Assembly: GCA_049582805.1 (NCBI GenBank)
Contig: JBAUUR010000012.1
Span: 244 to 64,243 of the forward strand
Length of the DNA stretch: 64,000 bases
Reading direction: 5' to 3'
DNA from: Gallionellaceae bacterium
Lineage (GTDB): Bacteria > Pseudomonadota > Gammaproteobacteria > Burkholderiales > Gallionellaceae
A model generated the notes under the pieces. That model saw only the letters and a program-made list of their open reading frames with translations. It had not been told where the DNA came from and did no database searches. Position 1 is the first letter of the stretch; every line of letters begins with the position of its first letter. A program made the translations under genes and the position numbers. Positions 1 to 64,000 of this stretch are shown one piece after another.

Positions 1-1137
1 AAATGTTCAAACTTCAAATCAAGATAGCGTGCAGCAGTTACCGGAGTAATCCGATTGGCAGACAGCGCCTCAAGTACAAGCTGTATGTATGGGCGCCCAT
101 TGCGGCCGAGCGCCTTGGTGACAGGCGTGGCGAATCCCTTGCCTCGTGCCGGCAGAGTCGCAACATAGTTGTCCCATTCTCTCTTCCATACCGAATACCG
201 CTCCCAACTCATAAATCCGGATTCACGTAACCGGGTAGCCAAAGCCAGCGGCGTAATTCTGAACCGCCTGGCCAATCGCCGTGTTGATTGAATATCCCAA
301 TCAGCTCCGCCTAACCCGAGAGAAACAATCTCATTTCGTAAAGCATTCTCCGGGACAAGCGCATTACTAGCCGCGATCTCGGCGAAACGCTCAAGCCCAT
401 TCCATTCGTCACTTGACCTGTCTTCCCTGATTGCAGGCGCCTCTTCATGCCCGGCAGCCAGCATCAAATGCACGAGTTCGTGCAATACCGTATAACTCCT
501 GACTTCCGGAATTTCTTTGTTATTGATACCAACCACTGGAAGCGGCGTTCTCAACAAAGCCAGGCCGCGCACTTCAGAAATAGCCACTTTGCTGAATTGA
601 AAAACCAGCACGCCCAGGTTCTCAACCGCGGAACGCCATGATGCCCATGCGCGCCATTCGTTGGGCCATGCCAACTGGTCATCCAGAGACACGCCCAGCG
701 CTGCTCTTAAACGCGCGCCGACCTCAATGGGCGATTCCTTTAATTTCGCACTCAAGGAAAATTCTGGAACAACCTCCCCAAGTTCGCCCATCAGATTCAG
801 CGTGTTTTCACGCCGCGCCAGCATTTGCCGCAGGTTCAGTCGCAACTCCGGCGACTCATGCCCTGGAATTACATGAGGAAGCCGTCTATATTCAGCTGCA
901 AGCGGTGTTAGCTGGGGAGGTTCAGGCAGAAAAAAAACACTGAGTGGCCGATGGAAGAAATGCGCAAGAGGTTTCTACCTGGCGCATTGTGGGAAGTGAT
1001 TCCCCCTTCTCCCAGGCCTCAACCTTTTCAGGCTTTACATTTAGCCGTTTCGCCACTCGAAACAACTCAAAGCCGCTTTCTTGGCGAGCCCAGGAAAGCA
1101 GCGTGGGGTTAATCGAAATGTGTTGAGGAGTTGGCAT
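1..1137 (-). pseudogene. XRE-type HTH fused to an ImmA/IrrE-like (COG2856-type) zinc metallopeptidase. The frame is broken at an A8/T8 run and the C-terminus runs off the window start.
   Basis: ORF 922..1137 gives the HTH-like part (INPTLLSWARQESGF...EKVEAWEKGESLPTMRQVE). My hand translation of the adjacent frame from about 935 down to 1 continues FFLPEPPQLTPL...VGINNKEIPEVRSYTVLHELVHLMLAAGHEE...FAEIAASNALVPE...RLARRFRITPLALATRLRE. That is an HExxH peptidase core typical of ImmA/IrrE proteins. The two frames join if the T8 run (930..937) were T7. Confidence 0.6.
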
Positions 1138-1302
1138 AGGGTAGGATCAAGCGAAACATTTTCGCCGTAATTATCCCCCAAATGAACTGGACAATACAGC
1201 TTGGCACAACTGCGATGGGCGTTGCGATAAATAAATCAGACTCCATTTCTGCTTAAAAACAATTCGAAGCTGACCCGTTTAGTCTTGGACGATCTGAGAC
1301 AT

Positions 1303-2211
1303 TTAGCTCCTCGATTTCATATTTGATTTGATTTTTCGAATAACGTTTTTGTAGTAGATGCTCTTATCTTCGTTTGGTCTATCACATGCCTGAACTAATA
1401 CATTATTCGCCCGCAGAAATCTTAGCTTCGTTCGGTCCAAATCTTCTCGCTGCTTAGGACAGTAGTAGTAAATCTTATTTTGGATATTCAGCTCGCTTCT
1501 TTTGATAGCGGCGCGCGCCCGAAAGGTCAATAACCACCATAAATGAATTTCAACGAAATCCAGCCCCAAGCCTACTATATGGACATCATGTGTAAAAAAC
1601 ACATCTAACCAACTCTCGATTTCATTTGGGTTGTTACTTCTTAATTTCTTGGTTATTGGGTCAGGACGGAAGTCTTTGTATGAATCGCCTGTTCCAGACA
1701 CCACATAGTTACGCATAGCCTGCAAGTAACCGGAGTAATGCTCATATCCGAGAGCAATTGAGTTTGGTGTGTGTGCATCACCGTGGATATGCCAGAACCG
1801 AACATTTTTAGCCTTGTAATGCCTAAAGATGCTGTATCGAGTCTCAGATACCCTGCCTTCGTTTTTAAGTTTGGGTGGCGTTTTTTTTAATGCCTGCTCT
1901 AATGTGAATTCGTAATTTGTGGTTAATACCTCTTTAATTCCAAGATTCAACAAATCAGTATGTATTTTGTTTGGTCTTAGCCCTTGTACTTTATTCCCAA
2001 TAAATCGTTTAATATCATTCTCTGATTTCGTGCCATGAGTTTCTGCGTAAATACATATTTCCTCATAGAACAAAGGAAACTGCTCTCGCAAATCATTTAT
2101 CTTATTTTTTGCCCCTACATCTTTTACCAAATCCTTAAGTAGCTGCGCCCAATCGTAACCGGGACTTAGTGAATTAATATCATTGCCGATCAAGAGCGCA
2201 TTCTTATTCAT
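1303..2211 (-). CDS. SIR2-like (SIR2_2/ThsA-type Rossmann fold) protein, 302 aa, with no recognisable sensor domain
   Basis: Motifs seen: N-terminal ALLIGNDINS, VLTTNYEF (Asn99), RFWHIHGD (His141/143), and the distal block VHIVGLGLDFVEIHLWWLL. These resemble the GAGxS / TTNYD / HG / (F,I)GYSLxD landmarks of SIR2_2. The region is AT-rich; spot counts of 60-nt lines give about 30 % G+C. Confidence 0.55.
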   Translation of the reverse strand: MNKNALLIGNDINSLSPGYDWAQLLKDLVKDVGAKNKINDLREQFPLFYEEICIYAETHGTKSENDIKRFIGNKVQGLRPNKIHTDLLNLGIKEVLTTNYEFTLEQALKKTPPKLKNEGRVSETRYSIFRHYKAKNVRFWHIHGDAHTPNSIALGYEHYSGYLQAMRNYVVSGTGDSYKDFRPDPITKKLRSNNPNEIESWLDVFFTHDVHIVGLGLDFVEIHLWWLLTFRARAAIKRSELNIQNKIYYYCPKQREDLDRTKLRFLRANNVLVQACDRPNEDKSIYYKNVIRKIKSNMKSRS

Positions 2212-2242
2212 AATCCAGCCAACTTTCTAAATTATTTTGATT

Positions 2243-3676
2243 CTAAAGTTTGCTTGCTGAACGTCGCTTTGAGCCATCGATGAACACGATTTCGGATGTC
2301 GGCTCGCCCCGTGTAGCCTGCTCATTTTTGGCCTTGAGCAAATCTTGATCTTTCTTACCCATCCCACCAACATTGATGACAACATAAACGCCCTTCGATG
2401 TTTTTTCGGATTTCTTGTAAGCCTCGAGTTGCTTCTCATAACCAGCAACAACTTTAGGACTATCAGAGAGCTTGATTTCAACCATGATCTTAGCCTTGGC
2501 ACCTACAGAAAATTTGAAATCAACTACACCAGTCCCAGTGTCCATCTCTGGACTTACATCTAGATTATTCGCCTCGCAATAACTATAAGCTACCGCAAAG
2601 AATAAACGTTGAGCAGATTTCTCTGGCCGCCTCTTCACACCTTGCCACAGTTCTTTCCATAGCCCTTTATCTTCAACCAAGAAGCAAAACTGGTTCACAA
2701 TTTTCAAAACAATTTCGTAAACATCATCTATTGATGCTGCTGCACCTAGCATCAACGTTAAAGGCTCGTCGCGCGCGGCAGAGGTAAGTAAGTCTCGCCA
2801 CTTCAACAAGCCTTGAGGATCTTTCTCAAAGTCATAACTGGTCGGTATGGCTTCATGAATAGACTGCATCAGCGCTTCAAATGCATCTTTGCTTGCCAGC
2901 ACCGATCTCCTAATTTCACTTTTTTGTCGCCTGCTTTTGGCCTCCCAAATAGCACCGATCAACCGATTTGTCGTTGCTCGTAGCAGCGCATTCTTACGTG
3001 CCGCCTCACACACACTATCCCAATCTTGAGCAAGGGGTAATTCCCTAAGCACATCTTTAGGCAAGAGGATAATTGGGGTACGGCGAGTAGCCGTCGGATT
3101 TACTGGGAGATGAATAGATTGTGTGCCAAATTGGAACAGCTCTGTTGGCACATCAAGTGAATTAAGCACTCTCGTATTAAATTCAAACAAATCAGAAAGA
3201 ATAATATTTGTTGTCATATCGCTAATCAAATCAGGCCCAACACCCTCCTCAAGCAATGGGAGAGCAACAAACAAATCAGGATCAACAACCCCCAGATCAA
3301 CGATTTCTTTAGCAGTGGTCAGGATTCGGCTAGATAATTCTGGACCAAAGGCACTCCCTCGTATCGAGGCAGCACTGTAGCCCAAGCAAGTCCCGGGTAC
3401 TTCTGAAAAATGAAGCCTACGTTGCGCCTCACGCCAAGCAACATCACCTATACGCGTAGATGCTTTTAGAAGCTTGATTATCTCTGCAAAATAATTACGA
3501 AATGATTTTGTTCCCTTTCGAATCTCGGGGTGCTTACTAACACCCAGAAGAAGAGGGTCAATAAATAATTTCACGTCGACATTCAGCGTTGGATCAAGAA
3601 CGCCAAGTCCATCCAGTACTGACTCGTGTACACCGAAGTGTTCTGAAAATTGGATGGGATTACGTATTTTACCCAT
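2243..3676 (-). CDS. Hypothetical 477-aa protein with an unrecognised N-terminal region and a PD-(D/E)xK (restriction-endonuclease-like) C-terminal core
   Basis: C-terminal pattern: ...RLFFAVAYSYCE(368)...GVVD(386)FKFSVGAKAKIMVE(400)IK(402)LS...YEKQLEAYKK...GVYVVINVG. This fits helix-E / strand-D / strand-ExK / Q-helix. The gene starts 27 nt downstream of the hsdS stop, and its own stop lies 31 nt upstream of the SIR2-like gene start. AT-rich. Confidence 0.45.
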   Translation of the reverse strand: MGKIRNPIQFSEHFGVHESVLDGLGVLDPTLNVDVKLFIDPLLLGVSKHPEIRKGTKSFRNYFAEIIKLLKASTRIGDVAWREAQRRLHFSEVPGTCLGYSAASIRGSAFGPELSSRILTTAKEIVDLGVVDPDLFVALPLLEEGVGPDLISDMTTNIILSDLFEFNTRVLNSLDVPTELFQFGTQSIHLPVNPTATRRTPIILLPKDVLRELPLAQDWDSVCEAARKNALLRATTNRLIGAIWEAKSRRQKSEIRRSVLASKDAFEALMQSIHEAIPTSYDFEKDPQGLLKWRDLLTSAARDEPLTLMLGAAASIDDVYEIVLKIVNQFCFLVEDKGLWKELWQGVKRRPEKSAQRLFFAVAYSYCEANNLDVSPEMDTGTGVVDFKFSVGAKAKIMVEIKLSDSPKVVAGYEKQLEAYKKSEKTSKGVYVVINVGGMGKKDQDLLKAKNEQATRGEPTSEIVFIDGSKRRSASKL

Positions 3677-3703
3677 GGCTTAAAGTTTCAATTTTTATGC
3701 ACG

Positions 3704-5077
3704 TTAATCGTGGCAGGAAAATGATTTAGCCAGAATTGACTGACGCAGGTGTTCGGCGCGCTTGACGTTGGCGTCAACCTGCTCATCGACTTCGCGGATG
3801 AGGGAGAGGCGACGGTCGACTTCGGTGACAATGCGGTGTTGTTCAGCAATGGGCGGCACCGGAACTCTAAATAGCTTCACGTCACCAACGTTGATATGGG
3901 CAACAGTGCTTCCAAGCGACTGAGCACGATATTGTGATTTAACGATTTCCGAGTGCAGGGTATGTCTGAGCAAGCTATTCAAAAACAAGGTGGAGGCCCT
4001 GAGGAGCATTACCCTCTGACCTAAACATGGCTTCATTCGATCAGGAACCAGAACTGCCGTGCCTATAGTTCCCTCTCTCGCGAAAACGATATCTCCAGTT
4101 TTTGGTTCAAGCCGCGCAATGCGCTCTTGGTAGGTCGCATCGTCAACGTACCTGGCGCGCTCGATTGCCAAGCCTTCGGATGTCATCCATGTGGTATCAA
4201 CGCATGGAATACCCTCGCTCTGGAATCGTGGCGTACTGTGCGGGCAGTCGACTATCTGCTCACACACCGAATCAACTGTAGCCCACACCCACCCCGCCGG
4301 TAATTCGGCTAGGTCGGAGGTGTCTGGCGCGGCGGGTTCTTTGTATTTGCCCTTGCCTTGCCACTGGCTGCGGCGGGTTTCGAGGATGCGTTGCAGGAGT
4401 TGGGCGCCGGTTTCGTAGCTGCGGCCTTCGCGGCGGGCGAGTCCGGCTTCGGTTTCGACGAGGCGGCCTTCGACGGCGGCTTTGAGGACGGAAGCTTTGT
4501 AGCGCTTGAGGTTGGCCTTGACGTGCTTGAGGTTGGCGACGGCTTCGTCGAGGCGGGAGAATTGTTTTTCGATTTCCGCGACGATGAGTTTTTGTTGGTC
4601 GAGGGGTGCGACGGGAATCGGTAATTGTTTTGCTTTGGCGCCGGAAAGCTCAAGAAAGGTTGTGCCGCTCGCCATGCTCTCCGCCAGATCTTTGCTTCCC
4701 TTTAACCACCAGTACACGTAATCCGGCAGAACGCCTTCCTTCAGGACAAAGCTCTTGAAGCCTTGGTTTGTGCAGACAGGTCTAGAAGCAATTGCGACAT
4801 AGCCAATCGGTGCACGCGACGTAAACAGCACCGTGCCTGCCGGTATCATTTTGGCGGAAGATTCTTCCAGCCCCTTTTTCGTTATGAAGCGAGCACCATG
4901 GGCGATGTACTTCGCTGTATAGCCAGATAGATCGGCGGGTGTTATCCAAGAGATCGTGCCACTCTCATAATTGGTTGGGTCGTTAGTTTTCGGGGTACCA
5001 CCGCCAACGACATCAGCGATCTCGCCCATAGTCGTCCATTTCCAATCCGGTGGTAGCTCGATCAGTTCGGTATTCAT
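3704..5077 (-). CDS. hsdS: Type I restriction-modification specificity subunit HsdS
   Basis: Two target-recognition domains separated by a helical conserved region (QQKLIVAEIEKQFSRLDEAVANLKHVKANLKRYKASVLKAAVEGRL; second repeat IAEQHRIVTEVDRRLSLIREVDEQVDANVKRAEHLRQSIL). N-terminal GGGTPKT motif. Its start overlaps the hsdR stop by 4 nt. Confidence 0.9.
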   Translation of the reverse strand: MNTELIELPPDWKWTTMGEIADVVGGGTPKTNDPTNYESGTISWITPADLSGYTAKYIAHGARFITKKGLEESSAKMIPAGTVLFTSRAPIGYVAIASRPVCTNQGFKSFVLKEGVLPDYVYWWLKGSKDLAESMASGTTFLELSGAKAKQLPIPVAPLDQQKLIVAEIEKQFSRLDEAVANLKHVKANLKRYKASVLKAAVEGRLVETEAGLARREGRSYETGAQLLQRILETRRSQWQGKGKYKEPAAPDTSDLAELPAGWVWATVDSVCEQIVDCPHSTPRFQSEGIPCVDTTWMTSEGLAIERARYVDDATYQERIARLEPKTGDIVFAREGTIGTAVLVPDRMKPCLGQRVMLLRASTLFLNSLLRHTLHSEIVKSQYRAQSLGSTVAHINVGDVKLFRVPVPPIAEQHRIVTEVDRRLSLIREVDEQVDANVKRAEHLRQSILAKSFSCHD

Positions 5078-7986
5078 GCCGCCAATGTCTCGTTCAATTC
5101 TTCAATGATCGTGTTCAGCTTGTCGCCGAATAGTTGATGCACTTTGCCGAGTCCGCCTTGTTGCGAAAATGGTGCGTACTCGAAATCGTCTGGCTCGATG
5201 CTGAGGTTTGCGGCGATGTGGTCGCGGATCATTTCGAGCCATTGGAGTTGTTCCTCTGTGAAAGGCTCTGGATTCCCGCTTTCGCGGGAATGACGACCTT
5301 GGGTAGCGAGCCATACCCTGAAGTTGGTGTTGACGCGCTCGGGGAACGGGATGAGTTCGTTGTCCTGGTGGATGGCGAAACGCACGAGGGACACGAGGTC
5401 GGTGAGGATGCGTTTGGCACTGGTGCCTTTGACCTTGGATTTTTCCAGCGCGGCGTAGGCGTTCCAGAGTTGGGATTCGTTCCACAGATAGGGTGGCTTT
5501 TCGATGGCGTCGGCGAGTTCCTTGATGTGCTCGAATTGCAGGCGTTTGCCTGCCTGCGTCACTCTGTGACGCGCAGGTAAACTGTAGAGCACTTGCAGGG
5601 CGGTGATTTCGTCCTTGTGGTCGTTGATGAATTGCTCGAAGGACTGGACCATGCCTTTGGCGCGGTCGAGGGCTTCGGCGGAGAAACCGCTTTCGAGGAT
5701 TTCGTCGGCGCTGACGTGGTCGATGGTGATTTCGGTTTTTGCTTTTAGGTCGATTAAGAGTTGGCGCAGGGTTGGGTCGTGCAGGGGTTTGACGGCGTCA
5801 TTGACGATGCGGGCGCGGGCTTCGATGCGCTGGGTTTCTGGATTCAGGCTTTCGCCGGAATGACGGCTTCCCTCTCCCCCGCCCTCTCCCGGAGGGAGAG
5901 GGGGTTGGATGGCGCCCTCCCCCAGAGGGAGAGGGAGTGTGCTGTCGGGGTCGAGGGAATGGACGATGCGGTGGGCGAGGTCTTTTAGGCCGAAGCCGCC
6001 GCTGGCGGCGCGGATTTTTTGGTCGTCGGAGGCAGAGATACGGTGTTCCATTCTTGCGAGGCGGCCGGCGAGCGAGGTGAGGACGTCGTCTTCGGTGTTG
6101 CCGAAGGCGACGGCCTGCATGAGTTTTTCGAAGCTGACGGTGGGCTTTTGCTCCATGGGGCGCGAATCGGTTTTGTCCTGCTCGCAGACGCCGACGGCGT
6201 CGACGATGACGAAGTGGTCCTTGGCTTTGGCATCGGGCGTGACGCTTTGCAGGTCATCAGTTTTCATGATGCGCACACCGCGGCCTTTCATCTGCTCGAA
6301 GTAGGCGCGGGATTTGACGGCACGCATGAACATGACGATTTCCACCGCCTTGATGTCAGTGCCGGTGGCGATCATGTCTACCGTTACCGCGATGCGCGGC
6401 ATGGGACTGGTGCGGAATTCGTTGATGAGGTCTTTAGGTTTCGCGCCGGTGGTGCGGTAGGTGATCTTCTGCGCAAAGTCGTTGCCCTTGGCGAATTCCT
6501 CGCGCACGATCTCGACGATGTTTTCGGCGTGTGCGTCGTCCTTGGCGAAGATGAGGGTCTTGGGCACCCAATCGCGGCCGGGGAAGATTTCGGTGAAGAG
6601 CTTGTCGCGGAAGGTGCGGATGATGGTGCGGATCTGGTCCGGGGCGACCACGTCGCGGTCGAGCTGGTTAGGGTCGTAGCTGAAGTCGTCGTCGAGCTGT
6701 TCCCAGCGCTTCTTGCGGGTGTCGCGCTCCATGATCTGCACTGCGTAGCCGGACTCCACCTTGGAGCCGGTCTCGGTGATTCTGGTGCGGATGCGGTAGA
6801 CATCGTAGTTGACGTTGACGCCGTCGGCCACGGCCATTTCGTGGTTGTATTCCATCACCAGGTTCTGGTGGAAGAAGCCGAAAGTCTGCTTGCTGGGCGT
6901 GGCGGTGAGGCCGATCAGGTAGGCGTCGAAGTATTCCAGCACCTGCGCCCAGAGGTTGTAGATGGAGCGGTGACATTCGTCGGTGATGATGATGTCGAAG
7001 CTCTCGATGGGGATGCTGGGGTTGTATTCGATGGGTTCCGGTTGATTGAACAGGCCGCTGAGTTGATCGACTGATTCTTCTTCGAGGTCTTCTGGCAGGT
7101 CTCTACCCTTGAGCATCGAGTACATGCGCTGAATGGTGCAGATGCAGACCCGCGCGGTGGTGTCGAGGGTGTTGCCCTGCAGGCGCTGGACAATGTATTC
7201 CTCGGTGAACTTGAAGTTGTTGTAGGGCGAGGCGTATTGCTGGAATTCCTTCAGCGTCTGGTCGGCGAGATTGCCGCGGTCGACCAGGAACAGGACTCTT
7301 CTTGCGCCGGCGAACTTGATCAGGCGGTAGATGAAGCTGATGGCGGTGAAAGTCTTGCCGGAGCCGGTGGCCATCTGGATCAGGGCGCGCGGACGGTTTT
7401 CCCTGAGCGATTGTTCGAGGTTGTGGATGGCGGTGACTTGCGCGGGCCAGAGGCCTTGTTCGACCAGGTACGGCATGTTGCGCAGGTTTGCCAGAAACGT
7501 TCCCGGCGCGAATTGCGCGGCTGGTGCAGGATTGCCGCCGCCAATGTTCAGCACCGTGGCTTGCGGCAGCAGACTGATCCACTCGGCCAGTATTTGCGGT
7601 TTATGGAAGGCGAACACCGGGCGCGAGCGCGGTTGCGGATCGAGGCCGTTGGTGAAGCGGGTTTCGATGCCGGTGGACTGGTAGGCGAACGGCAAGGGAT
7701 TGCGCCAGCACGGCAGGCCGTCGGGCAGGCCTTGTTTGTATTTGTCGGATTGGGTTTCGACGCCGCTCAAGGGAAAACCCTCTTTCTTGGCCTCGATCAC
7801 GCCGGCCGCCTTGCCATCCACATACAGCAGGTAGTCGGCAAAACCGTGGCCGGACTTGAGCGGGAATTCGCGAATCGCCACGCCTCGCGCTGCATGGATA
7901 TTGGCGGCAGACGCGTCGCACACAAGCCAGCCTGCCTGCGCAAGCAAATGGTCGATATTTTGTCTGGCGAGTTCTTCAGGCGACAC
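5074..7986 (-). CDS. hsdR: Type I restriction enzyme R subunit HsdR (EcoEI-like C-terminal domain)
   Basis: HSDR_N-like N-terminus (GFADYLLYVDGKAAGVIEAKK). SF2 helicase motifs MATGSGKT, ITDECHRS, GLTATP. C-terminus FTEEQLQWLEMIRDHIAANLSIEPDDFEYAPF. Carries in-frame repeat-derived segments. Confidence 0.92.
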   Translation of the reverse strand: MSPEELARQNIDHLLAQAGWLVCDASAANIHAARGVAIREFPLKSGHGFADYLLYVDGKAAGVIEAKKEGFPLSGVETQSDKYKQGLPDGLPCWRNPLPFAYQSTGIETRFTNGLDPQPRSRPVFAFHKPQILAEWISLLPQATVLNIGGGNPAPAAQFAPGTFLANLRNMPYLVEQGLWPAQVTAIHNLEQSLRENRPRALIQMATGSGKTFTAISFIYRLIKFAGARRVLFLVDRGNLADQTLKEFQQYASPYNNFKFTEEYIVQRLQGNTLDTTARVCICTIQRMYSMLKGRDLPEDLEEESVDQLSGLFNQPEPIEYNPSIPIESFDIIITDECHRSIYNLWAQVLEYFDAYLIGLTATPSKQTFGFFHQNLVMEYNHEMAVADGVNVNYDVYRIRTRITETGSKVESGYAVQIMERDTRKKRWEQLDDDFSYDPNQLDRDVVAPDQIRTIIRTFRDKLFTEIFPGRDWVPKTLIFAKDDAHAENIVEIVREEFAKGNDFAQKITYRTTGAKPKDLINEFRTSPMPRIAVTVDMIATGTDIKAVEIVMFMRAVKSRAYFEQMKGRGVRIMKTDDLQSVTPDAKAKDHFVIVDAVGVCEQDKTDSRPMEQKPTVSFEKLMQAVAFGNTEDDVLTSLAGRLARMEHRISASDDQKIRAASGGFGLKDLAHRIVHSLDPDSTLPLPLGEGAIQPPLPPGEGGGEGSRHSGESLNPETQRIEARARIVNDAVKPLHDPTLRQLLIDLKAKTEITIDHVSADEILESGFSAEALDRAKGMVQSFEQFINDHKDEITALQVLYSLPARHRVTQAGKRLQFEHIKELADAIEKPPYLWNESQLWNAYAALEKSKVKGTSAKRILTDLVSLVRFAIHQDNELIPFPERVNTNFRVWLATQGRHSRESGNPEPFTEEQLQWLEMIRDHIAANLSIEPDDFEYAPFSQQGGLGKVHQLFGDKLNTIIEELNETLAA
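5270..5295. repeat. Palindromic repeat, 'IPAFAGMT'-type (GGATTCCCGCTTTCGCGGGAATGACG), inside hsdR
   Basis: Inverted core TCCCGC/GCGGGA. The same core occurs at 5841, 10731-10796 and 24406-24451. Translated in frame in HsdR as ...GRHSRESGNPEPF... Confidence 0.8.
5841..5942. repeat. Composite repeat inside hsdR: one IPAFAGMT-type unit followed by 'GEG'-type CCCTCTCCC...GGGAGAGGG palindromes
   Basis: Sequence: ggattcaggctttcgccggaatgacgg, then cttccctctcccccgccctctcccggagggagagggggttgg...ccctcccccagagggagagggag. Translated in frame as LPLPLGEGAIQPPLPPGEGGGEGSRHSGESLNPETQ. Confidence 0.8.
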
Positions 7987-8167
7987 AGTATTTTTTATGG
8001 GAACTGGAGTTCCCTATTCCACTAATAGCGGCTGAGTGTCGCACCCTATGGGGGCGCTGTCCATATGCCAAAAGGCATACACTCTCAGCCTTGCAGCGAT
8101 ATTCATCGAACGATACTTCCGGCTGTTCGTGCTCGCCTGTTGCATATGATGCAGATTCTCGAATCGG

Positions 8168-8524
8168 TCATTCGTACTCGGTATATTTTTTTGAACTGCC
8201 CCGAACTTTGTCCGCCGGATATTTCTTGGCATTGATCGCCAGCTTCTTCTCGACCGCGGCCATCAAGTCCAGTTGCAATCTATCCGCCATCTCAACGAGG
8301 TAAATCTGGATGTCGGCGAGTTCGAGTTCGATCTCGGCAAGTTTCTCTGGCGTAAGGTTGGCGCTCTGTTCTTCGGTCAGCCACTGAAAATGCTCGACCA
8401 GCTCGGCCGCCTCGGCAATCAAAGCCATGGAAAGATTCTTGGGCGAATGGAACTGGTCCCAGTCGCGCTCGGCCACGAACTGGCGCAGTTTCTGTTTTAA
8501 TTGATCAAGTTCCGCCCCCACCAC
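8168..8524 (-). CDS. MazG-like nucleotide pyrophosphohydrolase (small single-domain type)
   Basis: ERDWDQFHSPKNLSMALIAEAAELVEHFQW...ELADIQIYLVEMADRL is characteristic of the MazG-like all-alpha NTP-PPase family. GTG start preceded by AAGGAGG. Confidence 0.75.
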   Translation of the reverse strand: MVGAELDQLKQKLRQFVAERDWDQFHSPKNLSMALIAEAAELVEHFQWLTEEQSANLTPEKLAEIELELADIQIYLVEMADRLQLDLMAAVEKKLAINAKKYPADKVRGSSKKYTEYE

Positions 8525-8751
8525 CTTTACCTCCTTTGCTTACGCACAGCATGCGAATAGTAACGGTTTCCGGCGCTTCGCGGCAGGTCAAATTAGACGA
8601 CCCTCTCAGTCAGGGCGTCGATGGCTTGAAGGTTCTTTGCCCGCCCCAACTTGAGGTCGCAATTTGCGACTTCAAGCTTGATATTCCAATCTGGCATATC
8701 AAAAAGGCGAACCTTGCCACCTCCAACCATTTCTGAAGTAGACTTTCCCCC

Positions 8752-9825
8752 ATGAGCAAATCCCGTCGTTCCCGCACAAAAAAGATCGGTCTTCCGCCGG
8801 GCTCGCTGGTGCACGTCGGCGAGGTGAAGACCGCGCAGGCGGAGTTTTCGCTGATGCGCTATGGCGGCGCGCAACTGACTGAGCAGAGCGCAAACAACCT
8901 TTCCGGGCTGGATCTGCATTGCGGCGGGCCGGACACGCTGTGGCTCAATCTTTACGGCCTGCAGGACCCGGCGCTGATGGCCGAGGTCGGGCGCGCGTTC
9001 AACCTGCACCCGCTGGTGCTGGAGGATATCCTCAACACCGACCAGCGTCCCAAGCTGGACAGCTATGAGGGCTATCTGTATTTCGTTGCGCGCTTCTTCA
9101 GCTACGACAAGGCGACAATGGCGATCGGTTCGGAGCAGGTCAGCCTGATACTCGGCCACAATTTCGTGCTCACCTTCCAGGAACGCAAGACCGGCTCGTT
9201 CGACCCGGTGCGCGAGCGGCTGCGCGCGGACAAGGGCGTCGCGCGCAAATGCGGCGCCGATTACCTGGCCTATTCGCTGCTGGACATCATCGTCGACCGC
9301 TATTTCATCGTGCTGGAACAGGTCGGGGATGACTGCGAGGCGCTGGAAGAGGAACTGCTGCGCAAGCCGACGGCGACGATATTGCAAAGCATCCACAGGC
9401 TCAAGCGCGAAGCCATGGAGTTGCGCCGCGCCATCTGGCCGCTGCGCGAAGTGGTCAATGCGCTGATCCGCAACGACGGCGGCTACTTCCAGCCCGCGAC
9501 CATTCCCTATCTGCGCGACGTGTACGACCACACCGTGCACCTGATCGAGTCGCTGGAGTCGGTGCGCGATTTGCTGGCGGGCATGCTGGACATCTACCTT
9601 TCCAGCATCAGCAACCGCGTCAACATGGAAGTGCGCGCGCTGACCGTGGTCGCCATGCTGTTCATGCCGGCCACGCTGATCGCCGGCATCTTCGGCATGA
9701 ACTTCAAGGCGATTCCCTTGCTGCAGGACCCGGACGGCTTCTGGTTCGCGATGGGCATGATGGCCGCCATCGCGATTACCATGGCGCTGATCTTCTGGCG
9801 GCGGCAGTGGCTGAGCCAGCGCTGA
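8752..9825 (+). CDS. corA: Magnesium/cobalt transporter CorA
   Basis: C-terminal two TM helices with the GMN signature (IAGIFGMNFKAIP). Length 357 aa, with a typical CorA cytoplasmic domain. Confidence 0.9.
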   Translation: MSKSRRSRTKKIGLPPGSLVHVGEVKTAQAEFSLMRYGGAQLTEQSANNLSGLDLHCGGPDTLWLNLYGLQDPALMAEVGRAFNLHPLVLEDILNTDQRPKLDSYEGYLYFVARFFSYDKATMAIGSEQVSLILGHNFVLTFQERKTGSFDPVRERLRADKGVARKCGADYLAYSLLDIIVDRYFIVLEQVGDDCEALEEELLRKPTATILQSIHRLKREAMELRRAIWPLREVVNALIRNDGGYFQPATIPYLRDVYDHTVHLIESLESVRDLLAGMLDIYLSSISNRVNMEVRALTVVAMLFMPATLIAGIFGMNFKAIPLLQDPDGFWFAMGMMAAIAITMALIFWRRQWLSQR

Positions 9826-9860
9826 GCCAGAAATAGTACTTGTCGGTTATCGCGTAACAC

Positions 9861-9972
9861 AGGGTGCGCTTGTGCACCATGGTGCATAAATGCACCCTAC
9901 GACTCACATTCCGGTATGCCCTGTAGGGTGCGCTTGCGCACCACTCGCATTTGGTGCGCAAGCGCACCCTAC
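9861..9972. repeat. Two 'GTAGGGTGCG'-type palindromic repeats in the convergent corA/msrA spacer
   Basis: Perfect 20-bp inverted repeat: gtagggtgcgcttgcgcacc (9923-9942) and ggtgcgcaagcgcaccctac (9953-9972), with a 10-nt loop. An imperfect copy lies at 9861-9900. Likely acts as a bidirectional terminator. Confidence 0.8.
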
Positions 9973-10025
9973 CTTGATTCCAGCATTGGCGCGCAAACGC
10001 ACCCAGCGTTGATTCCAGAAATGAA

Positions 10026-10676
10026 TTACCGGTACAGCGCCGGAAACTGGTCCTTCAGGTGCTCGACCTTGGGCCGGTCGTTGATCAGGATGTAGGGGTT
10101 GTACGGATGCAACTCGGCGAAGTTCTGGTGGTGGGCTTCGGCGGGATAAAACGCGGGCAGGGCTTCAACCCTGGTGACGATCTTTTGCGGATAGACATGC
10201 GCGGCATCGAGCTGGCTGATGTAGGACTCGGCGATGCGCTTCTGCTCGGCGTTCAGCGTGAAGATTTCCGAGCGGTATTGCGTGCCGCTGTCTGGGCCCT
10301 GGCGGTTGAGTTCGGTCGGGTCGTGGGCGACCGCGAAATAGATTTTCAACAATTGGCCGTAGCTGATCTTCGAAGGATCGTAGAGGACCTGGACCGATTC
10401 CGCGTGACCGGTGGTGCCGCTGCTGACCGTGTCGTATTCCGCCGTGTCCGCCGCACCGCCCGCATAGCCGGAAGTGGCGGAGGTGACGCCCTTCACGTGC
10501 TGGAACACCCACTGCACGCCCCAGAAGCAGCCACCCGCGAATACGGCGGTTTGCTGCGACGAAGCCGTGGCGAGGGGCGCATCGCTGTTGGGATTGGGCA
10601 GGCTGGCGGTTTGCCCGTCCGCGCATGCTTGCCCGCACAGCAGGGCGGATAAGACTAAAGTTAATAAATAACGCAC
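10026..10676 (-). CDS. msrA: Peptide methionine (S)-sulfoxide reductase MsrA, exported form
   Basis: GGCFWGVQ active-site motif. N-terminal signal-like LLTLVLSALLCGQACADG. I place the start at GTG 10676, preceded by AAGGAG. The longer listed ORF to 10808 reads through a repeat element. Confidence 0.85.
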   Translation of the reverse strand: MRYLLTLVLSALLCGQACADGQTASLPNPNSDAPLATASSQQTAVFAGGCFWGVQWVFQHVKGVTSATSGYAGGAADTAEYDTVSSGTTGHAESVQVLYDPSKISYGQLLKIYFAVAHDPTELNRQGPDSGTQYRSEIFTLNAEQKRIAESYISQLDAAHVYPQKIVTRVEALPAFYPAEAHHQNFAELHPYNPYILINDRPKVEHLKDQFPALYR

Positions 10677-10730
10677 GGTGAGTCTCCTTTCGTCATGGCG
10701 GCAATCCACACATGGCAGCCTCCAATAGTT

Positions 10731-10796
10731 TGTCATACCCGCGAAGGCGGGTATCCAGTTATTGTTTATGCCGGGTTCCCGCCTTCGCGGGAACGA
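10731..10796. repeat. Pair of IPAFAGMT-type palindromic repeats upstream of msrA
   Basis: gtcatacccgcgaaggcgggtatcc and gggttcccgccttcgcgggaacgac; each is a short hairpin. Confidence 0.75.
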
Positions 10797-10840
10797 CAAC
10801 ACTGTCAACCCTGCGGCACTGGAATCCGGGCTGGAACATC

Positions 10841-12487
10841 CTAGCCGAAGGTGAACGCATACGCTTCCAGTCCCGGCGCATCCGATTCGATTTCCAGCAG
10901 GCTGTTCTTCGGCGTTTTCTGGTCGATCAATTCATACAGCGTGTGGCGCCCGACACTGAGCATACCCGCTGGCGCATCCTTGCCGGCATTGCCGCCGACG
11001 GCTTCGCCATTGAGCTTGAGCGATATACCCACGGGTTTGCCGCTGGCACTGCCGAGCACGAGGAACACTCTGCGCGCCTTGAAGTTGAGGCGCAGCGCAG
11101 CGCCTGCTTCACCCGCGATTATCTTCTGCGTTTCGACTTTCCATTTGCCGTTCAGCGCCCACTGGTTTTCGGCGAGGAAAGCCGGGAAGCGATAGTCGTG
11201 TTGCGCGTCCTGTGCCACGCGTTCCTTGCCGGCGAAACTTTTCGCGCGGTCGTAGCCAAGATAGGTCTCCGGCGTCTGGTCGGACGTGTATGACGGCGCT
11301 TCCGCCTGCACCGCTGCACCCTGCCCTTGCAGTCCGAGCAGGTAGCGGATGTTGTTTTCGGTCACGTCATAATCGCCCTCGCCGAAATGGGTGTAGACCA
11401 CTCGGCCAGAGCGGTCGATCAGGTAGTGCGCAGGCCAGTAGCGGTTATTGAATTTCACCCAGGTGGAAAGCTGGTTGTCCAGCGCCACCGGGTATTGGAT
11501 GCCGTGCTGTGCGATCGCGGCCTTGACGTTGTCGAGCTTCTTCTCGAACTCGAATTCCGGCGCATGCACGCCGACGATCACCAGTCCCTGGTCGCGGTAT
11601 TTCCTGTCCCAGTCGGTGATGTAGGGCAGCGTGCGCACGCAGTTGATGCAGGAGTAGGTCCAGAAATCGATCAGCACCACCTTGCCCTTCAGGCTTTGCA
11701 TGGTGAGCGGCTGCGAGTTCAGCCAGGCTTCGATGCCGGAAAATTCTGGCGCATTGTAGGGATTCTTGAGGCCGTTCTCCAGCACCAGTTCGCCGCGCGG
11801 CGCGGCGGTATTTTTCGGCGAGGAGAACAGCGACTGCGCATCGACGCCGGAGGCGATGAAGGCGACAGATGCCAGTATCAGCACACCGAATGCCCGGCGC
11901 ACCGCTTCGGCGTGTCGGGTGAGGAATCCAAGCTTGTTCATGATTTTTCTCCCGGTCAGAGCGATGATCAGCATCGGCACGCCCGCGCCGATAGCGAATG
12001 AAACGATGACGAGGTCGCCGGCGAGATCGGACTGCTGGCGGATAACCTGCACCAGCACGGCAGCCAGGATCGGCCCCGCGCACGGCGTCCACACCAGCCC
12101 GATCAGCGAGCCGATGACGATACCGCTGCCCAGCCCTTGCCCGCCTGTTCCGGCCACGCGGTTGCCGAAATTCGCCGCGCCTTGCGTCAGTGTGCTGAAT
12201 TTTTCCGAAAGTTTTGAAGAGAGCAGCACCAGGCCAAATAGCGCGAGCAGCACCAGCGACGCATCCTTGATAATGTCGAGGTCGATGCCGAGCAGCGCAA
12301 CGATCTTGCGCGCCAGGATAGCGAACACCGTGAACGCCAGCACGAAGCCGAGGATGATGCCGTAGGGCCTGCGCCTGCCGCCGTCGACCGAGGCCGCCAG
12401 CACCAGCGGCAGCACTGGCAGGATGCAGGGCGAGACGATCAGTGCCAGCCCTTCTAGGAACGCGAGGCCGATGTCGATGCCGTTCAT
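10841..12487 (-). CDS. DipZ/DsbD-like thiol:disulfide electron transporter (CcdA membrane domain + TlpA-like thioredoxin domain + C-terminal domain)
   Basis: MNGIDIGLAFLEGLALIVSPCILPVLP and WTPCAGPIL are the two CcdA Cys motifs. The thioredoxin fold shows FWTYSCINCVRTLP. Start taken at ATG 12487, 2 nt after the msrB stop. Confidence 0.8.
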   Translation of the reverse strand: MNGIDIGLAFLEGLALIVSPCILPVLPLVLAASVDGGRRRPYGIILGFVLAFTVFAILARKIVALLGIDLDIIKDASLVLLALFGLVLLSSKLSEKFSTLTQGAANFGNRVAGTGGQGLGSGIVIGSLIGLVWTPCAGPILAAVLVQVIRQQSDLAGDLVIVSFAIGAGVPMLIIALTGRKIMNKLGFLTRHAEAVRRAFGVLILASVAFIASGVDAQSLFSSPKNTAAPRGELVLENGLKNPYNAPEFSGIEAWLNSQPLTMQSLKGKVVLIDFWTYSCINCVRTLPYITDWDRKYRDQGLVIVGVHAPEFEFEKKLDNVKAAIAQHGIQYPVALDNQLSTWVKFNNRYWPAHYLIDRSGRVVYTHFGEGDYDVTENNIRYLLGLQGQGAAVQAEAPSYTSDQTPETYLGYDRAKSFAGKERVAQDAQHDYRFPAFLAENQWALNGKWKVETQKIIAGEAGAALRLNFKARRVFLVLGSASGKPVGISLKLNGEAVGGNAGKDAPAGMLSVGRHTLYELIDQKTPKNSLLEIESDAPGLEAYAFTFG

Positions 12488-12489
12488 GG

Positions 12490-12978
12490 TTACCCGTGAT
12501 CCGCAATGAAGCGCAGCGCCACGCCGTTGTTGCAATAGCGCAGGCCGGTGGGTTTGGGACCATCGTCGAACAGATGGCCGTGGTGGCCGCCGCAGCGCGC
12601 GCAATGGTATTCGGTGCGCGGGATAATCAGCGCAAAATCCTTCCTGGTCTCGACGTGGCCGGGCAGCACGTCGAAGAAACTGGGCCAGCCGGTGCCGCTG
12701 TCGAACTTGAATTTCGACGGAAACAGCGGAAAATCACAGGCGACGCAAACAAACAGGCCGCTGCGCTCTTCGTGGTTGAGCGGGCTGGTGAACGGCCGTT
12801 CGGTGCCTTCGTCGCGCAGTACGTTATATTGCTCCGGCGTGAGCAGCTTCTTCCATTCCGCGTTGGTCTTGGTGAGCTTTTCGATGCGTTCCGCAGCGAA
12901 TGCCGTCAAGGCAAATCCGGGAACCAGCAGGATGCCGGTTCCGCCTGCCGCCAGTCTGATAAATGTACGTCTGTCCAT
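12490..12978 (-). CDS. msrB: Peptide methionine (R)-sulfoxide reductase MsrB with a Tat-type signal
   Basis: Twin-arginine leader MDRRTFIRLAAGG...AFA. CxxC pairs (CVAC, CARC) and RYCNNG are typical of MsrB/SelR. Confidence 0.88.
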   Translation of the reverse strand: MDRRTFIRLAAGGTGILLVPGFALTAFAAERIEKLTKTNAEWKKLLTPEQYNVLRDEGTERPFTSPLNHEERSGLFVCVACDFPLFPSKFKFDSGTGWPSFFDVLPGHVETRKDFALIIPRTEYHCARCGGHHGHLFDDGPKPTGLRYCNNGVALRFIADHG

Positions 12979-13026
12979 GATATTTGCCTAACAAGTAGAA
13001 TGAGAGTTGGAACCTGGCGCCGGTTG

Positions 13027-13054
13027 ATTCGGCCAATACGCAAAAATAGTTACA
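13027..13054 (-). promoter_or_regulatory. Candidate ECF (SigF/ECF16-like) promoter for msrB-dipZ-msrA: TGTAAC-N16-CCGAAT
   Basis: On the minus strand, TGTAAC (13054-13049) and CCGAAT (13032-13027) are 16 nt apart, about 50 nt upstream of the msrB ATG. My memory of the GTAAC(C)...CGAA consensus for SigF-type sigma factors is not verified. Confidence 0.3.
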
Positions 13055-13058
13055 CGAG

Positions 13059-13598
13059 ATGACGGAACAGACCGCAAACCTGGAAGCGCTGATGCGCCAG
13101 TCGCTGGACGGTGACCAGCGTGCCTACGCCGAACTGCTGCGCGAGACCGCGCGCATGCTGCGGCCGTTCCTGTCAAAACGCTTGAGTTTCGACAGCGAGG
13201 TCGAGGACTTGTTGCAGGAAATATTGATTTCCATCCACAAGGCGCGCCACACCTACGACGGCCAGCGACCCTACAAGCCGTGGGCCTATGCCATCGCCAA
13301 GTTCCGCCTGCATGATTACCTGCGCATGCACTATGCCGACCAGTTGCGCCATGCGGTGGATATTTCCGAACTGGAAAATAACTTGCACGAGGATGTAACC
13401 GAATCCCCCATCAGCTACGAATCCATCAGCGGGGAAGTCCACAAACTCCCCGGGAAGCAGGCTGCCATCCTGCAACTGATGCATCGGGATGGCTACACCG
13501 CGAAAGAGGCGGCGGAAAGACTGGGCATGACCGAGTCCGCAGTGAAGGTCGCGGCGCATCGCGCCTACAAGGTATTGAGACAGAAACTGGAACGCTAA
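13059..13598 (+). CDS. ECF-type RNA polymerase sigma-70 factor (SigF-like)
   Basis: Region 2 (DLLQEILISIHKARHTYDGQRPYKPWAYAIAKFRLHDYLR) and region 4 (LPGKQAAILQLMHRDGYTAKEAAERLGMTESAVKVAAHRAYKVLR). 1-nt TAATG overlap with the next gene. Confidence 0.88.
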   Translation: MTEQTANLEALMRQSLDGDQRAYAELLRETARMLRPFLSKRLSFDSEVEDLLQEILISIHKARHTYDGQRPYKPWAYAIAKFRLHDYLRMHYADQLRHAVDISELENNLHEDVTESPISYESISGEVHKLPGKQAAILQLMHRDGYTAKEAAERLGMTESAVKVAAHRAYKVLRQKLER

Positions 13599-14233
13599 TG
13601 GCAGATATCGAACAACTGGTAGCAGAGCTGGCGCATGACGTAGCAGCGGTGCAACCCGCGCCGCATCCTTACGTGTTGAGCCTGAAATGGATAGGCGCCG
13701 CCGCGGTTTACCTGGCGGTCTCGCTGGCTCTTTCCGGCCTGCGCCCGGATCTGGCGCAGGCGTTGCAACAGCCGTGGTATATCGCCGAGGTCGTCGCGCT
13801 GCTGCTGATCTTTATCGCGACGTCGTTCAGCGCCGCGTTATTGGCGTTCCCCGACCTGCACCAGGAGCGCGCACTGGCATTTGCGCCGGCTGTGATGTTC
13901 GCGGTGTTTCTGCTGGTGCTGCTGCTCGCCTGGCATGCGGACAGTCCACCCGCGCCGCTGCCCGAGCACAGCTTCCAGTGCACGATCAGCATCATTCTGG
14001 TTTCGTTGTTGCCGATGGCATGGACGTTCCACGCCATGCGCAAGTTTGCCAGCACGCATTACCATCTGGCGGGTGCCATTGCCCTGCTTTCCGCGTTCAG
14101 CGTTGGCGCGCTTTGGCTGCGGCTGCACGAGGTCAATGATTCCATCGTGCACGTGGTCGAGTGGCACTACCTGCCGATGCTGGCCTGCGGTCTGGTCGGT
14201 CTGGGGCTGGGCAGGCTGCTGCTGAAGTGGTGA
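13598..14233 (+). CDS. nrsF: NrsF-family (DUF1109) membrane anti-sigma factor
   Basis: Six predicted TM helices. N-terminus IEQLVAELAHDVAAVQP is typical of DUF1109. Translationally coupled to the ECF sigma gene. Confidence 0.7.
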   Translation: MADIEQLVAELAHDVAAVQPAPHPYVLSLKWIGAAAVYLAVSLALSGLRPDLAQALQQPWYIAEVVALLLIFIATSFSAALLAFPDLHQERALAFAPAVMFAVFLLVLLLAWHADSPPAPLPEHSFQCTISIILVSLLPMAWTFHAMRKFASTHYHLAGAIALLSAFSVGALWLRLHEVNDSIVHVVEWHYLPMLACGLVGLGLGRLLLKW

Positions 14234-14281
14234 CGTGGTATTCTTCGTCACGCGGTTGACCTTTGAAACGAGGAAACCAAC

Positions 14282-15145
14282 ATGAGCCAACAAACCGATT
14301 CCCCAATCACCCGGCCACGCAGTGTCGACCGTCTGGTCACCGGGCGCGCGACTTCGGACGGCGCCGGCGTGAAGCTCACCCGTGTGCTCACCCAGGATCT
14401 GCAACGGCGGCTCGACCCATTTCTGATGCTGGATGCATTTCTCAGCGACAATCCGGATGACTACATCGGCGGTTTCCCCGACCATCCGCATCGCGGCTTC
14501 GAGACCGTGACCTACATGATAGCCGGCCGCTTGCGCCATCGTGACAACGGGGGACATGAAGGATTGTTGCAGAACGGCGGCGTGCAATGGATGACTGCGG
14601 GCCGCGGCATCATCCATTCCGAAATGCCGGAGCAGGAGAACGGCGTGATGGAAGGCTTCCAGTTATGGCTCAACCTGCCCGCCCGGGAAAAGCTATGCGC
14701 CCCCTGGTACCGCGATATTCCCAGTGCCGAGATACCCGAGTTCACCACCGCAGGAGGCGTAACGGTGCGTGTCATCGCCGGAACGAGCCACGGCACCGTC
14801 GGCGCGATGCAGCGTCAGGACACGATCCCGCTCTATCTGGACATTCATTTCAGCGCTCATCAAACGTTCAGGCAGTCACTGCCGGATACACACAATGCTT
14901 TCGTCTACGTTTATCGCGGCAAGATCAAGATCGGGGAGGTATCGCTGACGGAACGAAAAATGGCCATCCTGTCCAACGACGCGGGTTCGGATGGCGTCAT
15001 CCTGCACGCCGATGCTCCTGCGCGCGCGCTGCTGATCGCCGGCTTGCCGCTGCATGAACCGATCGCCCAATATGGCCCGTTCGTGATGAATACGCAGCAG
15101 GAAATCAGCCAGGCGGTGATCGATTATCAAAACGGCCGCTTCTGA
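14282..15145 (+). CDS. Pirin-family protein
   Basis: GFPDHPHRGFETVTYM plus bicupin length (287 aa). Confidence 0.88.
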   Translation: MSQQTDSPITRPRSVDRLVTGRATSDGAGVKLTRVLTQDLQRRLDPFLMLDAFLSDNPDDYIGGFPDHPHRGFETVTYMIAGRLRHRDNGGHEGLLQNGGVQWMTAGRGIIHSEMPEQENGVMEGFQLWLNLPAREKLCAPWYRDIPSAEIPEFTTAGGVTVRVIAGTSHGTVGAMQRQDTIPLYLDIHFSAHQTFRQSLPDTHNAFVYVYRGKIKIGEVSLTERKMAILSNDAGSDGVILHADAPARALLIAGLPLHEPIAQYGPFVMNTQQEISQAVIDYQNGRF

Positions 15146-15217
15146 CCGGCTCTTGTTTCGATTGCAATCAGGCCGCGCTACCCGCGCCAGCCCCAATCCT
15201 CCGGTTGACGGATCGCT

Positions 15218-16735
15218 TCAGCTGTGGCTAAGACCGCCTGCCGTAAGACTATTGCTGAACACGCGCGTCCTCGGCAGGCCGAGCCCAAGGAAGAATTGTT
15301 CTGCGACTTCGATCGCGGCTTCCGGCCCGGCAATATAAACGTCGCCCTCCTTCACCTGCGGATTGTTTTCGACCATCGCATGCAACGCACCACGCAGCGC
15401 CTCGGCGCGCTTGTCGGTAAGCATGCGCAGATCGTAACCGGTAACGATGGAAGAAAAATGAAAGTTGTCCAGGGCATCCATCCACGAACGGCCCAGATTG
15501 CGCATGTACAGGCTGTCCTCGTCTGAGGCTATCCAGCACAGGTTGATCGTTTCCGCGGTATCCAGCGACATCGCATGTTCAATCAGGCTTTTGATTGGCG
15601 CAAAGCCGGTGTCGAAGGCGATGAAGTAAAGCGGGCGCGCCGTTTTCTCCTGCAGAATGAACTCGCCGTTCGGCCCTTCGATTTCGACCAGGTCATTTTT
15701 CTTGAGGCGGTTGAACAGGTAATCGGCAAACAGGTTGCCGGGCATGCGGCGCACATGGAACAGCAGGTTGCGGTCATCGCACGGGCAACTGGCAATCGGC
15801 AGCTCGGCGCTGAGCGATTGTCCCAGGCGTAAAGAAACGCTTTGCCCGGCGAGGAATCGCAGACGCCGGGTGCGCGGTGTCTGCAAGTGCAATAGCGCCA
15901 TATCCGGTGCCAGCAGCCCAATGGATTTGACACTGGCCGTGACCTGTTGGAAGGGAATGTCCTGCACGCTGCCGGCCACCGGCGCCTCGATCTCCACATC
16001 AGTAACCGCGGTGCAGGAGCACATCAGTGCATGGCCCTGATCCTTCTCCGCCTGCGGAATCACATAATCATGGTGGCGCACTGTCTTGATCTGCCCCGAA
16101 ACCACGCGCGCCTTGCACAGGCCGCAATTGCCGCCGCTGCAGCCGTAGTTGAGCGGAATGCCGGCGCGCAGCGCGGCTTCGAGCAGCGTGTCGTTGCCAT
16201 CAACGAAGAAATCATGGCCGCTGGGCAGCAAGGTCACATGCGCCGACATCACGCGCAGAACGTTGTCCCGTACCGCCAGCGGATTGGGGTAGTCCGGCTG
16301 CATGGCAGCGGTGATCTCGTTCTTCATCCAGGTTTTAAAATTGTTCACGATGGTTTTGTCCTCCACATGGCAACTGCCTTCGATCTCGCTCAACTTGTTC
16401 TGCAACCGGTCGAGCAGCGTATTGAAATGCATGATCCGGGTTTGCGCGCCGGAAAGTTCCCGGCTCATCTCGGTGACGCGCGCGGCCAGAACTTCCACAT
16501 CCGGCATGGCGCGTTCGAATACGCGTTTGCCGAAAGCCCGTTCCTTGATGTGGACAACGCGGGCGTATTCCCCGTTGTCTTCCAGTTGTGCATTCGGATA
16601 CGAGGCAAGCAGGTCATCCAGGTTGATGAAGCCGTCGAACGAGGGCAGTTTGCCATCCCGGATTCTCTTCTGCAGTTCATTGCGCGTCACGCCAACCAGA
16701 CGCGCGGCTCTTGAAAGACTGATGGATTGTGTCAT
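15218..16735 (-). CDS. Fusion protein: N-terminal HTH (MerR/excisionase-like) + linker + plant-type 2Fe-2S ferredoxin + FAD/NAD(P)-binding ferredoxin-reductase module
   Basis: LSRAARLVGVTRNELQKRIRDGKLP (HTH). CSGGNCGLCKARV...MCSC (2Fe-2S). RLRFLAGQSVSL, GPNGEF, YFIAFDTGFAPIKSLIEH, DVYIAGP (FNR-like). Confidence 0.7.
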   Translation of the reverse strand: MTQSISLSRAARLVGVTRNELQKRIRDGKLPSFDGFINLDDLLASYPNAQLEDNGEYARVVHIKERAFGKRVFERAMPDVEVLAARVTEMSRELSGAQTRIMHFNTLLDRLQNKLSEIEGSCHVEDKTIVNNFKTWMKNEITAAMQPDYPNPLAVRDNVLRVMSAHVTLLPSGHDFFVDGNDTLLEAALRAGIPLNYGCSGGNCGLCKARVVSGQIKTVRHHDYVIPQAEKDQGHALMCSCTAVTDVEIEAPVAGSVQDIPFQQVTASVKSIGLLAPDMALLHLQTPRTRRLRFLAGQSVSLRLGQSLSAELPIASCPCDDRNLLFHVRRMPGNLFADYLFNRLKKNDLVEIEGPNGEFILQEKTARPLYFIAFDTGFAPIKSLIEHAMSLDTAETINLCWIASDEDSLYMRNLGRSWMDALDNFHFSSIVTGYDLRMLTDKRAEALRGALHAMVENNPQVKEGDVYIAGPEAAIEVAEQFFLGLGLPRTRVFSNSLTAGGLSHS

Positions 16736-17048
16736 GGCATCGTTTCAATCCTGATGCTGGAGAATATTTATGGTGATGACTATAGCAGCGGGAAACCCTA
16801 TCTTCAACGCGGGCTGATAATGTGAAAGATTTCAAAGCTCGGCACGCCTCCGCAACGAGGGCCTGATATTGCTGGAAAAAGCCTGGCAAATAAACCCCAC
16901 TGCAGACGCGGAATCAAGGCCAGATGAGCCTGCGCCGTAGATATGCCGCCAAACGGTCGGAACAAGCGGACTATCGTATTTTTCTGGCATGCCGCATTGA
17001 AGCACAAGCTGGTAAAGTAGCGCTAAATGGTACAATACAAATTCTGTT

Positions 17049-17510
17049 ATGAAGAAGATCACCAATATTTTGGCCGTGGTAGCCATCACCGCGTGGGTCG
17101 GCGGTATGTGGGGCATCGGGTATCTGGCAGTACCGGTGTTATTCCGGACATTGCCGGATAAAATGCTGGCGGGGTTGCTGGCCGGCAAGATGTTCACCCT
17201 GGTCGCCTATGTCGGCATGGTCAGTGCCTGTTATCTGCTGCTCCAGCAGTTGGCCACATCCGGTAGCGCGGCACTTCGGCTCACGGCTTTTCGCGTCGCG
17301 GGCGTTATGCTGCTGCTTACATTGGTCGGGCAATTCGGCCTTCAGCCGATCATGGCAGACTTGAAGGCCCAGGCCTTTCCCGAAGACGTCATGCACAGCG
17401 TTTATGCCGGCCGCTTCGACACCTTCCATCATGTGGCCAGCGCACTTTACGTGGTACAAAGCCTGCTGGGCATCGTGCTGGTGCTCAAAGCAAAAATCGA
17501 TAGCGCTTGA
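17049..17510 (+). CDS. DUF4149-like integral membrane protein
   Basis: Four hydrophobic helices. N-terminus ILAVVAITAWVGGMWGIGYLAVPVLF. Confidence 0.55.
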   Translation: MKKITNILAVVAITAWVGGMWGIGYLAVPVLFRTLPDKMLAGLLAGKMFTLVAYVGMVSACYLLLQQLATSGSAALRLTAFRVAGVMLLLTLVGQFGLQPIMADLKAQAFPEDVMHSVYAGRFDTFHHVASALYVVQSLLGIVLVLKAKIDSA

Positions 17511-17645
17511 TTCAAACCGATCAAGCGGATGGTTCGGAAACAGGATGCGTTATTCCCGGACTGAACTGGCAAGACCGCGTGCGAACCGGCAAGTCAGCTC
17601 GAACTGCCTGATTTGATGTACTGTATATCATTGAAGGAGGCAAAT

Positions 17646-17843
17646 ATGAAATTCGCCATACTGATGCCTGTCCTGCTGGCTTCCATGATTTTGGCCGCGT
17701 GCGGGAAAGAGAATGATCACCACGATGCGCCAAAGTTGTTCGAGGATCAGCGCGCCATGCTGGACAAGGCGAAAAATGTCGGCAACACGCTACAGCAACA
17801 GGCGGATGAACAAAAAAAAGAACTAGACCAGCAATCCCAGTGA
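17646..17843 (+). CDS. Small lipoprotein (65 aa)
   Basis: MKFAILMPVLLASMILAAC lipobox, with GAAGGAGG 6 nt upstream of ATG 17646. The listed ORF start at 17613 is unlikely. Confidence 0.6.
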   Translation: MKFAILMPVLLASMILAACGKENDHHDAPKLFEDQRAMLDKAKNVGNTLQQQADEQKKELDQQSQ

Positions 17844-17873
17844 CAAATCCTTCCGGGTCACCATTGTGCATTT

Positions 17874-18836
17874 ATGAACACAAATCCACCTCCTTTCACC
17901 CTGGGTGAGATCGACACAATATTCAGCAACGTCGATCCTGAAGTGGTATGGCACAAGGCCATGGGTATTGTCATGCGCATCAGTCCTGATTATGACTCAT
18001 CGCTGACGCGCGCCGTGTTTAAGGACGTGATGCGTCTGTTCCGGGGTGAGTATCCCGGTTATTTCGCCATCCAGACGCCGTATCACGATCAACGGCATAC
18101 GCTGGATGTCTTCATGTGCGCCATCAGATTGATGCATGGCATGCATCTCTCGGGCACCCGTTTTGATGACCAGGATATTTCGCTGGTTTTTATCGCAACA
18201 CTGATGCATGACCTCGGCTATGCGCAGCATGAAGGAGAAGAAGGCGGAACCGGAGCGAAGTTCACCAGATCCCATGTTTCACGCGGCATCGATTTCATGC
18301 GGAATTACCTTGGCAATCTGAATTGCCCGCCCGCCTATGCCGAATCCCTGAAATTCATCATGCGCAGCACTGACGTGGATTTTCCGTTCCAGAATATCGG
18401 TTTCCCGGATCAGCGTTCCCGCTTGCTGGGCCAGATTGTCGGGACTGCCGACATCGTTGGTCAAATGGCTGATCGCGCCTATCTGGAAAAATTGCAGTAC
18501 CTCTACCTGGAATTCAAGGAAGCAAATTTGGGGGATTACCAAAGCACCTATGACCTGCTGTGCAAGACCAGGAGTTTTTACGAGTTCACTCTTGAAAAAC
18601 TGGATGGGACATACAACAGCCTGTATACCAAATTATCTTTCTATTTCCTGGATACGATGGGAGTCGACAATAACTACTATCTGGAATCCATCGAAAAGAA
18701 CATCGCTTACCTGTCGAAAATCACCGCCCTGAATGAGGAGCAATACCAAGCCATGCTCAAGCGCAGCAGCAAGCTGGAGAAACCAGAAAATACGGACGAA
18801 GCGAATTCTTCCAGTGGCAGCCATTCAGCTGCGTGA
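17874..18836 (+). CDS. HD-domain metal-dependent phosphohydrolase
   Basis: H...HD signature (YHDQRHTLDV ... LMHDLGY). Confidence 0.7.
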   Translation: MNTNPPPFTLGEIDTIFSNVDPEVVWHKAMGIVMRISPDYDSSLTRAVFKDVMRLFRGEYPGYFAIQTPYHDQRHTLDVFMCAIRLMHGMHLSGTRFDDQDISLVFIATLMHDLGYAQHEGEEGGTGAKFTRSHVSRGIDFMRNYLGNLNCPPAYAESLKFIMRSTDVDFPFQNIGFPDQRSRLLGQIVGTADIVGQMADRAYLEKLQYLYLEFKEANLGDYQSTYDLLCKTRSFYEFTLEKLDGTYNSLYTKLSFYFLDTMGVDNNYYLESIEKNIAYLSKITALNEEQYQAMLKRSSKLEKPENTDEANSSSGSHSAA

Positions 18837-19228
18837 GCTCCATGCTGCCTTTATCCCACTACGAGCGCATTGGCGGCGAAAAAAAAGTGCGCGAGCTGGT
18901 ACAACGCTTCTACCGGATGATGGACGAGCTTCCCGAATCCCATGGCATACGCAAACTCCATCCGGCAGACCTGAAAAGTTCAGAAGACAAACTGTTCAAG
19001 TTCCTGTCCGGCTGGATGGGAGGCCCGCAGTTGTATGTTCAGGAACACGGCGAAGCCATGTTGCGGCGGCGCCACCTGCCTTTCCCCATCGGCGACGCTG
19101 AGCGGGATCAGTGGCTGATGTGCATGAAACAGGCCCTGCAGGAAGTCGTCGAGAATGACCAACTGCGCAACGAACTGCTCGCTTCCTTAACCAAGGTGGC
19201 GGAGCACATGCGCAACCGACCAGCCTGA
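18833..19228 (+). CDS. glbO: Group 2 truncated haemoglobin (GlbO/YjbI-like)
   Basis: YERIGGEKKVRELVQRFY...HP...FLSGWMGGPQLY...RRRHLPFPI is typical of trHbO. The start is either GTG 18833 or ATG 18842. Confidence 0.8.
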   Translation: MSSMLPLSHYERIGGEKKVRELVQRFYRMMDELPESHGIRKLHPADLKSSEDKLFKFLSGWMGGPQLYVQEHGEAMLRRRHLPFPIGDAERDQWLMCMKQALQEVVENDQLRNELLASLTKVAEHMRNRPA

Positions 19229-19406
19229 TTTCCTCCCGCCAGCCAATGACAACTCCACTCCACACGCGACGGGTCGCTTAGTGGATTGCGGATGTTCAGT
19301 GCTCCACGCAGGGACCGGCAGTTTGCATGGCACCTGAAGTTAAATTACCACCGGCAAAGCCGGTGGCTTATTGGGTGAGCCCCTCAAAGGGGCCGATAAA
19401 CCCGTG

Positions 19407-19430
19407 AGCCGCCCAGGGCGGCTGGTTTTT
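19407..19430 (+). terminator. Rho-independent terminator after glbO
   Basis: agccgcc-cag-ggcggct (7-bp GC stem) followed by GGTTTTT. Confidence 0.65.
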
Positions 19431-19545
19431 GCTCCTTCCCCCTTGCAGGGGGAAGGTTGGGATGGGGGTAGAACAGTGGAGATGCAAAGTTTCTACCCCC
19501 TCCCTAGCCCTCCCCCTGCAACGGGGAGAGCGAAGCGAGGGGGCC
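19431..19545. repeat. GEG-type repeat cluster (three hairpins) in the glbO/htpG spacer
   Basis: cttcccccttgcagggggaag; gggggtagaa-N17-ttctaccccc; ctccccctgcaacggggag. Confidence 0.75.
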
Positions 19546-19641
19546 GAACGATATTGCTTAGTTTTTACTTCGCTCTTTCATGACCGCTGGAACGGTCAAA
19601 CCTAACGGAGTCCCGCATATCCGGGGGTTTACCTTAGTTAA

Positions 19642-21546
19642 TTAACTCCCGCCCATCTCCAGCATCAGTTGATTCACGCGCTTGACGAAACCCGCGGGGT
19701 CGTCAAGTTGCCCGCCTTCGGCCAGCAAGGCCTGGTCGAACAGCACTGCCGCCCAGTCGTCGAAACGCTGGTCCTCGTTTTTCAAGCGCAATACCACCGG
19801 ATGCCTGGGATTGATTTCCAGAATCGGCGGCGAGTTGGGCGCTTTCTGTCCGGCAGACTTCAACAAGCGCGCCAGGTTGCCGCCAATGTCGTGCTCATCC
19901 GCCACCAGGCAGGCCGGGGAATCGGTCAATCGGTGCGTGACGCGCACTTCCTTCACGCGGCCTGCGAGGCTGTCCTTGATTTTGCCGGTCAAATCCCTTA
20001 ATTCGTCCGCTTCCTTTTCCTGTTCCTGCTTTTCCGTTGCATCTTCCAGCTTGCCCAGATCCAGACCGCCCTTGGCCACGGAAACCAGTTGCTTCCCATC
20101 GAACTCGGCAAGGTTGCTCACCACCCATTCATCCACGCGATCCGACAACAGCAATACTTCGATGCCCTTCTTGCGGAACACTTCCAGGTGCGGGCTGTTT
20201 TTCGCGGCGTTGAAGGTCTCGGCAGTGACATAGTAGATTTTCTCCTGGCCTTCCTTCATGCGGTTGATATAGTCCTTGAGCGACACGGTTTCGTCTGCGC
20301 TGTCGGCCTGCGTCGAGGCAAAGCGCAGCAGCCCGGCGATCTTGTCCTTGTTGGTGAAATCCTCACCTATGCCTTCTTTCAGCACCCTGCCGAATTCGCC
20401 CCAGAATTTTGCATATTTCTCCTGGTCGTTCTCGGCCAGGTCGGACAACATACCCAGCACCTTGCTCGTGCATCCCTTGCGGATGGCTTCGATGTCCTTC
20501 GATTCCTGCAGAATCTCGCGTGACACGTTGAGCGGCAGGTCGGAAGAATCCACCACGCCGCGCACGAAGCGCAGGTAAAGCGGCATCAATTGTTCGGCAT
20601 CGTCCATGATGAACACACGGCGCACGTAGAGCTTGATGCCATGGCGCGCATTGCGGTCCCACATATCGAACGGCGCGCGCGCCGGGATATAGAGCAGTTG
20701 CGTGTATTCCTGCCGTCCCTCGACGCGCGCATGCGTCCATGCCAGCGGATCGTCATAGTCGTGGCCGACGTGCTTGTAGAATTCCTTGTACTGTTCCTCG
20801 GTGATCTCGTTCTTGCTGCGCGTCCATAGCGCGGACGCCTGATTGACAGTCTCGTCCTCGTCCAGTATTTCGTTCTTGCCGTCCTTCCACTCTTCCTTCT
20901 TCATCAGGATGGGCTGCACGATGTGGTTGGAATACTTGCGGATGATATTGCGCAGCTGATGGCCGTCCAGCAGGTCGTCCTGGCCGTCACGCAGGTGCAG
21001 GGTGATCTCGGTGCCGCGCGCTGGCCTGTCCGTCATCTCGATGGAGAATTCGCCGCCGCCATCGGATTCCCAGCGCACGCCCTGGTCCGCGTTCTCGCCA
21101 GCGCGGCGCGTGAGCACCGTCACCCTGTCGGCCACGATGAAGGCGGAATAGAAACCCACGCCGAACTGGCCGATCAGATGCGCGTCCTTCTGTTGGTCGC
21201 CCGATAACCGGGTAAAGAATTCGCGCGTGCCGGACTTGGCAATGGTGCCGAGATTGGCGATCACTTCGTCGCGGTTCATGCCGACGCCGTTGTCGGCAAT
21301 GGTCAGCGTGTGCGCATCCTTGTCATAGCTGATGCGGATGTTCAGCTCGGAATCGTTCTCGAACAGGGAGGCATTGTGCAGCGCCTCGAAGCGCAGCTTG
21401 TCGCAGGCATCGGAGGCATTGGAAATCAATTCACGCAGGAAAATCTCGCGGTTGGAATACAGCGAGTGGATCATCAATTGCAGAAGCTGTTTCACCTCGG
21501 TCTGGAAGCCCAGGGTTTCGCGGGTACTGGTAGCGGTTTCGGTCAT
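19642..21546 (-). CDS. htpG: Molecular chaperone HtpG (Hsp90)
   Basis: [38 protein letters not shown] and [11 protein letters not shown]. Start at ATG 21546 with GGAGA upstream; the longer listed ORF is an N-terminal extension. Confidence 0.95.
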
Positions 21547-21607
21547 TGCTTTCTCCGTTGGTAATGGACGCTGGATGATCGGCCAGATTGGGGCAGAATT
21601 GCGAATT

Positions 21608-22186
21608 TCAAGGGGAAGCCGCGAGAGACTTCTCCAGCACCTCGAAACGCAGCCCTTCCACCTTGGGCAAACCAAATCTCGGATCAGCGGAAGGGAACGG
21701 CTTGGTCTGGCCGGTGCGCCGGAAGCCGCGCCGCTGGTAATAGGCGATCAATTCATGGCGCAGCGTGATCACTTGCATCTGCATGCGTGTTGCACCCCAT
21801 TCCGTCCGGACGAAATGCTCCGCCGTCGCCATGACGCGGCTGCCCAGTCCGCGTCCCTGCATTACAGGCTTGATGACCAGCATCCCCAGGTAAGCGGTCG
21901 CCGCATCCACCCGCTCCAGATGCACCGAACCGATGATCTCGTCGCCAAGCAGGCACAGCAGGATCACCGAACCGGCCAGCCCGAGCAGGCGCGCTATTTC
22001 CTCCGCATCGGTGCGTTGCCCGCCCAATAGATCAGCCTCGGTCGTCCACCCGGCGCGGCTTGATTCCCCGCGATAGGCCGAATTGACCAGCGCGACGATG
22101 GCGTCCACGTCCGCCGCTGTGGCACGGCGGAAAAAAAGGTTACTGCTGGTCTCACCCCGGCGTTCCTGTGGGGATGCGGAGGTCAT
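21608..22186 (-). CDS. GNAT-family N-acetyltransferase
   Basis: [17 protein letters not shown] (the Q/RxxGxG/A acetyl-CoA motif). ATGA overlap with the upstream VOC gene. Confidence 0.75.
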
Positions 22187-22578
22187 TCGGAACCCTCGCG
22201 GATTTCGATGAACTCCAGCGCGTTGCCATCCGGGTCGCGGCAAAACAGCGCGCGGCGGCCCGATTTGTTCAGCGTACAGGCAACGCCCGCTGCTGCCAGC
22301 CGACGCATCAATTCTTCCAGATCATTGACCGCCAGCGCCACATGGCGGTCGCGGCCGCCGTGCCGCGGGTGCTGGGGGTGCTGCAATCCTGCTTCCGGGT
22401 TGGACAGTTGCATCAGGTGGATTTGCTGGTTCGCGCCGACCTCATACCACACCCCGGGATAGCCCAGGTCGGGGCGCGCCGGACTGGGCAAAAAACCCAG
22501 CAACGTTTCGTAAAAAATACGCGAACGTCCCAGGTCGGCCGTCAGGAACGAAGCATGCAGCAAGGCGGAGATTTTCAT
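22183..22578 (-). CDS. VOC/glyoxalase-family protein
   Basis: LHASFLTADLGRSRIFYETLLGF ... HVALAVNDLEEL ... FCRDPDGNALEF. Confidence 0.8.
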   Translation of the reverse strand: MKISALLHASFLTADLGRSRIFYETLLGFLPSPARPDLGYPGVWYEVGANQQIHLMQLSNPEAGLQHPQHPRHGGRDRHVALAVNDLEELMRRLAAAGVACTLNKSGRRALFCRDPDGNALEFIEIREGSE

Positions 22579-22846
22579 TATTCAATGTGGTTCAAGTGAT
22601 CCGCACACTATAAGAGCGCTGTATCTGCAAGGCAATTCCACTAACTTGATTAAAATAGCGCGTGGGCAAGGCATTTCTGAAAAAATGCAAATTCAGGCCC
22701 CAGATTTCCCTGAAAACACAGAGACAGCGCAGGTTCGAGGTATTTCGACCGTCGAAAATGGAAGATGGCTGCATTTGCAACAGCCGATGTTTTCCCTCTG
22801 TGTTCTCTTTGGGTATCTGTTTTTTTAAAAAAATGCGGGGGTAACG

Positions 22847-23881
22847 ATGGACTACCGGCAATTGGGCGACAGCGATTTGAGTGTATCAGCATTGTGCCTC
22901 GGCACGATGACCTTCGGCGAACAGAACAGCGAGGCAGATGCCCACGCCCAGCTTGATTTTGCCATATCGCGCGGGGTCAATTTCATCGATACCGCCGAGA
23001 TGTATCCGGTTCCTCCGCGTGCTGAAACACAGGGGCGCACCGAGAGTTATATCGGCTCGTGGTTGAAACACCAGCAGCGCAACAAACTGATCGTCGCCAC
23101 CAAGTTTGCCGGGCCATCGCGCGGGTTTGCCTGGATACGCAACGGCCCGCGCGTCAACCGCAAACACATCACCGCCGCAATAGACGGCAGCCTGAAACGG
23201 TTGCAGACCGACTATGTGGACCTCTATCAGATTCATTGGCCGGATCGTTATGTGCCTATGTTCGGCGGAACCAGCTATGACGTTGCGCAGGAGCACGACA
23301 GCACGCCGATCGCCGAACAACTGCAAGCGCTGGCGGATCTGGTCAAGGCCGGCAAGGTGCGTCACATCGGCCTCAGCAATGAGACGCCGTGGGGGGTATG
23401 CGAATTCGTTAGATGTGCGGAAAAATTCGGGCTGCCGAAGATCGTAACCGTGCAGAACGCCTATCACTTGATGAACCGCACCTTCGAGACAGGACTGGCA
23501 GAAGCGTGCCGCCACCTGCATGTCGGGTTGCTGGCATATAGCCCGCTGGCGTTCGGCTGGCTCAGCGGAAAATACCTCGCCGACCCAAACGCAAAGGGAC
23601 GCATCACGCTCTTTTCCGCCTTTGGACAACGCTACGCGAAACCCAACGTGCCTGCGGCAAGCAAGGAATATGTGCGCATCTCACAGGAAGCCGGCTTGAG
23701 CCCCGCACAGATGGCATTGGCCTTTGCACGCACGCGTTGGTTCAACTGCAGCGTGATTCTCGGCGCAACGAATCTGGATCAGTTGCAGGAAAATCTGGAC
23801 AGCGCCGAGGTGGTTTTATCGGCAGAGGTGCTGGAACAAATCGAGTCGGTGCATAAGATGTATCCGAATCCGGCGCCTTGA
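22847..23881 (+). CDS. tas: NADP(H)-dependent aldo-keto reductase (Tas-like)
   Basis: MDYRQLGDSDLSVSALCLGTMTFGEQ...GVNFIDTAEMYP...IGLSNETPWG. Confidence 0.85.
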   Translation: MDYRQLGDSDLSVSALCLGTMTFGEQNSEADAHAQLDFAISRGVNFIDTAEMYPVPPRAETQGRTESYIGSWLKHQQRNKLIVATKFAGPSRGFAWIRNGPRVNRKHITAAIDGSLKRLQTDYVDLYQIHWPDRYVPMFGGTSYDVAQEHDSTPIAEQLQALADLVKAGKVRHIGLSNETPWGVCEFVRCAEKFGLPKIVTVQNAYHLMNRTFETGLAEACRHLHVGLLAYSPLAFGWLSGKYLADPNAKGRITLFSAFGQRYAKPNVPAASKEYVRISQEAGLSPAQMALAFARTRWFNCSVILGATNLDQLQENLDSAEVVLSAEVLEQIESVHKMYPNPAP

Positions 23882-24405
23882 TACATTCATACACAGCGAC
23901 ATAAATCTACTGCGCGAACTGGCATCGGGGTCGCGCGGTGCTCGGCATCCTCATATACTCGCATGTTTACTCCGGTGCCTGCGCTCCGGGCTTCCCCAAT
24001 GCCAACCCGCTCGCCACGATTTCTGTCGCTATGTATAGATCATGCCAGAGATTCCATGTCGGAGTGTGCGCCATCGCTGCATCAAGGACGAAAAAATCGG
24101 GGCAGTTGCCTGCCCCGATAAGACTAGGTATTGCACCTAGGGGGGAGAAACAAAACATGTTGCGGTGCGGCAATTGAACCGAACCGCAACAATCAGACTC
24201 CAGTGATGCCGTAAAGTTCGCTTGCAATTTACCCAATTTCAGGGAATAAAGCCATGACAGTTCATCCGCTTCCGGACTTCAGGAATGAATGGAAAAAATT
24301 CCGGACAATCGGTCAAGATCAGGGATTGAACGGCTATGGGATTGGCCTGTGCTGACGCAATCCATGAATCGGCTGACGCAGGGCGCGCTTACCACGTTCA
24401 GTTTC

Positions 24406-24451
24406 CGTCATTCCGCGAAAACCAGCGCAGCGAACTACGGCGGGAATGACG
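24406..24451. repeat. IPAFAGMT-type inverted repeat abutting the purT stop
   Basis: cgtcattccgc-N22-gcgggaatgacg. Confidence 0.7.
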
Positions 24452-25663
24452 TCAGAATTTAACCGGCTTCACTTTCCCCGCTGCCAGGCTGGCCCGTTCC
24501 CTCGCCTGATCGGTATCCTTGCCGTTCGCCAACGCCACGCCCATGCGGCGCTTCCTGAAGGACTCCGGCTTGCCGAACAGGCGCAGATCACTTTGCGGGA
24601 CGAGCAGTGCATCTGCCAGACCTTCGAAGGCGATGCCTTTCTCATCCAGTTGGCCATAGATCACGGCGGAGGCGCCCGGCTCACGCAACGATACATCCAC
24701 CGGCAGGCCGAGAATGGCGCGGGCATGCAGTTCGAATTCATTGAGCCGCTGGCTGCACAGGGTGACCATGCCGGTGTCGTGCGGGCGCGGGCTGACTTCG
24801 CTGAACCAGACCTGGTCGCCCTTGACGAACAGCTCGACACCAAAGATTCCCAAACCGCCCAGATCGTCAGTGATCTGTCTGGCGATATCGCGGGCGCGTT
24901 GCAAGGCCAGAGGTGACATGGCCTGAGGCTGCCAGCTCTCGACGTAATCACCGCTCACCTGCACATGGCCGATGGGTTCGCAGAAATGCGTTTCGATTTC
25001 TCCGTTCCCGCCGACCGCACGCACCGTAAGCTGCGTGATCTCGTAGTCAAAATTGATCAAGCCCTCGACGATGACGCGCCCCTGATTCACGCGCGAAGCA
25101 CTGGCGGCATAATCCCACGCAGCCTCCACTTCGCCGGCGTTGTCCACCCTGGACTGTCCCTTGCCGGAGGAGGACATCACCGGCTTGACGATGCATGGGT
25201 AGCCGATGCTTCCATCTATCGAGGCGCGCAGTTGTTCCAGGCTGCTGGCGAACTGGTAGGGCGAGGTTGGCAGCCGCAGCGTCTCGGCGGCAAGGCGGCG
25301 GAGGCCTTCGCGGTTCATCGTGAGTTGCGCGGCACGGGCCGTGGGGATGACTCGCGCCAGCCCTTCCTGCTCGATTTCCACCAACATGGCGGTGGCGATG
25401 GCCTCGATCTCCGGCACGATGAGGTGCGGGCGTTCCTGCTCGATCAATGCGCGCAATGCCGCACCATCCGCCATGTTGATGACATGGGCGCGATGCGCAA
25501 CCTGATGTCCCGGGGCATTGGCGTAGCGATCCACCGCGATGGTTTCCACGCCGAGGCGTTGCAGCGCGATGAGGACTTCCTTGCCCAGTTCGCCGCTGCC
25601 GAGCAGCATGACTTTGGTGGCGGAGGGACTCAGCGGCGTGCCGATTATGCGGTTGTTGCTCAT
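24452..25663 (-). CDS. purT: Formate-dependent phosphoribosylglycinamide formyltransferase PurT
   Basis: [24 protein letters not shown], an ATP-grasp core, and the C-terminal RRMGVALA. Confidence 0.92.
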
Positions 25664-26562
25664 GATGCCTGTTTTCCTTCTTCAGTTGTTCCTTTATACA
25701 GTTTGCCGGAGAACAGGCTGGCCGTCACGATCAGCACCGCCCCGGCAAATTCCCGCGCGCCCATTGCCTCGCCCGCCAGAAAATACGATGCCACGGCAGC
25801 GACCACCAGTTCGAACATGAACAGCAGGATGGACCGGTTGGCGGGCAACAGGGTCAGTCCGTATTGCACCGAGAAACTGGTGCAACACAGCACCAGCGCG
25901 ACCAGCAGAATCAGCCACCAAGCAGCCGGCGTGATAGCCTGCACTTGCGCTTCAACATTGCCGCCATACAGCAGGGGAATGGCGGTCAGCAGCGATGTTC
26001 CAAACCACACTGTGGCGGATTTGAAGTTGATGCTCAGTTGCTGCACACGGCGCACCAGGACGTTGGTCGCGGCGAAGCACAGTCCCGCCGACAGCCCGAT
26101 CCATTCGGCCAGGTTTTGTGGCAGCGGCGGGCTGTTGCCGGGTTGCCACAGCATGACGAACGCGCCGCCCAGAGACGATGCGATGATGGCATAACCATAT
26201 CGGTTCAAGCGTTCGCCAAGCATGATTCTGGACAGCAGTACCGTCCACAGCGGTGCAAGGTAGAACAACAGCAGCACGCGCATGACCTCGCCGCCCAGCA
26301 TCGCCAGCACGTAGCCGAGATTGGTCCAGCCCGCGCACAGGGTCAATGCAACACCCCACCAGCCGGCCAGGCGCAATTCCCGCCATATCGGTCCGGACAC
26401 CAGCAATCCGAAAACCAGAGCGATGGCATAGGTCAGGAAAGTGGCCAATTCACCGGAAACGCCTTGCACTGCCAGTGCACGGTAGGGATACCAGATCAAT
26501 CCCCATACCGTCGCCGCATTCAGCAATGAGGCGACCGCCACCACTTTTTGTTTTGAGGCCAC
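25660..26562 (-). CDS. EamA/DMT-family transporter
   Basis: Ten hydrophobic helices in two EamA-like halves. I place the start at GTG 26562; the listed ORF to 26841 would run across the dapC promoter and start. The stop overlaps the purT start (ATGA). Confidence 0.65.
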
Positions 26563-26747
26563 TCGTTCGCCCTTTATAATGCACCCTTTTTGCCGCCATC
26601 CAAAAGCCTCTGCGCAGCGTAACGAGCACGGGCAAGACAAGGAGGAAGGCGGCGAAAAACCGCAGTGTATATAGACTATACATGAGGATTTTGAGCCGTC
26701 TTTCGACGATGTATCACCAAGCGCAGCAGTTGCGCAGAGGTTTTTGA

Positions 26748-27941
26748 ATGAACCCAGACCTAGATCGTTTGCAACCCTACCCGTTCCAGAAACTTGCCGC
26801 GCTGTTCCGTGAAGTGACACCGGATGGGTCGTTGTCCCCAATCAGCCTGTCCATCGGCGAACCCAAACACGCGACCTCGCAGTTCATCAAGGACGCGCTG
26901 ATCGGCGGCCTGAACGGACTGGCGAATTATCCCACAACCGCCGGCAGCGACGCGCTGCGCAGCGCCATTGCGAACTGGCTGGCGCGGCGCTACGGCATAC
27001 CCGCGCCGGACGCCAGGACGCAAGTCCTGCCGGTGAACGGCAGCCGCGAGGCCCTGTTTGCTTTTGCCCAAGCGGTGATAGACCGCAGCCGCCCAAACCC
27101 GGTGGTAGTCTGCCCCAATCCGTTCTATCAGATCTACGAAGGTGCGGCACTGCTGGCCGGCGCCACGCCGCATTTTCTCAACACGCTGCCGGAAAACGGT
27201 TACGCGCTGGATTTCCCGCAACTGCCGGAAGCAGTGTGGCAGCGCACCCAGCTGATCTATGTCTGTTCACCGGGCAATCCCAACGGTCATGTGATGCCGC
27301 TGGCGGAATGGAAAACCCTGTTCGAAATGGCCGACCGCTACGGCTTCATCATCGCCGCGGACGAGTGTTATTCGGAAATCTATTTCGAGCATCCGCCGCT
27401 CGGAGCGCTCCAGGCCGCGCGGCAACTCGGGCGCGGCGACTACAGGAACCTGGTGGTATTCTCCAGCCTGTCCAAGCGTTCCAATGTGCCGGGCATGCGC
27501 TCCGGCTTCGTCGCGGGCGATGCCAGGATACTGGAGAAATTCGCGCTGTACCGCACCTACCATGGCTGCGCCATGAACCCGGCGGTGCAGGCTGCGAGCA
27601 TCGCCGCATGGAGCGATGAAATGCACGTTGCAGAGAACCGCCGCCTGTATGCGGAGAAATTCGGCCGGGTCGCCGGGATACTCAAGCCGGTGCTGCCGGT
27701 GTCGATGCCGGACGCCGGCTTTTATCTGTGGATACGCACACCGATTGCCGACAGCTCTTTCGCGCAGAGCTTATATCGCGACTATAATGTGGCCGTATTG
27801 CCAGGCAGCTACCTTGCACGCAGTGCGAATGGCGTGAACCCCGGTGAAGGTTTTGTGCGTCTGGCTCTGGTTGCCAGCACTGAAGAGACCGTGGAAGCCG
27901 CGCACCGCATAGCTGATTTCAGCCTTAAAATTCAGACGTAA
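26748..27941 (+). CDS. dapC: Succinyldiaminopimelate transaminase DapC
   Basis: MNPDLDRLQPYPFQKLAALF, the PLP-lysine context SLSKRSNVPGMRSG, and position beside dapD. Confidence 0.88.
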   Translation: MNPDLDRLQPYPFQKLAALFREVTPDGSLSPISLSIGEPKHATSQFIKDALIGGLNGLANYPTTAGSDALRSAIANWLARRYGIPAPDARTQVLPVNGSREALFAFAQAVIDRSRPNPVVVCPNPFYQIYEGAALLAGATPHFLNTLPENGYALDFPQLPEAVWQRTQLIYVCSPGNPNGHVMPLAEWKTLFEMADRYGFIIAADECYSEIYFEHPPLGALQAARQLGRGDYRNLVVFSSLSKRSNVPGMRSGFVAGDARILEKFALYRTYHGCAMNPAVQAASIAAWSDEMHVAENRRLYAEKFGRVAGILKPVLPVSMPDAGFYLWIRTPIADSSFAQSLYRDYNVAVLPGSYLARSANGVNPGEGFVRLALVASTEETVEAAHRIADFSLKIQT

Positions 27942-28032
27942 GACTTGAGACGTAAGACTTAAGTTAAAACAAAACCCGCGTAGCGGACAAAGCCAACTTA
28001 TAACTTACGTCTTACGTCTAAAATCTTACGTC
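27933..28032. repeat. Inverted arrays of a 9-mer (AGACGTAAG / CTTACGTCT) in the dapC-dapD spacer
   Basis: Left arm: agacgtaagacttgagacgtaagacttaagtt. Right arm: aacttataacttacgtcttacgtctaaaatcttacgtct. The central loop contains ccgcgtagcgg. The left arm overlaps the dapC stop codon. Confidence 0.75.
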
Positions 28033-28059
28033 TACCAACTTTAATTAACAGGAAACCTC

Positions 28060-28884
28060 ATGCAAGAATTGCAAGCCATCATCGAATCCGCTTTCGAGCG
28101 CCGTGCTGAAATCACGCCGCGCACAGTTGACTCAAAACTGAAGGAAGCGGTGAACACCGTCATCGAGCAGCTTGACCAGGGCAAGTTGCGCGTTGCCGAA
28201 CGCCGGAGCGTCGGCCAGTGGATCACCCATCAATGGATCAAGAAAGCGGTGCTGCTGTCGTTCCGCATGGAAGACAACTTTTTCATCAAGGGCGGCTTCA
28301 CCAATTACTATGACAAGGTGCCATCTAAGTTTTCCGATTACAATTCCAAGGAATTCCGCGACGGCGGCTTTCGGGTGGTGCCGCCCGCCGCGGCGCGCAA
28401 AGGCTCATTCATTGCCAGGAATGTGGTGCTGATGCCGTCCTACGTCAACATCGGCGGCTATGTGGATGAAGGCACCATGGTGGACACCTGGGCCACCGTC
28501 GGCTCCTGCGCACAGATCGGCAAGAATGTGCACCTCTCCGGCGGCGTCGGTATTGGCGGCGTGCTGGAACCGGTGCAGGCCAATCCCACCATCATCGAGG
28601 ATAATTGCTTCATCGGTGCGCGCTCGGAGATCGTCGAAGGCGTGATCGTGGAAGAGGGCTCGGTGATCTCGATGGGCGTATACATCGGCCAGAGCACCAA
28701 AATCTATGATCGTGAAACCGGCGAAGCGCACTATGGCCGCGTCCCGGCCGGTTCGGTGGTGGTCAGCGGCAATCTGCCTTCCAGGGACGGCAGCTATAGC
28801 CTGTACTGTGCGGTAATAGTGAAAAAGGTTGATGCCAAGACGCTTTCCAAGGTCGGGATCAATGAATTGTTGAGAGGAATATGA
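28060..28884 (+). CDS. dapD: Tetrahydrodipicolinate N-succinyltransferase DapD
   Basis: Hexapeptide-repeat region ([40 protein letters not shown]), 274 aa. Confidence 0.93.
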
Positions 28885-28886
28885 GT

Positions 28887-28916
28887 CGTAGGGGCGTATG
28901 GCAATACGCCCCTACG
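28887..28916. repeat. GTAGGGG-type palindromic repeat / terminator after dapD
   Basis: cgtaggggcgtat-ggca-atacgcccctacg, a 13-bp perfect stem. Confidence 0.8.
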
Positions 28917-28930
28917 CTCCAGGAGAAACC

Positions 28931-30100
28931 ATGATCATTACCCCCCTGCTTAAACTCGCAGCTGACAAGCAAGCTTCAGACCTGTTCTTTACCGTAGGCG
29001 CGCCGATAAATATCAAGATCGAAGGCGTCACCATGCCGGTCAATGCGCAAATTCTGAATTCGGAAGTTATCAAGAGCATTGCCTACGAACTCATGAAGCC
29101 TGAGCAGATCGCCGTGTTCGAGGAGGAAATGGAAATGAATTTTTCATTCCGGGAAAAGAACATCGGCAATTTCCGGGTCAACATTTTTCGCCAGCGGAAC
29201 GACATAGCCCTGGTCATCCGCTACGTCAGGCGGCATATCCAGACGGTGGAGGAATTGAGCCTGCCACCGGTGCTGAATGAACTCATCATGCAAAAGCGCG
29301 GGCTGGTGCTGGTGGTCGGTGCATCCGGGTCGGGCAAATCCACCACACTTGCTTCCATGATCCAGCACCGCAACCTCAATCACAGCGGCCACATCCTGAC
29401 CATAGAAGATCCCATCGAATATATCTTCGAACATGGCAAATCCATCGTTAACCAGCGCGAGGTCGGCAGCGACACCCTGTCTTATGAAAGCGCGCTGGGC
29501 AATGCCATGCGTGAGGCACCGAACGTATTGATGATAGGAGAGATTCTCGGCCGCGACACATTGAGGCATGCGCTGATTTTTGCCCAGACTGGCCACCTTT
29601 GCCTGTCCACGCTGCATGCCAACAACAGTTATCACGCGCTCAACCGCATCGTCAATTTCTTTCCCTATGACGCACGGCAGGCTGTGCTTTCCGACCTGTC
29701 CATGTCTTTGCGCGCGGTGATCTCGCAACGCCTGCTGCGCAGCAAAGAAGGCAAGCTGGTGCCGGCAGTGGAAGTGCTGCTCAACTCGTCACTGATCTCT
29801 GATCTGATCAGGAACGACGAGATAGACAAGATCCACGAAGCGATCGATAAAAGCGTGTCTCCCGGTTCGCAAACTTTCGAGCGTGCGCTGTACAAGTTGT
29901 TCAAGAGTGGTTTGATCACGCGTGAGGAAGCGATGCTCAACGCCGATTCCGCCAGCAACCTGTCATCCCTGATCGATTTCTCGCAAACCACGAAATTGAA
30001 GACTTATGATCCGAATGACGCAGCACCGGCTACGCCCCCTCCTCCGGTGACAGAATTTGAAGATATTTCGCTCGACTTGGACGGACCCCGGTCGTCTTAA
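28931..30100 (+). CDS. PilT/PilU-family type IV pilus retraction-type ATPase
   Basis: Walker A GASGSGKSTT, the Asp box, Walker B LMIGEI, and the His box LSTLHANN. Start at ATG 28931 with AGGAGA upstream. Confidence 0.8.
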   Translation: MIITPLLKLAADKQASDLFFTVGAPINIKIEGVTMPVNAQILNSEVIKSIAYELMKPEQIAVFEEEMEMNFSFREKNIGNFRVNIFRQRNDIALVIRYVRRHIQTVEELSLPPVLNELIMQKRGLVLVVGASGSGKSTTLASMIQHRNLNHSGHILTIEDPIEYIFEHGKSIVNQREVGSDTLSYESALGNAMREAPNVLMIGEILGRDTLRHALIFAQTGHLCLSTLHANNSYHALNRIVNFFPYDARQAVLSDLSMSLRAVISQRLLRSKEGKLVPAVEVLLNSSLISDLIRNDEIDKIHEAIDKSVSPGSQTFERALYKLFKSGLITREEAMLNADSASNLSSLIDFSQTTKLKTYDPNDAAPATPPPPVTEFEDISLDLDGPRSS

Positions 30101-30116
30101 TGAAAGTTTCCCGCAG

Positions 30117-31604
<1,488 letters not shown>

Positions 31605-31605
<1 letters not shown>

Positions 31606-32516
31606 TGGACATCAATTACTTTTCCGAAGCCAGCAAAACGCTCAAAACCGTGCGTGATTGCCTGCGGTTCGCCGTCAGCCGCTTTAATGAAGGAGAGCTG
31701 TTCTTCGGCCATGGCAGTTCTTCGTCCTATGATGAAGCGGCCTACCTCATCCTGCATACCCTGCACCTTCCGCTGGATACGCTCGAGCCATTCCTCGATG
31801 CCACGCTGACGCAGGTCGAACTGTATGAAGTGCTGAACGTGATCGAGAAGCGCGTGGAACAACGCATCCCCGCCGCCTACCTCACGCATGAAGCGTGGCT
31901 CGGAGATTTCCGCTTCTATGTGGATGAACGCGTCATCGTACCGCGCTCCTTCATCGCCGAACTGTTGCGTGAACAACTTGCTCCATGGATCGTGGATGCG
32001 CAGGCAGTCAGCCGCGTGCTCGACATGTGCACCGGCAGCGGCTGTCTCGCCATCCTCGCCGCGCTTGCCTTCCCCGACGCAGAAGTGGATGCGGCGGACA
32101 TCTCTCATAGCGCTCTGGAAGTCGCTCAACGCAACGTTGCTGACTATGGATTGCAGGCACGTGTCCACCTTGTCGAGTCTGACCTGTTCACCAATCTCGG
32201 TGGCAAAAAATATGACCTCATCTTCAGCAACCCGCCTTATGTGGACGCCAAATTGGTCGCCGAACTGCCACTGGAATACCTGCATGAACCCAAACTTGCA
32301 TTGGGCAGCGGCATCGATGGCCTGGATGCCACACGCGAGATCCTCAAACGCGCCGCCGCCCACCTCAACCCCGAAGGCCTGCTGGTGGTCGAGATTGGGC
32401 ACAACCGCGATGAACTGGAAGCTGCCTTCCCCGATCTGCCGTTCACCTGGCTGGAGGTGGCGGCAGGCGATGAGTTCGTGTTCCTGCTGCGGCGTGAAGA
32501 CCTGATCGATCGCTGA
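31605..32516 (+). CDS. prmB: Ribosomal protein L3 glutamine methyltransferase PrmB
   Basis: FGHGSSSSYDEAAYLILHTLHLP, VLDMCTGSGCLAI, SNPPY. Confidence 0.88.
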
Positions 32517-33331
32517 TGCCCGTCGAGCATTACGAGAACTTTCCAGTCGCATCCATCCTGCTGCCAAAATACCTGCGGCGGCCGGTCGAGATCATCTATC
32601 GCTTCTCGCGCCAGGCCGATGACTTCGCCGATGAAGGGAACATGCCAAACGAAGAACGTCTGGTGCAGCTGAATGGGTTTCGCGCCGAACTGAACCGCAT
32701 CACCAACAACGAGGCACCGCAGACGTCCCTGTTCCGCGATGTGGCAAACATCGTGGCCGAGCACCAGCTGCCGCTGCATTTGTTTTACGATCTGCTCGAT
32801 GCTTTTACGCAGGACGTGATAAAAAGCCGTTATGCGAATTTCGATGAATTGCTCGACTACTGCCGCCGCTCTGCCAATCCGGTGGGCCGCCTGTTGCTGC
32901 ACTTGTACCAGGAAGCGACGCCAACCAAGCTGGCCTATGCCGACAACATCTGCACCGCGCTGCAACTCATCAACTTCTGGCAGGATGTGAAGAAGGATTA
33001 CGCGATCGGACGCATCTATCTGCCGCAGGACGAAATGGCACAGTTCAGTGTCACTGAGCAGCACGTCGCGCAAGGCAGGGCGAATGCGGAATGGCGCGAC
33101 CTGATGCGTTTCCAGACGGATCGCGCCAGCGAAATGATGAAACGCGGCGCGCCGCTCGGCAGCATACTAACCGGACGCACCGGACTGGAGATGCGCATGA
33201 TCATCGCGGGTGGCAACCGCATCATCGCCAAGCTGCGCGGGGTCAATTTCGACGTGTTCGAGCGCCGTCCGGTGTTGCAGATGCACGACTGGGTTATCAT
33301 GCTGATGCGCAGTGCACCGTTTTCATTTTGA
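32516..33331 (+). CDS. hpnC: Squalene synthase HpnC (hopanoid pathway)
   Basis: HYENFPVASILLPKYLRRP...FSRQADDFADEG, the trans-isoprenyl diphosphate synthase head-to-head family. Followed by hpnD and hpnE. Confidence 0.8.
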   Translation: MPVEHYENFPVASILLPKYLRRPVEIIYRFSRQADDFADEGNMPNEERLVQLNGFRAELNRITNNEAPQTSLFRDVANIVAEHQLPLHLFYDLLDAFTQDVIKSRYANFDELLDYCRRSANPVGRLLLHLYQEATPTKLAYADNICTALQLINFWQDVKKDYAIGRIYLPQDEMAQFSVTEQHVAQGRANAEWRDLMRFQTDRASEMMKRGAPLGSILTGRTGLEMRMIIAGGNRIIAKLRGVNFDVFERRPVLQMHDWVIMLMRSAPFSF

Positions 33332-33334
33332 CCG

Positions 33335-33420
33335 TCCCCGCTCCCCACCCTTCTCCCATCAATGGCAAGGGGGTCAGTTCCCTCTCCCCATGCGGGAGAG
33401 GGCGAGGGAGAGGGGGAAAC
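33335..33420. repeat. GEG-type palindromic repeat between hpnC and hpnD
   Basis: ...ccctctccccatgcgggagagggcgagggagaggggg. Confidence 0.75.
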
Positions 33421-33432
33421 TTACTGAGTGAA

Positions 33433-34266
33433 ATGACCCCAGATCAATATTGCCAGCAAAAAGCCGCCGCCAGCGGCTCCAGCTTCTACTACAGTTTCAT
33501 GTTCCTGCCGCCGGACAAGCGCCGCGCGATTACCGCGCTGTACGCCTTCTGCCGCGAAGTGGACGATGTGGTCGACGAATGTTCGGACGAGAACGTGGCG
33601 CGCACCAAGCTCGCATGGTGGCGCGGGCAGGTCGCCGCAATTTACCATGGCATGCCGCAGCATCCGGTGTGCCAGGCGCTCGCTCCAATGGTGAAGCAGT
33701 TCAACCTGCCGCAGGAACATCTGCTGGAAATTGTAGACGGCATGGAAATGGACCTGAACCGCCACAGCTATGAAAACTTCAAGTCACTGCAACTGTATTG
33801 CTATCGTGTCGCATCGGTGGTCGGCCTGATGGCGGCGGAAATCTTCGGCTACACCGACCGCAGGACGCTGAAATACGCGCACGATCTCGGCATCGCCTTC
33901 CAACTCACCAACATCATCCGCGACGTCGGCGAGGATGCAAGGCGCGGGCGCATCTACCTGCCGCTGGACGAACTGCAACAGTTCGGCGTCGGCGCCAGCG
34001 ATATTCTCAATGGGCGCGAAAACGAAGATTTTTACAAGTTGATGCAGTTCCAGATCGAACGCGCGCAACGATTCTACCAGCAGGCATTCGAGCAACTGCC
34101 TGACGCCGACCGCAAGGCACAGCGCACCGGACTCATCATGGCGGCGATCTATCGCACCACGCTGGATGAAATCGGGCGCAGCGGCTGCCATGTATTACGC
34201 GAACGCATTTCGCTGACGCCGTTGCGCAAGCTGTGGCTGGCTTATAAGACGTGGTGGCAGAACTGA
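33433..34266 (+). CDS. hpnD: Presqualene diphosphate synthase HpnD
   Basis: SSFYYSFMFLPPDKRRAITALYAFCREVDDVVDE and the DxxED-like second motif IIRDVGEDARRGRIYLP. Start at ATG 33433; the listed ORF from 33091 reads through the repeat. Confidence 0.85.
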   Translation: MTPDQYCQQKAAASGSSFYYSFMFLPPDKRRAITALYAFCREVDDVVDECSDENVARTKLAWWRGQVAAIYHGMPQHPVCQALAPMVKQFNLPQEHLLEIVDGMEMDLNRHSYENFKSLQLYCYRVASVVGLMAAEIFGYTDRRTLKYAHDLGIAFQLTNIIRDVGEDARRGRIYLPLDELQQFGVGASDILNGRENEDFYKLMQFQIERAQRFYQQAFEQLPDADRKAQRTGLIMAAIYRTTLDEIGRSGCHVLRERISLTPLRKLWLAYKTWWQN

Positions 34267-34275
34267 TTAGTGTAA

Positions 34276-34342
34276 TTTCCCCCACCCTAACCCTCCCCCG
34301 CAGGGAGAAGGGACGATTGTTGTTTCTCCCATGCGGGAGAAA
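34276..34342. repeat. GEG-type repeat between hpnD and hpnE
   Basis: cccccaccctaaccctcccccgcagggagaaggg ... tttctcccatgcgggagaaa. Confidence 0.7.
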
Positions 34343-34348
34343 CACTCG

Positions 34349-35650
34349 ATGAATCCAGCCGTCATTGGCGGCGGCTACGCGGGCATGGCGGCCGCCGTCG
34401 CGCTGGCTGAGCGCGGTATCACGGTCACGGTATACGAAAGCGCGAAACAACTCGGCGGACGCGCGCGCGGCATACCATACCAGTCTTTGCAACTGGATAA
34501 CGGCCAGCATATCCTGCTCGGTTGCTACCATGAAACCCTGAGATTGATCGAGCTGGTCGGCGGCAATATCGAACGCGACTTCCTGCGTCTGCCGCTGCAA
34601 CTCACGCTGCACAACTGTTTTGAGCTGAAGGCTGCCAGACTCCCTGCTCCGCTGCATCTCTTGTTTGGATTGTTGACTGCACATGGACTGACGTTCGCGC
34701 AAAGGATGAATGCCGTGCGCTTCATGCTTGCCATGCGCCGGACGAATTTTTCCCTCTCCGGCGAAGGGGAGCGGGGAAACGGCATGACGGTCACCGAACT
34801 GTTGCAGGCTTATGCACAGGACGAGAAATTGCAGCGCCTGCTGTGGCAGCCGATGTGCATCGCCGCCCTGAACACGCCGGCACACAAGGCATCGGCACAA
34901 GTGCTGCTCAACGTCCTGCGCGACAGCCTCAACAGCGTGCGCAGCGACAGCGACTTATTGCTGCCACGCATGGATTTTTCCGCACTGTTCCCGGAGCGCG
35001 CGGCGCAATATGTGCAGCAGCGCGGTGGCGCGGTATTCACCTCATGCGGCGTGCAAGCCATCATCCGGCACGGCGACGAGATCGAATTGCTCAGTGCAAA
35101 TGGCGCGCGACGTTACAGCCATGTCATCTGCGCCGCCTCCCCCGCCAATACCGCACGTATGTTGCGCGCCGTGCCGCAATGCGAGTCTGTCGCAAACCTG
35201 ATCGAAAGCATTCCCTTCCAGCCCATCTTCACCGTCTACCTGCAATATCCTGAACAGGTGGTTCTTCCGCAACCCATGCTCGGATTCGACCGTTGCATCA
35301 CGCAATGGCTGTTCGACCGGGGCCGGATCGCCGGGCAGCACGGCCTCATCGCCGCCGTGATCAGCGCGGAAGGACTGCACCAGGAATGGGATCAGGAACA
35401 ACTCGCGCAGAACGTCGCGCAGGAACTGCATGAGCAGCTTGGCCTGGTCGAGCCGCCGCTGTGGAGCAAGGTCATCGCGGAAAAGCGCGCCACCTTTTCC
35501 TGCGAGCCCGGCCTCGTTCGCCCCGCCCACACCACGCCGCTGGCCAACCTGCTGCTGGCGGGCGATTACACGGCGGGCGATTATCCCGCTACGCTGGAAG
35601 GGGCGGTGATGAGCGGCATCCGCTGCGCGAAAGAAGTCTTGTCGGCTTAA
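34349..35650 (+). CDS. hpnE: Hydroxysqualene dehydroxylase HpnE (FAD-dependent amine-oxidase fold)
   Basis: VIGGGYAGMAAAVALAERG dinucleotide-binding motif, C-terminal LLLAGDYT, and operon context. The start is either ATG 34349 or 34331. Confidence 0.82.
   Translation: MNPAVIGGGYAGMAAAVALAERGITVTVYESAKQLGGRARGIPYQSLQLDNGQHILLGCYHETLRLIELVGGNIERDFLRLPLQLTLHNCFELKAARLPAPLHLLFGLLTAHGLTFAQRMNAVRFMLAMRRTNFSLSGEGERGNGMTVTELLQAYAQDEKLQRLLWQPMCIAALNTPAHKASAQVLLNVLRDSLNSVRSDSDLLLPRMDFSALFPERAAQYVQQRGGAVFTSCGVQAIIRHGDEIELLSANGARRYSHVICAASPANTARMLRAVPQCESVANLIESIPFQPIFTVYLQYPEQVVLPQPMLGFDRCITQWLFDRGRIAGQHGLIAAVISAEGLHQEWDQEQLAQNVAQELHEQLGLVEPPLWSKVIAEKRATFSCEPGLVRPAHTTPLANLLLAGDYTAGDYPATLEGAVMSGIRCAKEVLSA
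34748..34782. repeat. GEG-type repeat inserted in frame in hpnE
   Basis: ttttccctctccggcgaaggggagcggggaaac, translated as FSLSGEGERGN. Confidence 0.7.
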
Positions 35651-35710
35651 CTGATGAACTTCTGATCAGGCCACATCGCTGTTCCCTCCGTTTTGCTGAC
35701 AGGATGTTGC

Positions 35711-36445
35711 TCAGTGGCGCTGCCTCCTGGCTTCGTACAAACACACTCCGGCGCTGACCGACACGTTCAAACTTTCCACACTGCCGAGTATCGGGATGCG
35801 CACCAGTTGGTCGCAGGTCTCCTTGGTCAGGCGGCGCAGGCCCTCGCCTTCCGCGCCAAGCACCCAGGCCAGCGCGCCGCTGTGCCTGAAGCCGTGCAGA
35901 TCGGTTGGCGCCTCGCTGTCCGCGCCCACCACCCAGATGTCGCGCTCCTTCAGTTCGCGCAGGGTGCGCGCGAGGTTGGTGACGGTAATGTAAGGCACGG
36001 TATCCGCCGCGCCGCTGGCGACCTTTTCCACCGTGGCATTGAGGCCGACGGCACGGTCCTTCGGCGCGATGACGGCGTGCACGCCGAAGGCATCGGCGCT
36101 GCGCAGGCAGGCGCCGAGATTGTGCGGATCCTGCACCCCGTCCAGCACCAGCAACAGCGCTGGTTCGGTCAGCGTATCCAGCACGTCATCCAGGTGCTGC
36201 ACGCGCTGCGCGGCATCGACGCGCGCCGCCACGCCCTGATGGCGCGCATTGCCGGCCATGCCGTCGAGGCGTTTGCCGTCCACCGGGATGATGCGCACGC
36301 CGTTGGTTTCCGCCAGCTTGAGCAGATCGCGCACGCGCGGATCGCGGCGCTGGGCATCCACGTACAATTCCTGCACGCTGTCGGCATGCTGCCGGATGCG
36401 CGCGGTGACCGCGTGAAAGCCGTGAATGATTCTGGTTTCAGCCAT
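35711..36445 (-). CDS. rlmB: 23S rRNA (guanosine-2'-O)-methyltransferase RlmB (SpoU family)
   Basis: [11 protein letters not shown]..., [21 protein letters not shown], and position directly after rnr. Confidence 0.88.
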
Positions 36446-36448
36446 GGC

Positions 36449-38686
36449 TCACCACGCACTCTTCTTGACGGTTTTTTTCTTCGGGGCTGTTTTTCCTGCT
36501 GCCGCTTCCTCTAGCTGTTCCTCCAGCACGAAATCTATCTTGGTGCTTTCCATGTCCACGCGCACCACCTTCACCCGCACGCGGTCGCCCAGGCGATAAC
36601 GCTTGCCGGTGCGCTCACCCAGCATCTGGTGCTTGGCCGCATCGAAGTGGAAATAATCCGCGCCGAGTTCGGACACGTGCACCAGTCCTTCGGTGTAAAT
36701 ATCGTCCAGCGCCACGAACAGGCCGAAGCCGGTGACCGAGGACACGGTGCCGTCGAACACGCTGCCGAGATGGTCGCGCATGTAGAAGCACTTGAGCCAG
36801 GCTTCCACATCGCGCGTGGCATCGTCGGCACGGCGTTCGGTCAGCGAACAATGCACGCCCAATGCGTCCCACTTTTCTTTTGGCTTGTATTGCTTGCCGC
36901 TCAGCACGGCCTTGATGGCGCGGTGCACCAGCAGGTCGGGGTAGCGGCGGATCGGTGAAGTGAAATGCGTGTAAGCCTCGTAGCCCAGCCCGAAGTGCCC
37001 GACGTTGTCCGGGCAATAGCGCGCCTGGCGCAGCGAGCGCAGCATCACGGTTTGCAGCAGGGCGGCATCGGGACGGCCCTTGATCTGTTTTAGCAGCCTG
37101 GCATAATCGCCTGCTTCCGGCACCTCGCCACCGCCCAGTTGCAGGCCGAATTCCTTGAAGAACTCGCGCACCGCATCCAGCTTTTCCGGCGTGGGGCCTT
37201 CATGCACGCGGTACAACACCGGATGCTGATGCTCGCGCAGAAAGTTGGCGGTACATACGTTGGCGGCCAGCATGCATTCCTCGATCAGGCGGTGCGCGTC
37301 GTTGCGAATAACCGGCACGATGCGTTCGATCTTGCCGTTCTCGTTGAACATCATCTGCGTCTCGATGGTCTCGAAATCGATTGCGCCGCGCTTTTCACGC
37401 GCGTGCAGCAAAGTCTGGAACAGCGCGTGCAGATTCTGGATGTGCGGCACCAAGGCGGCGTACTGCTTCGCCTCCTTGCCCCTGGGGTCGGCCAGCATCG
37501 CCGCCACCTGCGTATAGGTCAGGCGCGCGTGGGAAAACATCACCGAGGGATAGAACCGGTATTTGCCGATATCGCCCTTCGCGCTGATCTGCATGTCGCA
37601 TACCATGCACAAACGGTCCACGCTGGGATTGAGCGAGCACAGGCCGTTGGATAGCTCCTCGGGCAGCATCGGAATCACCCGGCGCGGGAAATAGACCGAG
37701 TTACCGCGGTTCAGCGCCTCCTTGTCCAGTGCATCGCCGGACTGCACGTAGGAACTTACATCGGCGATTGCCACCACCAGCCTGAATCCCTTGCCCTGCG
37801 GCTCGCAATACACCGCATCGTCGAAATCGCGCGCGGTCTCGCCATCGATGGTGACCAGCGGCAGGTGGCAAACTTCTTCGCGTCCGGCATAATCGTCCGG
37901 CGTCACTTCGGGCAGGAATTTCTTGGCCTGGCGTTCGGCATCCTTGGGGAATTCGTAGGGCAAGTCGTGCTTGCGCAGCGCGATTTCGATTTCCATGCCG
38001 GGATCCGCATAGTTGCCCAGCACTTCGGCGACGCGGCCTATCGGCTGGGCATGCTTGCTCGGCTGCTGCAATATCTCCAGCACCACCACCTGCCCTGCCT
38101 TCGCTCCGCCCGCACCGCCGGGCGCAACCAGGATGTCCTGACTGATGCGGCGGTTCTCCGCCACCACGTACAGGATGCCGTGATCTTCGTACAGGCGTCC
38201 AACCACGCGCTTGTTGGCATATTCCAGCACCTCGACGATATGCGCCTCGCGCCGTCCCTTGCGGTCCACGCCGGAAACCCGCACCATCACGGTATCGCCA
38301 TGCAGCACCTTGTGCATCTCTTTCGCCGTAAGCACCAGGTCACCGCTACCGTCTTCGGGAATCACGAAACCGAAACCATCCGGATGACCCTGCACCCTGC
38401 CCTTGATCAGGTCGAGCTTGTCCACCACGCAGATGGCGCCCTTGCGGTTGCGCATGACCTGGCCGTCGCGCTGCATCGCGCTGAGGCGGCGCGAGAACAA
38501 TTCCGCCTCTGCTTGGGTGATGTGCAGCAAGGCGCACAATTCTTCTTCAGCAAGCGGCGCGCCCTGCTCTTCCAGGGTCTGCAGAATGAATTCGCGGCTG
38601 GGCAGAGGATGCTCGTACTGCGCACGCTCGCGTTCCAGGAACGGATCGAGTTCACGGATGCTTTTTTTCTTGTTTTTCATTGACAC
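36449..38686 (-). CDS. rnr: Ribonuclease R
   Basis: RNB catalytic domain (DGETARDFDDAV, FTSPIRRYPDLLVHR), cold-shock domains, an S1 domain, and a basic C-terminal tail. Confidence 0.95.
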   Translation of the reverse strand: MSMKNKKKSIRELDPFLERERAQYEHPLPSREFILQTLEEQGAPLAEEELCALLHITQAEAELFSRRLSAMQRDGQVMRNRKGAICVVDKLDLIKGRVQGHPDGFGFVIPEDGSGDLVLTAKEMHKVLHGDTVMVRVSGVDRKGRREAHIVEVLEYANKRVVGRLYEDHGILYVVAENRRISQDILVAPGGAGGAKAGQVVVLEILQQPSKHAQPIGRVAEVLGNYADPGMEIEIALRKHDLPYEFPKDAERQAKKFLPEVTPDDYAGREEVCHLPLVTIDGETARDFDDAVYCEPQGKGFRLVVAIADVSSYVQSGDALDKEALNRGNSVYFPRRVIPMLPEELSNGLCSLNPSVDRLCMVCDMQISAKGDIGKYRFYPSVMFSHARLTYTQVAAMLADPRGKEAKQYAALVPHIQNLHALFQTLLHAREKRGAIDFETIETQMMFNENGKIERIVPVIRNDAHRLIEECMLAANVCTANFLREHQHPVLYRVHEGPTPEKLDAVREFFKEFGLQLGGGEVPEAGDYARLLKQIKGRPDAALLQTVMLRSLRQARYCPDNVGHFGLGYEAYTHFTSPIRRYPDLLVHRAIKAVLSGKQYKPKEKWDALGVHCSLTERRADDATRDVEAWLKCFYMRDHLGSVFDGTVSSVTGFGLFVALDDIYTEGLVHVSELGADYFHFDAAKHQMLGERTGKRYRLGDRVRVKVVRVDMESTKIDFVLEEQLEEAAAGKTAPKKKTVKKSAW

Positions 38687-38725
38687 AGAATCCCTTAACG
38701 ATTAAATTACGCGCCCTCAAGCAAA

Positions 38726-38812
38726 GCCCAGATGGCGGAATTGGTAGACGCACCAGGTTCAGGTCCTGGCGGTGGCAACACTGTGGAGGTTCGAGTCCTC
38801 TTCTGGGCACCA
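38726..38812 (+). tRNA. tRNA-Leu (anticodon CAG), class II with long variable arm, CCA encoded
   Basis: GCCCAGA acceptor pairs with TCTGGGC. Anticodon arm CCAGG-TTCAGGT-CCTGG. T-loop GGTTCGAGTCC. Ends ACCA. Confidence 0.9.
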
Positions 38813-39021
38813 TCAGAACTCATGCGGTCCGCAGCACCACTTGATTTTAGTGTCATCAGGTTTTTTGTTACCCGCAAAGTTACCCACATAATCTTTTCTG
38901 TACTACCTACCAAACTGCCTATATTGCCCATCAAAAATCCTGCGATATTCTAACACTATGATGCATTCCATCCCCCGCATAGTACACATCCTGCTTACTG
39001 CCCGCGCGTAAGCTATTGATT

Positions 39022-39306
39022 TCATCTAACCTGGGTACCCACACCAGATTCGCGCAATTGTTTTAACACTACTTCCGCAATTTCATCAGCCCCAGACGGC
39101 ACACCCTGTTGTAGTGAAGCCAAGTTTCGAATGATTTCACCCTGACGCTGACATGCAACCTCGCCATAGCTAGTAAGGGTCTTCATAACCTTTTCGTGCC
39201 CAAGGTACTGGCTCCACGCCTTGAACTCTTCCGGCGTTTTGCAGGCGGCTTGACCTAACCTGACAAGCGTATGCCTAAAACTGTGTGGGTACCTGCTTGC
39301 GCGGCC
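39022..39306 (-). pseudogene. C-terminal stub (about 90 aa) of a tyrosine recombinase/phage integrase
   Basis: Hand translation: ...YPHSFRHTLVRLGQAACKTPEEFKAWSQYLGHEKVMKTLTSYGEV... This shows the HxxR box and the LGH...Y catalytic Tyr box. The frame is closed by a stop at 39307-39309, so about three quarters of the protein is missing. It lies 210 nt from the tRNA-Leu 3' end. Confidence 0.65.
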
Positions 39307-39636
39307 TCACTTTTACCTAATGCTTGACTTTTGGGGGAAGTGCCCCCTACCGCGCTAGCTGTTTAGTCCTTTGCTCCTGAGCGGAAGGTCAGAAGGCGTC
39401 TACAAAGTCTGGGGGAAGTCCATGGTCATAGATTGAATGAGGTTCGGACTTGGAACGACAAGCTACAATAGCCACGGCCATGTTAACTCATTGGTATAAT
39501 TGCTTTGGCTTTTTGTTGTTACTTATTCAAGGTACAGATTAGTGATAGTAGCTATTGTCATGTCGAGTAGAAATTTTTCGTTCTTTTTGACACACTGCTG
39601 CCGCGGTGCAATCAGGGAAGCCAAGGGGGAATCCGC

Positions 39637-40119
39637 TTGATATTTAATCCGTTCCGTCACAGTAACAGCACACCGCACTTGGAGAAGCTGCATACGCTGT
39701 CACTCTTCGTTAGTCTTTCTCCTTCGGAGCTTGCCATCGTCGATGGCTTGCTGCACGAGCGCCACTACATCAAGGACGAAGTGATCTTCGACCAGGGCGA
39801 GGACGGCAAAGCTCTTTACATCGTGGTCGACGGCGAAGTTCTGATCTGCCGCCAGGGTGAGCAGGAAAGCGAGCGCATCGTGAAACTGGGAACAGGTACC
39901 TTTTTCGGCGAACTCGCCCTGCTTGACGATTCACCCCGCTCGGCACAGGCTCGCGCCGCCACAAACTGCGACCTGATCGTGTTCTTCCGCGACGACTTTT
40001 TAAGCTTGCTCGACACCCACTCGCGCATCGGCTCGAAGATAGAGCGGCAATTCGCCCGCCACCTTGGAGCGCGCTTGCGCGAACTGTCTCTAAAAGCTGG
40101 CGTCCACCAGCACTTGTGA
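39637..40119 (+). CDS. Stand-alone cyclic-nucleotide-binding (CAP effector) domain protein
   Basis: IFDQGEDGKALYIVVDGEV...FFGELALLDDSPRSAQARA. No HTH follows. TTG start. Confidence 0.75.
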   Translation: MIFNPFRHSNSTPHLEKLHTLSLFVSLSPSELAIVDGLLHERHYIKDEVIFDQGEDGKALYIVVDGEVLICRQGEQESERIVKLGTGTFFGELALLDDSPRSAQARAATNCDLIVFFRDDFLSLLDTHSRIGSKIERQFARHLGARLRELSLKAGVHQHL

Positions 40120-41237
40120 ACATGGACCAGCGCAACAAATCGGGTCCCGTCGTATGGACAGCAATTATCGCTACCACCTGTTTGCTGCTTCTCGTCTCTC
40201 AGAAACTGCTTTGGCTGATGGTGCCTTTCCTGCTGGCGCTGATCCTTTATTACATCCTCTATCCGGCCACGCAAAGCTTCATCAACCGGGGAATGTCGCG
40301 CGATGAAGCCGCCGTCTGGACTATTGTCCTCTTCCTCATGGGGCTGGTGGTCGGGTTGTCCTTCATGGTGCCATGGATCACGATCCATATCGTCGATATA
40401 CAGGCATCGTTCGAGTTCTATCTGGATGGCGGCCTGCTGTTGCTTAATCGATCATTGCAGGCACTCGAAGCAAGTTGGCCAGCTTTCGCGAAAGTGCACT
40501 TGGCTGATACGGTGACGCTGAAACTCCAGGCTTGGGAGAACAGTATCGTCGAGCATGCTGAGCCGTTGGTGATGAGTATCGCCGCCTGGACATCCTCGTT
40601 GCTGCTGACGCCCTTTCTTGCCTTCTATTTCCTAAAGGATGGCCAGCGCTTCAAGCGCTTCCTTGCCCATGCGGTGCCGAATGCTTTTTTTGAGAGAACG
40701 CTCAACTTGTTGCACGAGGTTGACCAAACACTGCACGCCTACTTCACGGGGCTCATGAAACTCGCCGTACTTGATACGGTGACGCTCGCGGCGGGGCTCT
40801 GGATTGTCGGATTCCCCAACGCGCTGGCGCTGGGCTCCATCTGCGCGGTACTGGCGATGTTACCGTATGTCGGCACAATTCTCGGCGGTCTCGCGGTCAT
40901 CCTCGTCGCCGCGACGAATTTTCCCGATACGCCAACAATGGCCTATTGGGCAGCTTTGCTGTTCATCATTGCGCGCCTGCTCGACGATTTCGTCTACATG
41001 CCGCTAACAATTGGTAAGAGCCTGCATATGTCCCCGCTCGTGGCGGTGCTGATGATCTTTGTCGGCGGCGCCGTGGCAGGTGTCTCCGGCCTCATGCTGG
41101 CACTGCCGCTTCTCGGAGTAGTAATGGTGGTAGGCGAAACTATCAGCAAGGTGGTGACCGACCCGCGCCTGATGGCCCGGCACCGGCACGCCAAGGCGCT
41201 GCGGCGCAAGCTAGCGAGCGCCGATCTGATATCGTAA
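40116..41237 (+). CDS. AI-2E family transporter (PerM/YhhT-like)
   Basis: About 8 TM helices with a typical AI-2E C-terminal half (LAMLPYVGTILGG...). The start overlaps the stop of the cNMP-binding gene. Confidence 0.75.
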   Translation: MNMDQRNKSGPVVWTAIIATTCLLLLVSQKLLWLMVPFLLALILYYILYPATQSFINRGMSRDEAAVWTIVLFLMGLVVGLSFMVPWITIHIVDIQASFEFYLDGGLLLLNRSLQALEASWPAFAKVHLADTVTLKLQAWENSIVEHAEPLVMSIAAWTSSLLLTPFLAFYFLKDGQRFKRFLAHAVPNAFFERTLNLLHEVDQTLHAYFTGLMKLAVLDTVTLAAGLWIVGFPNALALGSICAVLAMLPYVGTILGGLAVILVAATNFPDTPTMAYWAALLFIIARLLDDFVYMPLTIGKSLHMSPLVAVLMIFVGGAVAGVSGLMLALPLLGVVMVVGETISKVVTDPRLMARHRHAKALRRKLASADLIS

Positions 41238-41259
41238 TATATTTTTGCTCAGGCCCGTG

Positions 41260-41365
41260 ATGCGCCCCGAAAAGTGGCCGCTGATCGAGTGGCCAGACGG
41301 TGAGGCTGAGCCGATAAAATACTCCCTCACTACAGCCCCAAGCGAGACCAATCTGGTAGAACCAG
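41260..41365 (+). mobile_element. Short remnant of a DDE transposase (IS701/IS4-like block)
   Basis: Translation EKWPLIEWPDGEAEPIKYSLTTAPSETNLVE resembles the ...LIEWPxGExEPxKYWLSxLP... block I recall from IS701-type transposases. Only about 35 aa is present. Confidence 0.35.
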
Positions 41366-41383
41366 GCAACGATCCTCATCAGT

Positions 41384-41986
41384 TCATCTCAATGAAATCA
41401 GATCTTCGAAAAAGTTGGCATATATCTTCTTCAATCCAGCTTCGCAAGCCAGAACATACGCATGCTGCGTATTGTCATTTACCACCACCTCCGCGCTATA
41501 ACTACGCTCCAGTATCATTTCAAATGGTTTCATTCTTTGCAGCGCAAAATGCAAAGAAACTACCGCGCGAGCATTGCCGCCATCGGTGATTTTCTCCAGA
41601 CGCAATATCTTGGCATTTAACAAATAGCCGATGTCACTTCCCATTGAGATATCTGTCACATGTGGGGCGATAGACATTGCTTCAAAGCTGGCGCGCATAT
41701 GCTCTTGCAACAGTACCGCCGGAGGCTCAATCCAGTATTGATAGTGGTATTGCTGTAACTCGCGTGGCTGCTTTACAGTTGTATACAACATGGCACGCTC
41801 GGCATATGAGCCATCGGCACGCAATGGTGCAACATACAGCGTCTCGTTCAATATCGTCCGAGCAGAGGCACCCCCCGGAGCAGCCTCCAAACGGTAATAT
41901 TTGTCGGGTGAAACTGGCGGCATGGACTGACATCCCGCCAACGCAAAAGTCATAATACAAATCGAGAATCTGATCAAAGTGCTCAT
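41384..41986 (-). CDS. ABC-transport auxiliary lipoprotein (DUF330/PqiC-like)
   Basis: Lipobox FALAGC followed by YYRLE, typical of PqiC/YmbA-like proteins. ATGA overlap with the MCE gene. Confidence 0.7.
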   Translation of the reverse strand: MSTLIRFSICIMTFALAGCQSMPPVSPDKYYRLEAAPGGASARTILNETLYVAPLRADGSYAERAMLYTTVKQPRELQQYHYQYWIEPPAVLLQEHMRASFEAMSIAPHVTDISMGSDIGYLLNAKILRLEKITDGGNARAVVSLHFALQRMKPFEMILERSYSAEVVVNDNTQHAYVLACEAGLKKIYANFFEDLISLR

Positions 41987-42930
41987 TTATTCGCTTCCGA
42001 AGGATCAGCGGGCGCAGGACTACTGAAAATCGAGGATGGATTTTCGTGTAACTGCCGTGACAACTCATTCAAGTTGCGGCTGGCTCGTTCAAGGTTGGAC
42101 AAAATGGTTTGTGTCTGCTGCACGGAATAACGAATCTCCGTCTCCGTCTGTTTAAAGTCGTCCACTGCCTGATTAACTCGCTCCGTGGTTTGATCGCCAT
42201 TTTTCAAGATGCTGTTCATGTGTTGGCGATTTTCAGCATTCAGCAATTGTCCCAGATTATCGGCAGCGGTATTCAAACGAGCCAGTGTGCCATCTGCCTG
42301 ATCCAGCATCATTCCGCCTTTTTGTTCCAGCATACCGCCCAAACTATCCACGCGATGATTTAAATTCTGCAAGACAGGGCGTACATCGTCCCGTGTGATG
42401 CTGTGCAGATCGCTAACCAATCCGCCCAAACTATCCACGCGATGATTTAAATTCTGCAAGACAGGGCGCACTTCGTCCCGTGTGATGCTGCGCAGATCAC
42501 TAACCAGCCCGCCCAAAGCAGCGATCAAGGGTGGATTATCCAGCGCTTGAATATCTTGACCCGGCTTCAGAAAATCCTGGCTCTTGCCCTGTTGTACATC
42601 AATCAGCTGGCTGGACAGCAAACCGGACGAACTGATTGAAGCCAAACTGTCCGCTGGCACCTTCCAGTCATGTTTAAAAAGCAGTTGCACACGATAATAA
42701 ATGCGGCCATCGCGGCTGACGGGCTCGATACTTTGTACATGCCCCACCTGATAGCCATCGAAAGTCACCGGTGAACCGTCGGCGATTCCTGCGACATTGT
42801 GAAAGGTCGAGTAATACACATCATGTTTTTCAGTATGGCCATTCAAACGCGCTAATGCGTAGATCAGCAAGGCCATCGCTATCAGGACAAATGCGCCGAC
42901 CAATCTGTAATTGATGTTGTTGCGCTTCAT
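41983..42930 (-). CDS. MlaD/MCE-domain protein with an extended helical C-terminus
   Basis: N-terminal TM (LVGAFVLIAMALLIYAL), then an MCE beta-barrel (GIADGSPVTFDGYQVGHVQSIEP). The C-terminal helical region contains a 29-aa tandem duplication. Confidence 0.8.
   Translation of the reverse strand: MKRNNINYRLVGAFVLIAMALLIYALARLNGHTEKHDVYYSTFHNVAGIADGSPVTFDGYQVGHVQSIEPVSRDGRIYYRVQLLFKHDWKVPADSLASISSSGLLSSQLIDVQQGKSQDFLKPGQDIQALDNPPLIAALGGLVSDLRSITRDEVRPVLQNLNHRVDSLGGLVSDLHSITRDDVRPVLQNLNHRVDSLGGMLEQKGGMMLDQADGTLARLNTAADNLGQLLNAENRQHMNSILKNGDQTTERVNQAVDDFKQTETEIRYSVQQTQTILSNLERASRNLNELSRQLHENPSSIFSSPAPADPSEANK
42335..42508. repeat. Tandem duplication, 2 x 87 bp, inside the MCE gene
   Basis: Copies at 42335-42421 and 42422-42508 differ at about 6 positions. 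A third copy starts (ccgcccaaa) at 42509. Encodes LVSDL(R/H)SITRD(E/D)VRPVLQNLNHRVDSLGG twice. Confidence 0.9.
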
Positions 42931-42939
42931 GGTTCCATC

Positions 42940-43743
42940 CTATACAAGCTCACGAGTCAGACGTTGCAAATATGCATCCGCATCCACTTCCTCCCGACGA
43001 GGCTGACGGTTCAGAAAGCTGACGATGCGCGGATGATCGGAGCCGCGTATTTCGTCAACCGTACCAATCATCAAAATATGCCCCTGATCCAGCACGGTGA
43101 TGCGATCAGCTATCTTAAACGCACTTTCGAGTTCATGGGTCACCACCACGATGCTCATGCCCATCGCTTCCTGCAAATTCAAAATCAGCTCATCCAATTC
43201 GACTGATGCCACCGGATCAAGCCCCGCCGAAGGCTCATCGAAAAACAACAGGCGCGGATCAAGCGCGATGGCACGCGCCAGCGCGACACGCTTCAACATC
43301 CCGCCAGACAGTTCGCTCGGCATTAAATCTTCGAAGCCATTCAGGTTCACCACTTCAAGCTTCATACGCGCCATGATCTGAATGGTGTTGTCGTCGAGTT
43401 CAGTGTGTTCGCGCAGCGGCATCGCAACATTTTCGCCAACGCTCATTGAGTTGAACAACGCACCCCCCTGAAAGGAAACACCCATCTGCCTGCGCAAGGC
43501 AAACATTTCTTGCGCTGACATGCGCGTGATGTCATGCCCGAGCAACTTAATTGACCCTGACGAAGGTTGATTCAATCCAATCAAATGCCGCAGCAGCGTG
43601 CTCTTGCCGGAACCACTTCCACCCATGATGACCATGATCTCACCCTGCGTCACTGTCATATCGATACCGTGCAATATCTCCCGATCCCCATAGTGCGAGA
43701 CCAGCTTATTCACTTCGATGGCAGCAATCTCGGGAGGTGACAT
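42940..43743 (-). CDS. MlaF-like ABC transporter ATP-binding protein
   Basis: Walker A GGSGSGKST, signature LSGGMLKRVALARA, Walker B LLFFDEP. Confidence 0.88.
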   Translation of the reverse strand: MSPPEIAAIEVNKLVSHYGDREILHGIDMTVTQGEIMVIMGGSGSGKSTLLRHLIGLNQPSSGSIKLLGHDITRMSAQEMFALRRQMGVSFQGGALFNSMSVGENVAMPLREHTELDDNTIQIMARMKLEVVNLNGFEDLMPSELSGGMLKRVALARAIALDPRLLFFDEPSAGLDPVASVELDELILNLQEAMGMSIVVVTHELESAFKIADRITVLDQGHILMIGTVDEIRGSDHPRIVSFLNRQPRREEVDADAYLQRLTRELV

Positions 43744-43744
43744 A

Positions 43745-44587
43745 TCAGCGACTCAGAAATCCGGTAATTAACATATCAGCAAGAATGATAGAGACAATGC
43801 ACAACACTACTGAACGCGTCGTCGCGCGGCCCACTCCTTCCGCACCACTCTCGACTTTAAATCCATTCACCGCACCGATGATCGCTATCAGCATGGCGAA
43901 GGCAATACTCTTATAAATACCGCCCAGGACGTCGTCAGGGGTCAACACCGCAAAACTGCGGTCGAAAAAAACTTCAAGCGGCATACCCAGTGCCGCCATG
44001 CAATACAAGGCGCCCCCCAGCATCGCGACCAGATCGGCCACCACCGTCAGGCATGGCATAGTGATCATCAGCGCAATCAACAAAGGCGCAACCAGATACC
44101 GCACTGGATTAACACCGATGACGCGCAGCGCGTCGATCTCCTGCGATACCATCATGGTACCAATACGTGCTGCCACAGCAGAACCAGAACGACCTGCGAC
44201 AAAGATGCCAGTGATCAACGGCGCGAATTCGCGACTCACAGAATAAGCGATTCCCATCACCACCTGGGAGTTGGCGCCAAATTGTTTGAGTGTGTGGATG
44301 CCCTGCATCGCCAGCATTGTGCCGGTGGCGAAACAGGCAACCGCGACAATCGGAATGGCACGAACACCGACTTCGACGGCCTCCTTGAACACGGCGGCGA
44401 TACGCACTGGTTGATTGCGCCAGTGTCCCAGTATCAACCAATACAGGCTTTCAAACAGCAGCGCGCTGGCATAGCCGACTTCGTCGCTCATCCTGGCGGT
44501 CTTTCTGCCCACCCATTCGACCGCAACCAGCGGAATTTTTAGTGCGCTAAGCGTCAAGATCTTCGTACTCCGCCACGCTGGCGACAA
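43745..44587 (-). CDS. MlaE-like ABC transporter permease
   Basis: Typical MlaE helices (GVRAIPIVAVACFATGTMLAMQG...REFAPLITGIFVAGRSGSA). The start is uncertain: TTG 44587 overlaps the STAS gene by 41 nt, and a later TTG near 44557 is possible. Confidence 0.82.
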   Translation of the reverse strand: MSPAWRSTKILTLSALKIPLVAVEWVGRKTARMSDEVGYASALLFESLYWLILGHWRNQPVRIAAVFKEAVEVGVRAIPIVAVACFATGTMLAMQGIHTLKQFGANSQVVMGIAYSVSREFAPLITGIFVAGRSGSAVAARIGTMMVSQEIDALRVIGVNPVRYLVAPLLIALMITMPCLTVVADLVAMLGGALYCMAALGMPLEVFFDRSFAVLTPDDVLGGIYKSIAFAMLIAIIGAVNGFKVESGAEGVGRATTRSVVLCIVSIILADMLITGFLSR

Positions 44588-44879
44588 TGCGGAACACTTT
44601 ATCCAATCTGGCCAGTTTAATTACTCCAAGCACACTACCCGTTGGCGCGGCCAGAACGAAATCCTGTCCCAGTTTCCTGGCATTTTGCAGCCCTTCCACC
44701 AAGGATGCTACCCCGGAGCTATCCATGTATTTCACAGCAGAAAGATCAACGATGATTGGCGCTCTGGCTTTGACCATGTCTAAAATCACCTCCCGAACGG
44801 TGGGCGAAGAGTGCATGTCAATTTCCTCCGATATAGAGAGAATTTTGATTTTGCCGCGAGTCGTGATGGTGTATTTCAT
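44547..44879 (-). CDS. STAS-domain protein (anti-sigma-factor antagonist / MlaB-like)
   Basis: IIVDLSAVKYMDSSGVASLVEGL, with the phosphorylatable Ser of the DSSG motif (Ser54). 110 aa. Confidence 0.85.
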   Translation of the reverse strand: MKYTITTRGKIKILSISEEIDMHSSPTVREVILDMVKARAPIIVDLSAVKYMDSSGVASLVEGLQNARKLGQDFVLAAPTGSVLGVIKLARLDKVFRIVASVAEYEDLDA

Positions 44880-46606
44880 GTGGATTCCAATGGATTCTTT
44901 TTGTCCAGACGAATGCTCATATAGAGCAGATTTCCATAAGCTTCCGGAGGGGAACAGAAAACCATCTCATCCATCAATTCCCGGATGAAATGAACCCCTA
45001 ACCCACCAGGACGAACATCTTCCAATGACCGCGAGATGATCTTCGCCTTGTCGACCGGTGGTGCATGGTCGAGCAACTTGAAGATTATTGCGTTCCTGTT
45101 TTTGTTATGCGCTACCCGTAACTCGTAGTCTCCCTGATTACTGCCCTGATAGCCATGTTGGATTACATTCATGCAAGCTTCATTGAGTGCGACCACGATC
45201 GAATCTGCCAATCCGTCAGCGGCACCAGCGGACGTAACCATATCACGAATTTGGCTGCGCATTTCTTTCAAAGTGGCCGGGTCGGATGGGAACTTGAGTA
45301 CCCCGATGAGATTACTTTCAGCCGGTTCGATCGCCAGCAAAGTGATGTCGTCACGCAAGGGTTGGCCGCTGGATGACAGTCGTTCGACGATAGCGCGCAA
45401 ACGTTGAGCCAGTGGATATTTGGCGAACTCGTCCAGCATCCCCTTCAGTCCTTCTTCACCCAGCTCTTGCTCACCGCCGGCTTCAGTTACCCCATCGCTA
45501 TACAAATACAGGCAGCCTCCCTCCAGATACACAGCCTCATCCTGAAACTCAATGCCGGCCAGAATTCCGAGCGGTGGCATATCTGCATCAAAGCTTATAA
45601 ATTCACCGCTGGTTTTGCGCAGTATAGGTGGAAGGTGTCCAGCATTAGCGAACAGTACAATTTGAGTGGCGGGGTCGTAGATGCCCAAGACCATGCTAAC
45701 AAACATGCCATGCGAGCTGGTAGCGTAAACCTCATCGTTGATTGTAGCTAACAATCTGGCGGGCTGCGGCATACTCTTACACAGACATTGAAACAAGCTG
45801 ATGGTCTTTGACATCAGCATCGAAGCGCGTATACCTTTGCCGGATACGTCCCCCAAACTGAACGCGATACGTCCATCGGCCAGCATCAAATGCGAATAGA
45901 AATCCCCCGAGATTTCCTGCGCGGGTAGATTGATACCGAAAATCGGAAAGCATGGCTCCGGATCATTGGGTAACAAACTTCGCTGAATCTGACCGGCAAG
46001 ACGAATCTCTTGGCGCAAAGCCTCTTGTGCAACGCGCTCCTCGGCCATGCGCGCATGATGAATGGCAAAAGCCGACAAAGCTGCCAGCGATGAGAGTAAC
46101 CGCCCGTCTTTCTCCGTAAACAAAGGATTGATACCGTTTTTGTTGCAAACCTCAATTGCGCCGAATGGTTTACCTTTCATCGCCAGAGGCGCGCACAGGA
46201 TCGAGCGTGTCACAAAACCTGTCTTTTCATCCATCTCTCCATCGAAATCCTTGTCGTTTTGTACATCGAACACCGTCTCCAGCGAATTATTCATCACCGC
46301 ACGACTCAATACCCCCTTACCAAACGGCACTGCCAAGCCGATGACACCCATCGGCCCCGCGCAAAAACGGCAAATAAGATGCGTCCCTTCAGGATTCAGC
46401 AGAAATACCGAGGCAGTTTCGGCATGCAAATGCTCCCTCACCCGCAAGGTTGTATTGCGCAAAGTCTCATCCAACTCAATCGACTCAGTGAACTCCACCC
46501 CCAACGAGGCGACGAACTCAATCTCCAACATGTCATTACTGTTAGAATCTACTTTGCGCCTTTCAATCATGTTGACCTTGCCCCTATATTCGGTATCTCT
46601 TGACAC
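44876..46606 (-). CDS. GAF + PP2C (SpoIIE/RsbU-type) phosphatase + RsbW/SpoIIAB-like HATPase kinase fusion (HsbR-like, with GAF replacing the receiver)
   Basis: GAF: LRVREHLHAETASVFLL...ILCAPLAMKGKPFGAIEV. PP2C: ISGDFYS, LGDVSGKGIRASMLMS, LYSDGVTEA. Kinase: LNEACMNVIQHGY...RPGGLGVHFIRELMDE. ATGA overlap with the STAS gene. The start is either GTG 46606 or ATG 46570. Confidence 0.8.
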   Translation of the reverse strand: MSRDTEYRGKVNMIERRKVDSNSNDMLEIEFVASLGVEFTESIELDETLRNTTLRVREHLHAETASVFLLNPEGTHLICRFCAGPMGVIGLAVPFGKGVLSRAVMNNSLETVFDVQNDKDFDGEMDEKTGFVTRSILCAPLAMKGKPFGAIEVCNKNGINPLFTEKDGRLLSSLAALSAFAIHHARMAEERVAQEALRQEIRLAGQIQRSLLPNDPEPCFPIFGINLPAQEISGDFYSHLMLADGRIAFSLGDVSGKGIRASMLMSKTISLFQCLCKSMPQPARLLATINDEVYATSSHGMFVSMVLGIYDPATQIVLFANAGHLPPILRKTSGEFISFDADMPPLGILAGIEFQDEAVYLEGGCLYLYSDGVTEAGGEQELGEEGLKGMLDEFAKYPLAQRLRAIVERLSSSGQPLRDDITLLAIEPAESNLIGVLKFPSDPATLKEMRSQIRDMVTSAGAADGLADSIVVALNEACMNVIQHGYQGSNQGDYELRVAHNKNRNAIIFKLLDHAPPVDKAKIISRSLEDVRPGGLGVHFIRELMDEMVFCSPPEAYGNLLYMSIRLDKKNPLEST

Positions 46607-46654
46607 GCTAATTATGCTATCTATTATGGTTGCAATTTATGAATTTGAGGATAA

Positions 46655-46769
46655 GGGCTGTTCGCGCCGATTGAATAGCGCAATCCGCCAGGCTTTGCCG
46701 TCGTGCTTCTCCCGCTCCAGAACATTGACCAGATCAACCGTGGAATAAAAGCGCACCCGTTTGCCCTGC
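46655..46769 (-). mobile_element. Remnant of an IS21-family IstB helper ATPase
   Basis: Hand translation QGKRVRFYSTVDLVNVLEREKHDGKAWRIALFN resembles the RVRFYxxxDLVNxLExEKxxGKxGxxA block of IstB. There is no Walker motif or flanking ORF. Confidence 0.4.
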
Positions 46770-46942
46770 AAGGGGGAGGGGATATTTCGGCCTACGGATT
46801 TTTCGGGGCTAGAACAGTTTTTTCATTTTGTAGCGTGCAACTTTCGTTTCCGAGTTGGTCCTGATTCCCATGCCGGTAAAAACATTATATACAACATATT
46901 CAATGTCTTAAAAAGATAAATTATAATGTCACTTTAAGTTCT

Positions 46943-48367
46943 TCATCTGCCGTTAAATGACTCGCCGCTCTTCTGCCAATCCCCGCCCAGGGCAGTGATG
47001 AGAACCGCGTTGGCAAGCAGCCTCCGTCCGGCGATGTTGAGGCTGTTTTGTTGCGCAGCGAGTGCCGTCGCCTGCGCCGTGACGACATTCAGGTAGCTGA
47101 CGGTGCCGGCCTGGTACTGGTTTTCCGTCAGTGCCAAGGCTTGGGAGGCGGACTTCTCAGCGGCTTGCTGCACTGAGGCCTCGTCTGCAAGATGGTGCAG
47201 CGCGGCGAGGTTGTCTTCGACTTCCTGGAATGCGGCAAGTACGGTCTGACGGTAACTGGCCACGCTATTGTCATAGACTGCGATTGCGGCCCGCTTCGTC
47301 GCCGAGCGCGCGCCGGCATCGAACAGAGTCAGCGCAATAGACGGGCCGATCGACCAGAAGCTATTAGGCGATGTCAGCAGTTGCGAAAGGCTGGAACTTT
47401 GGTAACCACGAGTGCCGTTCAAGGTCAGCGCGGGAAAAAATGCTGCCTGCGCCACGCCGATCTGGGCATTGGCCTCCGCCATATGCCGCTCGGCTGCAGC
47501 AATATCGGGTCGCCGTTCCAGCAACGCGGAAGGCAGTGCGGACGGAACCTGCGGAAGCGAGGGGAGGACGTTCGTCGGCTTGATCTGGAAGTCCGCCGGC
47601 GCCTTGCCGATCAGCATGGCGATGGCGTGTTCAAACTGCGCCCGCTGCACGCGCAGATCGATCGCTTGGGCCCGGGTCGTCTCCAGTTGTGTTTCGGCCT
47701 CTGCCACGTCGAGGCTACTTTCGACGCCAGCCTCATTGAGGTTCTTCGTGATTTGCAGTGAGCGCTCGTAGGCAGCGGTGGTCTGTTCGAGCAGACGCTG
47801 CTGGACGTCGTTGGTACGAAGCTGGAAATAGGTCTGCACCAGCGTCGCCTGCGCGGACAGCAGCGCATTCCCCAGATCGGCGCTGCTGGCCTGGGCCGAT
47901 GCCTTGCTGGCTTCGACATTGCGTCCGATTAGTCCCCATATATCCGGCTCCCAGCTGGCGCTCAAGGTAGGGCGTACAACGTTACTGATCGGGGCGCCAT
48001 GCTGCACCACGGTCGCATTGCCTGGAGAAGTTCCCCGCGCGCGCGTCCCCGTTAAGCCTGCAGTCACGGTTGGGAAATAGCTTGCCTGCGCCACGTCCAG
48101 TAGTGCCTGTGCCTGCCGGTAAGACGCAGCGGCGGCGAGAACATTCTGGTTCGATATCTTGACCTGCGGCACCAACGCATTCAAATCCGCGTCACCATAG
48201 ATTTCCCACCAGTTCCCGCGCGGGGCCCCGTCCTTCGGCTCGGCTGGCTTCCAGTTCCCGGCCTCCCTGTAGGCTGCGGGTGTCCAAACATCGGGCTTGC
48301 GGTAATCCGGACCGACCATGCAGCCGGTCAGCAGCAACAGGGCAGCCGAAATTGCGTAGGTCTTCAT
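46943..48367 (-). CDS. RND efflux outer-membrane lipoprotein (NodT/OprM family)
   Basis: Lipobox LLLTGCMVGPDYRKP and two OEP repeats. Start at ATG 48367. Confidence 0.9.
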   Translation of the reverse strand: MKTYAISAALLLLTGCMVGPDYRKPDVWTPAAYREAGNWKPAEPKDGAPRGNWWEIYGDADLNALVPQVKISNQNVLAAAASYRQAQALLDVAQASYFPTVTAGLTGTRARGTSPGNATVVQHGAPISNVVRPTLSASWEPDIWGLIGRNVEASKASAQASSADLGNALLSAQATLVQTYFQLRTNDVQQRLLEQTTAAYERSLQITKNLNEAGVESSLDVAEAETQLETTRAQAIDLRVQRAQFEHAIAMLIGKAPADFQIKPTNVLPSLPQVPSALPSALLERRPDIAAAERHMAEANAQIGVAQAAFFPALTLNGTRGYQSSSLSQLLTSPNSFWSIGPSIALTLFDAGARSATKRAAIAVYDNSVASYRQTVLAAFQEVEDNLAALHHLADEASVQQAAEKSASQALALTENQYQAGTVSYLNVVTAQATALAAQQNSLNIAGRRLLANAVLITALGGDWQKSGESFNGR

Positions 48368-48384
48368 CACAAGTATCCTTTCAC

Positions 48385-51300
48385 TCATGGCGTAGCGGGT
48401 AACGCGGAACGGTTCCGCGGCCAAATCTTCAGGCACCACAAGCGGAAACGGTCGAGGTAAAGATAGACCACCGGCGTGGTGTACAGCGTCAGCAGCTGGC
48501 TCAGAATCAGCCCGCCGACGATGGAAATGCCCAGCGGCCGCCGGAACTCGGCGCCATCAGAGAAACCGATCGCCAGCGGTATCGCACCGAACAGCGCGGC
48601 CATGGTAGTCATCATGATCGGGCGGAAACGCAGCATGCAGGCGCGATGGATCGCATCGCGCGGCGACAGCCCTTCCTCACGTTCCGAGAAGAGCGCGAAG
48701 TCGATCATCATGATGGCATTCTTCTTGACGATGCCGATCAGCAGGATAACGCCAATCAGGGCAATGATCGTAAACTCGGTACCAAAAGCCATCAAGGCGA
48801 GAATCGCGCCGACGCCGGCCGAAGGCAGCGTGGACAATATCGTCAACGGGTGGATCAGGCTTTCGTAGAGGATGCCGAGAACCAGATAGACCGCGACCAG
48901 CGCGGCCAGGATCAACAGCGGCTGGTTGTTGAGGGAATCCTGGAAGGCCTTGGCCGTACCCTGAAAGCTGCCGTGCACCGAGGTCGGCACGCCAAGCCTG
49001 AGCATGGTATCGTCGATGATCTGAGTCGCATCGGAAAGCGAAACGCCGACCGGCAGGTTGAATGAAATTGTCGACGCGACGAACTGTCCCTGATGATTGA
49101 CCGCCAGCGGCGTAAAAGTCTGTTCGTAGTGGGCAAACGAGGCCAGCGGCACCTGTACGCCGCCGGGTGCGATGACAAACACATCCTTCAGGGTTTCCGG
49201 GCTCTGCCAGTATTGCGGCGCTGCTTCCATCACCACGTGATACTGGTTAAGCGGTTCGTAGATCGTCGACACCTGTCGTTGCCCGAACAGATCATTGAGT
49301 GTGGCATCGATCAGTTCAGGTGTAACTCCGAGCCGCGCTGCAGCGTCTCTGTCAATCACGAGGCTGGTTTGCAGACCCTTGTCCTGAGAGTCGGTATTGA
49401 CATCGGTAAGCTGCGGCAATTTGCCCAGGGCCTCGCGTACGAGCGGCTCCCAGGTGCGCAGTTCATCTATGGTATCGGCCTGCAGCGTGTATTGGTATTG
49501 CGCGTTGCTGGCGCGCCCGCCCATGCGGATATCCTGCTGCGGTTGCAGGAACAGGCTGGCGCCGGGTTCGCGTGCGAGTTGCGGACGCAGGCGCGCGATC
49601 ACCTGATCAGCTGACAAATGCCGCTCGGCGATGGGTTTGAGCGAAATGAACATGAAAGCGGAATTGCGCTGGCCGCCCCCGGTAAAGGCGACGACATTGT
49701 CCACCGCCGGATCGGCATGCACAATATCCACATAGTTGGTCAGCTTTTCGCGCATCGCCTGGAAGGAAATGCTCTGGTCCGCCTGGATATTCCCGGTCAG
49801 GCGCCCCGTATCCTGTTGCGGAAAGAACCCTTTCGGCACGATGATATAAAGATAGATATTGAAGCCTATTGTCGCAGCCAGTATCAGCAACATGATGCGT
49901 CCATGCGCCAGCGCCCAATCGAGGGTGACACGATAGCGGTTCAGTGTAGCCTCGAAGATCCGTTCACTGGCATGGTAAAAGCGCCCGTGCTTTTGCTCGC
50001 CAAGCGGCTTCAGCAGGCGTGCGCACATCATTGGCGTCATCGTCAGCGACATGACCAGCGAAACAAGGATAGCGGCGGAGAGGGTAACGGCGAACTCGCG
50101 GAACAGGCGGCCGACGATGCCGCCCATCAGCAGGATCGGAATGAACACCGCGATCAGCGACAGGCTCATCGACAGCACGGTGAAACTGACCTCGCGCGCG
50201 CCCTTCAACGCGGCCTCAAGCGGGGTGCTGCCGTTCTCGATATGGCGCGTCACGTTCTCCAGCACCACCACCGCGTCGTCCACGACGAAGCCGGTGGCGA
50301 TGGTCAGCGCCATCAGCGACAAGGTGTTCAGGCTGAAACCGGCCAGGTACATCACGCCGAAGGTGCCGATCAGCGACACTGGCACGACGACGCTGGGAAT
50401 CAGCGCCGCCCTGGCGTTGCGCAGGAACAGGAACACCACCATCACCACCAGGGCGACTGAAATCGCCAACGTGCGCTCGACTTCGTGCAGCGATGCGCGG
50501 ATGGTCGGCGTGCGATCCATGACGACATTGAGGTCGATGGCGCCGGGGATGGAGGCGCGCAGTTGCGGCAGCACGGCGCGCACGCGGTCGACGGTGTCGA
50601 TTATGTTGGCGCCCGGTTGGCGGTTGATGATCAGCATGACCGCGGGCTTGCTGTTGAACAATCCGGCATTGCGTACGTCCTGTTCCGAATCCAGAACGCT
50701 GGCAACATCGCCGATGCGCACGGCCGCGCCGTTGTTGTACGCGACGATCACCGGGATGTAGTCAGCCGCAGTCTTGCCCTGGTCGTTGGCGAGTATCTGC
50801 CAATCGTGGCTGCCGTCCTCGATCGCACCCTTGGGGCGGTTGGCGTTCGTCGCGACTATTGTTGTTCGCACGGTCTCGGGACTGATTCCCAACTGGCTCA
50901 ATGCCGGCGGATTGAGCTCAACGCGAACCGCAGGCAGCGAAGATCCGCCGACCGTAACCTGTCCGATGCCGTCAAGCTGGGAGATTTTCTGCGCCAGGAT
51001 GGTCGATGCGGCATCGTACATCTGCCCGCGCGACATCGATGCCGAGGTCAGCGACAGAATCATGATCGGTGCATCCGCCGGATTTACCTTGCGGTAGGTC
51101 GGGTTGCTTGGCAGGCCGGTCGGCAGCAGGGTGCGCGCTGCGTTGATGGCAGCCTGCACGTCGCGCGCGGCCCCATCGATGTCGCGGGAAAGCTCGAACT
51201 GCAAGGTGATGCGCGTATTGCCAAGCGAGCTGCTGGAGGTGAGTTCGGTGACGCCGGCAATCACACCGAGCGAACGTTCGAGCGGCGTCGCCACCGTGGA

Positions 51301-51480
51301 AGCCATGGTTTCCGGGCTGGCGCCCGGCAGCGAAGCCTGCACGGAAATGGTCGGAAAATCGATCTGCGGCAGCGGCGCCACCGGCAACAGCATGAATGAC
51401 ACCGCGCCAGCCAGGGCCACGCCCAGCGTCAACAAAGTTGTCGCGACCGGGCGGTTGATGAAAATGGCTGGAATGTTCAT
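48385..51480 (-). CDS. mdtC: RND multidrug efflux permease MdtC-like
   Basis: [17 protein letters not shown]..., 12-TM AcrB/MdtC architecture. The ATG at 51480 overlaps the mdtB stop (ATGA). Confidence 0.9.
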
Positions 51481-54400
51481 GTCTTGCGCCACTGCGCCAG
51501 GCGGTCGAAGGCGAGATAGATGACCGGTGTGGTGAACAACGTCAGCACCTGGCTCACCATCAGGCCGCCGACCATGGTGATGCCGAGCGGATGGCGCAGC
51601 TCGGAACCGACGCCGGTGCCCAGCATCAGCGGCAGCGCGGCCAGCAAAGCCGACATCGTGGTCATCAGGATAGGCCGGAAGCGCAGCAGGCATGCCTCAT
51701 GGATCGCATCGCGCGGAGACTTGCCTTGCTTGCGCTCGGCATCCAGCGCAAAGTCGATCATCATGATCGCATTCTTCTTGACGATGCCGATCAGCAGGAT
51801 GATGCCGATAATGGCAATGATGCCAAGATCGTTGCCCGACACCAGCAACGCCAGCAGCGCGCCAACCGCGGCCGAGGGCAGTGTCGACAGAATGGTCACC
51901 GGATGGATGTAGCTCTCGTACAGCACACCGAGCACGATGTACATGGTAACGACGGCAGCGAGGATCAGCAGCAGCGTATTGTTGAGCGAGGACTGGAATG
52001 CCAGCGCGGCGCCCTGGAAGCTGGTCTCAACGCTGATCGGCATGCCCAGTTCCCTGGTCGCATTGCGGATGGCGGAAACTGCCTGGCCGAGCGATGCGCC
52101 GGGCGCAAGGTTGAAGGAAACCGTCGAGGCCGGAAACTGGCCGATATGATTGATGGCAAGCTGCGTTGTCTTCTCGGTCACGTGCGCTATCGATGAAAGC
52201 GGAACCTGGTTGCCGCTGGGTGAAACGACATAAATATTTTCCAGCGCCGCCAGACCCTGCCTGAAGCCCGGCTTGACCTCGAGCACGACGCGGTAGAGAT
52301 TGGACTGGGTATAGATGGTCGAAATCAGTCGCTGGCCGAAGGCGTTGTAGAGCGCATTGTCGATTGCAGCCGGGGTGATGCCGAGCCGCCCGGCGCTGGC
52401 GCGGTCAATGTCAACATAGGCCTGCAAGCCTTGATCCTGCGTGTCGCTGGCAACGTCATTCAATTCCGCAACCTTGCGCAGGCGTGCGACCAGTTTCGGA
52501 CCCCACAGGGCAAGTTCGTCGGGATCGGCGTCCTGCAAACTGAACTGGTATTGGGTGCGGCTGACGCGATCCTCGATGGTCAGGTCCTGCACCGGCTGCA
52601 TGTAGGTGGTGATGCCGCCCAGCTTGTCGAGCTTCGTCTGCAGGCGACGAATGACACCGCTGGCATCGGCATCGCGCTCGGCTTTCGGTTTCAGGTTGAT
52701 CAGCATGCGGCCGCTATTCAGCGTGACGTTGGCGCCGTCGACACCGATGAACGACGACAGGCTATCCACCGCCGGATCGGCCAGCACCGTATCGGCCACG
52801 ACCTGTTGGCGTTCGGCCATTGCGGCAAACGAAATCGACTGCGGCGCCTCGGTGATGGCCTGGATGACGCCGGTGTCCTGCACCGGAAAGAAGCCCTTGG
52901 GAATGAAGACATAGAGCAGCACGGTCAGCACCAATGTGCCGATGGCGACCAGCAAGGTTGCGCCCTGCCGATCGAGCACCCAATTGAGCCAGATGCCGTA
53001 ACGCGCGATCACCCTGTCAATAAAGGCGCCGCTGGCGCGGTAGAAGCGTCCCTGCTGCTCCGGCGGCGTATGGTGCAGCAACCGCGCGCACATCATCGGC
53101 GTCAGCGTCAGCGACACCACGGCCGAGATCAGGATCGACACGGCAAGGGTGACGGCAAACTCGCGGAACAGCCGGCCCACTACGTCGCCCATGAACAGCA
53201 GCGGAATCAGCACGGCGATCAGCGAAAAAGTCAGCGAGATGATGGTGAAGCCGATCTGCTCGGCGCCTTTTAGTGCCGCCTGCATCGGAGAATCGCCGGC
53301 CTCGACGTAGCGCGAGATATTCTCGATCATGACAATGGCGTCGTCTACAACGAAGCCGGTGGCGATGGTCAGCGCCATCAGCGTCAGGTTGTTGATCGAG
53401 AAATCCGCCAGGTACATGACACCAAACGTGCCAACCAGCGACAGCGGCACCGCTACGGCTGGAATCAGCGTCGCCGGCACATTGCGCAGGAACAGGAAGA
53501 TCACCATCACCACCAGCGCCACCGACAGCAGCAATTCGAACTGGACATCGTGCACCGAAGCGCGGATGGTGGTGGTGCGGTCGGTCAGCAGCCTGACCTC
53601 CACCGTGCCTGGCAGCGCTGCCTGCAATTGCGGCAGCACCTGCTTGATGCGGTCGACGGTCTCGATGACATTGGCACCCGGTTGGCGCTGGATATTGAGG
53701 ATGATGGCTGGCGCCTTGTTGGCCCAGGCCGCCAGCCGCACATTCTCGGCGCCGTCGATGACGTCAGCGATGTCTCGCAAACGTATCGGCGCGCCGTTCT
53801 TCCATGCGATGACCAGATCAAGATACTCGGCCGCGGATTTGAGCTGGTCGTTGGCATCTATTGTGGAAGCGCGCATTGGGCCGTCGAAGCTGCCCTTGGC
53901 CATGTTGACATTGTCATTGCCGATGGCGGTGCGCACATCATCAAGATTTAACCCGTTGGCAGCGAGTGCCTTCGGGTTGACCTGGATACGCACGGCGGGC
54001 CGCTGGCCGCCGCCAATGCTGACCAGGCCGACGCCGGGCAACTGCGACAGTTTCTGCGCCAGCCGCGTATCCACCAAGTCCTCAATCTGGGGCAACGGCA
54101 GCGTCGCCGAAGTGATCGCCAGCGTGATGATGGGTGCATCTGCCGGATTGACCTTGCTGTAGATCGGCGGCATCGGCAGGTCGGTCGGCAGGAAGGAGCC
54201 GGATGCGTTGATCGCCGCCTGCACTTCCTGCTCGGCAACGTCGAGGCTCAATGTCAGGCTGAATTGCAGCGTGATGACCGAGGCGCCGCCGGAACTGGCC
54301 GAGGACATCTGGTTCAGGCCCGGCATCTGGCCAAATTGGCGTTCCAGCGGAGCCGTGACCGATGAGGTCATCACATCGGGGCTGGCCCCGGGGTAAAGCG

Positions 54401-54545
54401 TGGTGACCTGGATCGTCGGGTAATCAACCTCGGGCAGCGCCGAGATCGGGAGGATGCGATAGCCCACCAGACCGGCCAGCAGGATGGCGACCATCAGCAG
54501 CGAAGTCGCTACCGGCCGCAGGATGAAAGGACGCGACGGGTTCAC
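51477..54545 (-). CDS. mdtB: RND multidrug efflux permease MdtB-like
   Basis: [25 protein letters not shown]..., a paralogue of the downstream gene, consistent with a heteromeric MdtBC arrangement. Confidence 0.9.
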
Positions 54546-55906
54546 TGCGAATTCTGGTTGTCGGCGCCGCCCTCGTGCTGGCGGCGCATTTCGCGCATGC
54601 GCTGCTTGCGTTCATCCTCGGGAAGTTTTTTCATTTCCTCGCCGAATTCGCCGCGGTCAATGCGCGCGTTGATTTCCGCCCACTTTTTCTTTCGCTCCTC
54701 GGCCGAGGCTCCACCCGGGCTTCCAGCGGCGGCGCGCGGCATTTTGCCTGCGCCCGGAACTTTGCCTGCGCCCGGCGTTGTCACCTCTACCTTGGCGTGT
54801 TCGCGCAACTTGTCTGCGCCATCGGTCACCACCTGCTCGCCAGCCGCGAGCCCTTTGTTGATCGCGACGGTTTCACCGGAAACCGGCCCGAGCGTAACCG
54901 GGCGGATGGCCACAGTCCGGTCCTGGCCGATGACATAGACGAACGTGCCCTGGGTGCCGCGCTGGATCGCCGCGACCGGAGCCAGGATGGCATTGTGCAG
55001 GGTTTCCACACGCAGGCGGGCATTCACGAACTGGTTGGAAAACAGCTTGTCATCGGTGTTGGCGAATTCGGCCTTGAGATTGACCGTACCGGTGCTGACA
55101 TTGATCTGGTTGTCCATGACCAGCAATTTCCCGCTCGCCAGCTTGGTCTTGCCGTCGCGATCGAGCGCGTAGACGGCCAGCGTCTTGCCGGAATGGAAAT
55201 GCGCAGACACCGTCCCGATACTGTCCGCCGGAATGGCGAAAATGACATAGATAGGCCGGGTCTGGGTAATCACCACCAGGCCGGTCGTGTCGGCGGCATG
55301 GATCATGTTGCCGACGTCAAGTTGGCGCAGCCCCGGTATTCCTGTAACGGGCGCGGTAATGTGCGTGAAATCGAGGTTCAGCTGGGCGCTATCCACCTGG
55401 GCGCGATCCATCTTGACCACGCCTTCATCCTGGCGCACCAGCAACGCCTGGTCATCGACCTGCTGCTTGGCGATCGAATCCTTCGCCAGCAGTCCCTGGT
55501 AGCGCTCAAGGTCAAGCTTGGCCTCATCCAGCAGCGCCTGGTCGCGGATCAGCTGTCCTTTAGCCTGATCGAGCAGCACCTGATAGGGACGCGGATCAAT
55601 TTCCGCGAGCAGCCCGCCTTGTTTGATAAGCTGGCCTTCGCGAAAAGGAACTCGCACCAGCAGGCCGTCTACGCGCGCCTTGACCGTTGCCGTATTGAAC
55701 GCGGTAACGGTACCCAACCCATCGATGAACACATCAATGTCGCCGCTCTTTGCCAAGGCTGCCTGTACCGGAAACGGCTTCCCGTCCCCAGCGGCGCCGC
55801 GCTTCCCTCCCGGCGTGCCGGCCTGATCCGCAGGCTTGTGGTAAAACCAAAAGGCTAAGATACAGATAAGCAACAATCCGGCGAACCAGAGGATTTTCTT
55901 TTTCAT
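54542..55906 (-). CDS. mdtA: RND efflux periplasmic adaptor MdtA-like with a charged C-terminal extension
   Basis: Membrane anchor [17 protein letters not shown] plus lipoyl/beta-barrel MFP domains. An alternative TTG start lies at 55930. Confidence 0.88.
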
Positions 55907-56028
55907 GCAATCAGTATTTTTGTTGTTCAATCAGCGCAGGATAACCGCCGCAAAACCGGATTTATGCATTTTCCCAACATTAGGGCGCCTCTAAAATTCA
56001 GAGTGCGCCCAAATGCAAAGCGAGGAAA

Positions 56029-56565
56029 TCATTGCCCCATAGGTGGCGGCGGGGGTGGTGGAGGCGAATTGTAAGTTGGTGGAGGCGAATTGTAAGCTGG
56101 CGCCGATGGGGCTGGCGGCTGGGAATAAATCATCCGGGACTGATAGGGATACGCCTGGGGAAGCTGATTGCCCTTGGCATACATGCATTGCTCATACGCA
56201 ATATCATAGCGGCGCTGGGCCTCGTTTCCACTGTATTGCGACTCATTTGAGCCGATTGCCGCACCAGCCAGCATCCCGAAGGCAGCGCCCGACCCGGCGC
56301 CTTCGTGCCCCCCTGCAAGCGCACCGGCAGCCGCTCCTATTGCCGTGCCGACTGCAGCACTTTTCACTGCGCTGTCTGTTGCGGCCTGATTGGGCGACAT
56401 GCCGATTGACTGTTGCGCAAATTGCCTGCATTCCCGTTCTTCGGCAGCGAACAGATCGAATGGCTTGCCCGGTGCAGGCATCACCGCAACACTCGGGCCA
56501 TTGGGAAGCGTTGCGCATCCCGCAAGTATTCCCATACAAGTTACTGCAAAAATTGAACGCCGCAT
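56029..56565 (-). CDS. Glycine-zipper lipoprotein with a Pro-rich tail
   Basis: Lipobox GILAGC, glycine zipper GTAIGAAAGALAGGHEGAGSGAAFGMLAGAAIG, and tail PPAPSAPAYNSPPPTYNSPPPPPPPP. AGGAGA lies upstream of ATG 56565. Confidence 0.7.
   Translation of the reverse strand: MRRSIFAVTCMGILAGCATLPNGPSVAVMPAPGKPFDLFAAEERECRQFAQQSIGMSPNQAATDSAVKSAAVGTAIGAAAGALAGGHEGAGSGAAFGMLAGAAIGSNESQYSGNEAQRRYDIAYEQCMYAKGNQLPQAYPYQSRMIYSQPPAPSAPAYNSPPPTYNSPPPPPPPPMGQ
56057..56098. repeat. 2 x 21-bp tandem repeat in the Pro-rich tail
   Basis: ggtggaggcgaattgtaag(t/c)t twice, encoding the duplicated (T/A)YNSPPP heptapeptide. Confidence 0.85.
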
Positions 56566-56630
56566 GGCTGCATCTCCTAACATTTTGGCAATTAAAGAAA
56601 CCGGATCGACATAGATACTATAGCCGCGAT

Positions 56631-57110
56631 CTAAGGCTGAGCCGGAACCGTCCGCCATGCCTCCGGGCAGCTTGGCACGTACGGGTAATATCCTTTGGCC
56701 GAATCACAGTAATACCAGTTCTGGGCAGGCGGCGGAGACTGTGGCTGAGCCGCAACCGGAGGCGGAGGCGCAACATTTGCTTGTGGCGCTACCACCACGG
56801 GAGGCTGCTCGTTTATTACCGTAACGGGTGGCGTGTAAGGATCGGGATAGGGGTAAACCGGAACGGGATAGAAGTACCATATGCCGGCAGCGACCCACCA
56901 CCATCCGAGCCGCCCTCCATGGCGACCATGAATCCAGTGGCCTCTTCGCCATATCCTCATGTCACGCTCGGCAAACCGGTGAATTTCATGGCCTTCCCAA
57001 TGCCCTCCCCTGTATCCTTCCCTGTATCTTTCGTCGGGGTCGGCAAGTACAGGAATCGAAGTCACCAGCAAGGCGCCAACCATTATTCCTGAAATTATCT
57101 GTTTCATCAT
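56631..57110 (-). CDS. Secreted hypothetical protein with a GHWxHGRHGGRLGWWWV block and a C-terminal WYYC...GYYPYV..C..W motif
   Basis: Signal peptide MMKQIISGIMVGALLVTSIPVLA. I recognise the motifs as recurring in beta/gammaproteobacterial hypothetical proteins, but no function is known to me. Confidence 0.55.
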   Translation of the reverse strand: MMKQIISGIMVGALLVTSIPVLADPDERYREGYRGGHWEGHEIHRFAERDMRIWRRGHWIHGRHGGRLGWWWVAAGIWYFYPVPVYPYPDPYTPPVTVINEQPPVVVAPQANVAPPPPVAAQPQSPPPAQNWYYCDSAKGYYPYVPSCPEAWRTVPAQP

Positions 57111-57195
57111 GTTCTCCTAATGATCAATTGAGGCTGGTTAGCCAGTTTCCTGAATGGCCAGATCAGCCGGGCCGTGTTTATGCTGCTATTTTAGT

Positions 57196-57543
57196 CTAGT
57201 CCACGAAATACTGAATCGGCAAATCATCTGTCAGGATCGAAATTTCCTCATCAATGGAGGCGTCGTCCCTCACCTGTTGCCAATAAGCGATTCCGCCAAA
57301 GAGACTGGCTGCAAGCAGGATGGCGCCGATGCAGTAGTATACCCTGTGCCGATGTGCCGACGTATGCCATATTTCATGTCGGTCAGACCATGCGAACAAC
57401 GGCACGGTTCCGCTGCAAGCCTCATAGCGGCTCAGTGCCCGCAGGCGTGCAGAACGCAGATTGGCAAGCGTGGACTGATCAATTCGCTCAAGCGAGCAAT
57501 TGAGCAGTTGCCTGATAAGTTCCGGATTCAGCTTATCGTCCAT
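57196..57543 (-). CDS. DUF3619-family membrane protein
   Basis: LDQSTLANLRSARLRAL plus a single TM helix (YYCIGAILLAASLFGGIAYW). This family usually follows an ECF sigma gene. Confidence 0.55.
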   Translation of the reverse strand: MDDKLNPELIRQLLNCSLERIDQSTLANLRSARLRALSRYEACSGTVPLFAWSDRHEIWHTSAHRHRVYYCIGAILLAASLFGGIAYWQQVRDDASIDEEISILTDDLPIQYFVD

Positions 57544-58498
57544 CGCGTTCCAACTTCTCTTATACGTTGCCCGTTAACGCATTATTGATGATCCTTCCAG
57601 GATTCCTTATCAGGTTCATCATGATGGCTTCCCGCAACAGAATCCTCGCACCATTACAACTCATGTCTTCAAGGTCTGGCCCTCGAAATTTGCGACTCCT
57701 CCGATCCTCCTCCTGGAGGAATTGAGTGAAAAAAAGAACCCCATACCGGACGGCGGATGACCTGAAACAATCATCTGCCGCCAACTGAAACCATTGGATT
57801 AACTCCCGCCCTTGCGGATACGCGATCCTGCGGAGTACACGATGTGCAATCTAATTCAGCCAAGTATCAACTGTATGTCCACAATGTATGAAATAAAATA
57901 TTTTGCAAGGCTGCCGATGGGCTTTGTACATTTGTGGCGCTTTGCGATCCACCTCTGCTCGAACTGATTTTGAAGACCTTCATCACCGTTCATCCTGAGC
58001 GTAGCGGAGCGAAGTCAACGGAACGAAGTCGCATGGAGTTGCCTGATGCGGGCTATGCCAGCTACCCTCAGCACGAACGGTTTGAGGGCATCACTATTGC
58101 GCTTTCCATAATCCCGGAAAAAGCATTTGGCCACATAACCATCGACTTGGCTGGCGTTAACCAATGACTTGGTTGGCGCAGTTTGCCAACTTAGTCAGAT
58201 GGCTATGCAAAGCCTTTTGGCAGCCTAGTCGAATGGCTAGTAGTTGCATCAGACAACACAGAGGTCACAGAGGGGAAACGGTTGAAACAAGCGATTGATC
58301 ATAAAACCGCAACCCCCCTCGCCGCCCTTTTTACCCGGAAGGAGTACGCCGGCGGGTTCCCCGTTGCACAGACAAAGGGGGATATACAACAATTGCAAAC
58401 AACAGGCCGGAGCGATCTCATTGCCCTATGACCAAGAGAGAAATGAGGAAGATTTGAATGTTCGCCTCTCCCTTTGGCAAAGTGAATAGTCCGGACTA

Positions 58499-59080
58499 TC
58501 AGCTCAGGTCGCCCGCCAAAGAATCGCGAACCTTGTCCGGCATTGCCACTTCCTCGGGGTAATCAGGGTGGGCGATGCCTGCCCGCACGGTTGCGCCCCG
58601 CTTGATTGCGGCGATCATTTCCGGCGTGAGTTCGAAGCGCACGAAGTGCACCGCAGCGGTCTTGTCTTCGGTCTCCCGATCCAGATCCTCGTTGGCGATG
58701 GCGAAAACCCTGTCATAGCCCTCAGCCTGCATCCAGACCGTCTTCTCGATGCCGATCAGGCGCGCAAGAGCCGCGCGGCGCTGTTCCACATCCTCGTACT
58801 CCAGCATGAAAGTCGCCTTCCAGTTGCTGCCGTCTGGGATGAGCGGATTGTAGACGTCCAGTTCCTGCTGAATGCCTTCCGGCTCGAAGATGCGCTCCAA
58901 GCGCAGCATTTCCTGCACCTGGTATTGCATCGTGAGGCTGTCCTCGAAATACAGCGTGGCATGCGGGCCGATGGCCAGCCTGCGGTTCGCTTTGTGTTCC
59001 ATGACCCTGGCGCGGAGCTCGGGCCGGATGGCGGCATATTTCTCCAGAGTGTAAAGATCGTCGCGGGTCAGCTTGCTCAT
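58499..59080 (-). CDS. DUF3501-family protein
   Basis: LTRDDLYTLEKYAAIRPELRARVMEHKANRRLAIGPHATLYFEDSLTMQYQVQEMLR. Start at ATG 59080. Confidence 0.65.
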   Translation of the reverse strand: MSKLTRDDLYTLEKYAAIRPELRARVMEHKANRRLAIGPHATLYFEDSLTMQYQVQEMLRLERIFEPEGIQQELDVYNPLIPDGSNWKATFMLEYEDVEQRRAALARLIGIEKTVWMQAEGYDRVFAIANEDLDRETEDKTAAVHFVRFELTPEMIAAIKRGATVRAGIAHPDYPEEVAMPDKVRDSLAGDLS

Positions 59081-59099
59081 GGGATGGATTTTGTCCCGT

Positions 59100-59387
59100 T
59101 CATCCGTGCGCGATTTTTTTGTCGGTGAAGAGATAGTCGCGCAGTTGCTTGTCAAAGCGCGGATCGTGGCGCCTGATCCACTCCAGCACCATCGCCGCGT
59201 GTTCCTTTTCCTCGTCGCGGTTATGGGCGAGAATCGCTTTCAATTCGGAATCGCCGCATGCATCGACCCGCTGGTTGTACCAGTCCACGGCCTCCAATTC
59301 CTCCATCAGGGAGATGATGGCCCGGTGCATGTCGCGGGTTTCCGCGCTAAGTTGTTCAATGGGTTCGTGGTAACCTTCGTGTGACAT
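59100..59387 (-). CDS. EncFtn-type (encapsulated-ferritin-like) four-helix protein with no visible encapsulin targeting tail
   Basis: HEPIEQLSAETRDMHRAIISLMEELEAVDWYNQRVDACGDSELKAILAHNRDEEKEHAAMVLEWIRRHD closely parallels the Rhodospirillum rubrum EncFtn sequence as I remember it. AAGGAGA lies upstream of ATG 59387. Confidence 0.65.
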   Translation of the reverse strand: MSHEGYHEPIEQLSAETRDMHRAIISLMEELEAVDWYNQRVDACGDSELKAILAHNRDEEKEHAAMVLEWIRRHDPRFDKQLRDYLFTDKKIAHG

Positions 59388-59406
59388 TTCATTTCTCCTT
59401 TTTGAT

Positions 59407-60741
59407 TCAAATAGCGTAAGCCTTGCGCAGCAAGGTGATCGGGTGTTCCGGCGCGCGGCCATCCTTGAGGCCGTTTTCGATATGGTGGCCGGCCATCGCA
59501 CAGTCGCTGCCGTAATGCTGTGCCTCCGCTTTCCTTACCCGTTCCACCACCGGCATGACGATCTTCATCGCCGTTTCGTGGAACTCCTTTTTCACGGCAT
59601 AAGTGCCATCGTGGCCGGAGCAGCGTTCGATGATTTCCACCGTAGTGTCGGGCACCAGTGACAACGCTTCGCGGGTTTTCTGGCCGATGTTCTGCACGCG
59701 CTGGTGGCAGGCGGCATGATAGGCAACCTTGCCCAATGGTTGCTTGAAGTCCAATCGGAGTTTGCCTTGCCTGTGGCGCAGCATCAGATATTCGAAGGGA
59801 TCGAAAAAAGCTTCCTGCACCTTGCGCACTTCGGGATCGTCCGGGAACATCAGCGGCAGTTCCTGCTTGAACATCAGCACGCAGGATGGAACCAGTGCGG
59901 TCAGATCCCAGCCTTCATCGACGAGTTTGGCGAGCACCGGAATGTTGTACTCCTTGGCTTTCTCCACCGCGTCCAGATTGCCCAGTTCCAGCTTGGCCAT
60001 GCCGCAGCAGCGTTCCTGTTGCGCCAGCGTGACGGGGATGCCGTTGTGCTCGAACACCGCGACGACGTCCTCGCCCGGCCCAGGCTCGTTGCGGTTCATG
60101 TAGCAAGTGGCGAACAAGGCGATTCTTCCCCTGGTGCTTCCGGCCGGTTCGGCCTTGATTGCGCTGCGATGCCCGGAAAGACGGTGGCGCAGCGGGTTGC
60201 TGTAAAATTCCGGCAGCCAGGCATCTGCATGAATCCCCGCGATGGCCTCCAGTCCCTTGCGCGCAACCCCGATATTGTTGACGGCATTCACGATCTGGGC
60301 CACCACCGGGATGCCCGCCAGGCTGCCGACGGTGTCGGTGCTGGTCAGTATCCGGTCGCGCAATTTCACGTCGCCATTTCTGAATTTTACCGCCTTGGCT
60401 CTAAGCATCAGATGGGGAAAATCCACGTTCCACTCGTGCGGCGGCACATAAGGGCACTTGGTCATGTAGCAGAGATCGCAGAGGTAACAGTGGTCTACGA
60501 CCTTGACGTAATCTGCCTTGGGGATTCCATCGACCTCCAGAGTAGGGGAAGCTTCCACCAGGTCGAATAGCGTTGGAAAAGACTGGCACAGACTGACGCA
60601 GCGACGGCAACCGTGGCAGATATCGAAAACCCGCTCCATCTCCTTGAACAACGATTCCTCGTCGTAAAACTCCGGGTTCTTCCAGTCCAGCGGATGACGG
60701 GTAGGGGCTTCAAGATTACCTTCGCGGGTCGGGGCAGCCAT
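59407..60741 (-). CDS. HdrD/GlpC-like Fe-S oxidoreductase (2 x 4Fe-4S motif + two CCG domains)
   Basis: CHGCRRCVSLC and CYLCDLCYMTKCP, plus CCG motifs (ERCCG...). Start at ATG 60741. Confidence 0.75.
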   Translation of the reverse strand: MAAPTREGNLEAPTRHPLDWKNPEFYDEESLFKEMERVFDICHGCRRCVSLCQSFPTLFDLVEASPTLEVDGIPKADYVKVVDHCYLCDLCYMTKCPYVPPHEWNVDFPHLMLRAKAVKFRNGDVKLRDRILTSTDTVGSLAGIPVVAQIVNAVNNIGVARKGLEAIAGIHADAWLPEFYSNPLRHRLSGHRSAIKAEPAGSTRGRIALFATCYMNRNEPGPGEDVVAVFEHNGIPVTLAQQERCCGMAKLELGNLDAVEKAKEYNIPVLAKLVDEGWDLTALVPSCVLMFKQELPLMFPDDPEVRKVQEAFFDPFEYLMLRHRQGKLRLDFKQPLGKVAYHAACHQRVQNIGQKTREALSLVPDTTVEIIERCSGHDGTYAVKKEFHETAMKIVMPVVERVRKAEAQHYGSDCAMAGHHIENGLKDGRAPEHPITLLRKAYAI

Positions 60742-60809
60742 GGCATCGTCCAGTGCATTTTGCTGAATCGGGGGGAAACCGGCCGCGGGTAACACGGCCG
60801 GATCAGGGC

Positions 60810-61229
60810 TTAGCCCTTGAACTCGTTGAGCGCTTTCTGATAACGGTTGGCGTGGGAACGCTCCGCTTTGGCCAGGGTTTCGAACCAGTCGGCGACCTCG
60901 TTGAAGCCTTCCTCCCGCGCAGTCTTGGCCATGCCTGGATACATGTCGGTGTACTCGTGGGTTTCGCCCGCCACTGCACTTTTCAGATTGTCCTCGGTGC
61001 CGCCGAATGGCAGGCCGGTGGCAGGGTCACCGCATTGCTCCAGATATTCCAGATGACCGTGCGCATGACCTGTCTCTCCTTCGGCGGTGGAGCGGAACAG
61101 CGCGGATACATCGTTGTAGCCTTCGACGTCGGCTTTGCCTGCGAAATAAAGATAGCGGCGGTTGGCCATGGATTCGCCGGCAAAGGCGTCCTTCAGGTGT
61201 TGCTCGGTTTTGCTGCCTTTCAGTTTCAT
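60810..61229 (-). CDS. Rubrerythrin-family di-iron protein lacking the rubredoxin domain
   Basis: [32 protein letters not shown] and ERSHANRY give the two ExxH pairs. GAGGTG lies upstream of ATG 61229. Confidence 0.8.
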
Positions 61230-61454
61230 GATATTCACCTCACAATTGTTAAAAATATCGACTATCGATCAAGTGACCATAAGTCACGGCTAAAAGCATA
61301 CTATTATTCCATCCTGGAAAAGTTAAATTATTTTGATTATTTCGATCTATCCTGAAAACCGCAGTTGATCGGTGGGCAGGTATAGCCGTTGAGTCAAAGT
61401 CGCAGAACATTCTCTGCCAACTGCGGTATCCATGTTTACACGCCATTCGACAGT

Positions 61455-63458
61455 TCAAGCAGCCTTGAAGAACTCCACGGCTTCGGCCTCATCGCGGGTG
61501 CGCCTCATCGGCGGCAGGCTCTGCCAGATGCGCTTGCCATAGTGTTTGGAAATCAGGCGCGGGTCGCAGATCATCAGCACGCCGCGATCCGTTTCATCGC
61601 GGATCAGCCGCCCCGCGCCCTGCTTGAGGTTGATCACCGCGCGCGGCAACTGGTATTCCATGAACGCGTTGCGCCCCTGCCTGTTGAGCTGCGCGATGCG
61701 CGCCGCCAGCACCGGGTCGTCCGGCGGAGAAAACGGCAGCTTGTCGATGACGACCAGCGACAGCGCTTCGCCGCGCACGTCCACGCCTTCCCAGAACGAT
61801 TGGCTGCCCAGCAGCACCGCATTGCCATGCTCGCGGAAACGGCTCAGCAGCTCGTTGCGCGAGCCTTCGCCTTGCAGCATCAGCGGATAAGCGAGATTCT
61901 TGCGGTCAAATTCGGCAGTGAGGATTTCGTGCGCGCGCTGCATGGCGCGCAAACTGGTGAACAACAAAAATGCGCGTCCCTTGCTGGCCTCGATCAGCGG
62001 CAAGGCGGCCTGCACCACCGCCTCGGTGTAGCCGGGACTGTTCGGCTCCGGCATTTGCAGCGGAACATACAGCAACGCCTGCTCCGGATAGTTGAACGGG
62101 CTGTCCCAGCATGCCGTGCGCGCCTGCAGCAAGCCCATCTCGGTTTGATAATGCGAAAAATTCTGCTTCACCGCCAGTGTCGCGGAAGTGAAAATCCACG
62201 CGCGCGGATGGCCGCCGATCTGCTTGGCGAAGATCTCCGCGATCGACAGCGGCGTGGTGTTGAGCTGCACGGAATGGTGGAAGACTTCGAGCCAGCGCAC
62301 GAAGCCTTCCCTCTCCCCCGGTCCCTCACCCGCAAGCGGGCGAGGGGAACCATTACTTCCTCTCCCTCCGGGGGCGGGTTGGGGTGGGGGAACGCCCTGC
62401 CACTGCCTGATCTTCTCCAGCAACTCCACGCCGCGCTGCCAGCATTTCTCCAGTCCTTCACTGCGCTGCGCCTGGCTTTCCAGCAGGCTGTTGAGCTGCG
62501 CAAGTTTTTCGATGACAGTCGCGAATGCAGCGCTCCAGCCAGATAAATCTTCAGTCGCATTCGCGGGCATGCGTCCCTCCCCTTGCTTGAACACCAGACG
62601 CAAGTCGCGCGCGGCCTTGTCCAGCGCGTCGCTGGCGGTGGGCAGCGCGGCAAAATCATTGGCCGAGATCGCCGCTTCCAGGCGCGCATCGCGCGCGAGG
62701 TCGAGCAATTGCGAAGTCGAGATGCTGTCGCCGAAAAACAGGCTGGCGGTCTCCGGCAACTGGTGCGCCTCGTCGAAGATCACCGTGTTACAGGCCGGCA
62801 GCAACTCCGCCACGCCCTCGTCGCGCAGCATCACGTCGGCGAAGAACAGGTGATGATTCACCACCACGATGTCGGCCTCCATCGCCTCCTTGCGCGCCTT
62901 GAGCACGAAGCATTCCTTGTATTGCGGACACTCCTGCCCCAGGCAATTGTCGCGCGTGGAAGTCACCTGCATCCAGATCGGCGCGTTCTCCGGCACATCG
63001 GCCAGGCCGCTCTTGTCGCCGGACTGCGTCACCTTTGCATACTTGGCGATCTTGCCGAGATGGCGCACATCCTCGCGCGTGACGAAACGCCCTTCGGACT
63101 GCGCGCGCTCCAGATGAAAGTGGCACACATAATTTGCGCGCCCCTTGAGCAGCGCGATCGAGACCGGCGCCTTCAACACGTCGCGCACCGTGGGCAAATC
63201 CCTCTGGAACAACTGGTCCTGCAGATTCTTCGTGCCGGTCGAAATGATCACCTTGCCGCCCGCCAGCAGCGCAGGCACCAGATAGGCGAACGTCTTGCCG
63301 GTTCCCGTCCCCGCCTCGGCCACCAGGATCGCGTTGTCGCGTATCGCTTCCGCCACCGCCATGGCCATCTCTCGCTGCTGCGCGCGCGGACGGAACGACG
63401 CGACTTCAGCGGCAAGCGGGCTCTGTTCGGAAAAAAAACGTTCGACTTCGATGGACAC
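61455..63458 (-). CDS. dinG: DinG/YoaA-family ATP-dependent DNA helicase (Fe-S, XPD-like)
   Basis: EAGTGTGKTFAYLVP, Cys cluster (C...CLGQECPQYKEC), DEAH box (IFDEAHQL), and C-terminal GAGRLIRDETDRG. GTG start. Confidence 0.88.
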   Translation of the reverse strand: MSIEVERFFSEQSPLAAEVASFRPRAQQREMAMAVAEAIRDNAILVAEAGTGTGKTFAYLVPALLAGGKVIISTGTKNLQDQLFQRDLPTVRDVLKAPVSIALLKGRANYVCHFHLERAQSEGRFVTREDVRHLGKIAKYAKVTQSGDKSGLADVPENAPIWMQVTSTRDNCLGQECPQYKECFVLKARKEAMEADIVVVNHHLFFADVMLRDEGVAELLPACNTVIFDEAHQLPETASLFFGDSISTSQLLDLARDARLEAAISANDFAALPTASDALDKAARDLRLVFKQGEGRMPANATEDLSGWSAAFATVIEKLAQLNSLLESQAQRSEGLEKCWQRGVELLEKIRQWQGVPPPQPAPGGRGSNGSPRPLAGEGPGEREGFVRWLEVFHHSVQLNTTPLSIAEIFAKQIGGHPRAWIFTSATLAVKQNFSHYQTEMGLLQARTACWDSPFNYPEQALLYVPLQMPEPNSPGYTEAVVQAALPLIEASKGRAFLLFTSLRAMQRAHEILTAEFDRKNLAYPLMLQGEGSRNELLSRFREHGNAVLLGSQSFWEGVDVRGEALSLVVIDKLPFSPPDDPVLAARIAQLNRQGRNAFMEYQLPRAVINLKQGAGRLIRDETDRGVLMICDPRLISKHYGKRIWQSLPPMRRTRDEAEAVEFFKAA
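62306..62392. repeat. GEG-type repeat inserted in frame in the dinG-like gene
   Basis: ccttccctctcccccggtccctcacccgcaagcgggcgagggg...cctctccctccgggggcgggttggggtggggg, translated as GVPPPQPAPGGRGSNGSPRPLAGEGPGEREG. Confidence 0.75.
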
Positions 63459-63682
63459 GGCGGGAGTTGAGGGAATTTACGGCCGTCATGTTATCCCAAA
63501 CCAGCTTGCGCCGCGATTTTGTTGTGCGTTATTGTGTGTGCCGCCAGGCAGGGCGGGCACCCGTGCCCACGCGGATGCTGAACCTTGTGATGGATAATGC
63601 CAGGCAGGGGCTGCCCACCCTGCGATTTTTCAACCGACCCCGCCGATGATAATCGCCACCATCACCGCATCAGGAGATACGT

Positions 63683-64000
63683 AATGCAGATTTGGGTGGA
63701 TGCCGATGCGTGTCCGAAGGTGATCAAGGAAATTCTGTTCCGCGCAGCGGAAAGGCGGCAGATTCAACTGACGCTGGTGGCGAACAAGCTGCTGTATTGC
63801 CCGCCTTCGCGGGTGATCCGGGCGATGCAGGTGCCGGCGGGTTTCGATGTGGCCGATAACAGGATCGCGCAACTGGTCGAGCCGGGCGATCTGGTGATCA
63901 CCGCCGATATTCCGCTTGCTGCCGATGTGATCGCGCGCGGCGGCCATGCCTTGAATCCGCGCGGGGAACTTTACAGCGGGGATACGATCCGGGAGCGCCT
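63683..64000 (+). CDS. yaiI: YaiI/YqxD-family protein (DUF188), 3' end outside the window
   Basis: Hand translation [35 protein letters not shown]...[26 protein letters not shown] lies upstream. Not in the ORF track because no stop is reached. Confidence 0.75.

Follow-up and report, generated by a model that had tools for sequence, protein, structure and literature searches.

Our analysis suggests that the six-gene operon at positions 41384-46606 of the window (i.e., the whole stretch of 64,000 nucleotides of Gallionellaceae DNA analysed here) encodes an Mpc-type, trans-envelope MCE lipid transporter with an ATPase that is switched on and off by phosphorylation. The STAS protein of this operon probably acts as a detachable equivalent of MlaB, with its binding to MlaF gated by phosphorylation of Ser54 under the control of a GAF domain. 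If true, this would represent signal-dependent control of the ATPase of an MCE lipid transporter; phosphorylation was raised earlier as an idea for Escherichia coli MlaB but was never tied to an enzyme. In the literature searched, no description was found of a kinase/phosphatase, a STAS protein and an MCE transporter arranged in this way, in line with the initial annotation, which knew of no described example.

The six ORFs are all located on the minus strand (as are all operon features given below) and are closely spaced. The sensor and STAS genes share an ATGA overlap, as do the MCE and lipoprotein genes; the gaps between MlaE and MlaF and between MlaF and the MCE gene are 1 and 9 nt, respectively, and the likely TTG start of MlaE lies before the STAS stop codon, with 11 nt shared by the two genes. 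This tight packing was described in the initial annotation, and Pfam and NCBIfam matches agree with the domain content that it proposed for all six genes, in the order GAF-PP2C-RsbW-like kinase, STAS protein, MlaE, MlaF, MCE protein and PqiC-like lipoprotein. A candidate sigma-70-like promoter (TTAAGA-16-TATAAT; 46884..46911; 10/12 matches in a consensus scan, i.e., a pattern only) is present in the 336-nt AT-rich intergenic region 5' of the operon, a region that shows no enrichment of promoter-like sites.

The longest ORF of the sensor reaches a GTG at 46606 and comprises 576 aa, the length first assigned to this protein. Its homologues are 559-564 aa long and, judging from this, the start is most likely the ATG at 46570, resulting in a predicted protein of 564 aa (44876..46570). 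The proposed fusion of a GAF domain, a SpoIIE-type (PP2C) phosphatase and an RsbW-type serine kinase holds regardless of length: Pfam scores are 42 bits for GAF_2, 141 bits for SpoIIE and 76 bits for HATPase_c_2, and the top Foldseek match of the AF2 model (pLDDT 82) is RsbU+RsbW of Rv1364c (3ke6, E 8.5e-19). The GAF domain (46058..46477, residues 44-183 in the numbering of the 576-aa ORF; Pfam) is connected to the phosphatase by a long helix (residues 165-211). Its best solved relatives, by sequence as well as by fold, are cyclic-nucleotide GAF domains, including the cAMP-bound GAF domain of Lcd1 (5w10; E 2e-11 by sequence, TMt 0.80-0.84 by fold), and its motif N155/K156...F163...D167 is conserved among homologues. 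The phosphatase domain (residues 244-427; 45326..45877) matches the Pfam model over its full length (positions 2-190 of 192), with D235, D253, D371, D419 and D420 invariant in 19 diverse homologues. The kinase domain (residues 439-564; 44915..45292) covers positions 1-126 of 127 of HATPase_c_2 and aligns with Bacillus subtilis RsbW (6m36_A) across the N-box and the G2 box; its N-box residues E476/N480/H484, the G1 Asp D513 and the G2 box GGLG (534-537) are essentially invariant. The canonical G1-box glycines are absent, DxAPPVD occurring where B. subtilis RsbW has DEGDSFD, and kinase activity of the sensor is, therefore, a prediction. This G1 box had been called degenerate; the alignments show, however, a variant conserved throughout the family, with the Asp retained, and not a sign of decay.

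The STAS protein (110 aa; 44547..44879) contains the phosphorylatable-type Ser54 that had been recognized previously, as the first Ser of a DSSG motif (codon AGC at 44718-44720). It aligns to the SpoIIAA position occupied by Ser in 1th8 and by Ala in 1tid, and Y[IM]DSSG is found in 78 of 79 loci. In the AF2 model (pLDDT 92) Ser54 is the first, capping residue of helix alpha2 and is equivalent in position to Thr52 of MlaB. In both sequence and fold, however, the protein resembles anti-sigma antagonists more than it does MlaB: it scores 74 bits with the anti-sigma-antagonist model TIGR00377 (cut-off 53) vs 20.5 bits with the NCBIfam MlaB model (cut-off 90), and 54.7 bits against TM1442 vs 15 bits against E. 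coli MlaB. Its best folds are RsbV, TM1442 and SpoIIAA, with a TMt of 0.92 to RsbV from the RsbV-RsbW complex and 0.70 to E. coli MlaB, and its orthologues are entered in public records as “anti-sigma B factor antagonist.” Such properties would also be expected of a conventional partner-switching module with its output outside the operon (for example an anti-sigma factor, or an enzyme such as a diguanylate cyclase), as for HsbA, SypA or the Anabaena HenR system, the transporter being co-transcribed with it merely because it belongs to the same stress regulon. Non-sigma outputs are known for such modules, and one inspected locus (L056) has a split sensor and a STAS gene beside a CHASE2-cyclase and no transporter, which indicates that the module can serve other outputs.

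The genomic context of the sensor argues against an outside output. Relatives of the sensor are encoded at 565 genome loci, of which the best 80 were inspected and 71 were evaluable. At 65 of these 71 loci all six genes occur in the same order on one strand, with median intergenic gaps of 3-13 nt and the PqiC-like lipoprotein gene always last. These loci span alpha-, beta- and gammaproteobacteria, with sensor identities down to 40-45%, and the distant ones sit in lineage-specific housekeeping neighbourhoods. No recurrent sigma, anti-sigma or other partner gene was found in or beside the 80 inspected loci, and the STAS gene always directly precedes the permease gene, often overlapping it. Four gammaproteobacterial loci are mosaics, in which the sensor and STAS genes are followed by MlaE-MlaD-MlaA-MlaC. 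Their MlaE and MlaD resemble those of E. coli more than those of the window, whereas their MlaF belongs to the same clade as that of the window (67-69% identity, vs 42% to E. coli MlaF); the one read in detail (L026) contains no second STAS gene. One MlaF clade, which carries a partner-docking tail, co-segregates with the sensor-STAS module despite swapped permease and MCE genes. Since STAS is, moreover, a covalent domain in the nearest permease relatives (see below), we consider an output outside the operon unlikely and prefer MlaF as the partner of the STAS protein.

The MlaF-family ATPase (267 aa; 42940..43743) has NF008809 (MlaF) as best NCBIfam match, matches Pfam ABC_tran, carries the LSGGM signature and has MlaF of A. 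baumannii, P. aeruginosa and E. coli as best PDB matches. Its C-terminal extension (residues 246-267; about 42943-43008) contains DADAYLQRL. This tail (DxDxYLxRL) is kept in all orthologues of the clade and aligns with Y261/L265/L266 of E. coli MlaF, i.e., the “handshake” helix that docks at the MlaF-MlaB interface (PMC7367683); the motif is absent from the MlaF proteins of fused-type (Mpc) operons, which are only 47-53% identical to that of the window. The MlaE-family permease (Pfam MlaE, 232 bits; 43745..44557) most likely starts at the TTG at 44557 and comprises 270 aa, in agreement with the called product P0121. The MCE protein (315 aa; 41983..42930) combines an N-terminal TM segment with a single MCE domain (residues 38-115) and an extended C-terminal part, and scores 56 bits with Pfam MlaD and 100 bits, below the cut-off, with TIGR00996. 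Its gene holds an 87-nt tandem duplication (42335-42508), and the median length of its orthologues, 331 aa, equals that of Brucella MpcD. The PqiC-like outer-membrane lipoprotein (200 aa; 41384..41986) scores 26.8 bits with Pfam ABC_trans_aux (cut-off 26) and has a lipobox, LAGC, at residues 16-19, as read from the translation. No MlaC or MlaA gene is present within the window. The gene families of the Mla/MCE-type transporter were correctly recognized in the initial annotation, but Mpc-like (Mla-Pqi chimeric, PMC12436622) is a more fitting label for the system than Mla.

Brucella abortus MpcEFDA matches the transporter of the window in the identity and order of its four components, namely a permease of the MlaE type, an ATPase of the MlaF type, an MCE protein that comprises about 330 aa and is long in its C-terminal part, and a lipoprotein resembling PqiC; both systems are devoid of MlaC and MlaA. 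Both also have a STAS module directly N-terminal to, or upstream of, the permease. In Brucella, this module is fused to MpcE, which co-purifies with MpcF, MpcD and MpcA (PMC12436622), and a kinase/phosphatase gene is lacking, whereas in the window a separate STAS gene follows the gene of the GAF-PP2C-kinase. STAS-MlaE fusions of the Brucella Mpc type are the nearest outgroup permeases; an exhaustive MlaE search revealed an N-terminal extension in 94 of the 150 best representatives, and all eight extended proteins tested were STAS + MlaE. Three fused-type operons comprise the same four transporter genes without a sensor gene, so that the kinase/phosphatase appears only where STAS is free. The acceptor position of the fused STAS domains drifts (DSAG, DTAG, DSFG, GT...), whereas the free STAS proteins keep DSSG strictly.

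This difference bears on whether the STAS protein could be a constitutive structural subunit, as assumed for E. coli MlaB, with the sensor having another target (for instance MlaF or MlaE themselves) or a kinase domain that serves as a non-catalytic binding module. The missing G1 glycines would fit such a role, and E. coli MlaB, a separate STAS subunit that keeps MlaF bound to the complex, is functional although no kinase or phosphatase is known for it, its phosphoregulation having been posed as an open question (PMC7367683). Nevertheless, with the acceptor site strictly kept only in free STAS proteins, the N-box Glu/Asn, G1 Asp and G2 GGLG invariant, the sensor and STAS genes joined by an ATGA overlap and the STAS model nearly superimposable on RsbV of the RsbV-RsbW complex, we regard a purely structural role as quite improbable.

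E. coli MlaFEDB (PMC7367683; PMC5016091), and in particular its MlaF-MlaB pair of ABC ATPase and STAS protein, is among the closest known systems. It shares with the window the MlaE/MlaF-family ABC core with its LSGGM signature, a single-domain STAS protein encoded within the operon, an MlaF C-terminal extension with an aligning Tyr/Leu/Leu helix, and a Ser/Thr that opens STAS helix alpha2 (Thr52 in MlaB, Ser54 in the window). The phosphomimetic T52E variant of MlaB weakens MlaF binding (PMC7367683). The E. coli system differs in its MCE protein (183 vs 315 aa), in lacking a PqiC-like lipoprotein while possessing MlaC and MlaA, and in MlaB itself, the STAS protein of the window being SpoIIAA/RsbV-like. 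In the scheme we propose, the transporter would have MlaE2-MlaF2 as its ABC core, the MCE protein as a hexameric “needle” and the PqiC-like lipoprotein in the outer membrane, and the STAS subunit, a free protein of the SpoIIAA/RsbV type, would be served by a bifunctional enzyme dedicated to it. Unphosphorylated STAS would dock on the helical subdomain of one MlaF and on the C-terminal “handshake” helix contributed by the adjacent MlaF, which would keep the ATPase dimer on MlaE stable and active. Through its RsbW-like domain, the sensor would bind STAS and phosphorylate Ser54 at the start of helix alpha2, a position that lies centrally in the MlaFB interface of E. coli; phospho-STAS would be released and the transporter silenced, until the PP2C domain strips off the phosphate. 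The GAF domain, via its long connecting helix, may set the balance between kinase and phosphatase by sensing a small ligand in the cytoplasm; cAMP or cGMP would be a guess. The initial proposal of an MlaB-like STAS protein under a GAF-controlled kinase/phosphatase gains considerable support from the synteny, the fusions, the MlaF clade, its tail motif and the conserved phospho-serine, while we infer the STAS-MlaF binding, the phosphorylation of Ser54, the active phospho-state and the ligand; the direction of regulation is, like the ligand, a guess.

Single polypeptides that combine an RsbW-like kinase with a PP2C phosphatase and have a single STAS target are known from Pseudomonas (HsbR-HsbA) and Vibrio fischeri (SypE-SypA), where the STAS protein and not the kinase is the output. 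Their sensor domain is a REC domain fed by a phosphorelay, vs GAF in the window, and they act on FlgM or a diguanylate cyclase, or on polysaccharide production, and not on an ABC transporter. Mycobacterium tuberculosis Rv1364c (3ke6), compared over the solved fragment only, likewise has a PP2C followed by an RsbW-type kinase in one chain; it possesses a different sensor domain, carries STAS in the same chain and is tied to sigma-factor control without a transporter context. With RsbU/RsbV/RsbW and SpoIIE/SpoIIAA/SpoIIAB of Bacillus the window proteins share the STAS fold and DSSG site, the kinase N-box and G2 box and the catalytic PP2C aspartates; unlike in these switches, kinase and phosphatase are fused, and no sigma factor was found in or near the operon.

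The operon was initially considered to be bracketed by IS remnants and probably mobile. Its low G+C content is confirmed (0.50-0.53 at 41-47 kb vs 0.59-0.63 in the flanks), the low-G+C stretch extending from about 38 to 47 kb. However, no transposase, IS-like repeat or att repeat was found around it, so that mobility is unsupported as stated: its 5' side is the AT-rich intergenic region, and on the other side lies a tRNA-Leu(CAG) (38726-38812), 2.6 kb past its 3' end, adjoined by a C-terminal fragment of a tyrosine recombinase (both within 38.7-39.3 kb). This fragment matches annotated site-specific integrases by tblastn (E 2e-7) and a PHROG integrase (E 0.08), and has no Pfam match. The G+C dip, the integrase fragment at a tRNA gene and the collinearity of the closest genome (L001) with the window over 39449-46578 only might be read as a recent accident that joined an MCE transporter to a partner-switching cassette on a mobile island in this strain. 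No plasmid copy of the operon above 30% identity was found, and the six-gene synteny at 65 loci in three proteobacterial classes refutes a recent accident as the cause of the linkage and excludes that it is unique to this strain, rendering this scenario extremely improbable. The operon is neither an IS-mediated nor a strain-specific juxtaposition; it is possible that the lineage of the window acquired the whole block horizontally, but the operon itself is ancient even if this copy arrived in that way.

The six closely spaced ORFs on the minus strand between positions 41384 and 46606 were described in the initial annotation as a tightly packed set that joins a partner-switching module to an Mla/MCE-type transporter, and our ORF reading, Pfam and NCBIfam searches and reading of the gene junctions agree with this description. 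The first gene encodes a sensor protein with a GAF domain, a SpoIIE-type PP2C phosphatase domain and an RsbW-type kinase domain (HATPase_c_2). Its longest ORF is indeed 576 aa (the numbering used here), but its start most likely has to be corrected to the ATG at 46570, which fits the length of the homologues (559-564 aa). The sensor is followed by a 110-aa STAS protein, an MlaE permease, an ABC ATPase with MlaF as its top NCBIfam match, a 315-aa MCE protein with one MCE/MlaD domain and a 200-aa lipoprotein with a LAGC lipobox and an ABC_trans_aux (PqiC/YmbA-like) domain, the latter at 26.8 bits against a Pfam cut-off of 26. ATGA overlaps occur at the sensor/STAS and MCE/lipoprotein junctions, and the MlaE-MlaF and MlaF-MCE gaps are 1 and 9 nt, respectively. 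A second start to be corrected is that of the permease, a product of 270 aa called from the TTG at 44557 (P0121), which comprises the MlaE domain only and has a start that overlaps the STAS stop. Promoter- or terminator-like sites are no more frequent within the operon than in shuffled sequences, and a 38-aa ORF fragment upstream of it has no Pfam match. The G+C content is, as annotated, lower than that of the surroundings (0.50-0.53 across the operon versus 0.59-0.63 in the flanks).

In a scan of one genome per species, 565 loci were found to code for a sensor relative, and the best 80 of these were fetched and scored by tblastn with the six window proteins and by ORF extraction. Nine of the 80 are cut by contig ends, with the expected order kept as far as their sequence reaches, which leaves 71 evaluable loci. 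Among the latter (from the best 80 of 565), 65 have the complete set of six genes, unchanged in order and strand and separated by gaps with medians of 3-13 nt; one other (L049; 1/71) is without a detectable lipoprotein gene. The loci span Alpha-, Beta- and Gammaproteobacteria with a sensor identity of only 40-45%, and the carriers include cultured strains of Paramagnetospirillum, Magnetospirillum and Dongia. Clustering of the flanks yielded only lineage-specific housekeeping neighbours (e.g., PHA synthase or subunits of cytochrome oxidase), sigma, anti-sigma and cyclase genes are not among the recurrent neighbours of the 80 loci, and the plasmid collection holds no sensor relative above 30% identity. 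Because the six-gene order is conserved across three proteobacterial classes, a linkage unique to one strain, which the initial annotation had named as grounds for refutation, is ruled out, and a recent accidental juxtaposition is excluded as the cause of the linkage.

In gene content the transporter half corresponds to the Mpc type, i.e., the Mla-Pqi chimeric system of Brucella abortus, with an MlaE and MlaF core, a single-MCE protein and, as the last gene, an ABC_trans_aux lipoprotein (Pfam); no MlaA or MlaC was found in the window. In Brucella, MpcE combines an MlaE permease with a STAS domain at its N-terminus, MpcF is an MlaF homologue, MpcD, an MCE protein of 331 aa, is predicted to build a needle across the periplasm, and MpcA is a PqiC-like lipoprotein; the four proteins co-purify (PMC12436622). 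The window MCE protein has a length of 315 aa, with a median of 331 aa for its orthologues. The two systems differ in their STAS component, which is fused to the N-terminus of the permease in Mpc, whereas in the window it is encoded by a separate gene next to an MlaE-only permease. An exhaustive HMMER search with the permease returned a few orthologous clusters first and thereafter mostly longer proteins (94 of the best 150 representatives are at least 340 aa), and all eight long representatives that were scanned consist of STAS plus MlaE. Three of these fused genes were looked up and lie in operons with the order STAS-MlaE fusion, MlaF, MCE (316-338 aa) and ABC_trans_aux, one of the contigs ending before the lipoprotein position; none of these three operons contains a kinase or phosphatase gene. 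The window STAS gene is, therefore, the counterpart of a covalent permease domain in the sister group. Since it lies directly before the permease gene, overlaps it and is fused to it in this sister group, there is classical Rosetta-stone evidence for STAS as a subunit of the transporter. An apparent STAS-MlaE fusion inside the sensor-linked clade (P0245, at 355-1329 of locus L088) was rejected as most likely a frameshift artefact because many genes of its contig, assembled at 2x coverage, are broken. The C-terminal region of the window MCE gene contains a perfect-register tandem duplication of 87 nt (29 aa) at 42335-42508, 93% identical, which would make the predicted periplasmic needle longer. 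In L001, the closest genome, this unit appears to be present only once, since the alignment with the window is interrupted at this point and the MCE match is ~15 aa shorter.

Like MlaB, the STAS protein has a single domain, is encoded in one operon with MlaF and MlaE and is the only STAS protein of its operon. Its sequence scores 74.1 bits against the anti-sigma-antagonist model TIGR00377 (NCBIfam cut-off 53.45) and 20.5 bits against the MlaB model NF033618, below the cut-off of 90; in a PDB search the MlaB proteins of E. coli and P. aeruginosa were matched with E values of 0.2 and 8e-4, respectively. The AF2 model (pLDDT 92) superimposes best on RsbV from the RsbV-RsbW complex (TMt 0.92), with a significant but weaker match to E. 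coli MlaB (TMt 0.70). Ser54, the first serine of the DSSG motif, is the first residue of helix alpha2 in this model and corresponds in the alignment to a SpoIIAA position occupied by Ser in 1th8 and by Ala in 1tid, in line with its earlier designation as the phospho-acceptor, for which it is a good candidate. Of 79 loci, 78 have the motif Y[IM]DSSG; the acceptor position drifts in STAS domains that are fused. The protein is accompanied by an RsbW-type kinase and a PP2C phosphatase, both being domains of the product of the overlapping upstream gene, while neither a sigma nor an anti-sigma gene as its partner lies in the operon or turns up repeatedly beside the 80 loci.

The PP2C domain of the sensor (PF07228) scores 141 bits against a cut-off of 25, covers profile positions 2-190 of 192 and has fold matches to RssB, SiaA and SpoIIE; its aspartates D235, D253, D371, D419 and D420 do not vary among 19 diverse homologues of the sensor. 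The same holds, in the same set, for the N-box residues E476, N480 and H484, the G1 aspartate D513 and the GGLG of the G2 box in the predicted kinase domain. The G1 box had been regarded as degenerate, and its canonical glycines (Asp-x-Gly-x-Gly) are indeed gone. They are, however, replaced throughout the family (DHAPPVD here; consensus DxAPPVD), with the aspartate kept and in alignment with DEGDSFD of B. subtilis RsbW, so that, judged by its conservation, the box is a variant rather than a product of decay. An alternative view, that STAS is a constitutive subunit and the sensor is non-catalytic or has a different target, conflicts with the strictly kept DSSG motif and catalytic residues, and we consider it improbable. 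The AF2 model of the sensor (pLDDT 82, pTM 0.55) comprises the GAF domain, a connecting helix of 47 residues and the PP2C and kinase domains, and has the RsbU-RsbW fusion Rv1364c as its top structural match. Regulators of the HsbR/SypE type possess a receiver (REC) input domain, whereas the window sensor has no REC domain (Pfam) and a GAF domain as input. The closest solved relative of the latter, by both sequence and fold, is the cAMP-bound GAF domain of Leptospira Lcd1, a likeness that hints at the ligand but does not demonstrate it.

In four of the 71 loci (L026, L047, L052 and L073), all gammaproteobacterial, the sensor and STAS genes are followed by the classical Mla set MlaE-MlaD (148 aa)-MlaA-MlaC. 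A convergent MlaF gene is present in three of them, and the contig of L047 ends before that position. The order was read in detail for L026 (7974-13728), where the phospho-switch-type STAS gene is the only STAS gene of the locus, and was found by tblastn in the other three. The MlaE and MlaD proteins of L026 are closer to those of E. coli (42 and 35% identity) than to the window MlaE (35%) and MCE protein (26%), whereas its MlaF is 67% identical to the window MlaF and 42% to that of E. coli. For MlaF proteins encoded in fused-type operons, identity to the window MlaF is only 47-53%. A C-terminal extension bearing the motif DxDxYLxRL(T/L)G is common to all module-linked MlaF orthologues; the motif is absent from the fused-type MlaF proteins. 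The Y-L-x-x-L part of this tail aligns with Tyr261, Leu265 and Leu266 of E. coli MlaF, residues of the 'handshake' helix that enters the groove formed by MlaB and the adjacent MlaF (PMC7367683). This conserved tail gives indirect support to an MlaB-like docking of STAS, in which it would bind the helical subdomain of one MlaF together with the handshake helix of the other. Since the variant loci swap MlaE and MlaD and keep a window-type MlaF, and since the fused-type MlaF proteins are without the tail, the sensor, the free STAS protein and this MlaF clade co-segregate, regardless of the periplasmic components.

A partner switch of the conventional kind, with its target elsewhere and the transporter being merely co-expressed, would fit the SpoIIAA-like character of STAS. 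It would also fit locus L056 (6773-11317), the one of the 71 without a transporter. Here, in a related module, GAF-PP2C (443 aa) and kinase (138 aa) are encoded separately and are followed by genes for STAS and a CHASE2-adenylate/guanylate cyclase. This locus is an exception and shows that the module can occupy another context. A distant target leaves the fusion relatives and the co-segregating MlaF clade unexplained, however, and we regard it as rather unlikely, though not as much so as a constitutive STAS subunit. The cyclase of L056 is, besides the likeness to Lcd1, a second loose link to cyclic nucleotides.

Our preferred reading is a phospho-switch acting on the transporter itself, in which STAS-MlaF binding, Ser54 phosphorylation, the sign of the regulation and the ligand are what we infer beyond the observed anatomy and comparative genomics of the operon. 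Unphosphorylated STAS would bind MlaF as MlaB does and keep the ATPase dimer on the permease, and the kinase domain of the sensor would compete for the same helical face of STAS and phosphorylate Ser54. Phospho-STAS would be unable to bind MlaF; in E. coli, the phosphomimetic T52E variant of MlaB binds MlaF more weakly (PMC7367683). The PP2C domain would reverse the phosphorylation and the GAF domain would set the balance between kinase and phosphatase. We consider this model as a whole fairly probable. Its fullest form is more tentative, with a chance that we put slightly short of even: a genuine partner switch whose output is a transporter and not transcription, and which is widespread among Alpha-, Beta- and Gammaproteobacteria, with free STAS shuttling between the kinase domain of the GAF-regulated enzyme and MlaF, and trans-envelope lipid transport gated post-translationally by a cytoplasmic small molecule (possibly cAMP/cGMP).

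To our knowledge, the regulation of MCE/Mla lipid transporters is unknown. Both halves of the operon are of known kinds, i.e., an Mpc/Mla transporter and a bifunctional module like HsbR, SypE or Rv1364c, and it is their conserved union that is apparently new: no description of an Mla/MCE transporter combined with a sensor/STAS module was found in the full-text literature searched, which does not cover all journals, or in one STAS review. The paper on the MlaFB structure mentions phosphoregulation of MlaB as an open possibility, without evidence and without a named enzyme (PMC7367683). The operon family provides candidates for the kinase, the phosphatase and the sensor, firmly coupled to a transporter in hundreds of genomes, and with these candidate enzymes and the cultured carriers the question of MlaB-type phosphoregulation becomes directly testable. 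If our model is true, the system would be a natural counterpart of this hypothetical phosphoregulation, partner switching would extend from gene regulation to the direct control of an ABC ATPase, and envelope lipid homeostasis would be tied to a cytoplasmic signal of the second-messenger type. The names under which the genes appear in public annotation ('SpoIIE family protein phosphatase', 'RsbU', 'STAS domain-containing protein' and 'anti-sigma B factor antagonist') are misleading.

The operon was initially thought to be bracketed by IS remnants, a claim that finds no support, as no IS and no IS-type inverted or direct repeats were found around it. There is a tRNA-Leu(CAG) gene (38726-38812) that adjoins a minus-strand fragment ('...HSFRHTLVRLG...YLGH...') at ~39.0-39.3 kb (38726-39303 including the tRNA), beyond the AI-2E/cNMP genes. 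This fragment matches annotated site-specific integrases (tblastn E 2e-7) and, weakly, a PHROG integrase, without a Pfam match, and on the basis of these two matches it is probably the C-terminal piece of a tyrosine recombinase. An Rfam scan of 38-48 kb gave nothing besides the tRNA, and a search for att-like copies of the 3' end of tRNA-Leu was negative. The tRNA and the fragment lie at one margin of the block of low G+C (38-47 kb), which suggests a decayed tRNA-associated island. Furthermore, in L001, whose sensor is 83% identical, collinearity with the window is confined to 39449-46578. Based on the tRNA, the integrase-like fragment and this limited collinearity, the block may have been acquired as an island in the Gallionellaceae lineage of the window, which has no bearing on how the six genes joined. 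Genes for a cNMP-binding-domain protein (160 aa) and an AI-2E family transporter (373 aa), overlapping by 4 nt on the plus strand (39637-41237), lie downstream of the operon and convergent with it. They were rejected as parts of the system; they stand beside the operon only in L001, and cNMP-like genes are present in only 3 of the 80 loci. Upstream, on the same strand as the operon, lies an RND efflux cluster (46943-55930) with an MdtABC-like layout, which is not shared with L001 and encodes a membrane-fusion protein, two AcrB-family pumps (1022 and about 1030-1100 aa) and an outer-membrane factor. At the other end, positions 1-4000 have a G+C content of 0.42-0.48, well under the 0.58-0.62 of most of the window.
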